Of a stretch of 64,000 nucleotides of DNA, positions 1-64,000 are shown one piece after another. The notes beneath the pieces were generated by a model. It ran no database searches. It had not been told where the DNA came from and saw only the letters and a program-made list of their open reading frames with translations. How positions within the stretch are numbered: the stretch's first letter is position 1; each line of letters opens with the position of its first letter. The stretch lies in assembly GCA_038064835.1 (NCBI GenBank), contig JBBTSD010000003.1:59585-123584 (forward strand), read 5' to 3'. Origin of the DNA: Patescibacteria group bacterium (GTDB taxonomy: Bacteria; Patescibacteriota; Minisyncoccia; Phycocordibacterales; UBA2100). The position numbers and the translations under genes were made by a program.

Positions 1-840
1 TCAAAACAACATGATTCATTTTGCGAAAGAGCGGATTGATGACGGGCTCATCGACAAACACATCGATTGCAGCGCCTCGGATTTTCTCCTCACTCAGAGC
101 CTTTAGTAGCGCGTCTTCATCAATCGTTCCACCTCGTGAGCTCTGAATGATGTAGGCCGTTGGCTTCATCAGAGACAACTCCTTCTTACCCAAAAGGCCT
201 TTTGTTCGCTGAGAGAATGGGACAGACAGTGAGACAAAATCGGCTTGCCGAAGCAGTGTATGCAATGACACCCTCCGTACTCCGCGTGTTTCAAATTCAT
301 AGTGCGGTCTTCCTGGGTCATACGCTATAACTTTCATGCCAAGCAACTTTGCTTTTTCAGCCGTAAGTCCACCTATCCGCCCGAAGCCAATTGTGCCGAA
401 CACTTTACCGTAAAGTTCGGGTCCTATCCCTGCTTCCTGATCCCATACGCCGGCCCGCATATACCTATCGGACCGAGCAATGTTCCGAGCAAGTACTATC
501 ATAGAGCCGATGATAAATTCCGCATTTGCAAGTGTATTGCCCCAGGGGGAATACACCACCGGGATACCGAGTTTCCGTGCCGTATCTGTATTTACATGAT
601 TGTAACCGGCAGTAGCCGTTGCAACAACGCGCAGACACGCGTGAACTCCGTCTGTTAGAACGCAACTGCGCACAGGAGTCGCGCTCCGAACAATCAATCC
701 GTCAAAATGCTTTATTTTCTTCAACAATCCATGCTCATCTAAACCGTAATCGACAGTGACATCGCATCTCCGCTGCAAATATACTAGCGCCACATCGCTA
801 AGCGGGTTAGTCACCAGTACTCTTGCTTTCATTTCCATAT
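1..840 (-). CDS. D-isomer-specific 2-hydroxyacid dehydrogenase (NAD-binding). Partial: the C-terminus runs off the window start.
   Basis: Hand translation of the minus strand gives MEMKARVLVTNPLSD... with the GFGRIG Rossmann motif. It is not in the ORF track because there is no stop inside the window. Confidence 0.7.
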
Positions 841-889
841 ACTAGCATCATCCAGATTCAGAGAACAACCCTCTGTCGACACCCGCCAA

Positions 890-935
890 AATTAAAAACA
901 CAGCATGTGGGACTTCGTAAGTCCCACATGCTGTG
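890..935 (-). terminator. Intrinsic terminator for the lamin-tail-domain gene: a 17-bp hairpin followed by a T-run on the minus strand. It is copy A of a repeated hairpin element.
   Basis: cacagcatgtgggacttcgtaagtcccacatgctgtg is flanked by aaaaa on the plus strand, which reads TTTTT on the minus strand. Confidence 0.6.
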
Positions 936-996
936 TATGAACACTTTTGAAAACATCAGCAGCACCGACAAGTGACAAGTGATTGCGTCTTCACAA

Positions 997-1039
997 ATGA
1001 GAAGGTCAGACCTTCCCACTGTTCTTCTGACCTCTCACA
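997..1039. repeat. Palindromic element, copy A (core GAAGGTC-N-GACCTTC plus flanking ATGAGA / TCTCACAT arms).
   Basis: atgagaaggtcagaccttc ... ttctgacctctcacat. Related copies lie at 39651 and 49644. Confidence 0.6.
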
Positions 1040-1054
1040 TATCACTAGGGCATC

Positions 1055-3724
1055 CTACAATCCGTAAGTCCACTCGATAATCCGATAATTAGTATGCGGA
1101 GGTTCTGTTGACCCAGAGGTCGTTGTTCCAAATTTAAACCAGTTCATAAAGTCAGCGAGGTCGTCGCCAAAGGTGCGCGTCTCGAAAAGGGCGACAAAGA
1201 ACTGTTCTGCCAGCGTTCCAACAATTCCTCCGGTAAAGTTCTCTTCACTTACAGGATCAAGCCCCAACGAATGCGCAAAAGCCTCGGTCGAACTCCCTCG
1301 CACACCACGGAACAGCACGCCCCATCGCGATGCGCTCGGGTGAATGAAGCCAGAGAGATAGGTGCAGGCAGTTCCTGTGGGTGTGTATGAGGAGCTGGGG
1401 GTAATTGCGGTGGTCTGTGGCGAGCAGTACCAGCCGGCGCTGGTGATACCTGTGCTGTTTTCGCGCCCCGGTGTGCCGTAAATCGAATTGCCTGCGCTGT
1501 CTGAGGCGCTCTTGGTATAGCCATCATTGGTGTGCCACGAGGAGGAGAGCGTGCCGTCGGTGGTGCCCAGGGTGCGTTCCATTGATACAGTGCGTTCGGT
1601 AATACCTTTTTCTGGTGATGAATTAACACTGATGGTGAGCGATCCTGCGCACCAGCCACTGCAAGTGGCGACCGCGGGTGTCTGATCAACGAGTATGGTG
1701 CCATTCATAAGTCGGACTTCCTCGCCACTGTCTGACAAGGTTTCGAACGGATACTCGTATGAGTGGTCGGCGGTTGTGGTGTCTGCAGTTCGCTCGATTA
1801 GATAGATGTCGGTGTTGTTGTCTGCATTTGCTGGCGGCAGTGTGCCAGAGAGTGTGATGTTGGGTGTGCCGTCTGCGGTGATGATTGCTAGGTTACTTAT
1901 GTTGAGTGTGTAGGCGCTAAGATTCTTGAGCTCAATCCATTCGCCCTCAGCATTTGCTGTAGTACCTGCCCATGCTACTTCATTAAGTATGATCGGTTGG
2001 GTAATGGTGGTGAGCGTGACGGAAGTAGATGTTGCGGTGTTTCCTGCAGAGTCTCTGGCGACGAGCGTGAGTGTCGAGGTGGCGTTTGAGGAGAGGGTAA
2101 GGGTCGTGCTGGTCGCAGTGGTTGATGCCAGCGCTGTTTCTCCCACATATATCTGATGCTCTGCTGCATCACTGTCATCATTCCATGTTGCAGTGACGGT
2201 GTTTCCTGGGACAAGACAGAACAATGTTGAAAGGGATAAATCACACTCTGTGATGGTGAGTGTGGGGGTAGATGGTGGTGTGGTGTCGGGGGCTGGGGTG
2301 GGTGGTGGTTCTGGTTCTGCTGGTGGCGCAGGTGGAGTTTCTGGCGTGGGAGTTGGCTCGGGCTCAGGTGTGGGTGCGGGCGTTGTTTGACTCCCTGAAG
2401 ATGTGGGTGGTGTATAGGGACTTCCTCCACCACCACTCCCACCCCATGCGCCATCGCCTGCGGTGAATCCCGTTGGGGGTGGTGCTGGGATGGGAAGTGG
2501 TGCGACAAGGAGTGGAGCGGTGGGTACGGGGATAGATGCAACGGGGACAAGTAGTGGTGGAGTGGGAGTGTATGGTATCTCGTCTCTGGTAGTGGGCGCA
2601 GTGGCTGGGGTGGGTGTTGGGCTGGTGGTGGGATTCTCTTCCAAGACAGGGAAACCGGTGCTTGGTTGTTGTGGTCCTGATTCGGTTGCAAATGGTACTG
2701 GTGTGGTTTCGGCACCACCGTCAAGAGCTGTGATTGCTGATGCTGATTGATTTTTGGAAAGACCTGCAATGCGATTACCCAGGAGATTTACCAGGTGTCC
2801 GCCCACTGTCATGAGGGGTTCAGCGATGTTACTTCCCACACGGTGTGCGAGCGCAAGTACGGGTGCGGCGACTTGCCCTGCTGGGTCACCGACAAGGAAT
2901 GCGACCTTCTTGGCGTAGTATGCGGCGGTGCTTTCTGGTGGTGGGATGCATGGTTGGCTGGTATCACGGGTTGGTTCTGCTTCAAGTCGTGAGAGCAGGA
3001 AGGCAATGGTGCCTGCGATATCGGTCGGTCGTTCGGCAAGGTAGGTGGTGCTGATGCCGTGGCCTGCCCATTCGCTTCCCACTTCGGTGGGGTTGCGGGG
3101 GATGCTGGTGTTTGCAGGAAGTGGTTGAGGATAGCCGGATTCTTTTGCTGTTTGGCGTACTTCTGCAATGACTGCGTCGTTTGCATTGGTGAGGTACTTT
3201 CCGTGTCCTGCCACATAGCTTGCGGGGGTGGCTATGTTGTATACCGCAAGTGATTTGGCAGGCACACCTCGTTTGATGAGGTAGTCGTACAGAGCGTTTG
3301 CATAGAAAGTGCCCTGCGAGTGACCGAGTATTAGTATCTTTTGCGTCTTCACCTCTTGCGCCAGTTGTTTGGTGATGGTGAGTAGGTCGAAGTCTTCCTC
3401 GGTCTTCCCTTCTGACTCCCAGGTTTTTTGTAGCATTGACTTCAGTACATCGCCGATGCCGCCGAGGTGGGTGGGGTTGTGAGCAAGTTTTACCGGAACC
3501 AAACCGGTTGTTTGCGGGACACGAGCCCAAAGTTCTGCTTGAATTTTCTCAGCATCTACCTTGGCTTTGTCGTATTCAGTAAAAATCCCATTTATGTAGA
3601 CGACAGTCTCCTTGTTGGTACTACAAGTATCTTCTGAGGCGACAATATATAGTGGCGTCGAGAGCAGAAAAATTAATATTCCTAAAACTGTGCCACCCGC
3701 CAAGCAAGAAACTTTTCGGTTCAT
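1055..3724 (-). CDS. Large secreted multidomain protein: N-terminal signal/TM, alpha/beta-hydrolase (lipase-type GHSQG), Pro/Thr-rich linker, Ig/Fn3-like region and a lamin-tail domain (LTD).
   Basis: The 901-aa ORF contains ILILGHSQGTFYA, a PTPEPEPTPTP low-complexity linker, and LNEVAWAGTTANAEGEWIELKN (LTD signature). The start is probably at MNRKVS after an internal Met. Confidence 0.7.
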   Translation of the reverse strand: MNRKVSCLAGGTVLGILIFLLSTPLYIVASEDTCSTNKETVVYINGIFTEYDKAKVDAEKIQAELWARVPQTTGLVPVKLAHNPTHLGGIGDVLKSMLQKTWESEGKTEEDFDLLTITKQLAQEVKTQKILILGHSQGTFYANALYDYLIKRGVPAKSLAVYNIATPASYVAGHGKYLTNANDAVIAEVRQTAKESGYPQPLPANTSIPRNPTEVGSEWAGHGISTTYLAERPTDIAGTIAFLLSRLEAEPTRDTSQPCIPPPESTAAYYAKKVAFLVGDPAGQVAAPVLALAHRVGSNIAEPLMTVGGHLVNLLGNRIAGLSKNQSASAITALDGGAETTPVPFATESGPQQPSTGFPVLEENPTTSPTPTPATAPTTRDEIPYTPTPPLLVPVASIPVPTAPLLVAPLPIPAPPPTGFTAGDGAWGGSGGGGSPYTPPTSSGSQTTPAPTPEPEPTPTPETPPAPPAEPEPPPTPAPDTTPPSTPTLTITECDLSLSTLFCLVPGNTVTATWNDDSDAAEHQIYVGETALASTTATSTTLTLSSNATSTLTLVARDSAGNTATSTSVTLTTITQPIILNEVAWAGTTANAEGEWIELKNLSAYTLNISNLAIITADGTPNITLSGTLPPANADNNTDIYLIERTADTTTADHSYEYPFETLSDSGEEVRLMNGTILVDQTPAVATCSGWCAGSLTISVNSSPEKGITERTVSMERTLGTTDGTLSSSWHTNDGYTKSASDSAGNSIYGTPGRENSTGITSAGWYCSPQTTAITPSSSYTPTGTACTYLSGFIHPSASRWGVLFRGVRGSSTEAFAHSLGLDPVSEENFTGGIVGTLAEQFFVALFETRTFGDDLADFMNWFKFGTTTSGSTEPPHTNYRIIEWTYGL

Positions 3725-3731
3725 AAGCAAC

Positions 3732-4451
3732 CTAATCATCCAAACTACCGAACTGCACATCGCAGTCTAAAGGCTTGTGTCGATTGAAATTAGGGTTCCC
3801 ATTTCTTGCATATCGATTTGTATCAGAATGAGCTTTTTTGCGATCGTCATTGTTTAGAACCTGTGATTCCACTTCTCCAGTAAGAGCTTGTACTATTTTG
3901 TAATGCTCACTCCCAAGGCTGTTCCCCAAATCCATTTCTTCGCGAGTCCACTGTTGAAGTGGCTTCCTCGGAAGAAGAGTCATGTCCGTTTCATGCAACT
4001 TGTCCAGACAAGAACCTGCCCGTACATACTCATATATTGCACTGTCTAAAGTAGTTCCATTGAAAACATCAGTAAAAAAGCTCTGCAACGCCTGGGCATA
4101 CTGCAACTGCGCAGCACGGATTTTGGCAGACTCGGGGTGGCGACGCCAGATTTCCAATTCCACATCATCCCGTACGCCGTTGTTATTTACATCAATTCCC
4201 GCGACAGTCTTGTTGTTCTTTTTTGCATCTGGCGCAGGTGGCAAGTTCTTTCCCATCACCATGTCCATGGTTACTTTGCGTGCATGGATTCTCTCTACTG
4301 CTTTGGGTGCGATATACCATTTGTATACCATTATCAGTACTCCAATGCCGTACAGCACTGCACAAACAATCAAAATCCACTTGAGAACTTTTTTTGTTTT
4401 CACCCATGCACTCACCTGGACCGACGGATCCGCAGATAACAGATGATTCAT
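3732..4451 (-). CDS. Hypothetical membrane-anchored protein (single N-terminal TM).
   Basis: 239-aa ORF with a hydrophobic segment ILIVCAVLYGIGVLIMVY. No recognisable domain. Confidence 0.45.
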   Translation of the reverse strand: MNHLLSADPSVQVSAWVKTKKVLKWILIVCAVLYGIGVLIMVYKWYIAPKAVERIHARKVTMDMVMGKNLPPAPDAKKNNKTVAGIDVNNNGVRDDVELEIWRRHPESAKIRAAQLQYAQALQSFFTDVFNGTTLDSAIYEYVRAGSCLDKLHETDMTLLPRKPLQQWTREEMDLGNSLGSEHYKIVQALTGEVESQVLNNDDRKKAHSDTNRYARNGNPNFNRHKPLDCDVQFGSLDD

Positions 4452-4512
4452 GCTCCAACTTTAGCATTTCCAATATGCTCTGCAATAATCATTTATTTAT
4501 TGTTGCAACGAA

Positions 4513-4547
4513 AAGCCGCCCATGGCTCGAGTGAGCCATGGGCGGTG
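4513..4547 (-). terminator. Hairpin terminator downstream of the small-membrane-protein pair.
   Basis: ccgcccatggctc gag tgagccatgggcgg is a 13-bp stem, followed by cttttcgtt on the minus strand. Confidence 0.55.
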
Positions 4548-4593
4548 AGTGTTAGTGCGTGCCTTCAGAAGCCGTCGCGGAAGCGATTCGAGG

Positions 4594-4926
4594 TTAGGAC
4601 CTCTGGTCACACTCGATCAGACCGCCCGAGTAGGTCTTGCAGGTCAGCGGCCCCGGATTCTTGAGGTAGCTGACGATGACCTCGGCGCTGTCGGTCGAGA
4701 GCTCACGACCGCCGCAGGCAAAGTAGAGCCTGATGCGGTCACTGCTCGTGGCCTTGGGGCCACTCACGGTGCAGATTTCAGTCTTCGCAGTTCTATCGCG
4801 GAGACCGACGTCGTGGAACATGGCCTGGAAGCCGGCAATGACAATCGTCACCATGAGAGTGAGGGCCAGAACGGGCCACGGAATGATGAGGGCCGAGATG
4901 CCTTCGCCGATTTTTTTCATCACCAT
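4594..4926 (-). CDS. Small membrane/secreted protein with four C-terminal Cys residues.
   Basis: AAGGAG sits 6 nt upstream of ATG GTG ATG AAA (MVMKKIG...). TM segment PWPVLALTLMVTIVIAGF. It is 12 nt downstream of the preceding gene. Confidence 0.55.
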   Translation of the reverse strand: MVMKKIGEGISALIIPWPVLALTLMVTIVIAGFQAMFHDVGLRDRTAKTEICTVSGPKATSSDRIRLYFACGGRELSTDSAEVIVSYLKNPGPLTCKTYSGGLIECDQRS

Positions 4927-4937
4927 AGGTGTTCTCC

Positions 4938-5396
4938 TTATTGCTTGAACTTGATGACAGGGCAGACCTTCTGCTTCATGGCAACCAGAGATTGCCACAA
5001 GACAGAGAGAATGTCGGGCTCTTTGGGCGCGAATACCTGCGCGGTCTTGCGCGCGCGGTCGTCGAGCCAGTCGCTTGCGACTCCCGCAAACTTGGTGAGG
5101 CCGTAGATAGCCGCAACGAAGAGCGCGATGCCGGCGTATACCGCGACGGTGCTACCGAACCCGAAGAGCTGGAACGGCAGGCCAAGGCACACATACAGCA
5201 GGCCGGCATACACCGCGAGGTGCATCCCGATCACGAGCGGCGCCCACCCGCAAGTCACGCGGATGTACTGGCACAGCGAAGTGCCAGTGGCCAAGAACTC
5301 GCGACTAGAGATGCCGTTGCCGGCGCGGGTAGTATTGATGATGTCGGCCGACCAGAGGAACCAGCGCGAGGCTGGCTTGTCCGAACTCAAGTCCAT
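4938..5396 (-). CDS. Hypothetical polytopic membrane protein.
   Basis: 152 aa with two or three hydrophobic helices. It follows an AAGGAAGG RBS and a consensus promoter. Confidence 0.55.
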   Translation of the reverse strand: MDLSSDKPASRWFLWSADIINTTRAGNGISSREFLATGTSLCQYIRVTCGWAPLVIGMHLAVYAGLLYVCLGLPFQLFGFGSTVAVYAGIALFVAAIYGLTKFAGVASDWLDDRARKTAQVFAPKEPDILSVLWQSLVAMKQKVCPVIKFKQ

Positions 5397-5464
5397 TCGG
5401 ATAGTCCTTCCTTAGTTAAGGTTCAGTCTCGCAACGCCAGAGTAGACTCTAGCGAGCAATTGCT

Positions 5465-5493
5465 ATTATACACCCAAAATTGGTATAAGTCAA
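5465..5493 (-). promoter_or_regulatory. Sigma70-type promoter (TTGACT-17-TATAAT) for the membrane-protein pair.
   Basis: The minus strand reads aacTTGACTtataccaattttgggtgTATAATagc. Confidence 0.55.
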
Positions 5494-5520
5494 GTTCTTT
5501 GTATTTGGAGCTTTTTTGGC

Positions 5521-7248
5521 TTACCCGCAGAGAATTCGTGCCAATTTAAGGTCGTCGAACGAGTACACGCCCTTGAGGGCCGCGTGGACTGGCGAGAGCT
5601 TGTCGGTGCCGTAGGCCTGGAAGGCTTCGGCAATTCGCGGAAGCGCACGGCGCAGTTGTGAAGAAATCATGCGTTCAATTTGTTGTTTGGTCACTTCGTC
5701 TTTGACATACAATGTCTGCAAATGATCAATCACCGTCCCTTCTTTTATATCCCGTGCACGGGCAATGTCTGAAATACTTTTCCCTGAGCGAATAAGTGCG
5801 AGCGTAGTTTCATGCGTGCCTTCTTTCGGAGCTGAGCCGCGCCCTTTCTTTTTCTTGGGCGCCACTCCACCCACCAACGATCCACCGGCGGAATTCAAAA
5901 ACAGACCAACAATCTCGTCGTGTTCACTTGGCTGCATCGCTGAAAATCGCGCGCGCGCATCTGCCGATTGCTGTTTGAAATTGCGTTCTTGGTGCGCCAC
6001 TTCGGGGTGCACTTCGAGTGCGCGTTCGTTGTATCCCACCACATGCAATCCATCGAGTGCGCGCACGCGAGAGAGCGCGACATAACCCTGCCCATATTCA
6101 AATGCTTTTGAGAGATCAACAACTGCTTGGTCGAGCGTCATGCCCTGGCTCTTGTGCACAGTGATTGCCCACGCAAGACGGAGTGGGAGCTGGGTAATGC
6201 GCGCCAAAATTCTGCCGGCCTCGCCCATTGTCCATTCCATAGGCACCACGGTGATAGTGCGTCCATCTATAGTGCGCACGCGCGGGGTCCCGTCAAACGC
6301 AATCTCCATAACATCGCCCACAGTACCGTTGGCAAACTGTCCGCCAATAATGTCATTCTTGGTAAACATGACGCGCGCACCCTTTTTCAGTACCAATGAT
6401 TCCGGAGAAAGACATCCGCGTTTGAGCGAAGCAACCGCCATATCCGACCCCTTGCCAGTCATGTTGTATGTGTGCGATTTCCCAGATATCGATTCAAGGC
6501 GTTCGCTGTTGATGCGATCCACATCCCGGTTGTGCGAAAAAAGTCGTGGCGCTTCTTTTGGCGCTTCAGCTTCCTTTACCACGCGCGACTTGAGCGAGTC
6601 GCGCACTTTTTCAAGTTCCTCACCTCGGCGCACGGCCTGCAACAATTCCAAAAACGAATCGTTTGCTTGGCGATGCTGTTCACTCAGGTAGCACACGATT
6701 GGATTGAGTTCGTACCATGCGCGCGAACGAAACGCGAAAGGCGATGTCTGATCTTCATCCACATCAACACCATCACCCCCGCCATAGCTGCGTCGCACCA
6801 CAGGTGGTAATTGAAAAAAATCACCCACCACCACCACCTGCATACCACCAAACGGTGTCGAGCGTTCGCGCGCCGCCCGTAATATCTGATCCAACATATC
6901 GAGCAAGGAGCCAGAGAGCATTGATATCTCGTCGATAATCAAAACATCAGCACCAGTCAATCGCCGTTTCACATTTTTATTTTCTGCGATGGATGCAACA
7001 TCATACTCGGTGAGATATTCGCGCACGCCAATACCGCTCCACGAATGCAATGTCATACCGCCGATATGTGTGGCGGCAATACCAGTCGAAGCAGTGATGG
7101 CCGGCTCAATACCATGATCCCGCAACCATGCCACATAGGTGTTTATAGTGTGCGTCTTGCCACTTCCCGGCTCGCCCGTGAGAAATACATTCGCGCCTGT
7201 GCGTAGAATCTGCAATGCTTCTTCCTGCATCATGCGGGGATTGTACAC
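5521..7248 (-). CDS. PIF1/RecD-like ATP-dependent DNA helicase with a C-terminal helix-turn-helix domain.
   Basis: Walker A GEPGSGKT, Walker B DEISML, and SF1 helicase motifs. C-terminal TLALIRSGKSISDIARARDIKEGTV resembles an HTH. Confidence 0.75.
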   Translation of the reverse strand: MYNPRMMQEEALQILRTGANVFLTGEPGSGKTHTINTYVAWLRDHGIEPAITASTGIAATHIGGMTLHSWSGIGVREYLTEYDVASIAENKNVKRRLTGADVLIIDEISMLSGSLLDMLDQILRAARERSTPFGGMQVVVVGDFFQLPPVVRRSYGGGDGVDVDEDQTSPFAFRSRAWYELNPIVCYLSEQHRQANDSFLELLQAVRRGEELEKVRDSLKSRVVKEAEAPKEAPRLFSHNRDVDRINSERLESISGKSHTYNMTGKGSDMAVASLKRGCLSPESLVLKKGARVMFTKNDIIGGQFANGTVGDVMEIAFDGTPRVRTIDGRTITVVPMEWTMGEAGRILARITQLPLRLAWAITVHKSQGMTLDQAVVDLSKAFEYGQGYVALSRVRALDGLHVVGYNERALEVHPEVAHQERNFKQQSADARARFSAMQPSEHDEIVGLFLNSAGGSLVGGVAPKKKKGRGSAPKEGTHETTLALIRSGKSISDIARARDIKEGTVIDHLQTLYVKDEVTKQQIERMISSQLRRALPRIAEAFQAYGTDKLSPVHAALKGVYSFDDLKLARILCG

Positions 7249-7328
7249 TACCTGACGCCACCTGCCTTCTTCCGCAGGTTGGTGCCCTGTGCTAGATTCA
7301 AGACAGTACGGAAACGGAGAGACGCACG

Positions 7329-7706
7329 ATGGCCAGAGTGGTCAAACAACTACCCTTTGACGGAGGCTATCTCTACGATGTGCTTACCGGCGCAAAAAGA
7401 ATCACCATTCGGCGCTACCGGCAAGGAAAGCACGATTTTAACGCCGGCGAAGTTATCTATGGTGATTTCAAAGGTGAATTAAAGATTCTCATCCGCATCA
7501 CTGCCAAGGTTGATTTGAAACCTTTTGGTTCGCTGACCAAGGCGGAAGCCCGTGAAGACGGGTTCAACGATGCGAATGATGCCTTCAACGATTTGCGTAA
7601 ATACTATCCGCAACTTAAGAAAACCGAAATGGCGGCCGTCATCCGCTTTGAAGTAGCAAAGATTGATGGCGTGCCAGCGGTGAGCTTGAGTGGCGAACGC
7701 GAGTAA
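7329..7706 (+). CDS. ASCH/PUA-like domain protein.
   Basis: 125 aa. The size and fold signature (ITIRRY...GDFKGELKILIRIT) fit an ASCH domain. Weak. Confidence 0.45.
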   Translation: MARVVKQLPFDGGYLYDVLTGAKRITIRRYRQGKHDFNAGEVIYGDFKGELKILIRITAKVDLKPFGSLTKAEAREDGFNDANDAFNDLRKYYPQLKKTEMAAVIRFEVAKIDGVPAVSLSGERE

Positions 7707-7715
7707 CTTGCTTAT

Positions 7716-7763
7716 ACAAAAAGCACCGGTCAATGACCGGTGCTTGTGTGTTTTGCTTTTTGC
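7716..7763. terminator. Bidirectional intrinsic terminator between convergent genes.
   Basis: agcaccggtca a tgaccggtgct is an 11-bp perfect stem with an A-run upstream and a T-run downstream. Confidence 0.65.
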
Positions 7764-7777
7764 ATTTTCGCGAGGAC

Positions 7778-8743
7778 TTACGAAAAATCCTTGCTTCCCA
7801 GAGTTGTGTGATCGGCCGTGGTCACATCTGCGCCATCCCCACCAGTATCACTACTAGTCGGCACTGGCACAGGATCACCGAGCGCGGCAGCACCAAGTGC
7901 TGTCGCCATGGGAGACGGATCGCCTACAACAACATGTGGGACAGGTTCAGCGTCATCAAAGCCTGCCGTCACACCCGCACCACCAGCTTCGCCGCCACGG
8001 CCATAGAATACTTCTTGGGCCTGTGTCGGATGATTCGAGTGGCCGGCCTGTAAGAGCTGGCTCATCAGCCAGACATCGAGCAAGCTCAGGCCAGTTGAGT
8101 CACTGCTTCGCACGGGCGCCTGCCGTTGCGCTTGCACGCGCGCCGACGATTGGCGGAGCGCTGTGGCAATCTGCGGATCAAGTAAGTAGTTGGGCCGCGC
8201 TTGGCGCATCCGTGAGAGTTTCTCGAGTCCAGCCACCTGTTTTTTCAGATCGACTTCTGCGCGACCAAGCGCCTGCAATTCGGTGCGATATTTCTTGATA
8301 TCGGCTTCAATCAAACTGGCCAGATGAAGCCAGTCAGGTTTGATCGGAAGCAAGCCAAGGTAGGAGGTAAGTTTTACACGAAGCATGCTCATTGGCAGAG
8401 CGCGCGTATTGGCCCGACGCCATGCCACACCACCGCCAGTCATCCAAACCCAAAATGGGGCATTGACTTTCGCTTCCGCCACCAAGTCTTGCACATCGCT
8501 TCGTGCACCAAACTCGGGCACTTGGTTGCGTAATTTTTTGAGCGTACCTCGCTCAACATCGGGAAGCAGGCTTTGTGCCCTGGTGCGATAGTAATCACCG
8601 AGTCGCTTTTCGTCGATCCGGATTAAACCTTCTAACTCGCGACGCCGACCTGCGATTTCACGCAAGCGCGCCTCGAGCGCACCCCGCACAGTTGCCACAT
8701 CAGCATTGCTGATGTCCCCGGTAGGGACAGCCTTTCTCATCAT
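7778..8743 (-). CDS. Hypothetical protein (coiled-coil middle, Ala/Gly-rich tail), translationally coupled to the upstream glycosyltransferase-like gene.
   Basis: An ATGA overlap puts its start over the stop of the 8740..9792 gene. No recognisable domain. Confidence 0.5.
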   Translation of the reverse strand: MMRKAVPTGDISNADVATVRGALEARLREIAGRRRELEGLIRIDEKRLGDYYRTRAQSLLPDVERGTLKKLRNQVPEFGARSDVQDLVAEAKVNAPFWVWMTGGGVAWRRANTRALPMSMLRVKLTSYLGLLPIKPDWLHLASLIEADIKKYRTELQALGRAEVDLKKQVAGLEKLSRMRQARPNYLLDPQIATALRQSSARVQAQRQAPVRSSDSTGLSLLDVWLMSQLLQAGHSNHPTQAQEVFYGRGGEAGGAGVTAGFDDAEPVPHVVVGDPSPMATALGAAALGDPVPVPTSSDTGGDGADVTTADHTTLGSKDFS

Positions 8744-9792
8744 GCTATTCTCCTGTTTTTCTGTTTGTTGCTACTGACAGTATCGCCATCTTCCTGCCGC
8801 GATTTGAAGTACTCGTCGAAGTACGCGACAAGTTTGGGTTTCTCGTGTCTGACGCGAGGTGCCCACTCAATTGGCTTACCCGGCTCAATCATGAGATCCG
8901 TGTTCGGGTTGAATCCCGAATCGGTTATCTTCCACATCCGATTGAAGTAGTCACGCTTTGCCAAGGAGCCATGCCACAAGTGGACAATGGCACCGGGTAC
9001 TACGGCTAACTTCCCTTGAACGAGCTCATAGAAAGCAGAGCCCCACCGGCGGAAATGGTCGATCTGTGTGGAATCCTGCTTGAGCGCATTCTCGACACAA
9101 AAGCCCACATGCCCGTAGCTAGCGTGTGCCATAAAGTGATCGGCACTTCCCGATACCGCCGCTTCGTAGAGGCCGACCGCATCGAAAATTTCCCGCCGCA
9201 TTGCCCATGCATAGCCAGTGTGTCCATGCGCATCATAACGCTGCGTGTTCAGAACTGATCGATCCTTGCCAGTAACAGCCGCAAACGAGGTGACGATATC
9301 TGCTGCCTCAATCATGAGATTGCCTTGTTCTAGGCGAACACACTTCTCGAACAATTGGACCACGGCGTGCTCTTTCAAAAGCTCGACCGTTTTTGTGGCC
9401 CATCGCTCGTTGAGAAAAATCACATCGCAGTCAACCCACGCAACCGATTGTGCACTAGCTGGAAGCCAGGATGCGGCAAGATTCAGCAAGCGTTCCTTTT
9501 GCCACAAGAGTGACGCGCTCCGCAGGCGAATGGGGTGACAGCTATCCGGAAGCTCGAATGGCTCATCGCCAAATGCGCACTCGACAGTGAGCAAGGGAAT
9601 CCCTGCTCGTTTGAGCGACTCTGCGAATAGGTCGAAATTTGCTCGACGGGTTTTGTACTTACACGGATTGTAGTAGACCGTGATAACCCAAAGCCCTTCG
9701 GCATAGCGTGCCTTGGGAACATCATCCATATCGAAGCGTTGCCACGGCGACAAGTATCGCTCGTGCGCCAATTCTGCCAGTGGAGTCACCAT
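8740..9792 (-). CDS. Putative nucleotide-diphospho-sugar transferase (GT-A fold, DxD motif).
   Basis: VITVYYNPCKY N-terminal strand and WVDCDVIF (DxD) suggest a GT2-like fold. Assigned by eye only. Confidence 0.4.
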   Translation of the reverse strand: MVTPLAELAHERYLSPWQRFDMDDVPKARYAEGLWVITVYYNPCKYKTRRANFDLFAESLKRAGIPLLTVECAFGDEPFELPDSCHPIRLRSASLLWQKERLLNLAASWLPASAQSVAWVDCDVIFLNERWATKTVELLKEHAVVQLFEKCVRLEQGNLMIEAADIVTSFAAVTGKDRSVLNTQRYDAHGHTGYAWAMRREIFDAVGLYEAAVSGSADHFMAHASYGHVGFCVENALKQDSTQIDHFRRWGSAFYELVQGKLAVVPGAIVHLWHGSLAKRDYFNRMWKITDSGFNPNTDLMIEPGKPIEWAPRVRHEKPKLVAYFDEYFKSRQEDGDTVSSNKQKNRRIA

Positions 9793-9845
9793 GCTTCGCG
9801 ATTCCTTTTCTAAGCCTTTTCTGTCAACGAAGTTCTATGCGAGAC

Positions 9846-9905
9846 TCTAACACATTATTTTCTTATGTAAATAGCCTGCCATATTTTGTTGCATATAAAG
9901 GATTC
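9846..9905 (+). promoter_or_regulatory. Conserved roughly 60-nt upstream block (copy 1), shared with the dus upstream region.
   Basis: tctaacacattattttcttatgtaaatagcctgccatattttgttgcatataaagg matches tctaacatattactttcatatgtcaatagtctgtggtactatgttttcgtgg (minus strand, 34020..34075) at about 70% identity. Confidence 0.5.
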
Positions 9906-9914
9906 CTGCATAGA

Positions 9915-10793
9915 ATGGCGCGAATGTTCACAATTCCCTCCTTGGGCCGCTTTGTCGCTCTTCTGGCCGGATTTTTTGTTGTGCTTATTTTTGCCGGTGT
10001 CGTCTGGATCGCTACCCATCAGGAAGTGCAGCCGGGTAGCGTTTATAATGTTGTCTTGAAGCCAGTGGAGGAAGTGTATGGTGCAACCTCTGCCCTGATG
10101 CAGGCCGAACCGCCACAACTGCTGTATGTACGCGTCACTCAAAGTTGTGGCCCCTATTTTGGCGGTGAGTGCGTCGTCATCCGGTCTGGTCCAGGCACCC
10201 ACTACCCTATCGTGATGCGTATGCGCACCGACGCAGTATTGCACGCTGATTCAGAAATTGCAGACGGCATACGCACCTGGTATCGCATTGCCCAAGACGA
10301 TTGGCTTCGTTATCCTGAGCGCGTGCGTGGCGAATGGTACATTGCATCAGACTTTGTCGAACCAATTCGAACTGCGGGAACTCAAGAACTTTCTGATTTT
10401 GCCACAACAGCAACCAGTACAAAAAGGATTGTTGTCGATCGCTCCAACCAGACACTTTTTGCCTACGATGGCGATACTTTGTATATGCAAGAAATCATTT
10501 CCACCGGACTCGAGCTGACACCCACGCCACGCGGTACATTTACCATCTATAAAAAAACTCCAAGCCGTTACATGCAGGGGCCTATACCTGGGATTGGAGA
10601 TCAGCATTACGATTTACCGGGCGTGCCATGGAATCTGTATTTCACCAGCGGCGGTGCGGTAATCCACGGGGCCTACTGGCACGATAAATTTGGCACACAG
10701 TGGTCGCATGGGTGCGTAAATCTTCCACCGGAAAAAGCGCGTACATTGTACGAGTGGGCCGAGGTGGGGACGCAAGTGACTGTGCGTGACTAA
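9915..10793 (+). CDS. L,D-transpeptidase (YkuD domain) with an N-terminal TM anchor.
   Basis: The catalytic HGAYWHDKFGTQWSHGCVNL motif (His/Cys) is present. The in-frame ATG at 9915 precedes the TM helix. Confidence 0.8.
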   Translation: MARMFTIPSLGRFVALLAGFFVVLIFAGVVWIATHQEVQPGSVYNVVLKPVEEVYGATSALMQAEPPQLLYVRVTQSCGPYFGGECVVIRSGPGTHYPIVMRMRTDAVLHADSEIADGIRTWYRIAQDDWLRYPERVRGEWYIASDFVEPIRTAGTQELSDFATTATSTKRIVVDRSNQTLFAYDGDTLYMQEIISTGLELTPTPRGTFTIYKKTPSRYMQGPIPGIGDQHYDLPGVPWNLYFTSGGAVIHGAYWHDKFGTQWSHGCVNLPPEKARTLYEWAEVGTQVTVRD

Positions 10794-10887
10794 ACTCAAT
10801 CACTGCACACCAGGAGGCTGAATATGAAGCTCTCCCGATTGCCGTCTGTCCTAATGGCGAGGCTCCCCAAAAGAGTTGGCACTGATG

Positions 10888-11139
10888 TTAACCTTCGTAG
10901 TTGGGACTATTTGGATTACTTGGGTCTCGATCTTTCTCATCTTCATCTTCATCATTCGCTCCCCGCGGTCCCGTACCGTTGTCGTAGTTGGGACTATTTG
11001 GATTACTTGGGTCTCGATCTTCCGCATCCCCATCAGTAGCTCCCCGCGGTCCCGTACCGTTGTCATAATCAGGACTATCATAGTGCTCACTACCTCCCTT
11101 TCGCCTAGGCCCATGATCCATAGATTCCGCTTGTGACAT
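10888..11139 (-). CDS. Small acidic repeat protein encoded by the tandem repeat (DPSNPNSPNYDNGTGPRGA x2).
   Basis: The ORF spans the repeat on the minus strand. TGcTATATT (extended -10) lies upstream of the MSQAESM start. No SD. Confidence 0.35.
   Translation of the reverse strand: MSQAESMDHGPRRKGGSEHYDSPDYDNGTGPRGATDGDAEDRDPSNPNSPNYDNGTGPRGANDEDEDEKDRDPSNPNSPNYEG
10896..11085. repeat. Tandem direct repeat with an 87-bp period (two full copies plus a partial third).
   Basis: cgtagttgggactatttggattacttgggtctcgatctt...ccgcggtcccgtaccgttgt recurs at 10896 and 10983. Confidence 0.85.
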
Positions 11140-11348
11140 ATCTTTATAAAAAATGACTGGTATGCAATTTAATATAGCACACTTGTCCGTAGAATTAATG
11201 TCGCTGGTCACCTGTCCCAAAAACTATGTACATCTCACTTCTCAGGCATGAGCGATAGTATGCAACAGTAGGCTAAACAAGCTCAAGACCTTGGAATTTA
11301 GTGCGGCGTAAACCGGACTGAAGAGGATTTGAGGGTCTATTGCGGAGC

Positions 11349-11386
11349 AAAAAAAAAGCCCGGCTTCAGCCGGGCTTTCTTTTTGT
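11349..11386. terminator. Bidirectional intrinsic terminator.
   Basis: aaaaaaaaagcccggc ttca gccgggctttcttttt. Confidence 0.8.
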
Positions 11387-11398
11387 GCGTACTCTGAG

Positions 11399-11938
11399 CT
11401 ATTCGATAATCAACTTTCCCACCATGCCATTTTGGCGATGTTTGCCAACCGAGCAATAGTACTCGAACGAACCTGTCTTGTCGGCTACAAAAGTAACCGA
11501 GGTCTTGGTCCCTGGGCGCACTTGATCGGTCTTTGCTTTGAATTCATCGACAACCCAGTCGTGAAATCCCTGCGTGCTCTCAAAATTAATGGTTACGGTC
11601 TCTCCTTTCTTCACGCGAATTTCTTTCTGTGAGAACAGGAAATCTTTTCCGGTGATTGCAATCGCTTTGGCAGTACCTGTAGTCTCAACCGACGCAGCTT
11701 TTGTGTCCGCTGCGCCACTTGTCATAACACCCACCTCTGCATCCTTCAATGCACCTGCATCTACATCAACCATCGCGTCCGCATGCTCTTCCACCACTTC
11801 ATCGCCATCTGTATCCATCATGACTGTGGTGTCAACAACAGGAGCTTCAGGCGCAGGCGCCGTCTTCTTTCCTTGAATCATGAACCAACCCAGACCGGCA
11901 ACAACAACCAACAACACTAATGCCATTACTCCTTTCAT
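11399..11938 (-). CDS. Cupredoxin (plastocyanin/pseudoazurin-like blue copper protein) with an N-terminal anchor.
   Basis: Type-1 Cu ligand pattern: His in FHDWVV, then YYCSVGKHRQNGMVGKL (Cys-His-Met). Confidence 0.7.
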   Translation of the reverse strand: MKGVMALVLLVVVAGLGWFMIQGKKTAPAPEAPVVDTTVMMDTDGDEVVEEHADAMVDVDAGALKDAEVGVMTSGAADTKAASVETTGTAKAIAITGKDFLFSQKEIRVKKGETVTINFESTQGFHDWVVDEFKAKTDQVRPGTKTSVTFVADKTGSFEYYCSVGKHRQNGMVGKLIIE

Positions 11939-12023
11939 ATAGTCGAACGATTAAACCTGCTAATCTGCGCAGTATACAAAAACATTTTTGAAAATCTACC
12001 TGTGGACACACGCTTTTGTGTTG

Positions 12024-13811
12024 TTATGTGCGCTTGGCTTTTGCACGTGAATTCTCGGTAAGATGCTGTTTGCGCAGGCGAACTGACGACGGGGTGATTT
12101 CCAGATATTCATCTGATCCCATAATTTCAAGACCTCGTTCGATAGTGAGCTCCCATGGCGGGGTGAGAATTATTGCTTCATCCGAACTTGATGCGCGCAC
12201 ATTCGTAAGATTTTTGTTCTTGGTAGGATTTACTGCCATCTCTTCCCCTTTGGAGGTGTTGCCAATCACCATACCTTCATACACTTCGGTCCCCGGTAGA
12301 ATGTACAGCACACCTCGTTCTTGCAGATTCCAGAGTGAATAACCGAGTGCTTTCCCCGACATCATAGAAATCATAGAGCCAACTTGGCGCCGACGAATTT
12401 CTCCAGCATGCGGCTTGAATCCTATAACCCGCGCCGACATGATACCTTCGCCCTTTGTGTCTATCATGAACTGGTTGCGATACCCCAAAAGACCGCGAGT
12501 CGGCCCCTCAAACAGCACACGCACGCTCGCATCATGCATCTTCATATCGGACATCACGAAACCGCGCACACCGAGGCGCTCAATGATGACACCTTGATAC
12601 TCGCTTGGAATGTCAATCACGACTTCTTCGAACGGTTCAACTTTGACACCGTTCTCTTCGCGCATAATTACCTGTGGCTGTGATACCTGGAGCTCGTAGC
12701 CCTCGCGCCGCATAATTTCGAGCAAGATTGCCACATGCAATTCTCCGCGACCCGAGACTGCAAACGCATCGTTGTTTGAGAAATCAACTTTGAGTCCCAC
12801 ATTTACCTCTAGCTCGCGCTCGAGGCGTTCGCGGATTTGACGCGATGTTACAAACTTGCCTTCGCGACCAGCAAATGGGGAATTGTTGACGAGAAGGCTG
12901 ACGGTAATCGTCGGTTCATCGACGGCGATCGCCGGCAATGGCTCGACTGCTTCTGTATTTGAAATAGTTTCACCAATATCGATATCAGGAAGCCCGGCGA
13001 TCAAAACAATGTCGCCAGGGAGTGCTTCTTTTACCTCGACTCGCTCCAGCCCTTTAAAGGTGCTGATTTTGGTGATTCGGCCGGTGCGCACTGTATTTTC
13101 GCCCGGGCGCTTCACGAATACAGGATCACCCATTTTGAGCGTTCCTTCGTAGATGCGCGAGATAGCAAGTCGACCAAGGAAAGAATCGTAGGCGAGGTTA
13201 AAGGGCTGACAGCGCAGGGGCACATCAGCGTTTGCATTTGACGCGACCGGTACTTTTTCCAAAACCATATCTAGAAGTGGCGAAAGATCGGTAGACTCGT
13301 CTGTAAGTGCGCGCTTCGCAATCCCCTGTCGTCCGATTGCATACATCACTGGAAAATCTGCTTGCTCGTCGTTTGCACCTAGTTCAAAGAAAAGCTCGAG
13401 GACTTGCTCTTCACAGCGCTCGGGATCTGCCGCCGGCTTGTCGATTTTGTTGATGACAACAATCGGTTTGAGTCCGAGTTCGAGCGCCTTCTTGAGCACA
13501 AAACGAGTCTGCGGCATCGGACCTTCCTGCGCATCTACCACCAAAAGCACCGAGTCGATCGAGCGAAGCACCCGTTCAACTTCAGAACCAAAGTCGGCGT
13601 GTCCGGGTGTGTCCACGATGTTGATCTTGGTTCCTTTGTATTCAACTGAAGCATTCTTGGAATATATCGTGATACCGCGCTCGCGCTCGAGTGTATTTGA
13701 GTCCATGGAAACACCGTCTGCGGTGGCATTAGTTTGGCGCATGATGGCGTCGGTCAGGGTGGTCTTGCCGTGGTCCACATGGGCAATAATAGCGATGTTG
13801 CGAATTTCCAT
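12024..13811 (-). CDS. typA: Translational GTPase TypA/BipA.
   Basis: MEIRNIAIIAHVDHGKTTL plus EF-G-like domains. 595 aa. Confidence 0.95.
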   Translation of the reverse strand: MEIRNIAIIAHVDHGKTTLTDAIMRQTNATADGVSMDSNTLERERGITIYSKNASVEYKGTKINIVDTPGHADFGSEVERVLRSIDSVLLVVDAQEGPMPQTRFVLKKALELGLKPIVVINKIDKPAADPERCEEQVLELFFELGANDEQADFPVMYAIGRQGIAKRALTDESTDLSPLLDMVLEKVPVASNANADVPLRCQPFNLAYDSFLGRLAISRIYEGTLKMGDPVFVKRPGENTVRTGRITKISTFKGLERVEVKEALPGDIVLIAGLPDIDIGETISNTEAVEPLPAIAVDEPTITVSLLVNNSPFAGREGKFVTSRQIRERLERELEVNVGLKVDFSNNDAFAVSGRGELHVAILLEIMRREGYELQVSQPQVIMREENGVKVEPFEEVVIDIPSEYQGVIIERLGVRGFVMSDMKMHDASVRVLFEGPTRGLLGYRNQFMIDTKGEGIMSARVIGFKPHAGEIRRRQVGSMISMMSGKALGYSLWNLQERGVLYILPGTEVYEGMVIGNTSKGEEMAVNPTKNKNLTNVRASSSDEAIILTPPWELTIERGLEIMGSDEYLEITPSSVRLRKQHLTENSRAKAKRT

Positions 13812-13825
13812 AGTATGAAAAGTTT

Positions 13826-13853
13826 AGAAAAAAAAGCGCCTCACCTGAGGCAG
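13826..13853 (-). promoter_or_regulatory. Hairpin plus U-run in the typA 5' leader, about 20 nt upstream of the start codon. Possible attenuator.
   Basis: The minus strand reads gcctcaggtgaggc followed by tttttttt. A TATACT -10-like hexamer lies just upstream. Confidence 0.35.
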
Positions 13854-13886
13854 TAATCACAGTATATACTACGAAACGAAATTTGT

Positions 13887-13916
13887 CTAAAGAAAAGCAC
13901 CGCCGTAGCGGTGCTT
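13887..13916 (-). terminator. Intrinsic terminator for the amidohydrolase gene.
   Basis: agcaccgc cgta gcggtgct, followed by ttttcttt on the minus strand. Confidence 0.65.
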
Positions 13917-13919
13917 TAG

Positions 13920-14933
13920 TCATAGTGCTTCCACAATCCGAGGCTTGGTGAGTCGTGGCATGAGCGGTGTATACCCTCGTCCAAATGCTTCTTCAGGAAG
14001 CCCGCATGCTCTTTTGATGGCGATGTCGCGATCAAAATAGTTGCGTGACAAATCTTTGCGCTTCACTCCTGCACGCCGCAATTCGCGACCAAATGCCCAA
14101 GGGTGAAGTGGCACTGGATAATCACTCCCATACACGAGCCGTTTCTGCACCACAGCATCTCCAATAGATGTCAGGAGCCGCGGTTTACGATGCGCGGCCG
14201 CCATGCCCGATACATCCAAGTACAGATTGGGATATTCCTGGACCAGACGACTCATCTCGGCGAAATGCGTGTAGTCTTCGCGAAATGGTTTACCGCCACA
14301 ACAGTGCGCGGCAATCACCGTAACTCCTGTTTTCAACACTGCTTCGAGGCGATCAAGTCCCGCAAAGCGCATGTCGATATTGGGCAGAGCATACTCAATA
14401 CCGATGTGAATCAGAAGCGGGATTTGCGCCTGTCGCACGCGATCATAGAATGGCAGGTTGTGCGGATCCGCCGGGTCAAACCCCATGACATTGGGAAGCC
14501 ACTTGATAAGCACTGCTCCTTCTTGCAAGCAATACTCGAGTTCGTCCATCGCATCTCGACGATAAGGATTCACCGACCCTCCAAAAAGCAATTTCCGTGA
14601 TGCGCGACAGAGCGCCGCCGTCGCCTTATTGGATACGCATTTTGGTGTGCGTGCATAGTCGGGCAGACCTTTGGAATCATAGACCGAGTCGAATGCCAGA
14701 ATTACCGCGTGATCTAGTTCTGACTCTTCGACTCGCGCAACCAGAAGCTGACGGTATTTTTCGTCTATCCGTTGCCGGTCGCGTCGCGACGAAAGATATG
14801 CTTCGCGCCAATTCAGAATACCGAGCGTATTGAGATAGGCGCTCGCTCGAAAACCCGTGCCGAACTTCGGGTGTATGTAGCCACCATTTTCTGCACAAAA
14901 CGCAAGGTGATGGCAGTGAACATCGATTATCAA
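13920..14933 (-). CDS. Amidohydrolase-2 family metal-dependent hydrolase (TIM barrel).
   Basis: MIIDVHCHH N-terminal HxH motif. 337 aa. Confidence 0.65.
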   Translation of the reverse strand: MIIDVHCHHLAFCAENGGYIHPKFGTGFRASAYLNTLGILNWREAYLSSRRDRQRIDEKYRQLLVARVEESELDHAVILAFDSVYDSKGLPDYARTPKCVSNKATAALCRASRKLLFGGSVNPYRRDAMDELEYCLQEGAVLIKWLPNVMGFDPADPHNLPFYDRVRQAQIPLLIHIGIEYALPNIDMRFAGLDRLEAVLKTGVTVIAAHCCGGKPFREDYTHFAEMSRLVQEYPNLYLDVSGMAAAHRKPRLLTSIGDAVVQKRLVYGSDYPVPLHPWAFGRELRRAGVKRKDLSRNYFDRDIAIKRACGLPEEAFGRGYTPLMPRLTKPRIVEAL

Positions 14934-15035
14934 GATTCCCTCCGAGATTTCGTTTCCAGCGACACTATAACCACAAACGAGGAGAAAATGAAAGAGAATC
15001 TTTAATTTTCTCTGAGCGCCGTGGTTATATACCCG

Positions 15036-15311
15036 TCACCTTCCCAAGGGTTCATGGGTAAATGTCGTGCTTTTGTTGTTTGTCAAAGATTTTTTTTCTT
15101 TGTGTGAGAGATGTTTAATAGTCGCTTCTCGCGAAAGCGCCTCGGATTTTGTTGCGCACTCCTCTACATAGGCAACTCGAATTGGTTTGTGCATACGCGT
15201 GTAGCGCGCCCCTTTTCCAAGACAATGATCTTTGAATCGTCGTTCTACATTATCAGTACTTCCTGTATACAGGCTACGATTTTCGCATTCGAGTATGTAT
15301 ACAAAGTACAT
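15036..15311 (-). CDS. GIY-YIG nuclease family protein.
   Basis: YFVYILEC...LYTGSTDNVERRFKDH. Confidence 0.85.
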   Translation of the reverse strand: MYFVYILECENRSLYTGSTDNVERRFKDHCLGKGARYTRMHKPIRVAYVEECATKSEALSREATIKHLSHKEKKSLTNNKSTTFTHEPLGR

Positions 15312-15320
15312 GTCGCGTGC

Positions 15321-16304
15321 CTACTGCTCTTCTACGGGTGCTTGTTTTGCTTTGTCGATTTTTGCAAGAATCTTTTTGAGCGCATCAAGGCTGTCAGTAT
15401 CAAGGACTGTAATCGGGACGGCCTTTATCTTTGCCTTTTTTAATTGCTTCACCTTGTCGTCAACCTCATCTGGCGACACCATGTCGGTTTTTGAAAGAAA
15501 AACGAACTCCTCCTTTTCCACAAGCGCAGGGTTATATTTTTTCAGCTCTTCGCGAATCACTTGGTAGTCACGCACCACATCGTCGGATTCTGCGGAAACG
15601 AGATGAAAGAGCGTGCGCGTTCGTTCAATATGACGAAGGAACTTTGTGCCAAGCCCTTTCCCAGCTGATGCGCCTTCGATAAGCCCGGGTATATCGGCAA
15701 GGATAAGTCCGTAATAAGCGCCAAGGTTTGGTTCGAGTGTGGTGAAAGCATAGTTCCCCACTTTTGCCGCGGCATGCGTCAGCTCGTTGATAAGGCTGGA
15801 TTTTCCTGCATTTGGTAAACCAATCAAGCCGACATCGGCGATCATCTTGAGCTCGAGACGGTATTCAAAACTTTGTCCTGCGCTCCCGCGCGTATATTCT
15901 TGCGGGCTTGTGTTTGTCGACGAACGAAATACAAAATTGCCTTTGCCACCCTTGCCACCCCTTGCCACCAAAATTTTTTCGCCAACTTGCGTGATTTCTT
16001 GGTCTTTCCCTGTGTCAAGGTTGTGTAGCACAGTACCCACGGGCACTTTCAAAAAAATGTCATCACCTCCTGCACCATCGCGAAGCTTCTTGGTGCCCAC
16101 TTCACCCACGCCAGCTTTTATAAGTTTGCGAAATCTGAATTGCATCAGTGCATTCAAATCAGAAACACCCTCCAGATAGACGGACCCGCCATTGCCACCA
16201 TTGGCGCCCGCGGGGCCAAGGTGCATTTTTATGCGATTGAAGCCCACGGCGCCATGTCCGCCATGCCCTCCTTGCAGTCGAATTGTGACATCATCAACTA
16301 ACAT
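15321..16304 (-). CDS. obg: GTPase Obg.
   Basis: Obg fold with a Gly-rich N-terminus, plus the GLIGLPNAGKSSL G1 motif. Confidence 0.95.
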   Translation of the reverse strand: MLVDDVTIRLQGGHGGHGAVGFNRIKMHLGPAGANGGNGGSVYLEGVSDLNALMQFRFRKLIKAGVGEVGTKKLRDGAGGDDIFLKVPVGTVLHNLDTGKDQEITQVGEKILVARGGKGGKGNFVFRSSTNTSPQEYTRGSAGQSFEYRLELKMIADVGLIGLPNAGKSSLINELTHAAAKVGNYAFTTLEPNLGAYYGLILADIPGLIEGASAGKGLGTKFLRHIERTRTLFHLVSAESDDVVRDYQVIREELKKYNPALVEKEEFVFLSKTDMVSPDEVDDKVKQLKKAKIKAVPITVLDTDSLDALKKILAKIDKAKQAPVEEQ

Positions 16305-16344
16305 GTGCCTAGCCTACCCTGAATTTCAGATTACACAATACAGA

Positions 16345-16905
16345 TCAAGAAATTCCATACATGGCGTATCTACGCAGTGCCCGCCGAAGCACCATGTAAT
16401 TCGGCATCGCCTGCGCCACTAAGTTCCAAAAAGCGACAGAATGGTTGTGCTCTTTCAGATGGCATAGCTCGTGTACGATTACATAATCAACTAACTCTGG
16501 TGGCAAAAAAACCACTGCAAAATTGAAATTGAGATTCCCTCGTTTTGAGCAACTGCCCCAGGTGTGTTTCGTATTTTTGATACTAATCCGGCCATAGGAA
16601 AAACCGTACTGTTTGTTCCAATGCACGACCCTCTCTTGCACCAGCGCTCGAGCCCGTTCTTTCTGGGTCAGATACGATTTCCGGCCACCGGGAAGCGGCA
16701 CGATGTGTCGCATGCGCGACTGGTGCTTCTGAATCCAGGTTGATTTTTCGCGAACAAACTTTTGAATAGTTGTCTCGGGCATGAAGCGTGGGGCGCGCAC
16801 TATCACTTTGCCGCCTGGCTGTACCACTATGGACATCCGGCGCGCACCACGGCTCGCTACTCGTTCGTATGCCAAGTCTTCTTCCATGTGGCAATTGTAC
16901 GCCAT
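16345..16905 (-). CDS. YgjP/DUF45 (SprT-like) metal-dependent hydrolase with an HExxH motif.
   Basis: WGSCS...VDYVIVHELCHLKEHNHS. The start was moved to an internal Met (MAYNCHMEE) so that it does not overlap the divergent gene. Confidence 0.55.
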   Translation of the reverse strand: MAYNCHMEEDLAYERVASRGARRMSIVVQPGGKVIVRAPRFMPETTIQKFVREKSTWIQKHQSRMRHIVPLPGGRKSYLTQKERARALVQERVVHWNKQYGFSYGRISIKNTKHTWGSCSKRGNLNFNFAVVFLPPELVDYVIVHELCHLKEHNHSVAFWNLVAQAMPNYMVLRRALRRYAMYGIS

Positions 16906-16940
16906 ACCATTACCGAGACATACATTTTTTCGCCAAACTA

Positions 16941-16968
16941 TTGACATTTTCATAAAAAAGTGTATTAT
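16941..16968 (+). promoter_or_regulatory. Sigma70-like promoter (TTGACA-16-TATTAT) for the Aas-like gene.
   Basis: ctaTTGACAttttcataaaaaagtgTATTATtc. Confidence 0.5.
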
Positions 16969-17038
16969 TCTTGCCAGCTTTTGCGCTGGTTTTTCCGTCG
17001 CAAGCTGATCACTGAAAACCAAAGAAGGAAGCAAAGAA

Positions 17039-19699
17039 ATGAAGCGATTGTTGCAATACACAATCCTGTTTCTCATCCGCCTCATCATCCCCCTGCACTA
17101 CAAAGTGCGGGTCAAAAACATCGAGGCAGTCAAAGGGCTCACGGGCGGGCTCATTATGCCCGACCACACCGCCCTCACCGATCCAGTCATTCTGATGAGC
17201 AGAATATGGAAGCACACAAAGGCTCGCCCGGTGGTCTACACCGGACAGTTCGTGAAGCATCCGTTCTTGATGAAGCTCATCGGCGCACTTCCTATGGACA
17301 GCACCTCTGACGGCAGCGGTTCATGGAAGCTGTGGAAAATTCGCAAACAGAAGAAAGCCGTGCACCACACACTCGCCGAGGAAGGTGAGAATGTGCTGAT
17401 CTATCCCTCGGGACAACTGCGCTCCGACGAATTCGAATCTCTCGGTGGTAAGTCGAGTGCCTTCGAGCTCATCAGCGAGAACACCGGCACCCCCGTGGTG
17501 CTGGTGCGTATCCGCGGCTTGCGCGGCAGTTTCCTCTCACGCTTTTACACCGGCGGTGTGCGCACGCCTGACGGCCTGCATCTCAAGGCGCTTCTCAAGG
17601 CGAATTGGATGCGCTGGCTCTTCAATCGTGTGCCAGTCACTATCGAATTCGAGCGCTTCGACACTCTGCCGAAGTTCGCTTCGGTCGACGAGTGCAATCG
17701 ATGGCTCGAGCGCTGGTATCATCAGACGCCCGACCCCGTGCCTGAAGGCCGCGAACAGTGGCAGGTGCAAGGCTTTGACTACGGTCGCAAAGCAGCCGAT
17801 CACGACAATGTCGCGATCGACTCGCGGATCGCCGCAAAGGTCATCGCTTTCATCGCCAAGGAACAGGGCGGCCGGGCGCAAGAGATTTCGCTCGACGACG
17901 AACTGATTTCGGATCTTGGCCTCGACTCGCTCACCACGATCTCACTTTACATGTGGGTCGAGGAGGAGTTTGGTCATTCGGTCGACATGAATGCACCGCT
18001 CGTCACCGTGCGCGATGTTGCCCTCGCCGCTCAAGGCGTCCTCACCGAGGTCGTCGTGGAACAGGTCGAGGAAACACCCGCACACTGGATCGAAGAAAAC
18101 CGAAAAGCCCCCGCTTCAATCCCGGGTGCTCACAACATTCCTTATGCGTTTTTGCGCACCATGCGTCGCCTTGGCCGTTCAGCCATCGCGATGGGCGACG
18201 AACGCATCGGCGGAAAATGCACGCTCACATATGGACAAGTATGCGAGCGTGGTTTGATGCTCTCGCAAATTGTTCGCAGTCTTCCTGGAAAACGAGTCGG
18301 GATTATGTTGCCTGCTTCGGCAGGTGCCGCGGTGACCGGACTGTCTGTGATGTTTGCGGGACGCGTTCCCGTCTTCCTCAATTGGACAAACGGCAGTGCC
18401 GCACTCGACGAATCAATTCGAATTGCTGGCGTGGGAGTCGTCCTCACTTCGGACGCGTTCCTCGACAAGGCGCAGTGCATGCTCTCGGACGAGACAGCCG
18501 CAAAGCTGCTCCCGCTCGAACAAGTACGCAAACAGCTCGGCCTGAAGCATCTCATCAGGGGAAAGCTGCTCTCGCGGCTTCCGACATGGATGCTTCTGCG
18601 CGTCTTGGGTGCGAACTTCAAGCGCGACGAAGATGCCGTCATTCTGTTTACCAGCGGCTCTGAGAAAGCGCCGAAAGGCGTCCGACTCACCCACCGAAAC
18701 ATTCTCTCGAATGTGCACGGCGCCCTCACCGCAATCGGCGGCGAGCCGACTGATGTGATGCTGGGCTTCTTGCCCCCGTTCCATTCGTTTGGATTGACGC
18801 TCATCAACATGCTCTGCCTCACTGGCGGCGTGAAGACAGCGTATGAACCCGACCCAAAGAAGTATCGCCGCCTCGCCAAGCAGACTCGAAAGTGGCAGGC
18901 CACCCTGATTCCCGGGACACCGGATTTCTTGAGTGGCATTCTCACTTCCGGATCAATCGAAGACTTCAAAACTGTGCGCGCATTTTTGTCGGGTGCTCAA
19001 AAGGCTCCGGCATCGCTTCGTGCATTAGTTGAGCGAGTCAATTCCGTTCTCATCGAAGGGTACGGTATCACTGAAACCGGGCCACTCATCTCGGTCAATC
19101 GAATCGGCCACCCAATGGTCGGTGTGGGGCAGCCCATACTCGACAGCGAGGTGATCTTCGTCAATCCGGCAACGCACGAAATTGTTGCCGACGAAAACGA
19201 AGGTCTTATTCTCGTCCAGGGTCCCGGCGTCTCGCCAGGATACTTGGGAGAAATGCCGTTCCCCATCCTGCATGCCTACGGCGCCGATTGGTACAATACC
19301 GGCGACCTTGGCAAAAAAATGCCGGAAGGTGACATTGTTATCACCGGCCGCCAATCGCTGTTCCTGAAATCAGGCGGCGAGATGGTGAGCATTCCGGCAA
19401 TCGAAGAAACACTTATTGGTCTCTGGCCGACAGGAGAAAACGGACCCGTAGTGACGGTCCATGGCGAAGAGCGCGACGGCCAACCGGCTCTCGTCTGCCT
19501 CTATACCACCGACGAATCCGCAACGCTTGAAAAAGCGAACGCGGCACTGAAGTCGGCGGGTCTCAGCCCACTGTCGTATGTGCGTGTCCGATGCGTCCTA
19601 CCCGAAATTCCCTTGTTGGGAACCGGCAAGACGAACCGGCGCGCACTGCCCAAGCCAACCGATGTGCTTGCAACCCAGGCACAAAGCGCTGCCGCATAA
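17039..19699 (+). CDS. Tridomain fusion of lysophospholipid acyltransferase (PlsC-type), phosphopantetheine carrier domain and acyl-activating enzyme (Aas-like acyl-ACP synthetase).
   Basis: N-terminal H-x4-D motif (PDHTALTD) and YPSGQ. Middle DLGLDSL (serine attachment site). C-terminal TSGSEKAPKGV, GYGITETGP, YNTGDLG...GR. Confidence 0.75.
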   Translation: MKRLLQYTILFLIRLIIPLHYKVRVKNIEAVKGLTGGLIMPDHTALTDPVILMSRIWKHTKARPVVYTGQFVKHPFLMKLIGALPMDSTSDGSGSWKLWKIRKQKKAVHHTLAEEGENVLIYPSGQLRSDEFESLGGKSSAFELISENTGTPVVLVRIRGLRGSFLSRFYTGGVRTPDGLHLKALLKANWMRWLFNRVPVTIEFERFDTLPKFASVDECNRWLERWYHQTPDPVPEGREQWQVQGFDYGRKAADHDNVAIDSRIAAKVIAFIAKEQGGRAQEISLDDELISDLGLDSLTTISLYMWVEEEFGHSVDMNAPLVTVRDVALAAQGVLTEVVVEQVEETPAHWIEENRKAPASIPGAHNIPYAFLRTMRRLGRSAIAMGDERIGGKCTLTYGQVCERGLMLSQIVRSLPGKRVGIMLPASAGAAVTGLSVMFAGRVPVFLNWTNGSAALDESIRIAGVGVVLTSDAFLDKAQCMLSDETAAKLLPLEQVRKQLGLKHLIRGKLLSRLPTWMLLRVLGANFKRDEDAVILFTSGSEKAPKGVRLTHRNILSNVHGALTAIGGEPTDVMLGFLPPFHSFGLTLINMLCLTGGVKTAYEPDPKKYRRLAKQTRKWQATLIPGTPDFLSGILTSGSIEDFKTVRAFLSGAQKAPASLRALVERVNSVLIEGYGITETGPLISVNRIGHPMVGVGQPILDSEVIFVNPATHEIVADENEGLILVQGPGVSPGYLGEMPFPILHAYGADWYNTGDLGKKMPEGDIVITGRQSLFLKSGGEMVSIPAIEETLIGLWPTGENGPVVTVHGEERDGQPALVCLYTTDESATLEKANAALKSAGLSPLSYVRVRCVLPEIPLLGTGKTNRRALPKPTDVLATQAQSAAA

Positions 19700-19734
19700 G
19701 CAGTGCAAACCCCCTCGCGATCCGCGAGGGGGTT

Positions 19735-20970
19735 TTAATGTCCAGTACCCGCACCGGTAACTCCATCAAATATATCCGCTCGTTTTTCTCCCTCGACGGA
19801 AATGGTCCCCCAAGCACCCTTGTCGAGCCGTGCCAGCGCGTGGTCTACCAGCACATAAGTCCCGGGGATATCTGCAGTGAATTCAACAATGGCTGCACCA
19901 CCCGACGGAACAAGTGTCGTTTGTACATTCTGAAAAAGACTTCCTCCCATTTGAGCTTCGGGGTAAACCGTGTCAAATATCTCGCCGATGAGATGAAATG
20001 AGGAGATGAGGTTCACTCCACCATTCCCCACATAGACACGAACTTTTTCACCTTGGTGGAGCACGAGCCTATCTTTTGAGACTGCGCCCACTCGGCCATT
20101 GAAAACAATATATTCCGGGTTCCCTGCAAGCATCCTCCCAGCGTCAATAACCTGTAGGCCCTTAATCCCTCTGCCCCCCGCAGTGTACAACTCTCCCTGC
20201 ATCACATAGAGTTCACGATCAACCGCGGGCAAGGCAACTTTTGGCTCGACCAAAATAAGTCCGTACATACCGTGTGCCATGTGGTTTGCAACATTTGGGT
20301 GGGCACAATGGTACACATACAGACCGGGATTGAGTGCTTTGAACGAAAGTGTCTTCTCTTCACCAGGTGCAACATCAGTAACAGTTGCTCCTCCACCGGG
20401 CCCAGTAACTGCATGCAGATCAATACTATGTCTGTGCAGACTCGAAGGGTCGTTTTTCAGTTTCAATGTTACCTGATCACCCTCTCGTATACGCAGAAAT
20501 GGACCGGGTACTGTGCCCTCAAATGTCCAATAATTTACCAGGACTCCTGGCGCAACTTCTGAGAGAACTTCTTTTGCTACCAGCGCAATTTCTACTGTCG
20601 TTGTGCTAGTGCGCTCGATAGGTGCCGGCACATCCAGCGGGTCGCGCGCTATGTCCTTGACTCGTTCGAAATGCTGCAGATTCGAGAAAAATGAGAAAAT
20701 ATTTTTGAGTGGAAGCCCAGGCCCTTCAGCGGGTCCGTAGGTGTGCATCCCGAAAGGATATTGTAAATCTCTGTTCACACCGACAGGAAACCAAAAGAAA
20801 AGCATCACGCCTGCAAAAAAAGCGCCCATAAGAATCGTGTCGCGAAGTGAGTGATGCTTTCTGAGAACGAGATAGAGAAACGCCAGTGCTGCGAGACCAG
20901 CAAGCACCAGTCCAAAACCCTGGACGATTAGATAGTGCACGAGTGACCACATCTGACCAATCATTTCCAT
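19735..20970 (-). CDS. nirK: Copper-containing nitrite reductase (NirK-type two-domain multicopper oxidase) with an N-terminal 2-TM anchor.
   Basis: HSIDLHAVTG (type-1/type-2 Cu His pair), YVYHCAHPNVANHMAHGMYG (Cys/His/Met), and C-terminal VDHAL His. Confidence 0.75.
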   Translation of the reverse strand: MEMIGQMWSLVHYLIVQGFGLVLAGLAALAFLYLVLRKHHSLRDTILMGAFFAGVMLFFWFPVGVNRDLQYPFGMHTYGPAEGPGLPLKNIFSFFSNLQHFERVKDIARDPLDVPAPIERTSTTTVEIALVAKEVLSEVAPGVLVNYWTFEGTVPGPFLRIREGDQVTLKLKNDPSSLHRHSIDLHAVTGPGGGATVTDVAPGEEKTLSFKALNPGLYVYHCAHPNVANHMAHGMYGLILVEPKVALPAVDRELYVMQGELYTAGGRGIKGLQVIDAGRMLAGNPEYIVFNGRVGAVSKDRLVLHQGEKVRVYVGNGGVNLISSFHLIGEIFDTVYPEAQMGGSLFQNVQTTLVPSGGAAIVEFTADIPGTYVLVDHALARLDKGAWGTISVEGEKRADIFDGVTGAGTGH

Positions 20971-21022
20971 GCCGCCATTATATCACTGCAAAAGCACGAA
21001 AGTCTGATGCTATACTGAACAC

Positions 21023-22669
21023 ATGTCGCTTGCTATTGAAGATTTGAAAAAAGCAGTGCGCGGAGATGTGGTAAACGACCAGAAGACCCGCGCCATCTAC
21101 AGCGAAGACGCAAGCATATTCCATCTCCAGCCTGCCTGTGTAGTTTCTCCGAAAGACACTGCCGATCTGCAGTCTTTGGTGCGCTATGCGCATGAACACC
21201 GTGCCGACATGTCGCTCACTGCACGAGCCGCAGGCACCGATATGAGTGGTGGCCCACTCACCACATCGGTAGTGGTAGATTTTTTGAAATATTTTAACAA
21301 AACGCTGGAAGTGAACGACGCCGGCTGGGCACGGGCACAGCCCGGCGCCTACTACAGAGACTTCGAGAAAGCAACCCTTGCAAAGGGATGGTTGCTTCCC
21401 TGCTATACCGCATCGCGCGAGTTGAACACTGTGGGTGGTATGGTGGCCAACAATTCTGGTGGTGAGCAATCACTGACCTACGGAAAGACCAACCGCTATG
21501 CACGCGAAATTGAAATGGTACTCGACGACGGATCACTCTTCCGTTTCAAAAAGCTCACTCGAGCAGAGCTCGAGCAAGTAAAGTCTGAGCACACAAGGGC
21601 AGGTGATATTCACCGTCATATCGAACAGCTTATCGCTCAACACCAGGAAAAAATCGCAAAGGCAAAACCAGCAGTTTCTAAAGACTCAACAGGTTATGCA
21701 TTATGGGATGTCTGGGACCGCAAGGCCGACACCTTCGACCTTACGCAGATTATCGTTGGTTCTCAAGGAACACTCGGTCTTATTTCTGAAATTGATTTTT
21801 CGCTGGTGCGTCCTAAGAAAAATTCCCAAATGCTCGTGATTTTCCTCCACCGGCGTGACATGCAAAAGCTTGGCCACTTGGTCAATGCCATTCTTGCCCA
21901 CAAACCTGAAAGCTTTGAGTCCTACGACGACCATACTTTTTTGATTCTTCTTAAAGTCCTTCCCAGTATGCTCAAGCGCCTCGGCGCCACTATTTTTTCG
22001 CTCGGATGGAAGTTCCTTCCCGAGATGCGTTCCGTGCTTACCGGCGGTATTCCCAAACTGGTTCTTCTAGCACAATTTACGAGCGACGATGCGCATGAAG
22101 CTCGAGTGCAAGCCGAAAAAGCGCGGGACGACCTTGCGTCGTTTCATGTGCAAACTCACCTCACTAAGGACGCATCCGAAAGCGAGAAGTACTGGGTCAT
22201 CCGTCGCGAAAGCTTCAACCTATTGCGCTCGCATGTACACGGCAAATTAACAGCTCCGTTTATCGATGACCTTTCGGTACTTCCAGAGAAACTTCCAGAG
22301 TTTCTCCCCAAATTGTATGCAATTCTTGACGAATACGATATTACCTATACCATCGCCGGGCATGTGGGCGACGGCAACTTCCACATTATTCCCCTCGTTG
22401 ATTTCTCAAGGCCTGACCTTGCACAAATCTTCCACGACCTTTCCGAAAAAGTCTATGACCTCACTTTTTCCTTTGGCGGTTCGATGAGTGGCGAACACAA
22501 CGACGGACTTATTCGCACACCGTTTCTTGAAAAAATGTATGGCCGCGACATCGTAGCGCTTTTCGAGGAGACCAAAAATATTTTTGACCCACTTACCATC
22601 TTTAACCCTCACAAGAAAGTCAACTTCAAACCGGAGCTGGCAATCCTCAAAAGCGGAAAGAGTGCATAG
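21023..22669 (+). CDS. FAD-linked oxidase (GlcD / D-lactate dehydrogenase family).
   Basis: FAD_binding_4-type motifs LTARAAGTDMSGGPL and VGGMVANNSGG. 548 aa. Divergent from nirK, with only a 52-nt spacer. Confidence 0.8.
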   Translation: MSLAIEDLKKAVRGDVVNDQKTRAIYSEDASIFHLQPACVVSPKDTADLQSLVRYAHEHRADMSLTARAAGTDMSGGPLTTSVVVDFLKYFNKTLEVNDAGWARAQPGAYYRDFEKATLAKGWLLPCYTASRELNTVGGMVANNSGGEQSLTYGKTNRYAREIEMVLDDGSLFRFKKLTRAELEQVKSEHTRAGDIHRHIEQLIAQHQEKIAKAKPAVSKDSTGYALWDVWDRKADTFDLTQIIVGSQGTLGLISEIDFSLVRPKKNSQMLVIFLHRRDMQKLGHLVNAILAHKPESFESYDDHTFLILLKVLPSMLKRLGATIFSLGWKFLPEMRSVLTGGIPKLVLLAQFTSDDAHEARVQAEKARDDLASFHVQTHLTKDASESEKYWVIRRESFNLLRSHVHGKLTAPFIDDLSVLPEKLPEFLPKLYAILDEYDITYTIAGHVGDGNFHIIPLVDFSRPDLAQIFHDLSEKVYDLTFSFGGSMSGEHNDGLIRTPFLEKMYGRDIVALFEETKNIFDPLTIFNPHKKVNFKPELAILKSGKSA

Positions 22670-22914
22670 GGCACTTCCATAGAACGAGGGACGGATACTT
22701 CTTCAACCGAGAGTGTTTGCCTACCCGCGGTCGCGCATCTGCACGGTTTTCAATGCCCAACTCTATAGACCCCTTCCGCGCCGCACCAGGTGCAGAACCA
22801 CGTTTTCTTTGCCATTGGTGCATCTCCCACAGTCCACCAACGGTCGCAAACAACACAGCGAAAATGGTGCAATTTTTCAATCGAACGATTCAGCTTTTTC
22901 ATGCCACTTACGTT

Positions 22915-23607
22915 TCACTTGAGCGTAATGGATTCAATGACGACTGCCTCAACAGGCCGGTCACTTGCGCCGGTTGCAACTGCGCCGATAGCCATGACCA
23001 CATCCAATCCCTTGGTCACTTTTGCGAATACGGTGTGTTTGTCGTCGAGAAAGTTGTTTGCCTTGGTGTTGATAAAAAACTGACTGCCATTGGTATTTGG
23101 CCCAGCATTTGCCATCGCGATAGTTCCCACTTCGTTTCTATTGGTCGCGGATATTTCGTCTGCAAAAGAATATCCTGGTCCACCAGTACCCCACCGCCCT
23201 GCTTGAGAATCATCTTTGCTCAACGGATCGCCACCCTGGATCATGAAGTCTTTGATTACGCGATGAAATTTGGTGCCGTTGTAAAATCCTTCACCTGCGA
23301 GTTTTATAAAGTTTGCCACCGTCTGTGGTGCCTGGCTCTCCAAGAACTCGACAGTGATGTCTCCTTTGCTTGTTTTAAATGTTGCAGTCATACTTTTTTT
23401 GTTATCGCCTACTTTAGTAACTACGGCAGGTGCTGGCGAGGTGGTGCTTGCCTGCGTATCCGCCAACACAAGCGTACCGTTCGCATTGAGCGAATAATTT
23501 TCGGCTTGCGTGATTTCACTTTTATCCGCTCGTCCGCTCGTCAGCACAAGCCATGCGCCCCCAATAATAAGCACTGCCACCCCTGCAGCAATAATTTTCA
23601 TACGCAT
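22915..23607 (-). CDS. ppiB: Cyclophilin-type peptidyl-prolyl isomerase with an N-terminal anchor.
   Basis: FHRVIKDFMIQGGDP and GTIAMANAGPNTNGSQFFI. Confidence 0.85.
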   Translation of the reverse strand: MRMKIIAAGVAVLIIGGAWLVLTSGRADKSEITQAENYSLNANGTLVLADTQASTTSPAPAVVTKVGDNKKSMTATFKTSKGDITVEFLESQAPQTVANFIKLAGEGFYNGTKFHRVIKDFMIQGGDPLSKDDSQAGRWGTGGPGYSFADEISATNRNEVGTIAMANAGPNTNGSQFFINTKANNFLDDKHTVFAKVTKGLDVVMAIGAVATGASDRPVEAVVIESITLK

Positions 23608-23667
23608 AAGTTAACCATATATTTCCCGAGATGCGAACCAGCCCCTGTTTGCTAGAATGCCGAGGCT

Positions 23668-24612
23668 ATGCGCATTCTTGTACCTGGGGTCGCTATCCTG
23701 CTTGCCTTTTTCAGCGTTTTTTTACTCTCCACTGACATAACACCTTCACCTTCAACAGCACCCGATAGGCCAATACGCACGAAAGAAGTCGAGCAACGAC
23801 CGGCACACTTTTCTGACTCTTTTTGGAATGAAATCCTGCAAAAGCAGGGGGCCGTCGCTGCGCATGACACACTTTTAAAAATTGCCAGTCAGGCATCCGA
23901 CCAAGACCAGCACAAGCTCGGGCACTTGTTTGGAAAAGCACTCTACACCACAAACGGCCTTGCCGGATTCCCTATTTGCGGTGTCGAACTTAACGGAGGC
24001 TGTGTACATGAATTTGTCGCCTCGGCCGTCCACGACCAAGGAGTCGGCGTGGTGCAAAAACTGAATAGTGCCTGCCAAACGCGATTCACTGAGAACGACG
24101 CTATTACCTGTCAGCATGGACTCGGACATGGCCTTATTACTTATTTTGGATACGACACTGAAGCTCTTTCAAAGAGCTTGGATGCGTGCGCAACGATCAC
24201 CTCGAAGAATCATACGAAGGGATGCTATGGCGGTGCCTTTATGGAATATAATCTGCGCACGATGCGTGAAAATACTACGCGTGACTACAATTCGACACAG
24301 CCTTTCAGCCCTTGCTTCGACCTGGCGCCCATCTACCAAAACTCCTGCTTTTTTTGGCTACAACAATTGTGGTTTCGAACCGAGTATAACGAAAAACACA
24401 CCGAAGAAACGTTTGCTGAGGTTGGATCTCTCTGCCAAAAGCTTGAACCAGTATTTCGCGAAGCCTGTTTTAGCGGAGTTGGCTACGGAGGCGCACCCGA
24501 AGCAGGACTCAACTCAGAAAAAACACACGCATTTTGTCGAGCGGCTTCACGGGGTGATGCGCAAGATTTTGCCGACTGCTGGGTAGAAGCGCAAAAAGCA
24601 GTCGTGCACTGA
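23668..24612 (+). CDS. Secreted Cys-rich hypothetical protein (14 Cys, repeated C-x-x-G-x-G-x-G-like segments).
   Basis: N-terminal signal/TM ILVPGVAILLAFFSVFLL. No recognisable domain. Confidence 0.45.
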   Translation: MRILVPGVAILLAFFSVFLLSTDITPSPSTAPDRPIRTKEVEQRPAHFSDSFWNEILQKQGAVAAHDTLLKIASQASDQDQHKLGHLFGKALYTTNGLAGFPICGVELNGGCVHEFVASAVHDQGVGVVQKLNSACQTRFTENDAITCQHGLGHGLITYFGYDTEALSKSLDACATITSKNHTKGCYGGAFMEYNLRTMRENTTRDYNSTQPFSPCFDLAPIYQNSCFFWLQQLWFRTEYNEKHTEETFAEVGSLCQKLEPVFREACFSGVGYGGAPEAGLNSEKTHAFCRAASRGDAQDFADCWVEAQKAVVH

Positions 24613-24668
24613 CTCTTGCCACCATCCATCTTTGCGCGTAGGGTGTTATTGGAAAAAGGAGCATTATA

Positions 24669-24860
24669 ATGCCTGTACCCGAAGACCTGCCAGATGATTC
24701 CGATCAGTGGATCAATGAAATCGGCTTTGTCAGCCCCATGTCCATCCCTGACCCCAAGCCGGATGCGCATGAAATCAGTGTCGATTTTGGCGGTATCAAG
24801 GTTGTCCCTGGCCCCCGCACCACCGAAGACGGTAGCTCGGGTTGCCCCGGCCTTATTTGA
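24669..24860 (+). CDS. Small acidic 63-aa ORF with a strong RBS.
   Basis: AGGAG lies 7 nt upstream of ATG. The ORF ends ...GSSGCPGLI and is followed by a hairpin. Confidence 0.4.
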   Translation: MPVPEDLPDDSDQWINEIGFVSPMSIPDPKPDAHEISVDFGGIKVVPGPRTTEDGSSGCPGLI

Positions 24861-24866
24861 ATCCTT

Positions 24867-24888
24867 GCCCGCACCACATGGTGCGGGC
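24867..24888. terminator. GC hairpin between convergent genes.
   Basis: gcccgcacc acat ggtgcgggc. No clear U-run. Confidence 0.4.
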
Positions 24889-24893
24889 ATCTG

Positions 24894-26213
24894 CTATACC
24901 TTGTTCGAGAAAAAACCTTGCGAGAACAACAGCCCTTTTTTAATGAGATCGATGCGGAAATTTTCGTTCGCCCCGTGAATGTTTGAATCTCGATTCGCAA
25001 GACCAATTGCGAGAACGGGTACCTTGAGGATGCGTTGTAACTCTCCGATAATCGGAATACTTGCCCCTTCAAAATTGCGCATGGGGGCGTGTTTGTAGAC
25101 ACGCCTGAGTATCTTCTCGGCACAGGCATACAGTGGCGTGTTCATATCAACAAGTATTGGATCACCATGCATTTCAACAGTGGTCGTCAGCTTGGCCCAG
25201 GGCGCTACTTGTTTCTTGAGGTGCGCAAGAACCTTTCCCACAACCACTTTCGTCTTCTGGCCTGGTGCAATACGCACATTCAATCGTGCCTCGGCAGTAT
25301 GCGGAATTATGTTTTGGAAACCTTCGCCGGTATAACCACCCTGAATACCTGAACATTCGATAGACGGGAAAAATCCTGTCTGTACTGCAAAGCTTGTACC
25401 GCGTAGCGTACGCAATGCTTTTACCCCCGCAACTTTTTTTGCGACCGCATCGTTAATGACCAGACCTGCATCTTTCTTTTGTGATGCGGTGACCTTGGCA
25501 ATACCATCATACATACCTGGCACAGTGATACGGTTTTCTTTGTCATGCAAAGTCCCCACTATCCGCGCGAGTTCGTGCAGTGGATTGGGTAACGCACCAC
25601 CAAAAATACCTGAGTGCACATCGTTCGGTGCAGTGCTTAATTGGATGCGTATATTTGCAGCGGCACGAAATGTTGCTTCAAACATCGGCTTCTCGCCGGC
25701 AAGCTCTCCGTCTGAAACCAGCACAGCATCGCACGCAAGCTCTTTCTTGTGTGCCGTAAGCAATGTCGTGATATCCGGACTCCCTGACTCTTCATCGCCC
25801 TCTATGAGAAAAAGAATGTTGTACGCAAGCTCCTTCCTTTCAATAAGGTCGAGGATACTGGCCACATGCACCAGGAACTGACCTTTATTATCCATGATGC
25901 CTCGCGCATACAAGCGGCCTTTCTCCTCACGCACTGTAAATGCGTCGCCCTGCCATTCAGGTTGTTCTGCCGGCTGCACATCGTAGTGGCCGTATACCAT
26001 GATGGTAGGGGCCTTCTCATCAACAGTATACCGAGCGTAGACAACGGGGTTTGAATTTTTACCTTCCAGAAAACCCGCAGTAAACCCTTTCTCGGTAAAT
26101 AAGGTGCGTAGATAGGTAGCTGCTTTGAGGCACTCGTCTTTATACACAGCACTTGTCGAAATGGATTTAAACGCCACTAAGTCGCGAACCAATGTTTCGT
26201 ATAATGTATTCAT
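24894..26213 (-). CDS. M20-family metallopeptidase/dipeptidase.
   Basis: MVYGHYDVQPAEQPEWQGDAF and IEGDEESGS. Confidence 0.85.
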   Translation of the reverse strand: MNTLYETLVRDLVAFKSISTSAVYKDECLKAATYLRTLFTEKGFTAGFLEGKNSNPVVYARYTVDEKAPTIMVYGHYDVQPAEQPEWQGDAFTVREEKGRLYARGIMDNKGQFLVHVASILDLIERKELAYNILFLIEGDEESGSPDITTLLTAHKKELACDAVLVSDGELAGEKPMFEATFRAAANIRIQLSTAPNDVHSGIFGGALPNPLHELARIVGTLHDKENRITVPGMYDGIAKVTASQKKDAGLVINDAVAKKVAGVKALRTLRGTSFAVQTGFFPSIECSGIQGGYTGEGFQNIIPHTAEARLNVRIAPGQKTKVVVGKVLAHLKKQVAPWAKLTTTVEMHGDPILVDMNTPLYACAEKILRRVYKHAPMRNFEGASIPIIGELQRILKVPVLAIGLANRDSNIHGANENFRIDLIKKGLLFSQGFFSNKV

Positions 26214-26261
26214 CGGTGCATCGTACAGGTAAAGTAACTGAGGTGCAAAAATCTACTGCCA

Positions 26262-26717
26262 CTACGATTCGTACGCTTTCTGTAATCCGGCAATATCAAT
26301 CTTTTTCATCCCCAGCATCGCTTGCATCACCTTGCCAGATTTCACCGGATCAAGATCGCTCAAAAGCTCGCTTAAAGTCTTGGGTATGATTTGCCACGAC
26401 AATCCATATTTGTCTTTGAGCCACCCGCACTGGCCTTCTGCACCACCGTCGGCGATAAGCTTTGCCCACAGATCATCAACTTCTGCCTGATCTGCACAAT
26501 CGACAAACAAGGAAATTGCCTCGGTAAATTTGTACATAGGCCCGCCGTTAAGTGCATACATGGTGAGCCCAGCAATCTCGGCCGAGACCCACATAGCCTT
26601 GTCGCCAGGCCCGGGTGTTACATGGGTAATTTTTGAGTCCTTAAACACCGAAACATAGAAGTTCATTGCTTCTTCTGCCTGTCCGTCGAACCAAAGAAAT
26701 GGAGTAATTTTTTGCAT
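26262..26717 (-). CDS. VOC-superfamily protein, PhnB-like (3-demethylubiquinone-9 methyltransferase-like domain).
   Basis: ITPFLWFDGQAEEAMNFYVSVF. Confidence 0.7.
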   Translation of the reverse strand: MQKITPFLWFDGQAEEAMNFYVSVFKDSKITHVTPGPGDKAMWVSAEIAGLTMYALNGGPMYKFTEAISLFVDCADQAEVDDLWAKLIADGGAEGQCGWLKDKYGLSWQIIPKTLSELLSDLDPVKSGKVMQAMLGMKKIDIAGLQKAYES

Positions 26718-26728
26718 AGTTTTTGTTG

Positions 26729-27139
26729 TTATTCTTGTGGTACTGCTGTCCGTGGCGCCGGTTGCAACATACTTGCGCGATTTCCTTCAGTATCAGTAAA
26801 CGACACATACTGACCGACTCCGGGGATCTCGACCGGCTCACCAATCACAATACCCCCAGCGTCTGCGACTTTTTCCATGTGCTTTTGTATGTCATCCACC
26901 GCAATCACAATCGACGGAGCGGTGTTGTCTGCATTCTTCTGGAAAAACCCACCATTGATGTGACCGCGCTCCTTGGGAACACCGGTGCCGTCACACTCAC
27001 TGGTCATGGCTGTCACATAATTACCCATCTCTGGCCCCATCTGATTGAGCACCCATCCGAATGTTTTTGCGTAAAAGTCAGACATGCGTTTGGTGTCCTC
27101 GGCTGGCATTTCAAAATGTACAACGGGATTCATTTTCAT
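26729..27139 (-). CDS. Glyoxalase/bleomycin-resistance (VOC) family protein.
   Basis: 136 aa with VHFEMPAED...FYAKTFGW. Confidence 0.75.
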   Translation of the reverse strand: MKMNPVVHFEMPAEDTKRMSDFYAKTFGWVLNQMGPEMGNYVTAMTSECDGTGVPKERGHINGGFFQKNADNTAPSIVIAVDDIQKHMEKVADAGGIVIGEPVEIPGVGQYVSFTDTEGNRASMLQPAPRTAVPQE

Positions 27140-27177
27140 AATGTGTAGTGAGTATTTATTAATTCCTGCAGTGTACT

Positions 27178-27747
27178 CTACTTCTTCATGTTCGTAACCT
27201 TGTGCACCTTTCCTGTTTTGTCATAGGTGGTCCACTCACCCACCTGCTTGCCTTTTTTGAATGATCCCGACCGCATTCGCACACCGTCCTTTCGGAACCA
27301 CTCCCAATACCCTTCCATGACTCCATTTGCCACTTTGCCTTTTGCCCAGATGCTTCCGTCCTTGTGATAGTGCACGAAGCCTTTTTTGCCACCACCTCTC
27401 TTGCTGAGATTTTCCTGGGCACGGAATTTTACAACTTTGGTGATAAGAGCAAGTGGCAACGGCATACCAAATGGAAACTGTACCGACCCTTTTGCACCTT
27501 TATACACAGAGAACTCTTTTCTGAAGGTACTTTTCCCAGATGAAGCTGGATAGAAGCCGATATGGCGATTGAATGCGCCAAAATGCACCAGATTGCCGTT
27601 CAGAACAAAGGTCGGAATGCCGTACTTCATAGCTTCTTCAGCTTTGGGTGCTGCTTTATGTATAGTTGCGCGCATCTGCTGTAAAAGTGTCTGCACCTCG
27701 GCAGGATACCCAGAGATATACGAATCGATTGTTTTAGCGGTTTTCAT
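27178..27747 (-). CDS. DUF1801 (YdhG-like) domain fused to MORN-type repeats.
   Basis: N-terminal DUF1801-like fold. C-terminal GYWEWFRKDGVRMRSGSFKKGKQVGEWTTY. Confidence 0.55.
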   Translation of the reverse strand: MKTAKTIDSYISGYPAEVQTLLQQMRATIHKAAPKAEEAMKYGIPTFVLNGNLVHFGAFNRHIGFYPASSGKSTFRKEFSVYKGAKGSVQFPFGMPLPLALITKVVKFRAQENLSKRGGGKKGFVHYHKDGSIWAKGKVANGVMEGYWEWFRKDGVRMRSGSFKKGKQVGEWTTYDKTGKVHKVTNMKK

Positions 27748-27787
27748 ATTAGGCTTCCCACACTAGTATTCACACCCTAGAGGGGTA

Positions 27788-28225
27788 TTAGGTTTTGCTG
27801 GTGCAATTAAACATCCATTGCACACCAAATTTGTCGGTACAGGATCCATAGTAGTCGCCCCAAAACATTTCCTGCAATTCCATTTCTGTGTTGCCACCTG
27901 CAGAGAGTGCCTTGAACAACCGCTCGGTTTCGACACGCGTGTCTGGTTCGAGATTGATGTAAATATTATTTCCAAAATTAACTTTGAATCCCAGTGATTC
28001 AGGAGCGTCTGTGCCCATCAGCATCAAGCCACCGAGTATCGGCAGAGCAATGTGCATGACCAGGTTTTTGTCTTCCTCTGCAAGGGGTGGCGCACCCTCT
28101 GGTCGTGGTGCCGCATCCATTCGATTAATTCCACCGACAAACTCGCCGCCAAAAATGAGCTGGTAGTAATTAAAAGCTTCCTCAGTCGAGCGTGGGAAAT
28201 TTAAATAGATACTTGTTTTTGCCAT
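27788..28225 (-). CDS. VOC/PhnB-like family protein.
   Basis: YLNFPRSTEEAFNYY...MHIALPILGG. Confidence 0.7.
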   Translation of the reverse strand: MAKTSIYLNFPRSTEEAFNYYQLIFGGEFVGGINRMDAAPRPEGAPPLAEEDKNLVMHIALPILGGLMLMGTDAPESLGFKVNFGNNIYINLEPDTRVETERLFKALSAGGNTEMELQEMFWGDYYGSCTDKFGVQWMFNCTSKT

Positions 28226-28227
28226 AC

Positions 28228-28680
28228 TTACTTTTCAGCTAGCTCTTTTAATGCGTGAAGGGCTTTTGGCCACATGTCGTTAAACATGGCGACAAACGAC
28301 TCTTCTGTATCCGTATCTATCTGCAGGTCGGTGCCGCCATCTACTGCAGTAAAGGTGTAGTTCTCGTGTGCACCTACCCACCCTTTCACCTTTTCGCTCG
28401 TGGTGTCCTCGACATCATTCTCGATAAGTCCCAGGTGCTCAACAGAAATAAATTCGTGTAGCCTATTTTCCCTGATACAAGAAACAACGCCGCCGTTTCC
28501 GCTCCCATCGGGATTCGGTCCGATAAAACGGATTTCAGATCCTTGTTCCCAGCTCCCCCTGTAATGCGAACCGGGACAAAACGCCGCGGTCCATTGCCGA
28601 TATGTTGCATCCGCAAGCATGGTGTCCCACACCTTTTCCACGGGCGCGTTGATGTGTACTGAAAAATGAAGTGTTTGCAT
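28228..28680 (-). CDS. SRPBCC (AHSA1/polyketide-cyclase-like) family protein.
   Basis: FSVHINAPVEKVWDTM. Confidence 0.75.
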   Translation of the reverse strand: MQTLHFSVHINAPVEKVWDTMLADATYRQWTAAFCPGSHYRGSWEQGSEIRFIGPNPDGSGNGGVVSCIRENRLHEFISVEHLGLIENDVEDTTSEKVKGWVGAHENYTFTAVDGGTDLQIDTDTEESFVAMFNDMWPKALHALKELAEK

Positions 28681-28743
28681 GAATTAATTGTAGCAAAGCA
28701 GATGAAGAACCCCTAACGACACCCTCATGTCTTCACCTCGTAT

Positions 28744-29049
28744 CTAGTGCGAATACATGTGTGACCTCACTACAACAAGCTCTGCTACTAGGTCTGGATT
28801 TGTCAGATGAGTAAATCGCGGCACCATTTTGCCGTCTTTTTCGACGGTCCCCATAAACATGTCTAATGGTCGTGCATTGTAATCAGCAGGCGCCATCCAT
28901 TCGTTTTTGTACAAAGGCCGATACAAGACCATAAGCATCTTGTCTTCTGTATTTCTCCCCACACCAATCACCTCATACATGTAGTTGTACGGGCTACTGT
29001 CAGGATCGTGTTTATAGTGCCTGTAAAAACCTTTTTCGGGGATGTTCAT
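28744..29049 (-). CDS. DUF1653-like small protein.
   Basis: GFYRHYKHDP...YEVIGV. Confidence 0.55.
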   Translation of the reverse strand: MNIPEKGFYRHYKHDPDSSPYNYMYEVIGVGRNTEDKMLMVLYRPLYKNEWMAPADYNARPLDMFMGTVEKDGKMVPRFTHLTNPDLVAELVVVRSHMYSH

Positions 29050-29223
29050 GCTCGTTATATTACGATGCCCAATTTTTCATGTCTGGCTCTCGGCGCACTT
29101 CCTTGGGATAGCTAGCCATATAGGTTTTAATGGTTTCCATGCACATATTCTACATCGCTTGATCAATAAAGGGTATCGCCCATGACAAGCTGCCGGTGAT
29201 AGGATACTTTTGGACACTGCTCT

Positions 29224-29252
29224 TTGACATGTAGTTAAGCACAATGTATAAT
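29224..29252 (+). promoter_or_regulatory. Perfect-consensus sigma70 promoter (TTGACA-17-TATAAT).
   Basis: cTTGACAtgtagttaagcacaatgTATAATc. Confidence 0.7.
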
Positions 29253-29281
29253 CTTCTCGGATCCACTGCGTGAGGTAGGTT

Positions 29282-29524
29282 ATGAAAACGAATCACCGCC
29301 GGGGATTTGTAGCAAAACCCCACAAAGACCAAGCCATGTTCGCAACAAGAGCGACTGCGCCAATCGCCAACAAAAGCTTCTGTACATCGATCGGAAATGA
29401 CTTTAGCAAAGGTAATCGTGGCATGGCTAAAGCCAAGCGTGGCGCAAAGAAGTTCGTGCGCTCGCGCATTCGCTTCCACGACAACACCACAACAAAAAGA
29501 CTGGCCTCAGGTACGGTCGAATGA
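29282..29524 (+). CDS. Small, highly basic 80-aa protein of unknown function.
   Basis: Consensus promoter, then a GAGGT RBS, then the ORF, then a strong terminator. The minus-strand ORF that overlaps it was rejected. Confidence 0.55.
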   Translation: MKTNHRRGFVAKPHKDQAMFATRATAPIANKSFCTSIGNDFSKGNRGMAKAKRGAKKFVRSRIRFHDNTTTKRLASGTVE

Positions 29525-29536
29525 CCAGTACCTGCG

Positions 29537-29572
29537 CCGATCGCATCGAATCTCGATGCGATCTTTTCTTTT
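29537..29572 (+). terminator. Intrinsic terminator.
   Basis: gatcgcatcga atc tcgatgcgatc followed by ttttctttt. Confidence 0.8.
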
Positions 29573-29698
29573 ACAAAAACTCAACTGACCTCCGTCTCAG
29601 GTTGTTCCACTGGCAAAACGAAAGTGAAATGTGAAGCGGACAGCAGAGGGGCCATCGCGACCCCGATTAACTGGCTGTCTGGGACGACGTCGGAACTA

Positions 29699-30103
29699 TT
29701 ATGCGGCGTAGTATGCCTCATGAGCTACCTTGGGTTCTTCTAAACGATTATAGTCGATGGTAATTTCGACTCCCTTGCCTATATCCTCGCTCGCGTACCA
29801 TTTGAAATCTTTTTTATGCACGGCATTCGGAGTGGCTGCGTGATCGAGATACCATCCAATAGCCATGACTCCGAAATCAGGCGGACAGACCATCATTCCG
29901 TTCTCCCTGTCTAAACAATAGCCATGAAAAATACCGGGAACATCATCCTTATTCATTAGTCGTGTATTGTCCGCCAACCCGCCCTCTTCGTCACCGAACA
30001 GTCGCAAGTGCGTTCCTGATCTAATCGCATGTGTCGTAAAAACTCCCATTCCCCATTCTGTAGGCTTGAGGACGAAAGAAAATTCGTTTGTAAAATCTTG
30101 CAT
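29699..30103 (-). CDS. Putative SET-domain protein.
   Basis: WYASEDIGKGVEITIDYN and GWYLDHAATPN resemble the C-terminal motifs of a SET domain. Weak. Confidence 0.4.
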   Translation of the reverse strand: MQDFTNEFSFVLKPTEWGMGVFTTHAIRSGTHLRLFGDEEGGLADNTRLMNKDDVPGIFHGYCLDRENGMMVCPPDFGVMAIGWYLDHAATPNAVHKKDFKWYASEDIGKGVEITIDYNRLEEPKVAHEAYYAA

Positions 30104-30155
30104 ATTTCACGGGCTGGTCGCGTATTTAGAACACTCATAAGCTGTTTGTGTGCAC

Positions 30156-30230
30156 CGCTGCCAGACTTGGAATCGAACCAAGATATACAGCTTCAAAGGC
30201 TGCTGTCCTACCGTTAGACGATCTGGCAGC
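30156..30230 (-). tRNA. tRNA-Gln (anticodon UUG).
   Basis: Cloverleaf read by hand. Anticodon loop CUUUGAA, T-loop GGTTCGATTCC. Confidence 0.8.
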
Positions 30231-30358
30231 GCTACACACAAACATTGCCCAATTCCTGCGGAATAGGTACCTGGCAATACTGCACTCGGCAGTGCGCCTA
30301 CTATAGCAATTTTCGCCACAATAGCATCAAAATACGCTTTCATGTCGAAATCAATCTT

Positions 30359-30386
30359 ATTGACATTGTAGAATATCATGATACTG
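30359..30386 (+). promoter_or_regulatory. Sigma70-like promoter (TTGACA-16-TACTGT).
   Basis: cttaTTGACAttgtagaatatcatgaTACTGT. Confidence 0.45.
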
Positions 30387-30467
30387 TTTTAGTGCTCAGC
30401 TCCGCACTACACTAATGGGCATCTGCGGGAGCGGCATTCTGTCGTTCCGGATGCGGAGTAGAGCCAA

Positions 30468-30689
30468 ATGAAGACGAAGCCACGAATTGACCAGCTTGAG
30501 CTCAAAATCACCGTAACCATCCAGGGAGACGAGGTGATTGTGTTCAGCGAATCGAAGTGGTGGTACAACCACGGATCCAACTCGTTGCAGACACCAGGCA
30601 GGAGTGACTACGAGGTGTCACCTGCGCTGGAGGCTGCGTTGCGTGAGTTGTTCCCACATCAAACCAGGTTCTACCTGGTGCAGGAGTAA
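30468..30689 (+). CDS. Small 73-aa hypothetical protein.
   Basis: GGAG RBS, ORF, then a strong terminator. Confidence 0.4.
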   Translation: MKTKPRIDQLELKITVTIQGDEVIVFSESKWWYNHGSNSLQTPGRSDYEVSPALEAALRELFPHQTRFYLVQE

Positions 30690-30697
30690 AGCCACTC

Positions 30698-30727
30698 AAC
30701 CGGTTGCCACAGGCAACCGGTTTTTTC
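30698..30727 (+). terminator. Intrinsic terminator.
   Basis: caaccggttgcc acag ggcaaccgg followed by tttttt. Confidence 0.8.
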
Positions 30728-30802
30728 GGACTACTGGCAAGAACTGTGGGTTTGATATAAGGCATGCAAATGTCCCGATTCTCACTGTGTCACATGCTCA
30801 CA

Positions 30803-31849
30803 CTATTCTCCGCTCACTGTTGCATCAATAATCGCAAGCTCGAGTGGCAGATGTGGCAAAGCTGCGAAGTGCATGGTGTCGTATGCCTCAAGAAGCAGTC
30901 GCAGAGTGGCCGTCGTTATTTTTTGATTTTTATCTGCGGCTATTTTTTTCAATGCCTCAAATTCATCTGGCAACAATTCTGCACCCAGTTGTTCTGCCAA
31001 ATCCGGTGCGTGAGCAAGCAGTAATACTATCCGTATGCGCTCGAGCACGAGGCGCACCAACATGCGCATATCCAGATTGGCACTGACTGCCGATTCGACT
31101 GCAGCCAGTGCGTCAGTGCGTTTGTTGTAGGCAAGTGCTTCGGTGAGTGAACGAATGAGGTGGTGCCGTGGTGCGCCCGTAACCAATTCAACTTCTGCCA
31201 CCTCGACTTTTTTGTCTTTTGAAAGGGTCAGCACTTTTTGCAAAATACCCAATCCGTCGCGAAACGATCCTTCGGCAAGCATGGCAATCAAATCAGCCGC
31301 GGATTGCTCAAGTGCATAGCCTTCTTTCTTTGCAACATCAGCAATCATTTTTGCAAGCACTGCGCGCGTTGGTTGCTTGAATGCATATACTTCGCAACGC
31401 GACTGAATGGTGTCAGGTACCTTTTCAATATCAGTGGTCGCCATCACGAAAATAACATGGGCCGGTGGCTCTTCGAGCGTCTTGAGAAACGCATTCCAGG
31501 CACTTTTGGAAAGCATGTGTGCTTCATCGAGAATGTACATTTTGTACGGCGACTCAAAAGGCATCACTTGCACGGCCTCGCGCAATTCGCGGATATTGTC
31601 GACGCCCGTGTGTGACGCGGCATCCATTTCATACAAATCTTTGTCTGAGACACCAATCTCGCGTGCAAGGATACGCGCGATTGAAGTCTTGCCAATCCCC
31701 CGCCCACCGACAAACAAATAAGCATGGGCGATTTTTTTGTTTTTGATTGCGGCTTTGAGCACATCCACCACATGATCTTGCCCGTATACATCAGTAAAAG
31801 TTTGCGGACGATGCGATCGATACAAAGCGTGATGTGCAGTCTTTTGCAT
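30803..31849 (-). CDS. dnaX: DNA polymerase III subunit gamma/tau (short form).
   Basis: HAYLFVGGRGIGKTSIARILA (AAA+). The start is set at MQKTAHHALYRSHRP. Confidence 0.9.
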   Translation of the reverse strand: MQKTAHHALYRSHRPQTFTDVYGQDHVVDVLKAAIKNKKIAHAYLFVGGRGIGKTSIARILAREIGVSDKDLYEMDAASHTGVDNIRELREAVQVMPFESPYKMYILDEAHMLSKSAWNAFLKTLEEPPAHVIFVMATTDIEKVPDTIQSRCEVYAFKQPTRAVLAKMIADVAKKEGYALEQSAADLIAMLAEGSFRDGLGILQKVLTLSKDKKVEVAEVELVTGAPRHHLIRSLTEALAYNKRTDALAAVESAVSANLDMRMLVRLVLERIRIVLLLAHAPDLAEQLGAELLPDEFEALKKIAADKNQKITTATLRLLLEAYDTMHFAALPHLPLELAIIDATVSGE

Positions 31850-31911
31850 GTTGGGATGATAGCATACCTTGACTATACTTATGAAAAAGCCCGGAAATTC
31901 CGGGCGTTTGT

Positions 31912-32418
31912 TTAGTCTCTCGCTGATCTGCACCAATCCAGAAGTACCTTATGCTTGCGCATGGTGTGGATTGATTGGAGAACTATCTGTGTACCTGGCA
32001 TCAGGTTGGACATGCCACATGCCTTCTCGTAGCTCATCCACGCAAAAGTGTCTGCTTCCCAGTCGAGCACTACCTGCGCATGGCGCACTCTGACAAACAC
32101 AGGAACCGTAAGCCATGTTTTCTGGTTCGATACATCCTCGAGCAAGAGCGGCCGGTCAATCTGAATGTCGTCCACTGCCGGAGCAGAGTAGCCAAGCTCC
32201 TCACCAATCTCCTCAAGAGCCTTTTCGGTAACAGACTTGCCATCGTCCAAAAAGCCGGTGATACCGCTCCAATAGCCTGGATACGAGGGATGATTCTTGC
32301 TTCGTTGTACCAGCAGAAGGCCGAGCTCGCTTTCAACGATGCAGTGCACCACAGGGCACACGCGCGCATGGGTAAAATCGATTTGCCCTGCCCGCGGGGT
32401 AAATGGGGTTGCCGTCAT
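31912..32418 (-). CDS. NUDIX hydrolase.
   Basis: Nudix box GGFLDDGKSVTEKALEEIGEELG. Confidence 0.75.
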   Translation of the reverse strand: MTATPFTPRAGQIDFTHARVCPVVHCIVESELGLLLVQRSKNHPSYPGYWSGITGFLDDGKSVTEKALEEIGEELGYSAPAVDDIQIDRPLLLEDVSNQKTWLTVPVFVRVRHAQVVLDWEADTFAWMSYEKACGMSNLMPGTQIVLQSIHTMRKHKVLLDWCRSARD

Positions 32419-32462
32419 TCGTTCGTCCTTTCTGTACCTGCAGGATTAAAGCACTTTTTTTG

Positions 32463-32492
32463 AAAAAGAAAAGCACCGTGAGGTGCTTATGC
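32463..32492 (-). terminator. Intrinsic terminator after the fic gene.
   Basis: agcacc gtga ggtgct, followed by ttttcttttt on the minus strand. Confidence 0.6.
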
Positions 32493-33047
32493 TTGTGCCT
32501 TTGGGTACCAACTACCAAAGACTTCGTTTTCAAATGCTCGAATGGCGGCATAGTACTCCTGAGCTTCCGAGTGGAGCACTATGTGCCACTTCACTCCACC
32601 GCGAACCAAGAAACTGTTCAGCAACAGGCGTGAGGTGCGCCCGTTGCCATCCACAAAAGGATGGATACACAAGAACGAATGGTGAAATTGCCAGGCGCGA
32701 TTCTTGACCCACAGATTCCAAGTTGCATCTGGTTTGTGCGGTAAAAAAGCATCCATTCGCGCCCAGGCGTTCACCCACTTTTCCATTAGGAATGGTACGC
32801 GATTGGGCGACGGCATCATGCGGCCACCCACCGTGACATCACCAGTGCGATATGATGAAGCGTGTGACGGCAACAGAATGCCCCCTACTTCTGTAGGCAG
32901 TACTAGAGACGAATGCTGTGCTCGCCCGGCGACAAACTTTGCAGCATCGAGATGCCGATCATAGAGCGGCTCGCCGGTGCAGGCTCCAATGCGCTCGATT
33001 GCGTTACTTTCCACTACATGACGGCGCAGTATATTGATGTGAGTCAC
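32487..33047 (-). CDS. Fic-family protein (class-II-like, with an N-terminal SxxIE inhibitory-type motif).
   Basis: HPFVDGNGRTSR Fic motif. ESNAIER near the N-terminus. GTG start with an AAGGAG RBS. Confidence 0.85.
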   Translation of the reverse strand: MTHINILRRHVVESNAIERIGACTGEPLYDRHLDAAKFVAGRAQHSSLVLPTEVGGILLPSHASSYRTGDVTVGGRMMPSPNRVPFLMEKWVNAWARMDAFLPHKPDATWNLWVKNRAWQFHHSFLCIHPFVDGNGRTSRLLLNSFLVRGGVKWHIVLHSEAQEYYAAIRAFENEVFGSWYPKAQA

Positions 33048-33076
33048 AAAATGCTCCTTGCTCTACTGTGTATACC

Positions 33077-34027
33077 CTAGCGGATTCGCTCGGTGACCGC
33101 AATCACATCCTCCAGGGTTTTAGAGTTACCCAGTGCGACCCGCAATTCTCGCGCCTGGTCGAGACCAAGCACATATTTAGTAAGATGCTTTCGAGTGCCG
33201 CCCGCGGCAACGGTGCCAAAAATTTCACAAGCAATGCGTGCGTGCTTGTGAAGCATCGCAATCCGCTCTGCAGTTGTTGGTGATCGCTCGGCCCACAGCC
33301 ACGGATTCCCAATTGCGGCGCGTCCGATCATAATGCCATCGCACCCCGTTTCTTCGGTGCGCGCTTTTCCACCTGCAAGGGATGCAACATCGCCATTGCC
33401 GATAATGAGAGTTTTTGCACCGGATGCATCGCGTAGTGCCACAGCACGCGCAATTGTGTCCCAGCGTGCCGGCACGGCCGACATTTCTTTTCGCGTGCGC
33501 GCGTGCACGGCAATTGCGGCAAGATTTTCAGAGAGAAGTACTGGCAACCACTTATCGAGTTCGTCGGTAGTGTAGCCAATGCGTGTTTTCACCGAAATCG
33601 GCAAATGCGGCGCGCCTGCGCGCGCCGCCCGGATCACCGCGCGCGCACTCTCAGGATCTTTTATCATCGCGGCACCACATCCCTGTTTTTCAACTTTTTT
33701 GTCAGGACAACCCATATTGATATCGATGCCATCAAAACCAAGTTCGACGGCCAGGTGTGCAGCATAGGTCATATATTCTGGTGTACGTGTAAAAAACTGT
33801 GCAACGACTGGACGCTCACCCTCGCTAAAGGCCAATTTTTGCAACAGAGCTTTCTTGCCTTCAACGGGCGCTCGTGCCAATCCATCAGCAGAGGTGAATT
33901 CGGTCCAAAAAATATCAGGGCGCTTTGCTTCTTCGGCAAGTAGACGCCGAAATGCAGAATCGGTTACATCCTCCATGGGAGCGAGTGCAAAAAAGGGTCG
34001 AGGCAATTTTTCCCAGAAAGAATCCAC
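33077..34027 (-). CDS. dus: tRNA-dihydrouridine synthase.
   Basis: FFALAPMEDVTDSAFR and IDINMGCP. The start is inferred as GTG (VDSFWEK) 7 nt after a TACTAT -10 element, which suggests a leaderless mRNA. Confidence 0.8.
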   Translation of the reverse strand: MDSFWEKLPRPFFALAPMEDVTDSAFRRLLAEEAKRPDIFWTEFTSADGLARAPVEGKKALLQKLAFSEGERPVVAQFFTRTPEYMTYAAHLAVELGFDGIDINMGCPDKKVEKQGCGAAMIKDPESARAVIRAARAGAPHLPISVKTRIGYTTDELDKWLPVLLSENLAAIAVHARTRKEMSAVPARWDTIARAVALRDASGAKTLIIGNGDVASLAGGKARTEETGCDGIMIGRAAIGNPWLWAERSPTTAERIAMLHKHARIACEIFGTVAAGGTRKHLTKYVLGLDQARELRVALGNSKTLEDVIAVTERIR

Positions 34028-34075
34028 GAAAACATAGTACCACAGACTATTGACATATGAAAGTAATATGTTAGA
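34020..34075 (-). promoter_or_regulatory. Conserved upstream block (copy 2) containing the dus -10 element. It overlaps a divergent TTGACA-16-TAGATT promoter on the plus strand.
   Basis: See the 9846..9905 copy. The ACATAT-N8-ATATGT inverted repeat lies within it. Confidence 0.5.
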
Positions 34076-34114
34076 TTCCTTTGCAGACTGAATGAAAGAA
34101 AAGAAGGTAGCCAC

Positions 34115-34426
34115 ATGGGCATCGTTCTTCCGTTCCCCCTGCGCAATGCGCGTCGGTCTGCAACGCGCCTGCGCGCCGTACAGCCGTCCTCGAACCGCAT
34201 CGAGACCGAAAATCTCAAGGGAAAATATGAGGTTCTCGCCATCACGCGCACGGGGCACGAATCGCTCCTCGCAGTGAAAGTGCGTCAACACACCACCGTC
34301 GCCCACGCGAACGCCAACGAGCGTCAGGTGATGGTCCTCGCCGGCACGACCCCGCTCCGCGAAGGAGCCAAGATTTGGCTCACTCGCGTCAGCTTCGGCG
34401 AGTCCATCGTGTATCTGCCAGAGTAA
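34115..34426 (+). CDS. Hypothetical 103-aa protein.
   Basis: AGAAGG RBS. A divergent promoter lies upstream. Confidence 0.4.
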   Translation: MGIVLPFPLRNARRSATRLRAVQPSSNRIETENLKGKYEVLAITRTGHESLLAVKVRQHTTVAHANANERQVMVLAGTTPLREGAKIWLTRVSFGESIVYLPE

Positions 34427-34598
34427 AGGGTATTTACCCTATATTGTGTCTTCGCTCGGAGAAAATAAGAGTACGCTTCGCTCCCTCTCACTTTGCTCCT
34501 CGCTAGCCACAGTAAATTTCGGCCCCGCGACATCGCGGGGCCGCTTGACACCCCATCAGTTCCACCTAGGATTCAAGCAGACAAGAAGGAGAAGCCCA

Positions 34599-36098
34599 AT
34601 GATGAACGATTATGCATGTGATGCCTTCTTCGCGGAAATGGGTCGTCTCGCGCTCGAGTTTGACGATGTCATGCTCAAAACCCGCTACAGCGACCATATG
34701 CCGACCGATGTAAGTCTTGAAAGCGCATTCTCGCGCACCGTAAAGCTCAAGATTCCTGTCGTCAGTGCCGCGATGGATACCGTCACAGAATCAAAGATGG
34801 CAATTGCACTTGCAAAGTTGGGTGGCATCGGTGTCATCCATCGCAATCTGTCTCCTGAAGAGCAAGGTCTCCATGTACATAGTGTAAAGCGTCATTTGAA
34901 CGGCCGCATCGAAAAACCGATCACTGTCTGTGAGACCGAAACGATTCAGGAAATCCTAAATCGCCGCAAAGCTATGAAACATTCGTTCCACAGCTTCCCC
35001 GTCATCAACAACTACGGAAAAGTGGTTGGCATTCTCACCAGTAATGATTTTGACTTTTGCGAAAATCCGAACGCGCTCGTGAAAGATGTGATGACTGCCG
35101 GACTGGTCAGCGCGAGTCCCGCAATGACTCTAGCCGATGCACTTACCCACATGCGCACCTACAAGAAAAAGGTGTTGCCGCTGGTTGATTCCGACGGACT
35201 TTTGCATGGCATGTATGTCTTCTCGGATGTGCGTCGAATCATCCATGGCTCGTCGCCGATGTTTAATCTTGATCAAAACGGACGCCTACGAGTCGCCGCG
35301 GCAATCGGAGTCGGTGACGACGCGCGTAAGCGCATGGAGCATTTCCCTGCCGATTTGGACGCCGTTGTTATCGACACGGCCCACGGCGATACGAAGGCCG
35401 CGCTTGAGACACTGAAATTCATCAAGCGGAGCGGTGCAGCCTGCGATGTCATTGTAGGTAATGTGACCGAAGCTGATTCAGCAATGCGACTCATCTACGC
35501 CGGTGCTGATGGAATCAAAGTGGGCCAAGGTCCCGGGTCCATTTGCACCACACGCATCGTTGCCGGTGTGGGCTGTCCTCAGCTCACTGCGGTATACCAA
35601 TGCGCAAAGGCCGCTCGCGCCAGTATGACACCCGTCTGCGCAGATGGTGGCATTGTGACTTCAGGCCACATCCCCAAGGCAATCGGTGCAGGTGCATCAT
35701 GCGTGATGCTCGGTCGGCTTCTTGCCGGTTGTGACGAATCACCGGGAGAAGTGGTCGTTCATCACAACTCCCGCGTCAAGAAATACCGTGGTATGGGATC
35801 ACTTGGCGCCATGCAAGAACGCGGTGGTCGTGAACGCTACGACCAGGGCGACACACCAGCAAACAAATTGGTACCTGAAGGTATCGAAGGCGCCGTCCCC
35901 TATACAGGATCACTCGAGACGGTCTTGCACCAATTACTCGGAGGTCTCCGGGCCGGCATGGGATACACTGGTGCGCGCGATATTTCTGAATTGCAGTATG
36001 TTGCCGACTTCCACCGCATCACGCCCGTGGGTCTTCAAATTTCCCACCCGCATGATGTAATGATGGTTAGTGACGCGCCGAATTACACACGCAGATAA
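34599..36098 (+). CDS. guaB: IMP dehydrogenase.
   Basis: GIGVIHRNLS, CBS pair, and the catalytic loop GQGPGSICTTRIVAGVGCPQ. The start is at ATG 34599 after an AAGGAG RBS. Confidence 0.9.
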   Translation: MMNDYACDAFFAEMGRLALEFDDVMLKTRYSDHMPTDVSLESAFSRTVKLKIPVVSAAMDTVTESKMAIALAKLGGIGVIHRNLSPEEQGLHVHSVKRHLNGRIEKPITVCETETIQEILNRRKAMKHSFHSFPVINNYGKVVGILTSNDFDFCENPNALVKDVMTAGLVSASPAMTLADALTHMRTYKKKVLPLVDSDGLLHGMYVFSDVRRIIHGSSPMFNLDQNGRLRVAAAIGVGDDARKRMEHFPADLDAVVIDTAHGDTKAALETLKFIKRSGAACDVIVGNVTEADSAMRLIYAGADGIKVGQGPGSICTTRIVAGVGCPQLTAVYQCAKAARASMTPVCADGGIVTSGHIPKAIGAGASCVMLGRLLAGCDESPGEVVVHHNSRVKKYRGMGSLGAMQERGGRERYDQGDTPANKLVPEGIEGAVPYTGSLETVLHQLLGGLRAGMGYTGARDISELQYVADFHRITPVGLQISHPHDVMMVSDAPNYTRR

Positions 36099-36100
36099 CA

Positions 36101-36135
36101 GAAGCCGACTGGGTCCCCAGTCGGCTTCTTCTTGC
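36101..36135 (+). terminator. Intrinsic terminator after guaB.
   Basis: gaagccgactgg gtcc ccagtcggcttc followed by ttctt. Confidence 0.7.
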
Positions 36136-36186
36136 CTTGCAGAGAAAATGTGGTGGTGTAAAGTGGACCTAGACAGGAGATCTATT

Positions 36187-36507
36187 ATGTGGCCGATGGA
36201 CGACAAAAAGGCGGTTGCAAGACGGAAAAACGCCATTTCCAAGCTCCAAGAGCAGGTACGCAATGTGCCGTGCAGAGACCCTCGCTTCCGAGCCTTTATA
36301 AAGTTGGCAATGTTCATGCAGGCACACCCCAAGGAAGTCACCTCAATGCTTGACGAATTCGCATATCAAATCGCTCGATCTGACGATGACGACGATCTGA
36401 AGTTCCTCGAGCAATTTTTCCCACAACTCGACGCAACGCGTGAAGCGTCGAATCAGCGGGATCTACTATGGACCGGTGGCGCCCCTGATTACCCAGACGA
36501 GAGGTGA
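36187..36507 (+). CDS. Hypothetical 106-aa acidic protein.
   Basis: GGAG RBS 8 nt upstream of ATG (MWPMDDKKAV...). Confidence 0.35.
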   Translation: MWPMDDKKAVARRKNAISKLQEQVRNVPCRDPRFRAFIKLAMFMQAHPKEVTSMLDEFAYQIARSDDDDDLKFLEQFFPQLDATREASNQRDLLWTGGAPDYPDER

Positions 36508-36545
36508 AGGCGACACACGATGTCGTCTTTTTCTTGTCTATTTTT

Positions 36546-37427
36546 TCACTCTCGCAATTTGTAATATACGCGTGTGCCAAAACGCAGATCAACATACTCG
36601 AGCTTCTGGCGTTGAGTCCGCACTGTTTCAGACGCGAGTGCGATTTTTGCGTACTCAGCAAGCACGAGTGGTGATTGTTCAAAGCGCATAAGAAAGCGAA
36701 TACCGTCCGCGCGTTCAATTTGGTATTCATCTGCGTTTACCATAACAATACGCGTGCTCGGGGCACCAGCTTCAGAAAGAAGGTGTGCAGTTTGAATCAT
36801 AGTTGCGTAGTGAGTCGGTACCACATGTGAGCGAAGTGGGTTTTCTGTGGCAATAGGTATACCGGAAATTTCAAGACTCCCCTCCAAAGAAACTTCGTCC
36901 CCGCGCGCAAAAATATAACCACCATCATCTACGGCATAGCAAGGCCCTTGCATGCACACATGAGCAACGGGGGAACGCTCCTCGATTTTCACCGTAATCG
37001 CTCGCTCGCTCAGTGAGGCTATACGCACATTCACCGCGCGAATGCGTGGAAAATCTGCAACCAGACGCGCGCGTATAGCTGAGGTCGAGTAAAAAGCGAT
37101 GCTTGATGGTGATAATGGTTGAAAGCCGGAACCGCCAAGCGCCTGCTGTGTAGCTCTTTCTAGTAGACCTGCATCCAGAGTACTATTTCCCTCTATGCGA
37201 ATCTGAGTAACGCGCATTTCTTCTTGATACGAATACCAGCTAATCCACACAAAGAGCGCAAGGCCAATGCAAGCACCGACGGAAAACGATACAGATCGAA
37301 CGCGCCGTTTCCGCTTCCCCAGTCGCTCATCAGGTAAGCCGCGGCCACGCGAGGTATCACCTGTCCACGCGGATGGATCGCGTCGAGAATGCACCCGCAC
37401 TGGATTGTTAGCCTTTTTTGATGACAT
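36546..37427 (-). CDS. FtsQ/DivIB-like cell-division protein (TM plus POTRA-like domain).
   Basis: TM segment VGACIGLALFVWISW followed by a beta-rich POTRA-like region. The start is uncertain. Confidence 0.5.
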   Translation of the reverse strand: MSSKKANNPVRVHSRRDPSAWTGDTSRGRGLPDERLGKRKRRVRSVSFSVGACIGLALFVWISWYSYQEEMRVTQIRIEGNSTLDAGLLERATQQALGGSGFQPLSPSSIAFYSTSAIRARLVADFPRIRAVNVRIASLSERAITVKIEERSPVAHVCMQGPCYAVDDGGYIFARGDEVSLEGSLEISGIPIATENPLRSHVVPTHYATMIQTAHLLSEAGAPSTRIVMVNADEYQIERADGIRFLMRFEQSPLVLAEYAKIALASETVRTQRQKLEYVDLRFGTRVYYKLRE

Positions 37428-38676
37428 CTTTGCCCATATAAGGCCGGAGGACTTCCGGAATGGTAATCGAGCCATCGGCGTTCTGGAAATTTTCTATAAG
37501 AGATACGAGAATGCGCGGTGTCGGTGCGGCAGTACTGTTGAGTGAGTGTACGAAGCGCATTTTTCCATCTTTGTCTTTGTAGCGAGTATTGAGGCGACGG
37601 GTTTGAAAATCGTGGAAATATGATGCTGAACTGATCTCGCGATACTTTTCCTCACCAGGTACCCACAATTCGATATCGAATTTCTTTACTTGCCCCAATC
37701 CCAGGTCGCCACCACAATTTGCGACTGTGTGATAGGGGATATTCATGCTCTCGATAAACTCTTCGGTGTTGCGATTGATCCATTCGTGCCATTTTACGGA
37801 TTCTTCGTGGCTTGCCTCACACAAGATGACTTGCTCCCACTTGTAGAATTCGTGCACGCGGATGAGGCCTTTTACATCTTTGCTGTGCGCACCTGCCTCA
37901 CGCCGGAAACATGGCGAGAATCCGATAAACCTGATCGGGAGTTGCGACGCGTCAATGACTTCGTCCATGTAGTAGCCCATTGTGGCCACCTCTGCGGTGC
38001 CAGCCAAATACTCACCATCTTGTGTCTTGTAAAGATCTTCTTCACCCTGTGGCAGATACCCGCTACCAAAGAAAGATTCTTTGCGAACGAGCGACGGCAC
38101 GATCATCGGAGTAAAATCTTTTTTCAGGAAAAAGTCTTGTGCATATCGCCACAAAGCCCAACTGAGGCGCGCACCGTCGTTCTTGAGAAAATAGCCACGG
38201 AAACCTGATACCTTGGCACCACGATCAAAATCGGCCATATCGTGCAACAACATCAAATCGACATGACTCTTGGGCGTGAAGTCGAACTTTGTTTTTTCGC
38301 CCCATGCCTTTACTTCTTGGTTGTCGGCATCGTCGTCGCCTTCAGGAACTGACATATCAGGAATGTTTGGCACCCGTACCATCAGCGCACGCCAGTCCTC
38401 AAGCACGTGCTTAAGCTCTTCCTCTTCTTTCTTGCCTGCTTCTTTAATCTTTTGCATCGCGATGATGCGCTGCTGACGATCAACTTCGTTGATAGCTCCG
38501 GCTATATCGTTGCTCGCGGCGTTTTGTTCTGCTCGTTTTGCTTCAATGCTGGTCTGCAAGGCTTTTCGTCGGTCGTCAAGGATGATAAGGGCATCAATAT
38601 CGATTTCGAGGTGCTTCTTTTTTGCACCCATGATGATGACATCTTTGTTTTCGCGGATGAATTTTATGTCGAGCAT
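37408..38676 (-). CDS. serS: Seryl-tRNA synthetase.
   Basis: N-terminal coiled coil plus class II aaRS motifs (FRREAG, GLGQVKKFD...). Confidence 0.95.
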   Translation of the reverse strand: MLDIKFIRENKDVIIMGAKKKHLEIDIDALIILDDRRKALQTSIEAKRAEQNAASNDIAGAINEVDRQQRIIAMQKIKEAGKKEEEELKHVLEDWRALMVRVPNIPDMSVPEGDDDADNQEVKAWGEKTKFDFTPKSHVDLMLLHDMADFDRGAKVSGFRGYFLKNDGARLSWALWRYAQDFFLKKDFTPMIVPSLVRKESFFGSGYLPQGEEDLYKTQDGEYLAGTAEVATMGYYMDEVIDASQLPIRFIGFSPCFRREAGAHSKDVKGLIRVHEFYKWEQVILCEASHEESVKWHEWINRNTEEFIESMNIPYHTVANCGGDLGLGQVKKFDIELWVPGEEKYREISSASYFHDFQTRRLNTRYKDKDGKMRFVHSLNSTAAPTPRILVSLIENFQNADGSITIPEVLRPYMGKDVIKKG

Positions 38677-38690
38677 AGTATGATTGTAGC

Positions 38691-39563
38691 GTGGAATATC
38701 CCATCATTCAATTGCAAAGCTCTGGATTCCCTGAGCTTATTTCCGAAATCCCCGAACCACCCACACAGATTTTTGTCCGCGGCACACTTCCAACCACGGA
38801 AAAAATGCTCGCTGTTGTGGGTTCGCGGAAATGCAGTGCGTATGGACGAGCGGCATGCGAAAAAATCATTGCAGGTCTGGCAGGACACTCCGTGACAATT
38901 GTCTCCGGACTTGCGCTCGGTATTGACGCGATTGCCCATCGCGCTGCACTTTTGGCTAACCTCCCCTGCTTGGCAGTACCAGGATCCGGGCTCGAGTGGG
39001 ATGCGCTCTATCCTTCTACAAATCGCTCACTGGCACAGGCAATACTCGCAAAAGGTGGTGCACTACTTTCTGAATTTGATCCATCCCAGCGCGCGGCACA
39101 ATGGACATTCCCAAAAAGGAATCGCGTTATGGTTGGCCTTTCTCATGCAGTACTCTTGATAGAGGCCGAGGAGCGCTCGGGCACGCTTATCACTGCTCGC
39201 CTTGCCGCAGAATATAATCGCGACCTGCTTGGTGTTCCCGGCTCCATTTTTTCCGCAAGCTCAGTGGGTGTACACCAATTTTTGAAACTGGGTGCACGGA
39301 TGGTTACCTCAGCCACAGATGTCTTGGACACGCTCGGCCTCAAGGCAGATGAACAGCAAGCCGAGATGATTGACATGTCTGATCTCACACCTGAAGAGCA
39401 GAGGGTGTTTACTGCCGCGCGCACCGCGACTTCACGCGAGGAATTAGTAGCCGCAAGTGGCCTTTCAGCACACGATGCGTCAATCGCACTTTCTCTCCTT
39501 GAAATCAAGGGGCTCATTCGCGAACGCATGGGGCAGATTGAAATCACGGCGAACGCTGTGTAG
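38691..39563 (+). CDS. dprA: DNA-processing protein DprA/Smf.
   Basis: AVVGSRKCSAYG...IVSGLALGIDAIAHRAAL. Confidence 0.85.
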   Translation: MEYPIIQLQSSGFPELISEIPEPPTQIFVRGTLPTTEKMLAVVGSRKCSAYGRAACEKIIAGLAGHSVTIVSGLALGIDAIAHRAALLANLPCLAVPGSGLEWDALYPSTNRSLAQAILAKGGALLSEFDPSQRAAQWTFPKRNRVMVGLSHAVLLIEAEERSGTLITARLAAEYNRDLLGVPGSIFSASSVGVHQFLKLGARMVTSATDVLDTLGLKADEQQAEMIDMSDLTPEEQRVFTAARTATSREELVAASGLSAHDASIALSLLEIKGLIRERMGQIEITANAV

Positions 39564-39650
39564 TTGCGCTAGAGTGCGAATTCGCTTTTGTAACCCCCTC
39601 ACACCCCGAATAGGGAGCCACTTTGATAACTTTCCTCGCAATGACCGTCC

Positions 39651-39673
39651 ATGAGAAGGTCTGACCTTCTCAT
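39651..39673. repeat. Palindromic element, copy B (perfect 11-1-11 palindrome).
   Basis: atgagaaggtc t gaccttctcat. Confidence 0.65.
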
Positions 39674-39697
39674 TTTTGCAACCCCTCGCCCCAAAAA

Positions 39698-39729
39698 CCC
39701 ATGTGGGACTTACGAAGTCCCACATTTGG
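39698..39729. repeat. Hairpin element, copy B (the same sequence as 899..935 but in the opposite orientation).
   Basis: cccatgtgggacttacgaagtcccacatttgg. Confidence 0.65.
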
Positions 39730-39739
39730 AGTATAGGTA

Positions 39740-39767
39740 TTGACAATCTATACAGACATGTTACATT
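39740..39767 (+). promoter_or_regulatory. Sigma70-like promoter (TTGACA-16-TACATT) about 200 nt upstream of topA.
   Basis: ggtaTTGACAatctatacagacatgtTACATT. Confidence 0.45.
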
Positions 39768-39964
39768 CTCGATCGGCTCGTTGGCGACCTCTCACCCGAT
39801 ATCCCCTACTCGCTGTGACGAAATGAAATTGAAATCTTGCCATCAACACGGGCGACATAGGCCCGCAAGAAATGCCGGCGACTATGTCGCCGGCATCTTT
39901 CTTCTTCAAACACTATTTTAAATGGTATATTTTTGAAACTATGTCATCGTTCGCTGTATAACCT

Positions 39965-42127
39965 ATGAAGCTCGTCATTGTTGAATCACCCTCAAAGGCG
40001 AAGACAATCGAAAAATACCTTGGCAAAGGTTTTTCCGTGCGCGCATCTGTTGGTCACATTCGTGATTTGCCTAAGAGCAACAAGAACGCCATCGATATCG
40101 AAGGTGGTTTTATTCCGCAGTATCAAATTGTAAAAGGTAAGGAGAAAGTTATCGACTCGCTGGCCGAGCTTGCCGAGTCTGCGACCGAAGTTCTTCTCGC
40201 GACCGACCCCGACCGAGAAGGTGAGGCTATTGCATGGCACTTGGCAGAGGCATTGAAGTTGAAAAAGCCGAAACGCATCGTTTTCCACGAAATCACCGAG
40301 CGCGCTATCCAAGAGGCGGTTGCCCACCCCCGAGCAATTGACCAAAAATTGCGTCATGCCCAGGAGGCGCGCCGCGTTCTTGATCGCTTGTTTGGCTATG
40401 ATCTCTCGGGACTGGTGTGGCAAAAAGTACGCTATGGACTTTCAGCCGGCCGTGTACAGTCTCCCGCTCTCCGCATTATCATGGAGCGCGAGCGCGAGAT
40501 TCGAGCCTTCATCCCCGACGATTTTTGGGTAATACGCGCCGAGCTCGACACTGAAAAAAAAGAGCGCATTAGCGCCGAGTGTCTCGAAGAACCAAAGACC
40601 GCACAGGAGGCGGAACGAATTCTTTCAGCCGCCCACACAAAAAACTGGAAAGTTGCTTCCGTGGAAGAAAAAGCACAGCGACGATCCGCTCGCGCACCAT
40701 TTACTACTTCCACTTTGCAGCAGACTGCCAGCACTCGATTTGGATTCACTCCATCACGCACTATGCGCGTGGCGCAAAAGTTGTACGAGGCCGGGCACAT
40801 CACCTACATGCGCACCGACTCGACAACTCTCTCCAATGATGCGATGACCGCCATACTTCATGTGGTGAAGACAGAATATGGCGAGAAGTACGCCGAGATG
40901 CGCCAGTACAAAACCAAGAGCAAATCCGCACAGGAAGCACATGAGGCGATCCGCCCGGCGCACATGCACAAACACAGCGCCGGCGCGAATGATGAACAGA
41001 GAAATCTCTATGAGCTTATTCGCAACCGCACGCTCGCCAGCCAGATGAAGGATGCTGAGATTATGCGTACTACCATTCACGCTGACACTACAGTCGCGCA
41101 AGTGCCACTGTTTGCGGCGCACGGCTCGCGGATTATGTTTGACGGATGGCTAAAAGCCGATCCAGACGCCGCGGGCGAGGATGTGATTTTGCCAAAAATA
41201 CTCGTTGGCGACACTCTGACACTTGTGGAGGCAACCAGTGAAGCAAAGCAGACCCAACCTCCAGGGCGTTACAGCGAAGCTGGATTGGTGAAAGAGCTTG
41301 AAAAGCGAGGTATTGGCCGGCCTTCTACATACGCCAGTATCGTTTCGACCCTCTACGATCGCGGCTATGTCGAACGCGATGGCAAAGCACTTAAACCAAC
41401 CTACACCGGCGATGTAGTGAGCTCTTTTATCGAGGAACATTTTGCCGACTACATCAGCGACTCATTTACATCAGAAATGGAAAACGAGCTTGATGAAATA
41501 GCCGGAGGTGAACGCGAGTACAAAAAGACACTCAAAGATTTCTATACACCATTCACCAAGGCAATCAAAAGCAAAAAGAAAATAGAAAAAATCACCAACA
41601 TGGGCCCTGCGCCCGAAGAATTCCTCTGCCCCACCTGCAATGGTGAGATGGTGTACAAACTTTCAAAAAATGGACGCTTCATGAGCTGTAAGAAGTTTCC
41701 TGAATGCATTGGCGCACGAAAAGAAGACGGCACCCTTATCGAGCCTCCGAAAGGTTTGGGCGAAGCGTGTCCGGAATGCAAAGAAGGAGAGCTCACCGAA
41801 CGCGAAGGGCGGTTCGGTCGCTTCGTCACCTGCTCTCGGTACCCTAAATGCAAATTTGTAAAACGAGATGCTCTTCAAAATACCACGGGTATCAAGTGCG
41901 CCATCTGCAAAGAAGGCGAGATGGTTGAAAGGCGAGGTCGCTTTGGGCCATTCTTTTCGTGCTCACGGTATCCAGACTGCAAAAGCGCCATGAAAGCGAA
42001 ACCGACTGGTGCTATCTGCCCCGAATGTTCCTCCCTCATGATGGAGGGGACCAAAACAATTCCTGAGCGATGCAGTAACAAAGCATGTCCTATGCACAAT
42101 CCTCACAAGATTGAACAAAAGAAATAG
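39965..42127 (+). CDS. topA: DNA topoisomerase I with C-terminal Zn-ribbon repeats.
   Basis: TOPRIM plus the active-site region, and four CxxC...CxxC modules at the C-terminus. Confidence 0.95.
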   Translation: MKLVIVESPSKAKTIEKYLGKGFSVRASVGHIRDLPKSNKNAIDIEGGFIPQYQIVKGKEKVIDSLAELAESATEVLLATDPDREGEAIAWHLAEALKLKKPKRIVFHEITERAIQEAVAHPRAIDQKLRHAQEARRVLDRLFGYDLSGLVWQKVRYGLSAGRVQSPALRIIMEREREIRAFIPDDFWVIRAELDTEKKERISAECLEEPKTAQEAERILSAAHTKNWKVASVEEKAQRRSARAPFTTSTLQQTASTRFGFTPSRTMRVAQKLYEAGHITYMRTDSTTLSNDAMTAILHVVKTEYGEKYAEMRQYKTKSKSAQEAHEAIRPAHMHKHSAGANDEQRNLYELIRNRTLASQMKDAEIMRTTIHADTTVAQVPLFAAHGSRIMFDGWLKADPDAAGEDVILPKILVGDTLTLVEATSEAKQTQPPGRYSEAGLVKELEKRGIGRPSTYASIVSTLYDRGYVERDGKALKPTYTGDVVSSFIEEHFADYISDSFTSEMENELDEIAGGEREYKKTLKDFYTPFTKAIKSKKKIEKITNMGPAPEEFLCPTCNGEMVYKLSKNGRFMSCKKFPECIGARKEDGTLIEPPKGLGEACPECKEGELTEREGRFGRFVTCSRYPKCKFVKRDALQNTTGIKCAICKEGEMVERRGRFGPFFSCSRYPDCKSAMKAKPTGAICPECSSLMMEGTKTIPERCSNKACPMHNPHKIEQKK

Positions 42128-42153
42128 CCCTGCAGAATCGCAGGGCTATTTTT
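42122..42153. terminator. Bidirectional intrinsic terminator.
   Basis: agccctgc agaatc gcagggct with A/T runs on both sides. Confidence 0.7.
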
Positions 42154-42607
42154 AGAAAGTGCCACACATCGACCAGTTGCCGCAACACGGACACTGGCCA
42201 TCTGAGTCACTCTGAAAACCACATCCCGAGGTTGAGCATCTGAAGCGTGACACCTCAGGCTTTTCCGATTCGACAACCATCTTGTGGCTGAGCATGTACT
42301 CTTTGTATAAGTCAGGGCGTTCGCGCCTGAGCTCATCTGCTGACTCGAAGACCATGTCTTCGATCATGATGCACGACATGATGGATATCGGCCTTTCCTT
42401 GCTCGCACGCCGTGTAATCAAAGCGGCTATTGCCGTAGCCGCTGCGGCACCCACACTCATGAATGGCACTGGCGCGGCATGCCGGTTATCGTCAGCGCGA
42501 CGAAACGCCTCCCTAACAACGAATGTCTTTGGTTCGTCGGGATGTGTGCGCCGTACACGAAGCAATTTTGCTCGCGCATACTCGGCCGACTTGAATATGT
42601 CAGTCAT
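42152..42607 (-). CDS. Hypothetical protein with a C-terminal Cys cluster (CSTSGC...CPCCGNWSMC).
   Basis: GAGGG RBS. Convergent with topA, and the two share a terminator. Confidence 0.4.
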   Translation of the reverse strand: MTDIFKSAEYARAKLLRVRRTHPDEPKTFVVREAFRRADDNRHAAPVPFMSVGAAAATAIAALITRRASKERPISIMSCIMIEDMVFESADELRRERPDLYKEYMLSHKMVVESEKPEVSRFRCSTSGCGFQSDSDGQCPCCGNWSMCGTF

Positions 42608-42640
42608 GTTCCCTCGCTTGAACCTATTGCCAATGAGAGT

Positions 42641-44173
42641 ATGATACGCAGTATGCTCAGTGTCAAATCATGTAACGACATCCTCAAGGAGGCGCCCTAC
42701 CTAGATGACGCGGGTCGTGAACTTATAAAGCGCGCGTATCTTTTTGCTGAAAAAGCGCACACAACACATACACGCTACTCGGGCGAACCTTATTTTGTGC
42801 ACCCGGCGCAGGTAGGTTTTTCACTTGCTCATGTGGGTATGGATGCACATACAATAGCCGCCGGGCTATTGCACGACACTATCGAAGACGCCGATGTTAC
42901 CCCAAGCGATATGGCGAAAGAATTTGGGCCTGAGGTTCTCGACCTGGTTGAAGGGGTGACCAAGCTGGGATCCCTTAGATACCAGGGGCTCGAACGACAT
43001 GCCGAAAGCCTGCGGAAATTGTTTGCCGCAACAGCAAAAGACATCCGCGTTCTCATCGTTAAATTAATGGACCGTTTGCATAATGCCCAGACACTGGCTC
43101 ATGTGCCTGAACAAAAACGAAAACGCATTGCGCTCGAGACACTCGATATTTACGCTCCTATAGCCGATCGTCTGGGAATGAGTGTCGTGAAGAGTGAGCT
43201 GGAAGATGCGGCTTTTCCCTATGCACTGCCGGAACAGTACAAACGCGTGCGCGATCTTTTGAAAGAACGAGGCAGTGAGACAGAACAACGCCTTGAGAAA
43301 ACCGAGAAAGGCCTCAAACGCGCCCTCGCGCAGACTGGTATTCGTGACTTTCGCACCGAGTCACGGAAAAAAGGTTTCTATAGCCTCTTTCGAAAGTTGG
43401 AGCGCAAGGAGTGGGATATCACCAAGATCCATGACATCATCGCACTGCGAGTCATCGTGCATACCATCGCCGAATGTTACACCGTGCTGGGTATTGTGCA
43501 TGGCGAGTGGCGCCCCGTGCCTGGAAAGATCAAGGACTACATTGCATTCCCAAAACCAAATGGGTATCAAAGTATTCACACCACCATTTACACCGGAGAC
43601 GGCGGTACACTCGAGATTCAAGTGCGTTCAGAAGCGATGCACCGCGAAGCGCAATTTGGTATTGCCGCACACTTTAGCTATAAAGAGGCTACGGGGCATC
43701 ATGGCAAGGCGGTTGGCAAAGGTATCGACTGGGTACGCCAACTCATGCCAGAAGTGGGTATGGATACTAAAGCTCCAAAAAGCGCACGCGACATGAGTGC
43801 ACCACAATGGGTCAAGGAGCTCGCTGAAGTCCGCGAGATATCATCTGATTCTGAAGAATACCTCGAGGACATCAAAACCGATTTTTTCACCCATCGCGTG
43901 TTTGTCTTTACCCCAAAGGGGGATGTCATCGACCTCCCCATTGCCGCCACACCTATCGACTTTGCTTATGCTATTCACTCAGATATTGGCAACCACATTG
44001 CCGGCGCAAAGGTGAACGCAAAAATGGTGTCACTGGACACTGAACTTCACAACGGCGACATTGTAGAAATCATCACCAAGAAGTCGAGCCGACCTAACAA
44101 AAAATGGCTGGATATGGCAAAAACTACCATGGCGAAAAAGCATATCCGCACTGCACTCATCCAACAACGATGA
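42641..44173 (+). CDS. rel: Short bifunctional (p)ppGpp synthetase/hydrolase (HD, RelA_SpoT and TGS domains).
   Basis: HDTIEDADV (HD), GYQSIHTTI (synthetase), and PKGDVIDLPIAATPIDFAYAIH (TGS). The start is set at MIRSML. Confidence 0.85.
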   Translation: MIRSMLSVKSCNDILKEAPYLDDAGRELIKRAYLFAEKAHTTHTRYSGEPYFVHPAQVGFSLAHVGMDAHTIAAGLLHDTIEDADVTPSDMAKEFGPEVLDLVEGVTKLGSLRYQGLERHAESLRKLFAATAKDIRVLIVKLMDRLHNAQTLAHVPEQKRKRIALETLDIYAPIADRLGMSVVKSELEDAAFPYALPEQYKRVRDLLKERGSETEQRLEKTEKGLKRALAQTGIRDFRTESRKKGFYSLFRKLERKEWDITKIHDIIALRVIVHTIAECYTVLGIVHGEWRPVPGKIKDYIAFPKPNGYQSIHTTIYTGDGGTLEIQVRSEAMHREAQFGIAAHFSYKEATGHHGKAVGKGIDWVRQLMPEVGMDTKAPKSARDMSAPQWVKELAEVREISSDSEEYLEDIKTDFFTHRVFVFTPKGDVIDLPIAATPIDFAYAIHSDIGNHIAGAKVNAKMVSLDTELHNGDIVEIITKKSSRPNKKWLDMAKTTMAKKHIRTALIQQR

Positions 44174-44201
44174 TACGGGACAGTTTCTAATTCCAACGAG
44201 G

Positions 44202-44867
44202 CTATTTAATCTTTTTGAGTGATGGGAGAATTTGGTTTCCAACCATTTCAATTGTCTTTCCAAACGAGTCTAGGTTGTCTGTTGCATCGACAATAATGTA
44301 GGCACCTTCTGATCCGCCGATGATGGGCTCGGGTATTAGATAGACGGCATGCATACCCGTCCACGGCTCCTGACCTTCGGCCTCAATGCGTTTGTGGCTT
44401 GCAAAGACATATACTCCGTTTACCGGCTGATCTTCTTGGATAGTTTCCCCGCTATTTTCCAAATTGGATCGCACCACATTCGCAAATGCATCGAGGCCTA
44501 ATTCGTTGGTTACACGCCACACATACACCCCAGCGAGAACCGGGTCAGAAGGGACAACCGTCTCAGATTCGCTCAAAAAAGCGACGAAGTCGGAGCTTGG
44601 CTCTTCCAAGGCTTGGGTTGTGGTGGCAATCCATCCTTTTGGATACTGCAGCGTGAGCCCTCGTACATCATCAGTAAATGTCTGTGTCTCGCTCACGGCA
44701 ATTACGGTCTCGGGTACCGAATTGTCGGCTTGTATTCCGGATGCCAGACCGTTCCATGAAAGTAAGAAGAAAAATTCTGCAACAATAATACCGATGGTGA
44801 TAAAAATCAGCACCACCCCTACCAAGAACCCTCCTGTATGATTTTCTCGTTGTGGTAGAGGTGACAT
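44202..44867 (-). CDS. Hypothetical membrane-anchored protein.
   Basis: N-terminal TM segment VGVVLIFITIGIIVAEFFFLL. Confidence 0.45.
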   Translation of the reverse strand: MSPLPQRENHTGGFLVGVVLIFITIGIIVAEFFFLLSWNGLASGIQADNSVPETVIAVSETQTFTDDVRGLTLQYPKGWIATTTQALEEPSSDFVAFLSESETVVPSDPVLAGVYVWRVTNELGLDAFANVVRSNLENSGETIQEDQPVNGVYVFASHKRIEAEGQEPWTGMHAVYLIPEPIIGGSEGAYIIVDATDNLDSFGKTIEMVGNQILPSLKKIK

Positions 44868-44870
44868 ATA

Positions 44871-46058
44871 TTAGAGACCGCTTTGCGACGCAGGGGTTCC
44901 AAACAAGGCGTGACGCAATTGTCCGGCAAGCCCGTCTGCCTCTTTCAGAAACAGTCCTTCAATAGTAATAGAACTGTTCGTTTTAATTGGCGCACCCTTG
45001 CCTTGCACAACCACGACAGTCGCGGCATTCTCGATCTGGACATCGGCAATCCCTAAAATTCTATCAATCACGCCTTGTTTGACGACAATATTTTGCACAA
45101 CACTGTACGGCATGTGCTTTTCCTCGACAGTCAGGATACCGACGCGCTGTTCAATGAATTCGTCAGTAAACTGATACCGATAGTGCATCACCCACAATGA
45201 AAGCTTGATAAATTGCCAGATGATAAACAAGCCGGCAAGGCCTACAAAACTCCAGATGAAAAGACTATGTGCGTTGGGTGAAAGCATGGTTACAAAACTA
45301 GTGCCATCATCATCGCTTGCTCCAAAGAAAATTACGAAATACCAAAGCGGCAATGAGAAAGCGATCTGCAAGAAAGTTTTAAGTAGTTCACCCACATACC
45401 ACTCCTTGGTAAGCGGGTAGCGGTCCCGACTGATTTCCTTAAGCGTCGCGAGTGCGACTGGATTACGGATACCTCCGGTTGAGATTGAACTAGAGACACC
45501 AGTCTGCGCCCCTTGTTGTTGTACTTGTGTAGCACCGCGCCGCAATGATTCAAGGAGAAACACTTTCATCTGTTCGGCATGCTCGAACGAAAGCCCGTCA
45601 ATGTGTGCTTCCATCGAGGATGTGGCTGTTGCGCTAGCTACATGCACATCGTAAATACCAAACAACAAGTCGAGTATGTCTTGGTCCACATATACATCTT
45701 GGATTTTTTGATACTGCACATGAATCTCAGCTGGAGCAAACACACCTTTTTTGATGGTGAGAAAATCGGCATCGGCCGAATAATAATACAATTTTATGTA
45801 TGTCCAATGATACCAATACATCAGCAGTAGATAGAGTGTCGTGAACACAATGAGTGTGTACCCGATCCATTTAAGAAAGTCGATGTCGGGGTCCTCGGTA
45901 AACGCAACGAGTGCTAAAATGCCGCCCGCTAAAATGTAACAAAACACCCCAAAAATCAGACTAGAAAGAAATTTTTTCCAAAATTTACGCGTTACTGAAA
46001 GTGGAAACCGTGTCTGTAGCTCGGAAACAGGGCCAGAAGGTGCAAACATAGTTGTCAT
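44871..46058 (-). CDS. YdbT-like membrane protein with bacterial PH (bPH_2) domains.
   Basis: Two TM-pair modules, each followed by a PH-like domain. Confidence 0.5.
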   Translation of the reverse strand: MTTMFAPSGPVSELQTRFPLSVTRKFWKKFLSSLIFGVFCYILAGGILALVAFTEDPDIDFLKWIGYTLIVFTTLYLLLMYWYHWTYIKLYYYSADADFLTIKKGVFAPAEIHVQYQKIQDVYVDQDILDLLFGIYDVHVASATATSSMEAHIDGLSFEHAEQMKVFLLESLRRGATQVQQQGAQTGVSSSISTGGIRNPVALATLKEISRDRYPLTKEWYVGELLKTFLQIAFSLPLWYFVIFFGASDDDGTSFVTMLSPNAHSLFIWSFVGLAGLFIIWQFIKLSLWVMHYRYQFTDEFIEQRVGILTVEEKHMPYSVVQNIVVKQGVIDRILGIADVQIENAATVVVVQGKGAPIKTNSSITIEGLFLKEADGLAGQLRHALFGTPASQSGL

Positions 46059-46120
46059 TAAATCATGTGCTGGGCGGCACCAGCAAAAAATCGCATGAGG
46101 GTGGGGATAGCACTCTCCCT

Positions 46121-47080
46121 CTAAAGGCTGAAGTTCCTCATCGAGTACAGATCCTCATCGGGTGGCGCTTCCGGTTCGACCACATTGGGTATCGTTGGAG
46201 TCGGCTCGGCATAGTCACCAACAAAGGCTGGCTGTTGTGTTCCCAGCTGAGAACCAATCATGCTCAGAAGCGCAGCCAGGTCTTCTTGTGAAAAGAAGTC
46301 TATAAGAACTTTGCCTCCTTTCTCTCGCTTCTCAATCCGTACGCGAGTACCCAGCTTTTCTGTGAGTGCCTTTTCGATACTGAGCATCTCTGGAGGAAGA
46401 TCGATTTTGCGCGCGCGATCGACAGCAATGCGTCGTGCGATAAGCTCGGATTCACGGACGGTCATTTTTTTGTCGACTATTTCTTTGAACAGGACGCTCT
46501 GTTCTTCGATACGCTCGGAAAGCATCAAAAGCGGTCGTGTGTGCCCTTCGGTAATTTCGCCATTCGACAATGCGTTCTGCATATCAGTAGGCAAAAGAAG
46601 AATGCGCAAGGTGTTGGATACATACTCGCGACTCTTCCCCACTTTTGTGCCAATCTCGTGATGCTTGAGACCAAATTGGTCATACAATTGCTGGAATGCC
46701 TTGGCACGATCAACAGGATTCAAGTCTTCCCGTTGAAGATTCTCGATGATCGCCAGTTCGAGCTTCATTTTGTCGGTGTCTTCTTGGGCCCGGATTACCA
46801 CAGGAACCTGTGTGAGGCCCGCAAGCTTTGACGCGCGTAGTCGTCGTTCTCCGGCAATGAGCTCATACTCGACAAAGATGCCCTCTTCGGGTCGTTCGAT
46901 TTCTTTGCGAGTGACTGTCAACGGCTGAAGGACCCCGTACTGTCGGATAGAGTCGGCAAGGGATGTCAAGTTGGCCTCATCAAAATGTTTGCGTGGTTGA
47001 AAAGGATTTGGCTTGATGCGATCGACTTCCACCCAAAAGATGGAGTTGCTGTAGTAGTGTTGTGGTTTTTCATCTGGCAT
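46121..47080 (-). CDS. parB: ParB/Spo0J partition protein.
   Basis: VLQPLTVTRK...YELIAGERRLRASKLAGL. Confidence 0.85.
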   Translation of the reverse strand: MPDEKPQHYYSNSIFWVEVDRIKPNPFQPRKHFDEANLTSLADSIRQYGVLQPLTVTRKEIERPEEGIFVEYELIAGERRLRASKLAGLTQVPVVIRAQEDTDKMKLELAIIENLQREDLNPVDRAKAFQQLYDQFGLKHHEIGTKVGKSREYVSNTLRILLLPTDMQNALSNGEITEGHTRPLLMLSERIEEQSVLFKEIVDKKMTVRESELIARRIAVDRARKIDLPPEMLSIEKALTEKLGTRVRIEKREKGGKVLIDFFSQEDLAALLSMIGSQLGTQQPAFVGDYAEPTPTIPNVVEPEAPPDEDLYSMRNFSL

Positions 47081-47092
47081 CGCACCAGTATA

Positions 47093-47701
47093 TCATGTGC
47101 TCTTTTCTTCCAATGGAGGTTCTGGCACAGGTGGATTTTTTAACGAAAGAAGCCACTGGGAAAGTAGTATTGCTATGAGAAGCCAGTACATGCCCACCAG
47201 ATACCCGCCCAGAACATCGCTCAGATAATGAACGCCAAAGTAGACTCGGCTAAACCCGACCGCAAGCACTGTAAGTAACCCGAGAAAGGCAACAAGGAAC
47301 TTGTAAATCTGACTCTGGGCGCGACTAATTAAGAAGTACATTAAAAATCCGTAAAATACCATTGCCACAGTTGCGTGCCCACTGGGAAATGAAAAAGAGT
47401 TTTCTACGAACAACGAAATGTCGGGGCGGGGTCTTTGAACATACTCCTTAACAATAACGCTAAAGATCGTACTTCCCACAACAGAAATCCAGAGTGGAAA
47501 AATGTATGTCCTGTTGTGCCACAAATACAAAGCCAAAGAAGCCACTACAGTGGCTGCAAGGATGAATCGTACATCCGCCAGTAAAGTGACACCCGTAAAA
47601 ATATAGGTCGCTATATCCGAGTCCCGCAATGCAAGCACCATGTGGGAAAAATAATAATCCATCTCTCTCAAGACTTCCCAAGCGACCTGCATAAATGGCA
47701 T
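47093..47701 (-). CDS. PAP2-family phosphatase.
   Basis: KEYVQRPRP, SFPSGHAT and SRVYFGVHYLSDV motifs. The start was trimmed so that it does not read through the tRNA-Leu. Confidence 0.8.
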   Translation of the reverse strand: MPFMQVAWEVLREMDYYFSHMVLALRDSDIATYIFTGVTLLADVRFILAATVVASLALYLWHNRTYIFPLWISVVGSTIFSVIVKEYVQRPRPDISLFVENSFSFPSGHATVAMVFYGFLMYFLISRAQSQIYKFLVAFLGLLTVLAVGFSRVYFGVHYLSDVLGGYLVGMYWLLIAILLSQWLLSLKNPPVPEPPLEEKST

Positions 47702-47778
47702 GAGTGTTTCTATGAAAACATGGTAGCACGGGGAAAAGGCGTCATAAATGCCTTGTGGCAGCATCAATACCTGTATAA

Positions 47779-47861
47779 AATGGCTATGGGGCGAGTGTCG
47801 GAATGGTAGACGACCGCGACTCAAAATCGCGTGGCTGTAAGGCCGTGAGGGTTCGAGTCCC
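47779..47861 (+). tRNA. tRNA-Leu (anticodon CAA) with a long variable arm.
   Basis: Acceptor GGGCGAG/CTCGCCC, anticodon loop CUCAAAA, T-loop GGTTCGAGTCC. Confidence 0.8.
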
Positions 47862-47990
47862 TCCTCGCCCACATCTCAAAGAAAACTGTCGGTTTAATAA
47901 GACTGTTATCGCTTTCAAAAAAGTGAAACCTGTGAAATTGCCGTACTAAATTAAGCATGGTATGGTCTCGCTGGAAAAGAGAGGTGAGAC

Positions 47991-48854
47991 ATGCGCTCAT
48001 TCAATCAGCTTCTACATGCACAATGGCGCGCAGGACGCGTCCTCTGTATCGCTCTGGATCCTGTGCCAGGCAAAATCCCACCACACATCACGCTAAATGC
48101 TCCCGAGTGCGGTGAGGCATCACTTGTTTTCAACACTGAAATCATCGATGCGACTGCCGACTTTGCCGCGGCATATAAACTCAACAGCGCGTATTACGAG
48201 GCGATGGGACGCACTGGGTGGAACGCACTTGTACGCACCGTAGGCTATATCCAGGGGCGCTACCCCAGAATTCCCATCATTCTTGACGCCAAACGCGGTG
48301 ATGTACTGCACACCAGCGAGCGATATGCCGAGGCGGCGTTCAAACGAATTGGTGTAGATGCGGTGACGGTACACCCCTATTGTGGGCGAGCAAGTCTTGA
48401 GCCGTTTCTGTCACGCCCAGACAAAGGCGTATTTGTGCTCTGCCGGACATCGGATGATAGCGCTCTCCAAACCATGTTGGTGCAGTCACCGTATGCGAAA
48501 AAGCCGATCCCGTTTTTTGCTCATGTCGCACATGATGTAGCAGCTCAGTGGAATCAAAATGGTAATTGTGGGCTTGTCGTAGGTGCCACCCACGCCGCCG
48601 ATATCCTGACGGCAGACTTGGCGAGTGGAAATAGCTTGCCGTTGCTTGTTCCTGGTGCAGGCGCCCAAGGTGCTGACCTACGCGAAGCGCTTCGGCCGCT
48701 TCCTTTTTCTAGCACTAGGAAATTTCTGCTTGTGTCAGGTCGAAGCATCATCTATGCATCACCTGACCGAGACTTTGCCCTCAAGGCACACGAAGCCGCT
48801 CACAGATTGCACAACGAAGTGCATACGCACTTAGCTGGATTTCTTTGCGGATGA
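47991..48854 (+). CDS. pyrF: Orotidine-5'-phosphate decarboxylase (long type).
   Basis: IILDAKRGDV plus the overall fold signature. Confidence 0.8.
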   Translation: MRSFNQLLHAQWRAGRVLCIALDPVPGKIPPHITLNAPECGEASLVFNTEIIDATADFAAAYKLNSAYYEAMGRTGWNALVRTVGYIQGRYPRIPIILDAKRGDVLHTSERYAEAAFKRIGVDAVTVHPYCGRASLEPFLSRPDKGVFVLCRTSDDSALQTMLVQSPYAKKPIPFFAHVAHDVAAQWNQNGNCGLVVGATHAADILTADLASGNSLPLLVPGAGAQGADLREALRPLPFSSTRKFLLVSGRSIIYASPDRDFALKAHEAAHRLHNEVHTHLAGFLCG

Positions 48855-48929
48855 GACGGGCGCCCTTTTGGGGCGCCTTTTGACAAAAGAGCTTCGTCTG
48901 TAAGACTGCACCGAGATAAGGAGACGATC

Positions 48930-49595
48930 ATGAATGACATGGTGCGTGGAACGCAAAGCGGGTGGCTAGCCACCCTGAAGAAAATCGGAGCAATTTGGCA
49001 GTTCAGCCCGAATTCACCAGTGCATGCCGAACTTACTTCAGGAAAGCATAGTGACCTGTTTGTAAACATGTCGATGCTTATTTCATATCCATATTTTCTT
49101 GAGGATGCATGCGCGGATCTTCTTTCTAAAGGAGGTCTTGCCGCTGAGTATCGCGATGATTTGTGGTTTGTCGGGGGTGAACGCGGCGCGGTGACTCCTG
49201 CCCACGAATGCGCCAGGCAGATATGCGCACGGGTTGCATTTGCGGAAAAAGTCGACACTCAGATGCAAATTCGTCGGTTCAAGCTCGGTCGCGATGATCC
49301 GGCATACATCATCGAAGATGTCCTCACTACTGGTGGCACAGCAAGGAAAGTGCTCGCCGCCATCGAGAGGACCGAGGCCAGGGTCATGTCGCCTATTCTG
49401 GCACTGGTAAATCGTAGTGGTAAGACGACTGTCGATCTTGTCCCACCGATATATCCCTCAATCCGACAATATCCCATCGTGTCACTGGTTGAAGTGCAGG
49501 GTCGCGAATGGAATCCGCATGAATGTCCACTTTGCAAAGGTGGCTCGCGAGCCCTAAAGCCGAAAGAGCATTGGAAGCAGTTCTTTCCCGGATAG
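48930..49595 (+). CDS. pyrE: Orotate phosphoribosyltransferase-like PRTase.
   Basis: PRPP-binding YIIEDVLTTGGTARKV. Confidence 0.7.
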   Translation: MNDMVRGTQSGWLATLKKIGAIWQFSPNSPVHAELTSGKHSDLFVNMSMLISYPYFLEDACADLLSKGGLAAEYRDDLWFVGGERGAVTPAHECARQICARVAFAEKVDTQMQIRRFKLGRDDPAYIIEDVLTTGGTARKVLAAIERTEARVMSPILALVNRSGKTTVDLVPPIYPSIRQYPIVSLVEVQGREWNPHECPLCKGGSRALKPKEHWKQFFPG

Positions 49596-49626
49596 CAAAA
49601 GGCGCCCGCTAGTTGGGCGTCTTCTT

Positions 49627-49660
49627 CATGTGAGTCTTCTATGAAGGTCAGACCTTCGCA
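49627..49660. repeat. Palindromic element, copy C.
   Basis: catgtgagtcttctatgaaggtcagaccttcgc. Confidence 0.6.
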
Positions 49661-49679
49661 GAGTGGTTTTACGAAAAAA

Positions 49680-49708
49680 TTGACAAATGACTGTTCTTCT
49701 GATACAGT
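49680..49708 (+). promoter_or_regulatory. Sigma70-like promoter (TTGACA-17-TACAGT).
   Basis: aaaTTGACAaatgactgttcttctgaTACAGT. Confidence 0.5.
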
Positions 49709-49760
49709 GTAGTTCGTGTAAGAACCCTAGAAAAACCCCTAAAGCCGAGGAAGGACCATC

Positions 49761-49997
49761 ATGGCTAAGCCCAAGAAAGCACTGCCCGACGAGGGGTACA
49801 CGCTGGTCACCTGTTTTGTCAACAACTCGGGCGATGCCCGGAAGATGTCGAAGGAGTTGAAGGAGGCCATTAGTAGCACGGTCGCGGCCTTTCGCGATAA
49901 AGGAGAGGAGGGCTGCCTCCTTCGGTCTGTCTCCTTTGCGAACAAGAAGGCGGGCCCCGCCCCCAAGCGCGCGCGGTGCAAGAAGAAGGCAAGCTGA
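49761..49997 (+). CDS. Small basic 78-aa protein of unknown function.
   Basis: AGGAAGGA RBS, ORF, then a strong terminator. Confidence 0.55.
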   Translation: MAKPKKALPDEGYTLVTCFVNNSGDARKMSKELKEAISSTVAAFRDKGEEGCLLRSVSFANKKAGPAPKRARCKKKAS

Positions 49998-50024
49998 CGC
50001 GCGCCCACTGCATACCGCCACAAG

Positions 50025-50075
50025 GGCCACCTGTTCTATACAGGTGGCCCTTTCGTTGGGTTTTCTTTTTCTACA
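50025..50075 (+). terminator. Intrinsic terminator.
   Basis: gggccacctg ttctata caggtggccc followed by tttcgttgggttttcttttt. Confidence 0.75.
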
Positions 50076-50095
50076 CACTAGCGTAGGTTATATAT

Positions 50096-51001
50096 ATGCA
50101 ACGGATTATCGTCATAGTCGGTCCGACCGCATCGGGGAAAAGCGATTTGGCGGTTGCATTGGCGAACCGCTTCGATGGCGAAGTTATTTCTGCTGATTCA
50201 CGCCAAGTGTATAGAGGTCTGGATATAGGCACGGGTAAAATTACTCAATCAGAAATGCGCGGCATCCCCCATCACCTTCTAGATGTCGCTTCACCATCGC
50301 GTGTTTTCACTGCACATGATTTTGCAAAGCACGCTCGCCGTGCAATAACTGAAATTGCAGCCAGAGGCCACACCCCCATCATCGCAGGTGGCACTGGGTT
50401 TTACATTGACGCCCTTGTCGGACGCATTGCGCTCGCGCCCGTAAAAATCGACAAAGCTTTGCGAAAAAAGCTGGATGGAAAGACTACAAAACAACTCCTT
50501 GCCCTCCTTAGGCGCCGCGACAAAGTGCGAGCAGAGGCAGTCGTCGCGAAAAACGAGATGAACAACCGCCACCGCCTCATTCGCGCTATCGAAATTTCAT
50601 ACACGAAAAAAATGTCTGCACACGCACATCCTACGCCGGCATACGACATTCTTTGGATTGGCATCAAACCAAACCCGCAAATTTTAAAAGAGCGCATCCG
50701 CCTGCGCCTTACACAGCGCCTCGATGCAGGCATGACTACCGAGGGTGAACATCTTCACGCGAGCGGTCTTTCCTACAAACGCATGGAAGCGCTCGGCCTT
50801 GAGTATCGCTATCTTGCGCTTTTCCTGCAGAAAAAAATAACGCGAGGGGAGCTTGTCGAACAACTGTCGGCAAAAATATGGCAGTATGCTCGGCGCCAAA
50901 CTACCTACTGGAAACGAAATACCGCTATTCATTGGTTGCCTCTCCAAAAGACTGCTGATATGGTTGCGCAAGCACAGAAAGTTTTGTCGGAGCTATGGTG
51001 A
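50096..51001 (+). CDS. miaA: tRNA dimethylallyltransferase.
   Basis: IIVIVGPTASGKSDLA...ISADSRQVYRGLDIGT. Confidence 0.9.
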   Translation: MQRIIVIVGPTASGKSDLAVALANRFDGEVISADSRQVYRGLDIGTGKITQSEMRGIPHHLLDVASPSRVFTAHDFAKHARRAITEIAARGHTPIIAGGTGFYIDALVGRIALAPVKIDKALRKKLDGKTTKQLLALLRRRDKVRAEAVVAKNEMNNRHRLIRAIEISYTKKMSAHAHPTPAYDILWIGIKPNPQILKERIRLRLTQRLDAGMTTEGEHLHASGLSYKRMEALGLEYRYLALFLQKKITRGELVEQLSAKIWQYARRQTTYWKRNTAIHWLPLQKTADMVAQAQKVLSELW

Positions 51002-51474
51002 TGAACGCATACCTACTTGCGCTTGAAATCGAACCAGTCAATGTCGGCACAGGGTACTCAAGCCTACCCTTGCACTGCACCATTATGCATTGGTTCCTTT
51101 CTTTGAAAGGCCTAAACGCCATCGTGGATGCGACCAAAGATATCATTACGATGTCACGACCAATTACATTGGTGTCAAAACGATCAGTTCTTTTTGGACC
51201 CAACAGCGATGTTCCTGTAAACATACTGGCTCGCAATGAAGCGCGCGACCTACTACATCTCAAGCTCTTTCGTGCACTGAATGGAATCGGTGTAGTCTAC
51301 ACCGAACCTGGATATGTTGGCGACGGGTACTCTGCGCATGTGACGACACAGAAAGGAGGAGCTTTCGCACCCGGTACTTCGCATGTGGCCAAGTCTGTTT
51401 ATTTGGTCGAGGCACTACCAGATGGAGTGCCACCCACGCGGTACATCGGGGCACGCCTTTGTTTTTCTGAATGA
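50995..51474 (+). CDS. Putative 2H phosphoesterase (LigT/ThpR-like), with two H-x-T motifs.
   Basis: LHCTIMHW and SAHVTTQ. Overlaps the miaA stop by 7 nt. Confidence 0.45.
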   Translation: MVMNAYLLALEIEPVNVGTGYSSLPLHCTIMHWFLSLKGLNAIVDATKDIITMSRPITLVSKRSVLFGPNSDVPVNILARNEARDLLHLKLFRALNGIGVVYTEPGYVGDGYSAHVTTQKGGAFAPGTSHVAKSVYLVEALPDGVPPTRYIGARLCFSE

Positions 51475-51500
51475 CCCGAAGCCCCTTAGGGGGCTTTTTC
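51473..51500 (+). terminator. Intrinsic terminator.
   Basis: gaagcccc ttag ggggctt followed by tttctct. Confidence 0.6.
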
Positions 51501-51515
51501 TCTAGATGGCTGATT

Positions 51516-52079
51516 CTATTCAACATCCATCAGGTCGAGCAGTTCCAAAAGTGCCTGTGGAAATTCGGTAAATCCTTCACTGCGATTAAAATGTCCGCCG
51601 TTGGGGATGGTGACCAAGCGGGCACCCAATTTGTCTCGAAATACTTCGCCATGCCAAGCGGGCACATATTTGTCGTTGTCAGATTGAATCGCCACAATCT
51701 GTTGCAGTGAGGCACGACGCGCCCGCCTAAAATCTACCGGGCATGAGAAAAAATTGTTTAGCTCGGGAAATCCTATTCGTTCAGAAAATCCCGCAACAAA
51801 TACAGCACCTCCGACCCGGACACCCTCGGGCAAGCTTTCAAGGTAGCGCAGAATAGTGACGCATCCCAGACTATGGCCAATAAGAAATGTATCTTCTTCT
51901 GGCTCACCGATAGTTGCTCGCAAATGCACCAACCACTCGGATTCTCTCGGGAGTTCAGAATTCGGCATCGCAGGCACTTCCGTCTGTACCCCACGCGTTT
52001 CAAGCTCGGACTTGAGCCAGGGAAACCAGTTTGAAGTTGGCTTGCCCTCCCACCCGTGAACAATGATGACTTTTTTCAT
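51516..52079 (-). CDS. YdeN/RBBP9-family alpha/beta serine hydrolase.
   Basis: MKKVIIVHGW...IGHSLGC nucleophile elbow. Confidence 0.75.
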   Translation of the reverse strand: MKKVIIVHGWEGKPTSNWFPWLKSELETRGVQTEVPAMPNSELPRESEWLVHLRATIGEPEEDTFLIGHSLGCVTILRYLESLPEGVRVGGAVFVAGFSERIGFPELNNFFSCPVDFRRARRASLQQIVAIQSDNDKYVPAWHGEVFRDKLGARLVTIPNGGHFNRSEGFTEFPQALLELLDLMDVE

Positions 52080-52081
52080 GG

Positions 52082-52152
52082 CGGGCCCACGAGGACTCGA
52101 ACCTCGGACTTTCGTTTTGGAGACGAAAATTTTACCACTAAACTATAGGCCC
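52082..52152 (-). tRNA. tRNA-Trp (anticodon CCA).
   Basis: Acceptor GGGCCTA/TGGGCCC, anticodon loop CUCCAAA, T-loop GGTTCGAGTCC. Confidence 0.8.
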
Positions 52153-52809
52153 ATATTTTGTCAAAAATCCACGGCCAATGGCCAGAACCTGACGCATAAT
52201 CATCTTATCATTGTAGACGACTTGGATACAGCCCTGATACCCCTCGCGCAAACTTTGTCTGCTTTCGATTTTAATATAGGGCCGCATAAATTGCTTCAAA
52301 GAGATGCCTGTTACTTCAGACCAAAATTTGGTCTGAGCCCTAGCATTGTGGTACCCATGCAAGTGAATGCATGCCCGGAACTTTGACTCGTCAAGAGCAA
52401 AGCTCCGTCGAAGCAAGTTCAAAAATAACGCGATAAGTGCTGGTTCAGAGTTCATAAAAGCAAAGTTGCCTCGGTTGTTGTAAAGCTTGCTACCCTCGCA
52501 CATATACAACAAGGCACATAATACCCTCTCTGTGGTCTCGTCGGGGCTAAAATTTTTCAATACCGCCCACGCAAAAATGTCTGCCTCTTTTTCTTTCTGT
52601 CGAGTTCTTGCATAATGGGTCTCTTGAGCTGCGAGCTGTCCTTTGGTGCAAAGCCCTCTGATACGATTCTGTGCAGAGTCTGACAAAACGACATCGCGAA
52701 CCCATACAGAAACAGTACTTTTTGCTGCCCCCAGTAAAAGACTGATTTCTTTCATTGAGTAGCCTTTTACTCGCAAGGCCCGCGCTTTGTGTTTGTCCCG
52801 TAGTCTCAT
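52138..52809 (-). CDS. HTH protein with a degenerate LAGLIDADG-like motif (possible homing-endonuclease relic) inserted between rpmG and tRNA-Trp.
   Basis: GYSMKEISLLLGAAKSTVSVWVRD (HTH). LCALLYMCEGSKLY resembles LAGLIDADG (E in place of the second Asp). Its 3' end overlaps the tRNA-Trp by 15 nt. Confidence 0.35.
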   Translation of the reverse strand: MRLRDKHKARALRVKGYSMKEISLLLGAAKSTVSVWVRDVVLSDSAQNRIRGLCTKGQLAAQETHYARTRQKEKEADIFAWAVLKNFSPDETTERVLCALLYMCEGSKLYNNRGNFAFMNSEPALIALFLNLLRRSFALDESKFRACIHLHGYHNARAQTKFWSEVTGISLKQFMRPYIKIESRQSLREGYQGCIQVVYNDKMIMRQVLAIGRGFLTKYGPIV

Positions 52810-52914
52810 ATCGAACCTTGACTTAAAGTTACATAAAGGTCGGTTTATGACAAGGACGCAAGGTGGAAAACCTTGCTCAAAGGGCAATGGAGATACCTTC
52901 GTCTGTTCAAAACT

Positions 52915-53079
52915 CTACTTCTTCACCTCTTTGTGTACAAGCTTCTTCTTGCACCACTTGCAAAATTTTTGGAGCTCGATTTTACGCTCGACAAGTTTCT
53001 TGTTCTTGCGAGACCAATAGTTGGTGCGCTTGCACTTACTACAGGCGAGTTTGATGAGTTGTTTTTGCTTCTGGGCCAT
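52915..53079 (-). CDS. rpmG: 50S ribosomal protein L33.
   Basis: Hand translation gives MAQKQKQLIKLACSKCKRTNYWSRKNKKLVERKIELQKFCKWCKKKLVHKEVKK, with a CxxC...CxxC Zn ribbon. It is absent from the ORF track because it lies in a different frame from the track ORFs. Confidence 0.85.
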   Translation of the reverse strand: MAQKQKQLIKLACSKCKRTNYWSRKNKKLVERKIELQKFCKWCKKKLVHKEVKK

Positions 53080-53118
53080 AAGATTCGTAGTGTACCGGCA
53101 AGGGGTCCCGTGGTCAAG

Positions 53119-53583
53119 CTAGCGCAAGGATCCAGGTGGGGCGGCGAATGACCCTACCCGTGATGCATTACACCCGATACTGTTCCAGGGACCAAACTTC
53201 TGTTCGTCGACCAAGGTCTTCATCAAGGTATCGACACCCAGCCAAGCGCCTAAAATCACTACCAAACCCATGGCGACACTAGAAAGTACTTTGCGAGCCT
53301 TTCCCGCCTTGCCGGCATCGCCCCCACCCATAGTGGTGGAGGTCATATACATGAGCCCTGCATACGCAAAAGTGAGTGCTGAAAGTATCACCGCGATGAC
53401 AATTCCCGTATTGAGCAGGTTGGACCCGAGCTGAACAAGGTGACAAAATCCGCAGTTAGGACCATCACATTCGACGGGCACAATTTGGCTGGGCGCTCCG
53501 CCGGTCAAATCGCCTTGAGCACCAACGCCCACAGGCACAACAAGAAACACAAGACAGAGGCTGAGCAAGATAAATCGGCGCAT
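53119..53583 (-). CDS. Small secreted membrane protein with a signal peptide, a Cys-rich segment and two TM helices (VirB2/TrbC-like topology).
   Basis: MRRFILLSLCLVFLVVPVGVGAQ, then two TM helices. A TGgTGTACAAT -10 element lies 8 nt before the ATG. Confidence 0.35.
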   Translation of the reverse strand: MRRFILLSLCLVFLVVPVGVGAQGDLTGGAPSQIVPVECDGPNCGFCHLVQLGSNLLNTGIVIAVILSALTFAYAGLMYMTSTTMGGGDAGKAGKARKVLSSVAMGLVVILGAWLGVDTLMKTLVDEQKFGPWNSIGCNASRVGSFAAPPGSLR

Positions 53584-53668
53584 AAATTCATTGTACACCA
53601 AAACACAGAGGTTTTTCGGGTACACACAGTGTAGTGAGTTTGCACTTGTAGTTTGGCAGGAATATAGT

Positions 53669-53911
53669 ATGCAAGGAATCTGCGAGGATGCTATGTTACA
53701 TGAACTCACAGTATACGAAAAGCTGGCACGAAATCATGTGCCGACGGATCGACCCTACGCCGAAGTTTGTTTCAAGTGTCCAATAATGCTCTCCGGAGAA
53801 TTTTCCGGTGGGTCATCCCTGTGCATGCTGTGTCTTTTGGCACAAATGGCACGAAGAGAGCGCATCATCAAGGAACGTTTGTTTTCCAACAAAACACAGG
53901 AAAGACAGTAG
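53669..53911 (+). CDS. Small CxxC...CxxC zinc-ribbon-like hypothetical protein.
   Basis: CFKCP...CMLC. AGGA RBS. Followed by a gcgcgc gaaa gcgcgc hairpin. Confidence 0.3.
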   Translation: MQGICEDAMLHELTVYEKLARNHVPTDRPYAEVCFKCPIMLSGEFSGGSSLCMLCLLAQMARRERIIKERLFSNKTQERQ

Positions 53912-53937
53912 GGGGCGCGCGAAAGCGCGCTTTCTAG

Positions 53938-54021
53938 TGCGCCGGGGAGGATTCGAACCTCCGGAGCCCATAGGGCGACAGATTTACAGTCTGTTGCGAT
54001 TGACCACTCCGCCACCGACGC
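53938..54021 (-). tRNA. tRNA-Tyr (anticodon GUA) with a long variable arm.
   Basis: Anticodon loop CUGUAAA, variable arm CGCCCTATGGGC, T-loop GGTTCGAATCC. Confidence 0.8.
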
Positions 54022-54094
54022 ATGACATCCACTCACCTATGCAAGTAGATATGTCTTTCATAGTAGCAAAACCTGCCTCAAAAACAAAGTGCCA

Positions 54095-54367
54095 TTAAAA
54101 CCGCCGCACCCCTACGATCATCCTACCTGCGCTGAGCGCACCGCGTGCGGTGTGTTTGGTATCAGGATCAAATTCAACACGGTCTCCCTCGTGGTAGACA
54201 TGGATACCGTTGTCGTCAGTGATCGTCAGTTCACCACTCACAATGACATGCACTGTGCGATCTTCGTGCACATGGACACCTGAATCAAAATTCGCTGGTA
54301 TGTCTACCCCCTGCACATCACTATACCCTTCATCAATAAGACCCTTAATTATTTCTTGCTCATTCAT
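54095..54367 (-). CDS. Small cupin-domain protein.
   Basis: VHVHEDRTVHVIVSGEL...YHEGDRVEF. Confidence 0.65.
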   Translation of the reverse strand: MNEQEIIKGLIDEGYSDVQGVDIPANFDSGVHVHEDRTVHVIVSGELTITDDNGIHVYHEGDRVEFDPDTKHTARGALSAGRMIVGVRRF

Positions 54368-54409
54368 ACACACAGTATAGCAAAACGCCCACCAAGGTGG
54401 GCGCTCTTT

Positions 54410-55492
54410 TCAGTGAAAGATCGGTCTATAACGCAGCTTGAATGCTTTTGACGGATCCTCGTGGAACCCGAATGGGCGCAACTTATCACCCCCTTCGATG
54501 GCAATCATCGCGTCAATGGCGCGGGCCGACTCCACAATATTTACTGTCCCGGGACAAGGTTTCAATCCATAAAACCGCGGCCCGTTCACGCACAAAAACG
54601 CTTCAAGTTTGTCGAGTGCGCCGGCATTCGCGAATGCCTGTGCGTATAGTTCAACCATGATGTGTGCAGAGAAGACCCCGCCTGCACAGCCCGCAGCTCG
54701 TTCTTTTGCATGCGTCGGGTGGGGAGCTGAATCGGTCCCCGCTGACACGAAGCCAAACCCTCCTGTCGCAAGCGCAATCACAGCATCGCGCGACTTTTTC
54801 CGTTTGAGAATCGGATAGCAGAACAGGTGTGGCTGCCAACCATCCTCATGCAAGTCGCGACGATCGAACAACAGATGCTGAGCCGTGATAGTGCACACCA
54901 CTTGTCCTGTTTTGCCATAGCTCATCATGAACCGTGCTGTCGCTTCGTCTGTCACATGTTCCACAGACAAGCGCAGTGTTGGGTATCGATAGAGCAATTC
55001 TTCCAGTGTGTCAACAAAAAGTCGCTCTCGGTCGTAGGGATCCACAATGTCCCCATGTAAGGCATTTACTTCCGGATGAAGCAGTAGTGGCATGCCTATA
55101 TCCGCCATAACGGGAAGCGCCGGGTGCGTGAGCAAGTCACGAGCCGCAACACCCTCGTTCGAATGGGTTGTTGCACCTGGCGGATACACTTTCATGCCAT
55201 GCCATTTTCCTTTCTTGTACCCATGCGCGATATCTATAGGGTCAGTTTTTGGCGTCAGATAACCCGTCACGAGAGGGACAAAATTCTCACCGACGACAGG
55301 GTGCGACGCAAAGAGGATTTCATTCCTGTATGCATCGGCGTCGTCGGGGGTGAGGATGTGTGGCGTCGCCGTGTTCGGCATTACGACAGCACCCCAACAC
55401 TGCCGTGCAGTGTAGGGCACAACCGTGCGAAGCATCGCTCCACGACGAAAATGCACATGAGAATCAAAGGGTATGTAGTTGAGCGTGGTCAT
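54410..55492 (-). CDS. pyrC: Dihydroorotase (type II).
   Basis: DSHVHFRRG...MPNTATP. GGAG RBS before MTTLNYIPFD. Confidence 0.8.
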   Translation of the reverse strand: MTTLNYIPFDSHVHFRRGAMLRTVVPYTARQCWGAVVMPNTATPHILTPDDADAYRNEILFASHPVVGENFVPLVTGYLTPKTDPIDIAHGYKKGKWHGMKVYPPGATTHSNEGVAARDLLTHPALPVMADIGMPLLLHPEVNALHGDIVDPYDRERLFVDTLEELLYRYPTLRLSVEHVTDEATARFMMSYGKTGQVVCTITAQHLLFDRRDLHEDGWQPHLFCYPILKRKKSRDAVIALATGGFGFVSAGTDSAPHPTHAKERAAGCAGGVFSAHIMVELYAQAFANAGALDKLEAFLCVNGPRFYGLKPCPGTVNIVESARAIDAMIAIEGGDKLRPFGFHEDPSKAFKLRYRPIFH

Positions 55493-55542
55493 CTCTGGTC
55501 TCCGATTCCGCACGAACCTTATCAGGTCATACCCTCTACAGC

Positions 55543-55570
55543 AACAAAAAACCGCATCCGAAGATGCGGC
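55543..55570 (-). terminator. Hairpin plus U-run between pyrD and pyrC. Either a terminator or an attenuator.
   Basis: The minus strand reads ccgcatc ttcg gatgcgg followed by tttttt. Confidence 0.55.
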
Positions 55571-55589
55571 CGATTTTAATTTTCCTGCT

Positions 55590-56492
55590 CTACACAACTA
55601 CCTCTTCCACGAGCGCTTCACTGAGAATCTCGCCAAATACCTTTGGCCCATATTGGAAGAAATGGGTACCTACTTGCACAGCAGCTGCACCTGCCCGCAC
55701 CATGTCTCGCACATCGGCACCGCATGAGATGCCGCCCACACCAACCACTCGCACCCTACCAGGAAGCGCGGCGCGCAATTGCGCAACCTGGCCAAGCGCA
55801 ACAGGCTTCAGCACCTTGCCGCTCACACCTGCAAGCCCATTGCCAGAAATGACTGGCTTTCCTCCCCAATAGGCAATGCCATTTGGCAGTGTGTTCGTAG
55901 CGACCACCGCATCGACTATCTCATTCATGATTGGTGACTTTGCCACTCGACGCAGAAGTCCTGGGTCGCTGTATGGTGACAGCTTGAGCGACAACGGGAC
56001 AAGATCCTGTGTATAATTCCACACATTCACCACGGTCTGCTCAAGAAAATCAGGATCGAACGAAGGTATGATCTTTTGCTCTGCACTATCGCCATCCCAT
56101 ACATTCGGACAGCCTAAATTTAATTCGATTGCGTCCGCACCACCTTCGAGTGCGATCTCGGCCAGACTCACATATTCTCCGATACTAAAGCCAGCAAGGC
56201 TCACCGTAAGCTCCTTGCCTGCATCGCGCACCTTGCGCCCGATTTCTGGCAAATGCTTTCGATAGTACTCAGAACCGGGATTCCGAAGGCCAACACGGTT
56301 CAAGGCAAATGAGCCATCGTCCGACACCCAAAAAGTGGGCTCTGGTTCGCCTTGTCGCTCGATCATGGTGATAGAGCCCAGCACCACATCCGTGACTGGT
56401 GTTTTGAGCAACGGCTCAACATCGCTCACCACCTTGACTATGCCGGCGGCGTTCATGATGCGTATATCGTCAATGCGCATTTGTATCCCCAT
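55590..56492 (-). CDS. pyrD: Dihydroorotate dehydrogenase, class 1 catalytic subunit.
   Basis: IELNLGCPNV and GAAAVQVGT. The start is uncertain. Confidence 0.8.
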   Translation of the reverse strand: MGIQMRIDDIRIMNAAGIVKVVSDVEPLLKTPVTDVVLGSITMIERQGEPEPTFWVSDDGSFALNRVGLRNPGSEYYRKHLPEIGRKVRDAGKELTVSLAGFSIGEYVSLAEIALEGGADAIELNLGCPNVWDGDSAEQKIIPSFDPDFLEQTVVNVWNYTQDLVPLSLKLSPYSDPGLLRRVAKSPIMNEIVDAVVATNTLPNGIAYWGGKPVISGNGLAGVSGKVLKPVALGQVAQLRAALPGRVRVVGVGGISCGADVRDMVRAGAAAVQVGTHFFQYGPKVFGEILSEALVEEVVV

Positions 56493-56587
56493 TCGTTTTC
56501 CTTGTCCGCCGGGCACTATATAGGAGGCATAGATGCAGGGCAACAGAAAATGACTTGCGCAGGCAAGTCATCCATTAGCTTTTTCGG

Positions 56588-57115
56588 CTATTCTTTCTTG
56601 CACCTGTTTGAGCCTTGCGATTTGTTTAGCAAGATGCTTCTGCTCACGCACTTGGCAGCCTCCTTCATGACTGATTCGACGCACTCAAAGACTGATTGTC
56701 CAGTCGCATGGTACAGCGTGGGAGGATTTGACATCGGCGGCTTCGTCAAAGTGCACTCAAAGAAGTTCACCCTTCGCGCACTCCCCACAAAGGAGCAGCT
56801 GAGGGTCCCAAAGCCAGCGTCTCCAAAGAAGGCCCGCACCGCGAACGCGTCCAGCTCGGAATCGGACCAGCCTGCATTTGTGCGCGAATCGCTCGGCACA
56901 CTGATGCTTCCCAAATATGCGTCGAGCGCCGCAATACCCTGCGAAAGCGTTTCCTTGGTGAGTTCGCACCGCGAGAGCAAGTCGGGGAGGAGTTTGGTCT
57001 CGAGTATCACTCGAAATTGATGCCGCTGCGGAGTGCTGTACCCGCCTTCGTTTGCGGCATGAACAATCAGTGTGGCGTCTCGCACCAAAACGAGAAAGTT
57101 CTCTATGTGACGCAT
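56588..57115 (-). CDS. Hypothetical 175-aa protein.
   Basis: Strong AAGGAG RBS 8 nt upstream of ATG. Not identifiable. Confidence 0.45.
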   Translation of the reverse strand: MRHIENFLVLVRDATLIVHAANEGGYSTPQRHQFRVILETKLLPDLLSRCELTKETLSQGIAALDAYLGSISVPSDSRTNAGWSDSELDAFAVRAFFGDAGFGTLSCSFVGSARRVNFFECTLTKPPMSNPPTLYHATGQSVFECVESVMKEAAKCVSRSILLNKSQGSNRCKKE

Positions 57116-57169
57116 CAGTTGTTCTCCTTTTCCTAGGGGTTTCTAACACAAAAGTTTTCAAAATCCAAA

Positions 57170-57205
57170 CAAAAACACCACGCGTTGCGTGGTGTTTTTG
57201 TGTCT
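57170..57205. terminator. Bidirectional intrinsic terminator after clpB.
   Basis: aaaaacaccacgc gtt gcgtggtgtttttg. Confidence 0.75.
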
Positions 57206-57229
57206 TTCTATCTATTGCCGGACGAGCCC

Positions 57230-59917
57230 TTAGACCATTACTTTTGCGCGAGCACGAGCACCGCGAGGTTTTTCAATCAATTTTTTAGTGACTCGCACCA
57301 CCACTTCGTTTTCAACAACATCCACCACCACCGCGCCACCTTCCATCATGCGCTCAGTAATCATGCTGTGGGCAACGGGGTTGAGAATTTTTGTTTGAAT
57401 AAGCCGTTTGAGTGGACGCGCGCCATATTGTGGGTTATACCCCTCTCGTGCCAAATATTCGTACACCGCGTCAGTAAGCTTGAGTGTAATGTCTTTCTCT
57501 TTGAGACGGTCTTCGACTTGCTTGACCTGGATATCGACAATCGTGCGTACCGCTTCGCGGGACAGTATATTGAAGAGAATGATTTCGTCGAGACGGTTGA
57601 GGAACTCGGGACGGAAATATTCCTTGAGGGAGCTCATGACTTTGAGCTTTACCTGATCGTAGCGATCATTTTCGCTCGCCTTCGCCCCTGCGTTAAAGCC
57701 AAGGCTCGACAGGCGATCAATGAATTCGGCACCAATATTCGAAGTGAGTACAATAACCGAATTCTTGAAATTGACTACGCGACCTTTCGCATCGGTCAAA
57801 CGCCCGTTATCAAGCACCTGCAAAAGAATGTTGAATACTTCAGGATGCGCTTTTTCAATTTCGTCGAAAAGGATAACCGAATAGGGGCGGTGGCGAACAC
57901 GCTCGGTAAGACCGCCCCCCTCGTCGTGTCCGACATAGCCCGGTGGTGAACCAATGATTTTCGAGACGGAATGCTTTTCCATGTACTCACTCATGTCCAC
58001 TCGAATGAGCGCATTCTCATCGTCAAAAATCTGGGCCGCAAGCGCACGCGTGAGCTCGGTCTTGCCGACACCAGTTGGGCCGAGGAATAGAAACGAACCA
58101 ATTGGGCGATTCGGATCTGAAATACCGGCGCGAGATCGCTTGATAGCATCAGCGATTTTTTGCACAGCCTCGTCTTGTCCGATAACGCGGCTTTTAAGCT
58201 GATCTTCCATGCGCGCGAGTTTCTCGACTTCCGCTTCGAGCATGCGCGATACTGGCACGCCCGTCCATCGAGACACAACACCTGCAATGTCTTCTTCAAC
58301 GATTTCCTCGCGAAGAACACGGCGAGTGCTTTGCAATTTTTTAAGCCGCTTCATTTTTACCTCCAATTCGCGCTCAAGTTGTGGGATTTTGGCATAACGA
58401 ATTTCAGCGGCCTTGGTGAGATCGGCAACTGCTTCTGCTGATTCGGCTTCGCGCCTCAGTAATTCCAAATCTTCCTTGTGTCGTTTTATTTCGACAAGAG
58501 TTTCTTTTTCATTCTTCCACTTCAGTTCGAGTTCATGTGTTCCTTCTTTGAGATTGGCAATTTCCTTTTCAATGGCGCGCACGCGAGTAACCGCTTTCTT
58601 TTTGCCCTCCTCAGCATCCTTCTTGAGTGCCTCGCGTTCAATTTCAAGGCGTAATACTTTGCGGTGTGCCTCTTCGAGAGCCGGTGGCATATTTTCAAGA
58701 CTAAGGCGCAGTGCAGATGCAGATTCATCAATCAAATCAATTGCCTTGTCGGGCAAAAATCGCTCGGTAATGTACCGGCTAGAAAGCTCGACAGCCGCAA
58801 CGATTGCATCGTCGGTAATGCGCACGCCATGGAACAACTCGTACTTCTCTTTGAGTCCTCGCAAGATTGCAACAGCATCATCAATGCTTGGCTCTTGCAC
58901 AAAGATTGGCTGGAACCTACGCGTGAGTGCCGGATCGCGCTCAATGTGTTTTTGATACTCCTTGATAGTGGTTGCACCGATCATGCGCAACTCGCCGCGC
59001 GCAAGCGCGGGCTTGAGCATATTGGATGCGTCCATGGCACCCTCGGCGGCACCGGCGCCAACAATCGTGTGCAGCTCATCAATAAAGAGAATGATGTTGC
59101 CTTCAGCTTTCTCGACTTCCTTCATGACGGTCTTCAGGCGCTCTTCGAATTCACCGCGGTACTTAGTCCCGGCAATCAATAGACCCAGATCAAGCATGAC
59201 CAACTGTTTGCCACGCAAAGATTCAGGCACATCACCGTTGGCCATTCGCTGGGCAAGACCCTCGGCAATCGCGGTTTTGCCTACACCCGCTTCACCGATA
59301 AGAATTGGGTTGTTTTTGGTGCGTCGCGAAAGAATCTGAATAACTCGCGTAATTTCTTGGTCACGACCAATGACCGGATCCAGCTTGTTCTCCTTAGCCA
59401 TGTCGGTAAGCGAACGGGCGAAACGCGCAAGTGAACGAGGCTTCTTTTCGCCTTCGACATCATGTACCTTCCCTTCTTTTATATCTGAAAGCACGCGCCC
59501 CACGGCAGTGCGTTGGATGCGAAAACGAGCCAATACTTCATTTGCTGGTCCCGGATGTTCGAGCGCCGCGAGAAGCAAGTGTTCGGTTGAAACAAACTGA
59601 TCGTTGAAACTCGCGGCAACACGCGGTGCCGCTTCGAATACCTGTGCAAGCTCGGGAGTGATGTACAGCTGAAACGACGGCGATGCCACCATGCCACCTG
59701 GCCCTGTGTCGAGAAGTTCGAGTACAGAATCGGTTAGGTGCGTGGTGTCTACTTGAATCTGCTCAAGGATAGAAAGCACCATGCTTTCTTCTTGGGTTAA
59801 GAGTGCGGCAAGAAGATGCAAAGGGTTTACCTGATTTTGCCCGCGCTCAACGGCAATCTGATGTGCCCGATGCACTGCCTCCTTCGCTTTCGTCGTATAG
59901 TTGCTGAATGGTGTCAT
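57230..59917 (-). CDS. clpB: Chaperone ClpB (two AAA+ modules plus a coiled-coil M-domain).
   Basis: Clp_N repeats, [11 protein letters not shown]-domain coiled coil, GPTGVGKTE, and the sensor-2 region. Confidence 0.95.
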
Positions 59918-59974
59918 ATAAGAGACTCCTTCTACTAGACGAATAAATTACGATGCTGGCGTATTAGTACCCCA

Positions 59975-60817
59975 TTAAATTAACGGCGTACTGGTAGCCT
60001 TCTTCTCAGACGAATCTGCGTTCAGTGAGCTTACAAGATTTTTAAGTAATGCGACAGTCACCAGCTTGTCGGTACCTACGAACATCCCGATAATAGCACC
60101 ATCAGTGTTTACCACCGGAGAGCCGTCTACAAACGCAGCGGTCACGATATCAGCCTCAAATGAAGTCTGTAGGCTACCTGCTTTGTCGTCTTCGTGCACC
60201 TCGGTGACGATGCCAGTGAGCACTTTGCTGTTGCTAGTGCCTGTGAGAGCGATGATAGTCTGCCCGAGCGTGAGCGGGTCGGTTCCGAGCACGCTTGCGG
60301 GTAGCGCGGGTGAGGTAGTGGGTTCATTCAGTTCGAGTAGGGCAAGTCCTTGTTTAACATTCAAAGAGACAACCCGTGCCGTTATAGTGTGATCGGCAAG
60401 CGCAACCGCATATACCGCATCGACTTTCGCATCTGGAATAGCGCCAATAGCATACCCTTTTGCAATGACTATGCCCCGTGCAAGGAAAACACCTGGGTCA
60501 GCTTCGGTGCCTCGGGTATAAAATTTGACCAAGCTAGGTCGGACGCGCGCAACTGCCTGCGCCACCATGTCGCTTTCCTTTACTACAACAGTCTTTTCTC
60601 GCGTAATCACTGTGGCGGTTTGTGTTTCGTGTGGCACCACGCGCTCGACGGTGCGCTCGACAATACGATTGATGGTTTGAGGGATCACCGGCGGTGCCTG
60701 CTCCATCAAAGACACCGTCACGATTCCTGTCGCAATTGATGTGACAAAACTCACCAACAGGGTGAGAAGAATTATTTGAGACTTATTCAATTTTTCCATG
60801 TCCATGATAGTAATCAT
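59975..60817 (-). CDS. Membrane-anchored trypsin-like (S1/HtrA-like) domain protein, possibly catalytically degenerate.
   Basis: DGSPVVNTDGAIIGM resembles GNSGGPLVN..G.VIGI. N-terminal TM. Confidence 0.45.
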   Translation of the reverse strand: MITIMDMEKLNKSQIILLTLLVSFVTSIATGIVTVSLMEQAPPVIPQTINRIVERTVERVVPHETQTATVITREKTVVVKESDMVAQAVARVRPSLVKFYTRGTEADPGVFLARGIVIAKGYAIGAIPDAKVDAVYAVALADHTITARVVSLNVKQGLALLELNEPTTSPALPASVLGTDPLTLGQTIIALTGTSNSKVLTGIVTEVHEDDKAGSLQTSFEADIVTAAFVDGSPVVNTDGAIIGMFVGTDKLVTVALLKNLVSSLNADSSEKKATSTPLI

Positions 60818-60898
60818 AGTACTACAAATGAAAGCAATTTACAGTGTGTATAGTTGAAGTGTTTACAGAGAGGGCGCGGCACGAGGCCGCGCCCTCTA

Positions 60899-61459
60899 TC
60901 ATGCGCCGAACAGTCTGGCGATTGCACCGACAATGATGAACGCGATCGTTGCGTTCCCCAGAACCATCACCCCTTCGATTAACGCAAGTGGCGAAAGCAT
61001 CCTGATGCCGTGTACTGGCGTTGCACCAGGCGCCATCGGAGCATTCTTACGAGACGCACAGACCGGACATGGACCACTTGTAGATGCGGTGGCATTGAGC
61101 CATGCCTTAACCCGATCAGGAAGCATCGGGGTGATAGAAACCCTGCCTCCTGTAAGTGCGGAGAGCGTCTGAAGCGCCCATCCCAATCCTGTCCCAGCTC
61201 GTCGCCAAAGCATTCCAGCCGTTTGCCCTGTCGCCGATCCCCAGCCGTCTTTCAACCAGTGGTAGCCGAAGTAGATGACGACGGCGATTACCACCAACTT
61301 GATGATATCGCCGAGGATCCAGGTGACAAACCAGAAGGTCCAGCTGACCGCTTTTGTCAGCACCCACCACACGGTATTCAATGCCGTGAGCGGCATGAAG
61401 TACAGCAAGATGGCCACTGCGAGAGCAGTCAGTGCGAGAATCAATTTTACCTGCACCAT
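60899..61459 (-). CDS. Hypothetical polytopic membrane protein.
   Basis: AAGAAGG RBS. Four hydrophobic helices. Confidence 0.5.
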   Translation of the reverse strand: MVQVKLILALTALAVAILLYFMPLTALNTVWWVLTKAVSWTFWFVTWILGDIIKLVVIAVVIYFGYHWLKDGWGSATGQTAGMLWRRAGTGLGWALQTLSALTGGRVSITPMLPDRVKAWLNATASTSGPCPVCASRKNAPMAPGATPVHGIRMLSPLALIEGVMVLGNATIAFIIVGAIARLFGA

Positions 61460-61512
61460 CCCTTCTTTCTACGGCTCTAGTGCCGCTCTTTCTATTATAC
61501 AATAAATGATTC

Positions 61513-62700
61513 CTATTGCAAGAGCGCTGCAGGATTGGCAACAATCTCCGCAAGGCACCTAGTTGCCCTGTGTACGGCCTCTTCGTCCGTCTCTTTCCCA
61601 AATGAAAAACGCAATGATGCTGTCGCCCGCCATGAATCACCGCCCAGCAATTTGACCACACGGGATTCTCGTTCATTTTCTTCACAGGATATCTTTGTCG
61701 AGATGGCGATTCCTTGGTGGTCGAGTGCGAGCGCAACATACTCAGCATCGATGTTTGGAATCGAAATGTTTGCCACATGCGGTAACATATTCCGCCCCGC
61801 ACCATTCACGACAATCCCAGGAATAAGCGCAGTTGCTTCATGAATGAACGCTTCGCGCAGATTCTGTAGTCGCGCAGATTCATCTGCTCTGTCGCGCACA
61901 ATAGTTGTGTATGCGGCGGCAAATCCACATGCAAGCGCGACATTTTCTGTCCCGGCACGCAACCCCTTTTCTTGGCCACCACCCAGCAATTGCGGACGCA
62001 CCAGCGTTCCTTCGCGCAGATACAGCGCACCCACACCCCGTGGCCCATATAATTTTCCTGAATCGAGTGTGAGCAAGTCGACACCCAAACCCTGCGGGAT
62101 TCCTCTGTGATACAGCGGTGCCTGCCCCGCATCACTATGGAACACTATTTTTGTCGCGGTGGCTTTTTCATATGCACGAATGCAGTCACTTAAATCACCC
62201 AAGGGCTGTATCACACCAATCTCGCTGTTTGCCCAACCAATCGACACGAACCGCGTCTGCGGCGTAAGCAGCTTCACCAAAGCATCAGGGCGAATTTCTC
62301 CTTTGTCATCGGGCTCTATGAGTGACACCTGCACACCCTGCTTTTCCAGAGCTAAGACAGGCTCGATCACCGATGGATGCTCCAATGCCGACACTACAAT
62401 ATGGATATCCGAGTATGGCACACCTGCATCAGCCAGGGCACTGATGCTCCCTGTTATAGCCAGGTTGTTTCCTTCAGTGCCACCACTCGTAAAAATGAGT
62501 TGCCCTTCCTTGCATTGCAACGGTCGAGCAAGCGTGCGTCGCGCTTCTGTAAGAGCCCCTTTTGCAAGAACGCCTTCTTGATGAAGTCCGCTAGGATTCC
62601 CGGGAAAGCGCACAACCGCGTCCGCATACGCGTCTTGTGCCTCGGCACATACCGGCGTCGCCGCGGCATAATCGAGATATATTCGTTGTCTATCGGTCAT
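61513..62700 (-). CDS. Cysteine desulfurase (class V aminotransferase, IscS/NifS-like).
   Basis: FTSGGTEGNN and DSGKLYGPRGVGALYLR (PLP Lys). Confidence 0.85.
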   Translation of the reverse strand: MTDRQRIYLDYAAATPVCAEAQDAYADAVVRFPGNPSGLHQEGVLAKGALTEARRTLARPLQCKEGQLIFTSGGTEGNNLAITGSISALADAGVPYSDIHIVVSALEHPSVIEPVLALEKQGVQVSLIEPDDKGEIRPDALVKLLTPQTRFVSIGWANSEIGVIQPLGDLSDCIRAYEKATATKIVFHSDAGQAPLYHRGIPQGLGVDLLTLDSGKLYGPRGVGALYLREGTLVRPQLLGGGQEKGLRAGTENVALACGFAAAYTTIVRDRADESARLQNLREAFIHEATALIPGIVVNGAGRNMLPHVANISIPNIDAEYVALALDHQGIAISTKISCEENERESRVVKLLGGDSWRATASLRFSFGKETDEEAVHRATRCLAEIVANPAALLQ

Positions 62701-62787
62701 AGTACAATCCTACGCGTCTTAAAGAAATTGAAAAGACTATATCTATCCCCACCTAGAATTCTCGGGCCATGCTACTATACTGCACTT

Positions 62788-63255
62788 ATGTTTCCGATTG
62801 ATACCTCTGTGCTCGCTAGTGGTCTACTGGTCCTCACCGGTGCTGTTATTGGCTGGGTTATTTTTACTGAAATACGCCTACGGCGTTTTCTGAGCGGCCA
62901 GAATGGAAAAAGTATGGAGGGGATTATTCGCGACGCAGTGCGCACGCACGGCGATGTCCTCAAAACACAGGACGCCTCGGTCGCCCGAATTACGAATCTT
63001 GAGTTGGCATTGCAACAAGTCGTGCGCGGTATTGGTGTCGTGCGTTTCAATGCACTCACCGGCGACACCAGTGGCAACCAAAGTTTTTCTATTGCCCTCC
63101 TTTCTCCCCAAGGAAATGGGGTAGTAATTTCCAGCATTCATGCGCGAGAAAGCGGTCGCATCTATGCCAAAGTAGTGAACGCCTTTTCCTCGCCACACGA
63201 ATTGACCGACGAAGAAAAAAAGGCTATTGTGGAAGCACAGAAACGATGTGCGTAA
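62788..63255 (+). CDS. DUF4446-like small membrane protein.
   Basis: N-terminal TM, then a coiled region and a conserved GNQSFSIALL...VVISSIHARE block. The in-frame start was moved to ATG 62788. Confidence 0.4.
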   Translation: MFPIDTSVLASGLLVLTGAVIGWVIFTEIRLRRFLSGQNGKSMEGIIRDAVRTHGDVLKTQDASVARITNLELALQQVVRGIGVVRFNALTGDTSGNQSFSIALLSPQGNGVVISSIHARESGRIYAKVVNAFSSPHELTDEEKKAIVEAQKRCA

Positions 63256-63285
63256 CACCGCACCTTCGCCTATGAATTACCTCTA

Positions 63286-64000
63286 TGTCAGTAGCTTCTA
63301 CAAAACTAACAAAGCGTCCTCCTGTGGTGGTTATCATGGGGCATGTCGACCACGGTAAATCTTCCCTTCTCGACTATATCCGCAAAACCAATGTTGTCGC
63401 CGGTGAGTCCGGTGGCATCACACAGCATGTCGCCGCATATGAAGTCGAGCATGATAATGACGGCAAAAAAGAGCGAATCACCTTTATCGATACTCCCGGC
63501 CATGCCGCATTCCAGGCAATCCGTGAGCGCGGAGCCAATGTTGCCGATATCGCCGTGCTTGTTGTAGCGGCTGATGATGGCGTCAAGGCCCAGACACTCG
63601 AGGCGCTGAAAAGTATCCGCGAGAGCAAGATTCCCTTTGTCGTTGCCATCAATAAAATCGACAAGCCCAACGCCGATATCGAACGCACCAAGGCAAGCCT
63701 TCTCGAGAAAGAAGTTTTTCTGGAAAAGCTTGGCGGTGATGTGCCGTGGGCACTCATTTCGGCAAAAACCGGCGAAGGTATTACGGAATTGCTCGATCTT
63801 ATTCTTATCGCTATTGAAATGCAGGAAGTGACCGGCGACAAAGACGCGTCAGCGACTGGCTTTGTTATCGAAGCCCACCGCGACCCCAAACGCGGAGTGG
63901 CTGCAACACTCATCATCAAAAACGGCACGCTCAAAACCGGCATGGCTATGATTGCAGGAGATGCAATTGCTCCACTGCGCATTGTCGAAGACCACCTGGG
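63286..64000 (+). CDS. infB: Translation initiation factor IF-2. Partial, continuing past the window end. It begins directly with the G-domain.
   Basis: Hand translation gives MSVASTKLTKRPPVVVIMGHVDHGKSSLLDYIRKTNVVAGESGGITQHV...DTPGHAAF...NKIDKP. Confidence 0.9.

Follow-up and report, generated by a model that had tools for sequence, protein, structure and literature searches.

An Aas-like acyltransferase and acyl-ACP synthetase with a predicted built-in carrier domain in a Patescibacteria genome

The Aas protein of Escherichia coli serves as the reference system for lysophospholipid repair in bacteria. This protein consists of 719 aa, has no carrier of its own, and uses cellular holo-ACP in trans, forming acyl-ACP that is then used for lysophospholipid acylation (PMC11416262). 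This acyl-ACP is channeled solely to the acyltransferase domain of Aas itself (PMC6167442). The corresponding activities of Chlamydia trachomatis reside on separate proteins, i.e., AasC (CT776), which produces acyl-ACP only and not acyl-CoA (PMC6167442), and LpaT (CT775), with acyl-ACP being released to the cellular pool. In LplT-Aas fusions (MFS-AT-AAS; ~1,130 aa; NCBIfam PRK08633 and PRK06814), an MFS domain accompanies the two catalytic domains, and there is no carrier. A carrier in cis is said to occur in the ElbD-type ether-lipid enzyme of myxobacteria, which Lorenzen et al. reportedly described in 2014 as having the order ligase-ACP-reductase-AGPAT. Our full-text literature searches returned no description of an Aas with an embedded ACP; the closest was a single line noting fusions between lysophospholipid acyltransferases and FAAL-like domains, without functional assignment (PMC8460268).

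The 64-kb stretch of Patescibacteria DNA analyzed here (the window) encodes, on a single chain and together with a carrier, the same two catalytic activities as those of AasC and LpaT, as predicted from sequence (Table 1). The initial annotation had reported a three-part ORF, and we found it exactly as claimed, on the forward strand with an ATG start; every motif quoted there (HTALTD, YPSGQ, DLGLDSL, TSGSEKAPKGV, GYGITETGP, and YNTGDLG) was present in the translation. Pfam models also matched in the claimed order, all above their gathering scores: PF01553 (Acyltransferase; aa 22 to 156; 29.3 bits; gathering score, 23), PF00550 (PP-binding; aa 279 to 318; 25.8 bits; gathering score, 20.8), and PF00501 (AMP-binding; aa 387 to 736; E = 1.2e-52). 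The product is identical to GenBank MEK7628207.1, an "AMP-binding protein" of a Patescibacteria group bacterium. Database entries with this architecture are auto-annotated under that name or as "Aas."

The stop-to-stop frame begins at position 17009, making the ATG at 17039 the earliest possible start. This long start is supported by Tyr21, which is invariant among homologs and lies N-terminal to the next methionine (M40). Given that the ygjP-like neighbor is divergent from the tri-domain gene and the nirK-like neighbor is convergent with it, the gene is probably monocistronic.

Table 1. Features of the tri-domain gene and its product. Nucleotide positions are those of the window; P0002 is the ortholog in another Parcubacteria genome.
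Feature	Position (nt)	Strand	Residues (aa)	Remarks
Promoter-like site, TTGACA-16 nt-TATTAT	16941..16968	+		Consensus match only (11/12); 71 nt upstream of the ATG
Tri-domain gene	17039..19699	+		Complete; 886 aa and a stop codon; encodes an acyltransferase, a carrier domain, and an acyl-activating enzyme, in this order
LPLAT/PlsC-type, Aas-like acyltransferase domain	17039..17728	+	1-230	N-terminal hydrophobic helix, aa 2-20
HX4D catalytic motif, H43-T-A-L-T-D48	17165..17182	+	43-48	H43 invariant, D48 at least 90% in 41 homologs
Motif III variant YPSG	17402..17413	+	122-125	YPSGQ, aa 122-126; P123 and G125 invariant, Y122 at least 90%
Linker 1	17729..17821	+	231-261	Lower model confidence
Acyl carrier domain	17822..18043	+	262-335	Helices at aa 262-276, 297-311, and 324-331 in the model
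Ser297 codon, predicted phosphopantetheine site	17927..17929	+	297	In DLGLDSL (aa 292-298; nt 17912-17932); L293, D296, and S297 invariant
Linker 2	18044..18136	+	336-366	Modeled as coil; low conservation (29% identity to P0002)
Aas-type AMP-forming acyl-ACP synthetase (ANL) domain	18137..19696	+	367-886	
A3 motif, TSGSEKAPKGV		+	538-548	Read in the translation; TSGSEKAPKG, aa 538-547
GYGITETGP		+	674-682	Read in the translation; GYGITE, aa 674-679
YNTGDLG		+	752-758	Read in the translation
A10 Lys864, with GTGKT	19628-19630	+	864	K864 invariant in homologs

As in E. coli Aas, an N-terminal LPLAT domain precedes a C-terminal adenylating domain of the Aas type. The two adenylating domains are 28% identical over ~500 residues, whereas the present protein has ~135 extra residues (aa 231 to 366) comprising an AcpP-like domain and two linkers. 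For this segment, which had been proposed to be missing from E. coli Aas, we found no match in that protein or in MFS-AT-AAS proteins. Nor did the protein align end to end with ordinary Aas: the hhalign alignment with E. coli Aas (E = 3.8e-80; query 359 to 877, Aas 198 to 714) covered only the adenylating domain, and the family profile of the acyltransferase domain aligned separately with aa 2 to 149 of Aas (E = 1.4e-12; motifs I to IV aligned).

The LplT-Aas fusion models gave the best NCBIfam matches for both catalytic domains. For the adenylating domain, the matches to Aas models extended over the full model length (E = 1e-105), and the AasC-type ligase model PRK06334 matched aa 380 to 870 (E = 1.8e-82). 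No NCBIfam model reached its cutoff, the scores for the Aas models being 199.6 versus 886 bits (PRK08043), 354.4 versus 1221 bits (PRK08633), and 305.9 versus 1349 bits (PRK06814). Full-length homologs with identities as low as 27% had the same domain order and catalytic residues, and the A3/A5 residues, H43, S297, and K864 were invariant over 41 sequences of 27 to 63% identity. As judged from these sequence comparisons, the tri-domain architecture is far beyond chance, and each part of the protein is most like one component of the Aas system (i.e., the Aas acyltransferase, AcpP, and the Aas acyl-ACP synthetase).

The initial annotation had identified the middle segment as a carrier domain, and this was borne out by its Pfam score and by further evidence. 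Its best NCBIfam match was the AcpP model TIGR00517 (E = 6e-10; 38.9 bits, below the equivalog cutoff of 70.45). The profile of the family middle segment aligned with nearly the whole length of E. coli AcpP (aa 3 to 75 of 78; E = 1.3e-18), both sharing the DLGxDSL motif and the conserved serine falling on AcpP Ser36; AcpP is free-standing, whereas the middle domain is embedded in a multidomain enzyme. Ser297 was invariant in the 41 diverse homologs, and D-x3-DS[LI] occurred in most tri-domain ORFs of species-representative genomes. The AlphaFold (AF2) model was confident (pLDDT, 87.8; pTM, 0.81) and contained the expected carrier helices, helix II beginning at Ser297, whereas the linkers were coil. 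Between the present protein and P0002, domain identities were 55 to 68%, and the carrier (55%) was conserved about as well as the acyltransferase domain (63%) while linker 2 was not (Table 1), which argues for a functional tethered carrier domain.

We assign a probability of roughly 60% to the reading that the gene encodes a single-polypeptide Aas system for lysophospholipid re-acylation, with a built-in carrier, a cycle in cis, a salvage role, and a horizontal origin. We infer the substrates, the acyl transfer in cis, and the physiological role. The C-terminal adenylating domain would turn a free long-chain fatty acid and ATP into acyl-AMP, and the acyl group would then move onto the phosphopantetheine thiol at Ser297 of the carrier. 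Tethered by two linkers of ~30 residues each, the carrier would swing to the acyltransferase at the N terminus, a membrane-associated domain that would use its HX4D dyad to acylate a lysolipid acceptor. Most probably, this acceptor would be a lysophospholipid, yielding a diacyl lipid. Since E. coli Aas already channels acyl-ACP to its own acyltransferase, covalent fusion would hard-wire an existing arrangement, and release of acyl-ACP should be prevented with the carrier and both activities on one chain. The role in the present Patescibacteria genome would be the salvage of free fatty acids and lysolipids.

An alternative that we consider possible, though clearly less probable, retains the same chemistry as far as acyl-S-ACP and differs in the acceptor, i.e., glycerol-3-phosphate, lyso-PA, or a nonphospholipid lysolipid (lyso-betaine or lyso-aminolipid). 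Use of glycerol-3-phosphate or lyso-PA would mean de novo phosphatidate synthesis replacing PlsX/Y/C, not repair of lyso-PE or lyso-PG. The acyltransferase domain is an LPLAT of divergent sequence (PF01553, 29 bits) whose likeness to E. coli Aas is modest (E = 1e-12 by profile and 7e-3 pairwise), and its motif III reads YPSG where E. coli Aas has FPEG ("iFPEGri"), the Glu-to-Ser change being subfamily-wide. Nevertheless, its best match among NCBIfam families was the acyltransferase part of the Aas model PRK08633 (E = 8e-9), not generic PlsC (0.012), and motifs II (xPxD/P) and IV also align with Aas. The lysolipids ascribed to CPR in one aquifer all had betaine head groups (PMC7242380), which would suit a different acceptor, as would the lack of LplT in the 64-kb window. 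Furthermore, clustering of the ORFs within ±8 kb of 54 tri-domain loci revealed no gene conserved across phyla; the only shared context was chlamydial synteny (cysS, lysS, and fabF) and an LplT-like MFS gene directly upstream of the tri-domain gene in four loci. Many members of the subfamily are nonetheless MFS fused or MFS adjacent, several of them demonstrably LplT-like: about one quarter of the top matches begin with an MFS domain, like the LplT-Aas fusions, and two of the resulting MFS-AT-ACP-AAS proteins match E. coli LplT.

The horizontal origin included in the re-acylation reading is most likely, the donor being a higher-GC and probably proteobacterial genome. The GC3 of the gene was 0.666, compared with 0.509 ± 0.032 for 38 other genes of the window (~4.9 SD above the mean). 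In a neighbor-joining tree without support values, the gene was sister to P0003-13 and P0015, the latter labeled Alphaproteobacteria, both of which lie in non-CPR gene contexts of 59 to 63% GC. The compositional deviation and the position of the nearest relatives in high-GC, non-CPR genomes together suggest horizontal acquisition. An assembly chimera or mis-binning as the source of the odd GC was ruled out by a separate sequencing run, whose independent assembly was 100% identical over 14,028 bp across the gene and its neighbors; the presence of an ortholog on a second Parcubacteria contig (344 kb) also counters this explanation.

In another explanation, the gene would be a recently acquired passenger in this host, with a carrier that cannot be activated for want of a phosphopantetheinyl transferase (PPTase) and a protein that is inactive or has only a carrier-independent side activity. 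A carrier domain needs a PPTase; thus, a system that had been described as working without a separate ACP would still require this enzyme, and if the genome has none, the carrier would remain in the apo form and the cycle would be blocked. CPR genome surveys have reported no ACP-using or ACP-processing enzymes and no ACP synthase (PMC7242380). The window contained no AcpS-like ORF or PF01648 match, and phmmer searches of its six-frame ORFs (≥40 aa) with the E. coli proteins for fab, acpP, acpS, plsX, and lplT detected only the carrier domain itself at an E value of <0.1, negatives that cover 64 kb only and say little about the whole genome. Among 40 window ORFs scanned with Pfam, a PAP2 phosphatase was the sole match to a lipid or PPTase family. 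A dedicated PPTase partner gene was likewise unsupported, since no neighbor was conserved across phyla in the 54 loci.

The GC3 deviation, the isolated transcription unit, and the rarity of the subfamily in CPR (seen only in the present lineage, P0002, and one Peribacteria genome) would all fit a passenger. We regard this explanation as improbable, however, because the ORF is intact and its catalytic residues and carrier serine are all kept, and because the PPTase search spanned only 64 kb of the genome. In addition, P0002 is 63% identical overall, with a conserved carrier and diverged linkers, and its locus shares a homologous Amidohydro_2 neighbor (47% identity); such conservation of ortholog and neighbor indicates vertical maintenance under purifying selection since acquisition.

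Other arrangements of the same three domains exist, i.e., ACP-AMP-(AT) and AMP-ACP-AT. These permuted proteins are only 22 to 27% identical to the tri-domain protein and cluster apart from it. The ElbD-type enzyme likewise combines an adenylating domain, a carrier in cis, and a PlsC-type acyltransferase on one chain, whereas its domain order differs and it includes a reductase (NAD_binding_4) that is absent from the AT-ACP-ligase protein described here. A distant match with an added reductase domain (P0115; 1,403 aa) has the ElbD-type Pfam domains and ~25% identity over 45% of the query. All ACP-containing forms fell into one group in the adenylating-domain tree (neighbor joining, without support values), and the MFS-AT-AAS fusions formed a separate clade. 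On this basis, the protein is part of a distinct clade of Aas relatives whose members all have a carrier domain. A FAAL-type loading module for a specialized lipid or polyketide-like product (e.g., ElbD-type ether lipids or lipopeptide starters) is very improbable: FAAL-like fusions to lysophospholipid acyltransferases have been mentioned (PMC8460268) and permuted and reductase-bearing proteins exist, but the adenylating domain matches Aas models at full length and, at ~520 aa, would leave no space for a large FAAL-type insertion, the protein clusters with Aas relatives and not with the permuted proteins, and we found no PKS, NRPS, or reductase genes near the present or related loci.

The carrier-containing variant of Aas is unstudied. 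A natural subfamily with a covalent carrier would bear out the channeling logic of E. coli Aas, and the movement of a carrier between adenylating domain and membrane acyltransferase could be studied more simply, in a single protein. Since genome surveys of CPR reported lysolipids in excess and detected no enzyme that uses ACP (PMC7242380), the gene is a testable candidate for lipid salvage. It is doubtful whether this Patescibacterium, whose lineage reportedly lacks fatty-acid synthesis as well as ACP-dependent enzymes, relies mainly or solely on the protein to turn scavenged fatty acids and lysolipids into diacyl membrane lipids. If it did, the protein would constitute a self-contained, ACP-dependent enzyme for "membrane assembly from parts" with no requirement beyond ATP and one PPTase, and it would give a tangible molecular entry point into the long-open origin of CPR membranes. 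The gene would also exemplify metabolic gain through horizontal transfer in CPR/Patescibacteria.

The importance of the fusion is limited by its distribution, which is broad outside CPR and sparse within it. The tri-domain subfamily comprises ~400 to 750 clusters at 50% identity, with hosts in the Chlamydiota, Planctomycetota, Acidobacteriota, Desulfobacterota, Bacteroidota, and Pseudomonadota and in a few CPR genomes. The fusion is thus widespread, being neither unique to the present genome nor special to streamlined lineages, and most members belong to organisms that are expected to make fatty acids and have no need to scavenge them. The environmental Chlamydiota have the tri-domain form, and fabF lies nearby in the chlamydial loci.

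The tri-domain gene encodes a protein in which an acyltransferase (AT) is followed by a carrier domain (ACP) and an AMP-forming adenylating domain (AAS). A Pfam search recovered all three domains in the order proposed by the initial annotation, and every motif quoted there was found in the translation. Regarding NCBIfam, the N-terminal 255 aa and the middle 91 aa were run separately. The former best matched the acyltransferase part of PRK08633, an Aas model (E = 8e-9; generic PlsC, TIGR00530, was weaker at E = 0.012), and the latter best matched AcpP (TIGR00517; E = 6e-10). The C-terminal 520 aa matched Aas-type models across the whole adenylating region (PRK08633, 1e-105; chlamydial AasC-type model, 1.8e-82; E. 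coli Aas, 8e-59). The scores of all Aas-type NCBIfam models were far under the curated equivalog cutoffs.

Table. Locations of the tri-domain gene, its domains, and other genes of the window
Feature	Location	Strand	Remarks
Tri-domain ORF	17039..19699	+	886 aa, from translation
Acyltransferase domain	aa 22-156	+	Pfam, above gathering score
PP-binding domain	aa 279-318	+	Pfam, above gathering score
AMP-binding domain	aa 387-736	+	Pfam, above gathering score
901-aa ORF	1055-3760	-	Long Pro/Thr-rich low-complexity middle; weak Lamin-tail-domain match
179-aa plastocyanin/azurin-type copper protein	11399-11938	-	8 kb from two-cupredoxin gene
Amidohydro_2 gene	13920-14933	-	Homologue at 12757-13794 of L002 (locus of P0002)
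411-aa two-cupredoxin protein	19735-20970	-	Pfam Cu-oxidase_3 / Cu-oxidase_2; NirK-like by eye
Fic/DOC-domain protein	32487-33047	-	Weak or unverified
IMP dehydrogenase	34446-36098		
PAP2-family phosphatase	47093-47872	-	Pfam; membrane lipid phosphatase superfamily; only other lipid-related Pfam match in window
pyrF (OMPdecase)	47991-48854	+	Pyrimidine synthesis
249-aa ORF	52138-52887	-	Weak HTH/terminase-like matches
196-aa ORF	53119-53709	-	Weak type IV secretion pilin match
pyrD (DHO_dh)	55590-56543	-	Pyrimidine synthesis

Domain profiles made from 41 homologues were then compared with E. coli proteins. The carrier profile aligned with residues 3 to 75 of the 78 residues of AcpP (E = 1.3e-18), with the conserved Ser falling on AcpP Ser36. 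The acyltransferase profile aligned with Aas residues 2-149 (E = 1.4e-12), and motif I (family, pnHpaliDP; Aas, PNHVSFIDG), the Aas-style motif II (lpvpd; VPLDP), motif III (iYPSGr; IFPEGR), and motif IV (VvlvRirGL..fsr; VIPVRIEGAELTHFSR) were in register. In motif III, the tri-domain subfamily has Ser where E. coli Aas has Glu, a replacement that is a signature of the subfamily. Using hhalign, only the adenylating domain was reported (query 359-877, Aas 198-714; E = 3.8e-80), and sequence comparison revealed no match to the carrier segment anywhere in E. coli Aas or the MFS-AT-AAS proteins, which differ from the tri-domain protein in having no counterpart of it. Given that the middle is AcpP-like and that ordinary Aas matches the protein only in parts, the reading of an Aas-like fusion with a built-in ACP stands.

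The frame is open from 17009 and offers its first initiation codon, ATG, at 17039. One database entry, P0001, is shorter (847 aa), beginning at Met40; the longer form is favored by the invariance of Tyr21 and by full-length homologue alignments that begin at residues 1-14. GenBank MEK7628207.1, labeled "AMP-binding protein [Patescibacteria group bacterium]" and located on a 129-kb contig, is the exact 886-aa protein. An independent assembly of another run (L087) was 100% identical over 14,028 bp, including the gene and its neighbors, thus ruling out an assembly artifact as the source of the fusion.

The AlphaFold2 model, built with a 41-sequence alignment, was confident (mean pLDDT, 87.8; pTM, 0.81). 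Carrier-region helices were modeled at residues 262-276, 297-311 (with Ser297 as the first residue), and 324-331. The two flanking linkers (approximately aa 228-261 and 332-366) were modeled as coil with lower confidence and were also the least conserved stretches (linker 2, 29% identity versus 55-68% for the domains of the two Parcubacteria orthologues), and two linkers of ~30 residues would be compatible with a carrier moving between two active sites. E. coli Aas converts holo-ACP to acyl-ACP and then acylates lysophospholipids brought by the flippase LplT (PMC11416262), and no acyltransferase domain but its own has access to the acyl-ACP that it makes (PMC6167442). The same arrangement seems to be realized covalently in the tri-domain protein. 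Its domain identities, the conservation of its motifs, and the association of the family with MFS/LplT are shown by the sequences; we infer its substrates and transfer in cis as follows: fatty acid and ATP would yield acyl-AMP, the acyl group would pass to the phosphopantetheine thiol on Ser297, and the HX4D site would then hand it on to a lysolipid. With Ser in motif III, another acceptor would also be conceivable.

Full-length homologues with the same domain order span many lineages. These include P0002 from Parcubacteria (63% identity), a clade formed by P0003-P0014 (about 53%), P0015 from an alphaproteobacterial MAG, one Peribacteria genome, and members of Chlamydiota, Planctomycetota, Verrucomicrobiota/Lentisphaerae, Acidobacteriota, Desulfobacterota, Bacteroidota, Myxococcota, and Pseudomonadota. 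At species-representative loci, 46 of the 55 called ORFs were clean AT-ACP-AMP proteins, most of which kept D-x3-DS[L/I]; the remaining ORFs were ORF-calling artifacts or split genes. Residues H43, P123, G125, L293, D296, S297, the A3 residues, Y675/G676/T678/E679, and K864 were invariant in the 41 sequences (27-63% identity). When the AT-ACP half (aa 1-345) was searched exhaustively against 1.84 billion cluster representatives, 747 clusters matched at E ≤ 1e-3, 419 of them at E ≤ 1e-10; judging from these matches, AT-ACP-AMP proteins form a modest-sized yet genuine family. Roughly one in four of the 150 best matches were 1270-1360 aa long, with the match beginning near residue 405-445, and are MFS-AT-ACP-AAS fusions. 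Two of these fusions matched E. coli LplT, and an LplT-like MFS gene lies directly upstream of the tri-domain gene in four loci.

In a neighbor-joining tree of adenylating domains, constructed without support values, every carrier-containing protein fell in one clade, apart from E. coli Aas, the MFS-AT-AAS proteins, and stand-alone synthetases; this suggests that the carrier was inserted once. Many matches of 336-420 aa (P0154, P0160, P0179, P0186, P0198, and others) span the AT-ACP half only, and in chlamydial locus L066 (812-3521), AT-ACP and AAS are encoded by two neighboring ORFs. Both may represent the enzyme in split form, or else fragments caused by contig ends or frameshifts. Other orders of the same three domains were found at about 22-27% identity (P0098-P0120), namely, ACP-AMP-(AT) (about 930 aa) and AMP-ACP-AT (about 830-907 aa); one (P0115; 1403 aa) has an extra reductase domain and resembles ElbD. 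Built-in carriers beside PlsC-type acyltransferases seem to have evolved on more than one occasion.

Tri-domain proteins are plentiful in databases under generic names. No NCBIfam model claims the AT-ACP-AMP architecture, and our full-text literature search found no paper on an ACP-embedded Aas. A 2024 LplT/Aas study presents Aas as an enzyme of strictly two domains and regards even LplT-Aas fusions as uncharacterized (PMC11416262), and fusions of FAAL-like domains to lysophospholipid acyltransferases have been mentioned in passing (PMC8460268). The tri-domain proteins form a distinct Aas subfamily that carries its own ACP and is apparently monophyletic.

The tri-domain gene is oriented divergently to a ygjP-like gene and convergently to the nirK-like gene, with a near-consensus promoter-like site 71 nt upstream. 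Its base composition is anomalous for the window (GC, 0.573; GC3, 0.666 versus 0.509 ± 0.032 for 38 other genes, about 4.9 SD). In the family tree, the protein pairs with P0002; this pair is sister to the P0003-P0013 clade, followed by P0015. Loci in the P0003-P0013 and P0015 clades (59-63% GC, matched by the tri-domain gene there) contain thiolase, enoyl-CoA hydratase, UbiD, type I secretion, and ATP synthase genes, and these contexts do not look like CPR. The P0002 gene is somewhat GC-richer than its own 44%-GC locus. The Amidohydro_2 gene, the only neighbor common to the window and the P0002 locus (47% identity over 323 aa), adjoins the tri-domain gene in the latter and is 2 kb away in the window. 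The simplest reading is that an ancestor of both Parcubacteria acquired the gene once, from a donor of higher GC, and that the gene has since been maintained vertically.

CPR genomes reportedly miss complete lipid synthesis, and CPR-sized cells are reported to be enriched in lysolipids (Probst et al.; PMC7242380). Seen in this light, the carrier-bearing Aas of this Patescibacterium is a concrete candidate for the salvage of fatty acids and lysolipids. The idea is tempered by the rarity of the family in CPR and its frequency in bacteria that should have FASII, by the dependence of the carrier on a phosphopantetheinyl transferase and CoA, and by the 64-kb window, in which neither such a transferase nor any lipid gene besides the PAP2 phosphatase was found.

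Elsewhere in the window, ORFs beside the pyrimidine genes, pyrE- and pyrC-like by eye, had no Pfam match at E ≤ 1e-5. The 901-aa ORF, probably a surface protein, had no exact copy in the gene-position index and overlies the most pronounced excursion of GC and AT skew in the window (2001-4000; GC skew, +0.21; AT skew, -0.21). Directly downstream of the tri-domain gene is the two-cupredoxin gene; together with the plastocyanin/azurin-type protein, it places copper redox proteins in this Patescibacteria contig.

Follow-up and report, generated by a model that had tools for sequence, protein, structure and literature searches.

Our detailed analysis of a 64-kb window (the whole stretch of DNA that was examined) concerns the open reading frame at 19735..20970 on the minus strand, which encodes 411 amino acids and, judged by its sequence, is a copper nitrite reductase (NirK) of the AniA/HdNIR-like subgroup and of a Patescibacteria clade. 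Taking all lines of evidence jointly, we consider it very probable that this is the NirK of a Parcubacteria/Kaiserbacteria-type bacterium, that it would be held outside the membrane by a hairpin of two helices, and that a cupredoxin encoded in the same window is its likeliest electron donor. The group to which this enzyme belongs has already been described and annotated in Parcubacteria and Kaiserbacteria, and the assignment is thus correct but ordinary. In the literature that was searched, the helical anchor seems to be the sole undescribed feature of an otherwise known group of NirK proteins.

The identification as a genuine NirK rests on three observations: a score above the cutoff of the equivalog model, the presence of all copper ligands together with the catalytic Asp and His, and a fold that matches solved NirK structures. 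The TIGR02376 equivalog matches residues 103-404 with 311.1 bits (cutoff 296.3, E 9.6e-93), solved NirK structures are matched at the sequence level with E values of 1e-91 to 1e-97 (AniA, 1kbv/5tb7, at about 1e-96 and with 53% identity over 292 columns), and a public protein (P0001) is 100% identical. When aligned to AniA and PhNiR, residues 113-400 (19771..20634, minus strand) form the catalytic core of two cupredoxin domains; the type-1 Cu ligands H181/C222/H230/M235 fall on the ligand columns of AniA, the type-2 Cu ligands are H186, H221 and H377, and the catalytic residues are D184 (in H-S-I-D-L-H) and H326 (in S-S-F-H-L). None of these nine residues varies among 121 close homologs or among 34 more divergent ones. 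The AlphaFold2 model, a monomer of moderate confidence (mean pLDDT 70.8, with averages below 50 at residues 61-90 and 261-300), gives target-normalised TM-scores of about 0.8 against 6THE, AniA and RpNiR (E 1e-33 to 1e-35); for 6THE and AniA the target-normalised Foldseek values are 0.80-0.83. The first-pass annotation had proposed a NirK copper-ligand pattern from the sequence, and the reference alignment bears it out: the pair H181-x4-H186 is present, as are the Cys/His/Met loop and the C-terminal His, which is H377, with the catalytic H326 upstream. One detail has to be corrected, as the loop, given as C-x8-11-H...M, does exist but with a Cys-His spacing of x7 (C222-x7-H230-x4-M235).

The ligand set also bears on the idea that the protein could be a laccase-like or two-domain multicopper oxidase and no nitrite reductase, a reading to which we attach a practically negligible probability. 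Pfam by itself would allow it, in that it reports nothing beyond the generic Cu-oxidase_3 and Cu-oxidase_2 domains for this open reading frame, and models for CopA, CueO and laccase do match weakly. However, these multicopper-oxidase models reach 17-54 bits against cutoffs of 470-615, unlike the NirK equivalog, which exceeds its own cutoff, and the top 40-plus structural matches are NirK without exception. The three type-2 His residues that such an oxidase would lack (H186, H221 and H377) are all there and invariant, as are Asp184 and His326, and the context of the Cys is H221-C222-A223 and not the H-C-H of a trinuclear cluster. The ligand alignment, the HCA at the Cys and the scores far under the cutoffs together led us to reject a multicopper oxidase or two-domain laccase. 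At the other end of the NirK, the protein stops 11 residues past the core in a variable, Gly/Ser/Asp-rich tail (19738..19770, minus strand) with a near-invariant final Gly-His: the final His is found in 33 of 34 clade members and the Gly before it in 31 of 34. We considered this ending as a novelty of the clade and dropped it, since the NirK core 6THE has ...PGAGH at the aligned position and shares the ...G-H tail with the window NirK.

The placement of the enzyme follows from its sequence matches, by which it belongs to the NirK clade of the CPR (Patescibacteria). The best 120 matches show 70-100% identity at 96-100% coverage, and every taxon-named sequence among them is assigned to Kaiserbacteria, Paceibacterota, Parcubacteria, Minisyncoccota or Patescibacteria; hundreds of homologs at 70-80% identity already bear the name copper-containing nitrite reductase. 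[quoted passage not shown] Other studies found nirK to be common in groundwater CPR bacteria (PMC7906910, PMC11188291). With respect to the members of this CPR/Parcubacteria clade (Kaiserbacteria, Harrisonbacteria and others), which align at 70-80% identity from end to end, N-terminal extension included, have the same Cu ligands and carry a cupredoxin in the genome, we see no substantive difference, and the window NirK is a further member. A small-genome, Patescibacteria-type organism would thus carry one step of denitrification, from nitrite to NO, as far as can be read from the gene. This step bears on how nitrogen is lost and NO is produced in groundwater and soil, and in this lineage it was reported in 2017 and is now routinely annotated. 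The earlier suggestion that a nitrite-reducing module would be a notable respiratory or detoxification capacity has to be qualified, as the capacity had already been published for the lineage (PMC5581439, PMC7906910, PMC11188291).

What distinguishes this NirK from the crystallised cores is an N-terminal extension of about 105 amino acids, made of a 65-residue hairpin and a conserved linker of about 45 residues. Two hydrophobic stretches (Kyte-Doolittle above 1.6) lie at residues 10-37 and 45-65, and AlphaFold2 places helices at 2-16, 19-39 and 42-64. The first predicted transmembrane helix (residues 10-37; 20860..20943, minus strand) reaches a hydropathy of 2.38 and holds an invariant kink, Q17-G18-F19-G20-L21, and the second (residues 45-65; 20776..20838, minus strand; hydropathy about 2.0) corresponds to the AlphaFold2 helix 42-64. 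Between them, residues 38-44 (RKHHSLRD) form a positively charged loop that is predicted to be cytoplasmic; averaged over 121 NirK homologs, this loop has 2.83 K/R per sequence versus 0.19 in the N-terminal tail. Because of this positively charged loop between the helices, the catalytic domain is predicted to lie outside the membrane. Four variants (P0128, P0130, P0133 and P0136) possess one more helix, a third, at the N-terminus behind a K/R-rich tail, which would imply the same outside location of the catalytic domain. Adjoining the membrane, the linker (residues 66-112; 20635..20775, minus strand) was recognised by its conservation and reads YPFG..YGP..GP.LPLKN..FF...FERV.DIARDP.DVP; AlphaFold2 models residues 62-86 with low confidence. 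Hairpin and linker show a mean pairwise identity of 0.52-0.63 (0.63 for the linker in the divergent set), with 52-54% for the hairpin, in which the polar or aromatic positions W8, Q17, G18, G20, W60 and P62 are invariant. The extension is common to hundreds of full-length Patescibacteria homologs, and the homologs span 98-100% of the query with it included. Based on the hydropathy, the AlphaFold2 helices, the positive-inside count and the conservation across the clade, a membrane anchor in which a two-helix hairpin would replace a cleavable signal peptide or lipobox is supported. The two transmembrane helices of the first-pass annotation are thus retained, but its length of about 60 residues for the extension falls short of the roughly 105 found here. 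Searches of the openly accessible literature found no earlier description of a transmembrane-helix anchor on NirK, and a term search of PMC5581439 gave no mention of a two-helix anchor.

It is quite unlikely, in our estimation, that the hydrophobic segments do not anchor the protein permanently, either because translation starts downstream or because they serve as a long signal sequence whose cleavage releases a soluble, extracellular NirK. The start codon does leave some room for this: the public gene call for P0001 begins two residues later (409 aa), an internal Met48 lies ahead of helix 2, and the uncharged N-terminal tail, itself atypical for a signal peptide, makes the start less certain. 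However, the amino-acid sequence of residues 1-105 is conserved even in homologs with as little as 54% identity, from which it follows that the extension is translated. A start at Met48 would give a helix without a positively charged N-region, and inspection by eye of the sequence after helix 2 (FPVGVNRD) finds no cleavage site of the Ala-x-Ala type. Patescibacteria have no outer membrane, and a released enzyme would be lost. Likewise, the tethering of NirK to the outer face makes sense in a cell that has no outer membrane to retain the enzyme.

The extension appears to belong to NirK alone. Residues 1-105 were searched exhaustively with phmmer against 1.84 billion cluster representatives, which gave 27 matches; the 25 of these that BLASTP aligned to the query are NirKs of this clade, either truncated or frameshifted. 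No occurrence on another type of protein was found in this search, the lone match of that kind being 21 residues of a 5271-aa protein, and the notion of an independent domain family was rejected on the same 1.84 billion representatives. We also rejected a three- or four-domain NirK with a tethered redox domain, as there is no fused cupredoxin or cytochrome c C-terminally or in residues 1-105, a stretch free of Cys, CxxCH, type-1 Cu motifs and Pfam domains. AniA of Neisseria gonorrhoeae, a two-domain NirK, resembles the window NirK in its ligand set, SSFH motif and fold, and both are tethered to a membrane and not free. AniA is a lipoprotein, attached to the outer membrane via a lipidated Cys. 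In contrast to this lipid tether, the window NirK would be held in the cytoplasmic membrane by a two-helix hairpin that stays uncleaved, followed by the conserved 45-residue linker. The cores of Hyphomicrobium denitrificans HdNIR (2dv6, 6tfd) and of the four-domain enzyme of Bradyrhizobium ORS 375 (6THE) are equally close (E 1e-91 to 1e-94), but where these NirKs carry their extensions, the window NirK has a transmembrane hairpin without cofactor. The next tier is represented by the anammox KSU-1 NirK (5zl1), which is less similar (E 8.5e-66) and, according to its entry title, hexameric and soluble. The conserved hairpin of the clade may therefore be seen as a solution unlike either the lipid anchor of AniA or the fused redox domains of three-domain NirKs.

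In the mechanism that we propose, the two ends of the inserted hairpin would face outward and its positively charged loop would lie in the cytoplasm, so that the catalytic domain, as a trimer, would sit on the external side of the cytoplasmic membrane. The likeliest direct electron donor would be the membrane-anchored type-1 (blue) copper protein of 179 amino acids at 11399..11938 (minus strand), which is recognised by Pfam Copper-bind (37.6 bits, cutoff 21.2) and consists of a transmembrane anchor at residues 3-22, an acidic linker with a net charge of -13 and a plastocyanin-like domain with ligands H126/C162/H167/M172. An electron would enter NirK at the type-1 Cu (H181/C222/H230/M235) and would travel by way of the Cys222-His221 bridge to the type-2 Cu, the ligands of which are H186, H221 and, from the adjacent subunit, H377. 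There nitrite would be reduced to NO, and the protons would arrive through D184 and H326. A donor role for this cupredoxin, which had been raised as a possibility in the first-pass annotation, is strengthened to probable by our analysis, given that its closest solved relative is a cupredoxin domain fused to three-domain NirKs: in the PDB it is matched best by the N-terminal, tethered cupredoxin domain of Hyphomicrobium NirK (2dv6/6tfd, E 9e-17), its ligands align with the motif yyC...H....M of the HdNIR N-terminal domain, and the cores of the same 2dv6/6tfd enzymes are also among the best matches to the window NirK. In HdNIR the cupredoxin is fused N-terminally, whereas in the window a homologous one is separate and anchored by itself. 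The gene lies 7.8 kb from nirK, outside any operon with it. The pairing draws on homology and the literature, because a cupredoxin homolog is found within 10 kb of nirK in just 1 of 62 related loci, the remaining matches being domain I of NirK itself. A free cupredoxin homologous to the domain fused to Hyphomicrobium NirK offers a concrete and testable donor-acceptor pair. One could go further and imagine that hairpin and linker do more than tether the enzyme: in a NirK trimer the three hairpins would come together as a membrane module of six helices, on which the anchored cupredoxin or some other membrane electron-input complex would dock. This would amount to a minimal, quinone-independent, membrane-integrated nitrite-reducing assembly specific to Patescibacteria, with which the conservation of the hairpin and its invariant positions would be compatible; we regard this as unlikely.

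As for the physiological purpose of the reaction, a Pfam scan of about 50 open reading frames of the window gave housekeeping genes and no further respiratory genes; specifically, none of these ~50 encodes a NADH dehydrogenase, a cytochrome, a quinone-linked complex or an NO reductase. The 62 related nirK loci collected from GTDB all come from Patescibacteria-type MAGs, which, together with the mainly housekeeping content of the ~50 scanned frames, agrees with the reduced gene set that had been suggested for this organism. The enzyme could be a NirK in its chemistry without being respiratory, producing NO as a signal or as a toxin towards a host or neighbour, serving as an electron sink that conserves no energy, or detoxifying nitrite, and we give this a little less than an even chance. 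It is in keeping with the absence of an NO reductase, a quinone-linked complex or a cytochrome from the scanned frames of the 64 kb, and the same options have been raised in the discussions of PMC5581439 and PMC11188291 for CPR NirK, the physiological role of which has been called questionable (PMC5581439). Nevertheless, the sequence does not discriminate between physiological roles. Such a role concerns the purpose and not the mechanism of the enzyme, and is compatible with the anchored, cupredoxin-fed NirK that we favour.

Finally, nirK is divergent from a gene at 21023..22669 (plus strand) for a FAD-linked oxidase or dehydrogenase of 548 amino acids that probably acts on a 2-hydroxyacid. 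By its domains, FAD_binding_4 and FAD-oxidase_C (Pfam), membership of the FAD-linked oxidase superfamily is certain. It is of the type of GlcD, D-lactate dehydrogenase or the N-terminal half of YdiJ, it matches the NCBIfam models YdiJ, GlcD and GlcE below their equivalog cutoffs, and in the PDB it is related to glycolate oxidase, LctD and D-2-hydroxyglutarate dehydrogenase. An Fe-S domain is absent, and inspection of the N-terminus by eye shows no signal peptide or transmembrane segment; the enzyme is accordingly predicted to be cytoplasmic. The intergenic region, read from the sequence, spans exactly 52 nt (20971..21022); by eye, a -10-like hexamer precedes either gene, TATAAT standing 6 nt ahead of the ATG of nirK on the minus strand and TATACT 7 nt ahead of that of the oxidase, and a consensus promoter scan of the 52 nt found no full two-hexamer sigma-70 promoter. 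The divergent position at this distance could suggest a redox module under shared control, in which oxidation of a 2-hydroxyacid such as D-lactate would feed nitrite reduction. In 6 of the 62 related loci a homolog of the oxidase does lie no more than 10 kb from nirK, where by a rough estimate about one such locus would be expected by chance; at least three different arrangements are seen among the subclades. We find such a module very unlikely nonetheless. The pairing is absent from 56 of the 62 loci, and its orientation varies (convergent, same-strand, 4 kb apart), which speaks against a conserved operon; the oxidase is cytoplasmic by prediction while the copper domains of NirK are predicted outside, and it lacks the Fe-S/CCG half through which enzymes of the YdiJ type are linked to the membrane. 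The most recurrent neighbours of nirK are instead an ArsR-like regulator (16 of 62 loci) and ribonucleotide reductase/cobalamin genes, and the 64-kb window itself contains no ArsR-like regulator, class II/III ribonucleotide reductase, PduO or DUF4430. With synteny not conserved over the 62 loci, we dropped the oxidase as a partner of NirK: the FAD oxidase and the 52-nt spacing noted at the outset were accurate but carry little functional weight. The sole other noteworthy flavoenzyme among the ~50 scanned frames of the window is a dihydroorotate dehydrogenase at 55590..56543.

We have confirmed that the two divergent ORFs picked out by the first-pass annotation are present as claimed, encoding 411 and 548 amino acids across a 52-nt gap, and our results support the interpretation given there. 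The 411-aa product (nirK, 19735..20970, minus strand) is a copper-containing nitrite reductase. TIGR02376, the NCBI curated equivalog for this enzyme, matches residues 103-404 with 311.1 bits (cutoff 296.3). The top solved-structure matches are Neisseria AniA (5tb7 and 1kbv, E~1e-96; 53% identity over 292 aligned columns), followed by the cores of three- and four-domain NirKs (PhNiR 2zoo, HdNIR 2dv6/6tfd, RpNiR 3ziy and the Bradyrhizobium core 6THE; E 1e-91 to 1e-95), with the Geobacillus (1e-48), Nitrosomonas (8e-40) and classical AcNiR/AxNiR/AfNiR enzymes (1e-33 to 1e-37) more remote. The residue-level alignment to NirK references that had been called for placed every type-1 copper residue (H181, C222, H230, M235), type-2 copper residue (H186, H221, H377) and catalytic residue (D184, H326), and all nine are unchanged both in the 121 close homologs and in the 34 more distant ones. 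The predicted copper ligands are therefore there, but with a Cys-to-His spacing of x7 and not x8-11. In the AlphaFold2 model (mean pLDDT 70.8), the fold agrees with solved NirKs at a target-normalised TM-score of ~0.8 (E 1e-33 to 1e-35). The alternative that this protein is a laccase or two-domain multicopper oxidase is refuted by this fold, the complete residue set and the equivalog match, together with the Ala that follows C222, which leaves the H-C-H motif of trinuclear-cluster oxidases missing; the CopA, CueO, laccase and ascorbate oxidase models reach only 17-54 bits against cutoffs >470.

Two further features of the catalytic domains deserve mention. H179 (codon 20434..20436, minus strand) and H233 (20272..20274, minus strand) flank the type-1 ligands, forming the pairs H179-x-H181 and H230-x2-H233; they are kept in 32/34 and 34/34 clade members, where AniA has Pro and Asn, and may serve in donor docking or as a second metal site. 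The protein ends in Gly-His (G410-H411, 19738..19743, minus strand), and across the clade (loci L001-L062, the related nirK loci) His is found in 33/34 and Gly in 31/34, while the tail ahead of them varies in length and sequence. The Bradyrhizobium core 6THE has the same ...PGAGH ending at the aligned position.

The N-terminal extension does hold two predicted transmembrane helices, as first proposed, but is about 105 residues long and not about 60. Hydropathy gives hydrophobic segments at residues 10-37 and 45-65, and AlphaFold2 gives helices at 2-16, 19-39 and 42-64, with a helix break at the unvarying Q17-G18-F19-G20-L21. In the 121 homologs, the inter-helix loop carries on average 2.83 Lys/Arg per sequence, versus 0.19 for the short N-terminal tail; by the positive-inside rule, this excess predicts a cytoplasmic loop, with both ends and the copper domains outside. 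Six fragmentary relatives (P0128, P0130, P0133, P0136, P0140 and P0145) have a third transmembrane helix N-terminal to the usual two, preceded by a Lys/Arg-rich tail, suggesting an N-inside three-helix anchor and not a two-helix hairpin, which would again place the catalytic domain outside. After helix 2, a conserved 45-residue stretch (YPFG..YGP..GP.LPLKN..FF...FERV.DIARDP.DVP) precedes the portion alignable to crystal structures. Among the divergent homologs (54-80% identical overall), pairwise identity averages 0.54 and 0.52 in the helices, 0.63 in the linker and 0.75 and 0.70 in the catalytic domains. An exhaustive HMMER search with residues 1-105 against 1.84 billion cluster representatives returned only 27 matches, of which the 25 aligned by BLASTP are truncated NirKs of the same clade; the sole match to another protein type covers 21 residues of a 5271-aa protein. 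The extension is thus specific to the clade, and this search met it on no other protein. It contains no Cys, heme motif or copper motif, which argues for an anchor rather than a redox domain. Neither a term search of PMC5581439 nor full-text literature searches brought up a NirK described as having a transmembrane hairpin.

The cupredoxin proposed as a possible electron donor is a real ORF (11399..11938, 179 aa), although it lies on the minus strand. It combines a transmembrane anchor (residues 3-22), an acidic linker of 65 residues (net charge -13) and a C-terminal plastocyanin-like domain with H126, C162, H167 and M172. Among solved structures it is closest to the N-terminal domains of the three-domain Hyphomicrobium NirK (2dv6, residues 57-128, and 6tfd; E 9e-17) and shares their yyC....H....M spacing; the cores of these enzymes also rank near the top of the matches to the window NirK. 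In Hyphomicrobium the cupredoxin domain is covalently fused to NirK, whereas here it is a free membrane-anchored protein; by the Rosetta-stone argument, the two would form a donor-acceptor pair, in line with the earlier proposal. The consulted passages of the CPR papers do not mention this link. Physical linkage is weak (7.8 kb in the window; a homolog within 10 kb in only 1/62 loci). The likely mechanism is that three helical hairpins hold the NirK trimer at the outer surface of the cytoplasmic membrane, where the type-1 copper would take electrons from the co-anchored blue copper protein and pass them through Cys222-His221 to the type-2 copper, at which nitrite would be reduced to NO. Adjoining the cupredoxin is a 110-aa ORF (10888..11220, minus strand, TTG start) with the tandem repeat DRDPSNPNSPNY(D/E)(N)GTGPRGA and no Pfam match, which counts only as a possible gene.

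The divergent neighbour (21023..22669, plus strand, 548 aa) is, as described, a GlcD-like FAD-linked oxidase with FAD_binding_4 and FAD-oxidase_C domains. Its closest resemblance is to YdiJ (D-2-hydroxyglutarate dehydrogenase) in the N-terminal half of that enzyme, and it also resembles GlcD, with scores under both cutoffs; unlike YdiJ, it has no Fe-S half. In the PDB it is related to glycolate oxidase, LctD and dehydrogenases of D-2-hydroxyglutarate or D-lactate, and no signal peptide was seen by eye at its N-terminus. Only 6/62 loci have a homolog within 10 kb of nirK (convergent in four Yonathbacteria-like loci, same strand in one, divergent at 4 kb in one); such proximity may be slightly above chance but does not amount to an operon. 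In the 52-nt intergenic region (20971..21022), the nirK ATG (minus strand) has TATAAT 6 nt ahead of it and the oxidase ATG has TATACT 7 nt ahead of it, with no Shine-Dalgarno-like sequence seen between hexamers and start codons; both mRNAs may be leaderless.

In the window, nirK is monocistronic. Convergent with it is an Aas-like fusion (17039..19699, plus strand, 886 aa) of acyltransferase, phosphopantetheine-binding and AMP-binding domains, whose lysophospholipid acylation would fit a reduced genome that relies on scavenged lipids. The other annotated genes are housekeeping (BipA, Obg, DnaX, Dus, IMPDH, SerRS, TopA, RelA/SpoT, ParB, PyrF, PyrD, MiaA, ClpB and others), and none of those annotated in the 64 kb encodes a cytochrome, NADH dehydrogenase, Nor or Nos. 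Pfam gave no match at E<=0.001 for six sizeable ORFs (minus strand: 1055..3760, 3732..4451, 7778..8743, 54410..55597; plus strand: 4929..5549, 23668..24612); one of them is 901 aa long, and another encodes a Cys-rich protein of 314 aa whose N-terminus is hydrophobic.

The window NirK is one more member of an already published, routinely annotated clade, to which its helical anchor and the cupredoxin/HdNIR homology add useful details, not discoveries. The protein database holds one identical protein (P0001) and hundreds of full-length homologs at 70-80% identity, those named by taxon being copper-containing nitrite reductases of Kaiserbacteria, Paceibacterota, Parcubacteria, Minisyncoccota or Patescibacteria; all 62 species-representative loci come from Patescibacteria-type MAGs, two closed genomes among them. 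Danczak et al. 2017 (PMC5581439) reported nirK in Kaiserbacteria and Harrisonbacteria, forming its own clade with type-1 and type-2 ligands kept, noted that each bin with nirK also had a cupredoxin, and considered an Nqo-like complex or NDH-2 as the source of electrons. The gene has later been termed common in groundwater CPR bacteria (PMC7906910; PMC11188291), and elsewhere a thinly spread trait, probably acquired laterally (PMC7304191). Whether it serves to conserve energy, to dispose of electrons, to make NO as a signal or toxin, or to detoxify nitrite is debated, as is the upstream electron source (PMC5581439, PMC11188291). Many loci, L022, L025 and L060 among them, carry submitter labels of Bdellovibrionales or Saccharibacteria; their NirKs have the clade-specific anchor and 57-80% identity to Kaiserbacteria/Paceibacteria proteins, and on this likeness the submitter taxonomy is probably unreliable.

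A Cys-rich ArsR/HTH_20 regulator (~121 aa) lies directly upstream of nirK in 16/62 loci, ending 3 nt ahead of it in locus L009 (9632..9997), and is a candidate copper-, redox- or NO-responsive regulator of nirK. Other recurrent neighbours are class II ribonucleotide reductase (14 loci), a DUF4430 protein (11), PduO-type cobalamin adenosyltransferase (10) and NrdD/NrdG (5); neither these nor the regulator occur in the 64-kb window. In L005, L027, L031 and about 10 more loci, genes for the class II reductase (or class III NrdD/NrdG), the PduO-type enzyme and the DUF4430 protein stand 1-4 genes upstream of nirK.

Follow-up and report, generated by a model that had tools for sequence, protein, structure and literature searches.

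A self-contained gene cassette in a Patescibacteria genome encodes a small, highly basic protein of an undescribed family shared with large phages

Morons of lambdoid and HK97-like phages consist of a single open reading frame (ORF) with its own sigma-70 promoter and intrinsic terminator, situated between unrelated genes. The cassette described here is found at positions 29224-29572 of a 64,000-nt stretch of contig JBBTSD010000003.1 from a Patescibacteria group bacterium (the whole stretch is referred to as the window), and it has the same organization. The protein family encoded by the cassette also resembles morons in that its homologues are scattered over phage genomes and bacterial islands with no synteny. 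Unlike phage morons, the window cassette is not part of a recognizable prophage; its neighbors are VOC, DUF1653 and SET-domain genes, tRNA-Gln and dnaX, and their composition matches that of the cassette. The term moron is a label of gene organization and not of function.

Several groups of small basic proteins can be compared with the product of the cassette. The ribosome-associated proteins bS21 (including phage copies), Sra/bS22, bTHX and RMF are similar to it in size (25-80 aa), in having a pI >10 and in the combination of disordered basic segments with a helix. They likewise look highly expressed, and some are phage-encoded near phage translation genes. However, the product has no sequence-model or fold match to these proteins, and its family is present in only ~0.01% of species genomes and is thus not core ribosomal. 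ArfA, BrfA and ArfT are also small, basic, sporadic and encoded by stand-alone genes with a hairpin at the 3' end of the ORF, as is the window protein. Their mRNAs are non-stop, with a hairpin or terminator before the stop codon, whereas in the window the UGA is before the terminator and the first hairpin merely encloses the stop. No sequence similarity was detected between these proteins and the window protein, whose C-terminus is conserved up to its end. HU/IHF, Hc1-like and phage histone-like proteins share with the product a small size, basic character, probable abundance and stand-alone genes, and they are found on phages as well. The arginine-rich-motif RNA-binding peptides of the lambda N type are comparable in their Arg-rich helix (RSRxRFH in the family) and flexible basic N-terminus, but only one of 26 family members has a faint, non-significant match to an N-like PHROG (E 0.26), and no nut-like site or antitermination context was seen.

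The coordinates of the cassette and of its surroundings are listed in Table 1. An initial annotation described a promoter, a GAGGT ribosome binding site, an 80-aa ORF and an 11-bp-stem terminator with a T-run, and all of these are present as described. The promoter is the sole exact match to TTGACA-17-TATAAT found by a promoter scan of the 64-kb window. Two window sites have one mismatch or less relative to the consensus, compared with 0.16 expected from shuffled sequences; the second is on the minus strand and differs at one position of the -35 hexamer. The regional scan overall shows no enrichment (13 sites compared with 11.8 expected), and the cassette promoter alone is exceptional.

Table 1. 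Positions of features in and around the cassette (window numbering)
Feature	Position	Strand	Details
Sigma-70-type promoter	29224..29252	+	-35 TTGACA 29224-29229, 17-nt spacer, -10 TATAAT 29247-29252; score 12/12
Predicted 5' UTR, ~23 nt	29259..29281	+	start inferred ~7 nt past the -10 element
Shine-Dalgarno GAGGT	29272-29276	+	5 nt upstream of ATG 29282; read from the sequence
CDS, 80 aa and TGA stop	29282..29524	+	listed ORF
Bulged hairpin, 11 + 3 bp	29503..29538	+	encloses the last codons and the UGA stop 29522-29524; RNA fold of 29500-29575
Intrinsic terminator	29539..29572	+	perfect 11-bp stem, 3-nt loop (29539-29563), then T-run TTTTCTTTT; scan and fold
Antisense ORF, 109 aa	29150-29479	-	ORF list
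Run of small accessory genes	24894-30103	-	M20 peptidase, three VOC/glyoxalase-type, DUF1801+MORN, AHSA1/SRPBCC, DUF1653, SET-domain
DUF1653 gene	28744-29049	-	flanks the cassette
SET-domain protein gene	29699-30103	-	flanks the cassette
tRNA-Gln(UUG)	30157-30228		after the minus-strand run; 630 nt from the cassette
dnaX as listed	30803-31936	-	TTG-initiated
Palindromic hairpin	31889-31905		7 bp, GC-rich, T-runs on both strands
NUDIX gene	31912-32418
Second promoter-like site	5465-5493	-	TTGACT-17-TATAAT; score 11/12

The cassette is on the plus strand and both flanking genes are on the minus strand; it must therefore be transcribed on its own. The stop codon precedes the terminator stem by 15 nt, and there are six GC pairs among the 11 bp of the stem. 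When the bulged hairpin and the terminator are folded jointly, the two display a delta G of -39.1 kcal/mol (z = -7.9). The bulged hairpin is probably a 3'-end stabilizer; this tandem-hairpin 3' end has no obvious conservation in the related loci L004 or L077. The succession of promoter, ribosome binding site, one ORF and terminator shows, at the level of sequence signals, that 29224-29572 is an independent transcription unit, whose transcription is probably constitutive and high-level.

The same design is common to close relatives. In loci L004, L077, L078 and L079, too, the gene stands alone and has a TTGAC-type promoter of its own ~50-60 nt upstream, and the genes of the last three likewise sit between oppositely oriented genes. 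The TTTGACAT of the window promoter is kept at the same alignment position in L004 and L077, and GGAGG or GAGG is found at the same ribosome binding site position in L004, L077 and L079. T-rich tracts are present downstream in all four relatives; a hairpin with a T-run is detected in L004 only, and the 3' arm of the terminator with its T-run, GATGCGATCTT(T/C)T, is common to this locus and the window. In a wider comparison, several homologous loci show a TTGACA-like hexamer 51-62 nt upstream of the start codon, with a promoter of 11/12 in phage locus L033. Of the 27 loci searched, none has the general-stress (EcfG) promoter of Alphaproteobacteria, GGAAC-N15-18-(C/G)GTT, upstream of the homologue. 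The view of the locus as a compact self-contained unit is in agreement with these data, the cassette being monocistronic and protein-coding.

The CDS overlaps a 109-aa antisense ORF, and the initial annotation favored the sense frame. Pairwise comparison of 31 distinct loci (GC 0.33-0.69) shows differences of 0.279, 0.211 and 0.620 at codon positions 1, 2 and 3, i.e., third positions are approximately three times more variable than second positions. The dN/dS ratio is 0.05-0.22 where dS is unsaturated, dS often being saturated, and nearly all of the homologous loci examined have an open sense frame, at GC values from 0.33 to 0.69. This pattern shows that 29282-29524 encodes a true protein under strong purifying selection, and it bears out the preference for the sense ORF. 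Many homologous loci also have an open antisense frame, which is apparently "conserved" in 34 loci; it stays open because the sense gene avoids the codons TTA, CTA and TCA. The antisense ORF was rejected as a gene. It is a codon-aligned shadow, its third position being the sense first position, which varies by only 0.28.

A non-coding or dual-function small RNA as the product of the transcript, or the antisense ORF as the real gene, has almost no likelihood. The ~310-nt transcript does fold better than shuffled controls (z = -3.9), and an antisense frame that is open across many homologous loci might point to the antisense ORF as the gene. However, most of the fold signal is supplied by the two 3' hairpins, and a search of Rfam 15 gave nothing, either across the window at the gathering threshold or, even at E<=10, within 29150-29650. 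The highest variation (0.62) is at the third codon position of the sense frame, which remains open in nearly all loci despite the range in GC. The codon-position pattern effectively refutes both the non-coding and the antisense readings. A homologue search gave 147 homologues at E<=0.01; the absence of homologues and the small RNA alternative, both of which had been considered at the outset, were not borne out.

The 80-aa product (~9 kDa) has a net charge of +15 and a pI of 11.7 and has exactly the sequence of NCBI entry AAB421_02240, a hypothetical protein of a Patescibacteria MAG. The family is characterized by the motifs MKTNHRRGF ... IGNDFxxGxRGMAKAxRGAKKFVRSRxRFH(D/E)N and is uniformly basic, with a median net charge of +10, a median pI of 10.7 and a minimum pI of 9.6. 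The N-terminal motif M-K/T-x-N-H-x-R (M-K-T-N-H-x-R-x-F) is present in the window protein, which starts with MKTNHRRGF. N4, H5 and R7 show no variation in alignment A1; in A3, which comprises 62 sequences, N4 and R7 are retained at >=90%. This motif is followed by a variable linker, which is expanded in a long form of the protein (110-140 aa) that begins with MTD(I/V)NHRRKN. Between the linker and the helix is the segment (D)KSM..WG....LSDK..GASIGNDF, and the helix itself has the motif G-x-R-G-M-A-K-A-x-R-G-A-K-K-F-V-R-S-R-x-R-F-H-E-N. The C-terminal signature of the family, GxRG...GAKK(F/Y)(V/I)(R/N)(S/T)RxR(F/H)H(E/D)N, is found in the window protein as GNRGMAKAKRGAKKFVRSRIRFHDN. Within the helix K56 is invariant, G54 and R64 are conserved at >=97%, and the near-invariant basic residues are R46, K56, K57, R60, R62 and R64.

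Structure modeling predicts a compact core. The AlphaFold2 model of the window protein (pLDDT 86.5) displays a beta-hairpin at residues 21-36 and a helix at residues 44-77 (34 residues). An independent AlphaFold model of a long-form member has the same hairpin-helix core with pLDDT >90, and its N-terminal extension is disordered. The predicted architecture is thus a flexible basic tail that carries the near-invariant N-H-x-R, followed by a beta-hairpin and a 34-residue helix. The 80-aa sequence lacks both a hydrophobic segment and a signal peptide.

Comparison with databases reveals a sizable family that carries no name. A profile search of 1.84 billion representatives yields ~225 clusters at 50% identity, and a broader profile yields 576 clusters at 90% identity, all of them unnamed and none with a Pfam domain. 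The window protein has zero matches at E<=10 in Pfam-A, NCBIfam, PHROGs and PADLOC. When 26 alignment members were compared with curated libraries, only scattered matches with E>=0.009 were found, and no library family was matched by more than three of the 26. A profile search of solved-structure sequences gives only an insignificant match to a p400 helix. There is no sequence or fold match to a ribosomal protein, hibernation factor, RNA chaperone or nucleoid protein; specifically, Sra/bS22, RMF, HPF and bS21 show no match to the family models or as solved ribosome-bound chains, and HU/IHF and other nucleoid-associated proteins show no fold or profile match, nor is there an HTH, RHH, H-NS or Alba signature. 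A literature search on the motifs, on small basic proteins in phage tRNA clusters and on Rhizobium phages found nothing on the protein. With no match in curated families, solved-structure sequences or the literature, the family is uncharacterized, and its fold, a simple one, is unassigned. The earlier statement that the ORF has no recognizable family is therefore correct for curated libraries, but not in the wider sense, as a conserved unnamed family does exist. As judged from these searches, both family and fold are undescribed and the product is not an orphan. It has no paralogue within the window.

The family is rare and its distribution is patchy. Carriers were found among 18 of 185,579 species-representative genomes (~0.01%) from at least five phyla, and the family as a whole spans Patescibacteria, Alphaproteobacteria, Variovorax, cyanobacterial relatives, Actinobacteria and large phages. 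The carriers include Bosea, Mesorhizobium, Sphingomonas, Phenylobacterium, Rhizobiaceae, Stellaceae and Hyphomicrobiales, together with Variovorax, Saccharimonadia, Obscuribacterales, Sericytochromatia and one Acidimicrobiaceae MAG. Ten viral contigs in IMG/VR carry the family, six of which are 130-340 kb, and homologues are also present in cultured Rhizobium phages of ~154-208 kb. The homologue in phage RHph_Y65 (Kleczkowskaviridae) is hypothetical protein gp139, located in a long block of small hypothetical genes. PLSDB plasmids have no match to the family. In a 259-kb viral contig (L036) a TnpB/Cas12f-like gene (OrfB_IS605 and TNB domains, positions 1587-3230) is situated ~1.6 kb upstream of the family gene.

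Two bacterial loci reveal the gene in foreign DNA. In Mesorhizobium sp. SP-1A (contig2, 398070-408264; L026) the gene is surrounded by a PcfJ-like protein gene and an AAA ATPase gene in a 10-kb segment with a GC of 0.49. The Mesorhizobium genome is ~62% GC. This difference and the PcfJ-like gene identify the segment as a foreign DNA island, and the gene in Pseudosulfitobacter is also in a foreign island. The distribution shows, from the sequences of the carriers, that the family is rare and horizontally mobile between large phages and bacteria. Neither the link to phages nor this mobility could be seen in the initial annotation. In its behavior the cassette appears similar to a phage moron; it would be an accessory gene that drives its own expression and is exchanged between the genomes of phages and bacteria.

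In the window the plus-strand cassette is surrounded by the run of small minus-strand accessory genes (Table 1). There is no break in GC or GC3 at the cassette, no direct repeat of the tRNA-Gln 3' end of the attachment-site type in the window and no phage hallmark gene among the window neighbors. The cassette is therefore considered to be resident and ameliorated, and not part of a recent prophage. An island integrated at tRNA-Gln was rejected by the lack of a 3'-end repeat and of a GC/GC3 break. Co-transfer with tRNA-Gln was also rejected; the tRNAs of the window and of loci L038 and L043 show no particular similarity to one another, with 46-60 of 72 positions in common. The neighboring dnaX gene is listed with a TTG start. 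A palindromic hairpin is found inside its listed N-terminus, just downstream of the NUDIX gene, and the true start of dnaX is probably an internal ATG (MQKTAHH...). The short DnaX, 377 aa, fits a Patescibacteria genome.

Gene neighborhoods of the homologues provide indirect clues to function. An all-against-all ORF comparison of 81 loci shows no recurrent neighbor outside closely related phages. Synteny in relatives, which had been proposed as a check, is not found: even the closest relatives (66-75% identity) differ in their neighbors. Given the lack of a conserved gene partner, the protein most likely acts without a dedicated one. There is, however, a recurrent proximity to tRNA genes. A tRNA gene is located within 1 kb in nine of 57 distinct loci and within 2.5 kb in 12 of 57, where the background of ~3-5% of random loci is a rough estimate and not a measured control. 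In six loci (L033, L040, L053, L057, L059 and L074) the gene is in or beside a phage tRNA array of 5-11 tRNAs. A divergent family copy lies between tRNA-Phe and tRNA-Ala in L040 (4573-6385). In L033, a 242-kb viral contig, the tRNA array (region 6051-9107) is ~0.85 kb downstream of the family gene, and immediately upstream (575-3928) are genes for a CCA-adding-enzyme homologue, an SPFH/Band 7 protein and a GatB/YqeY-domain protein. RtcB is 1.5 kb from gp139 in RHph_Y65, an RNA ligase gene is near the family gene in L011, two class-II aminoacyl-tRNA synthetase genes flank it in L083, and alaS and an ABC-F gene are close to it in L079 and L081, respectively.

The product probably binds RNA or DNA, as suggested by its composition and conserved positions. 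The favored explanation is that a mobile, moron-like cassette encodes a nucleic-acid-binding protein with a preference for RNA of the translation apparatus; this is quite possible but is put forward tentatively, as it falls short of probable. The self-expressed cassette would yield an abundant accessory protein, which would bind a nucleic acid common to all these hosts, the preferred target being translation-apparatus RNA (tRNA or ribosome). The basic helix and the flexible N-H-x-R tail may clamp the RNA backbone, as the extensions of small ribosomal proteins do, and the bound RNA would be stabilized, protected or modulated. RNA is preferred because of the neighborhood evidence and because Arg dominates the conserved positions. 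Family identity is 45-75% across phyla and synonymous sites are saturated, which implies that the binding partner is itself nearly universal. The initial proposal of nucleoid or ribosome association is a reasonable hypothesis and would fit a uniformly basic family with a conserved basic helix.

A more specific form of this explanation is doubtful. The family may represent an unrecognized tRNA- or ribosome-binding factor of the translation/RNA-repair toolkit of large phages, repeatedly captured by bacteria as a self-expressed cassette. Its companions in the toolkit would be the tRNA arrays, CCA-adding enzyme, RtcB, RNA ligase and aminoacyl-tRNA synthetases. In bacteria, including the genome-reduced Patescibacteria, it might protect or tune translation, e.g., against tRNA-targeting toxins or stress.

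Several observations weigh against the favored explanation. No match to known ribosomal, hibernation, RNA chaperone or nucleoid proteins was found, and a core component of translation would have to be far more widespread than this family. Small accessory genes accumulate in the tRNA regions of phages, and the closeness to tRNA genes may be due simply to this, or to the integration of islands at tRNAs. High basic charge alone does not discriminate between RNA, DNA and acidic-protein partners, and other neighbors point elsewhere, namely NAD/ADP-ribose genes (L032, L011 and a NADAR fusion) and the protease genes clpX and lon (L010 and L014).

The NAD/ADP-ribose neighborhood constitutes a second theme, which is weaker than the RNA/translation theme. 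In L032 a NadR-like gene overlaps the 3' end of the family gene, and L011 also has Macro and YAcAr genes. An association with SLOG/YAcAr genes was rejected, as it is present in two phage loci only. In L042 the family domain is fused to a NADAR domain (protein P0259, 889-1737; PF08719, E 1.3e-40). This is a single case in a 2.3-kb phage-like contig, where the fusion gene follows an endonuclease VII gene and a suppressor-type tRNA(CUA), and it could be an assembly or frameshift artifact.

NADAR enzymes remove ADP-ribose from guanine bases in DNA, and the fusion would suit a DNA-targeting module. It is one of the observations compatible with a nucleoid-associated or histone-like protein, or a transcription regulator, that is carried by phages and islands and would use its helix and tail to coat or bend DNA. 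The charge is also compatible with such a protein, as is the basic helix with its conserved positions, phages often carry their own DNA-coating proteins, and the gene is stand-alone and looks strongly expressed, as nucleoid-protein genes do. This explanation is nevertheless unlikely. The family lacks an HTH, RHH, HU/IHF, H-NS or Alba signature or fold, its conserved basic positions are mostly Arg, which is commoner in RNA binders, and the fusion is confined to the one short metagenomic contig mentioned above.

The position near protease genes is found in two alphaproteobacterial MAG contigs, in both of which the family gene is between clpX and lon. In L010 (6001-6237) it starts 2 nt past the end of clpX and is ahead of lon and hupB, and in L014 (5001-5240) it directly follows clpX; this spacing suggests co-transcription with the protease genes. 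The same position is compatible with a further explanation, a phage-derived counter-defense, host-takeover or exclusion factor that binds a host or phage protein (e.g., one that blocks a nuclease, protease or ADP-ribosyltransferase) and that became a beneficial moron in bacteria. The moron-like anatomy of the cassette and the foreign islands in Mesorhizobium and Pseudosulfitobacter are in accord with it, as is the location in early/accessory regions of large phages, where the neighbors (tRNA, RNA-repair, NAD-salvage, Macro and NADAR genes) are those typical of counter-defense. PADLOC shows no match, however. Arms-race genes usually evolve fast, whereas the identity across phyla of this family points to a very conserved target, and in the reduced genome of a member of the Patescibacteria, harm would be expected from a takeover protein whose promoter is of the consensus constitutive type. 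A counter-defense role is accordingly judged distinctly unlikely.

A small toxic or antimicrobial basic peptide, e.g., a toxin with a cognate antitoxin or a peptide that poisons membranes or ribosomes, is very improbable. The product is small, very basic and found on mobile DNA, as such a peptide might be, but it has no adjacent partner ORF or conserved neighbor, and the missing hydrophobic segment and signal peptide also speak against a toxin. In addition, the consensus promoter comes with no visible repression logic, and a well-folded conserved domain is predicted in place of a simple amphipathic peptide. The hallmarks of toxin-antitoxin systems (an adjacent antitoxin, an antisense RNA or a type I hydrophobic helix) are not present at the locus, the antisense ORF being a shadow.

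Homologues are carried by Rhizobium phages RHph_Y65 and RHph_TM30, Mesorhizobium sp. SP-1A, Bosea sp. CS1GBMeth4, Sphingomonas rustica and Variovorax sp. WDL1, all of which are cultured; the question of function is therefore directly testable. Should the favored explanation fail, the family would be one more conserved hypothetical small protein and a candidate for a new Pfam/DUF entry. The kind of gene is itself ordinary, i.e., a moron-like gene for a small basic protein, and the connection with phages and tRNA arrays is the new information. If the explanation is correct, the cassette would stand for small nucleic-acid-binding proteins that are new both in fold and in family and that shuttle between large phages and distant bacteria, with a degree of conservation usually confined to proteins in contact with universal machinery. 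The "auxiliary translation / RNA-repair" genes of large phages, a poorly understood set, would gain a further member, and a function would be assigned to one of a small number of orphan genes that look strongly expressed in a Patescibacteria genome.
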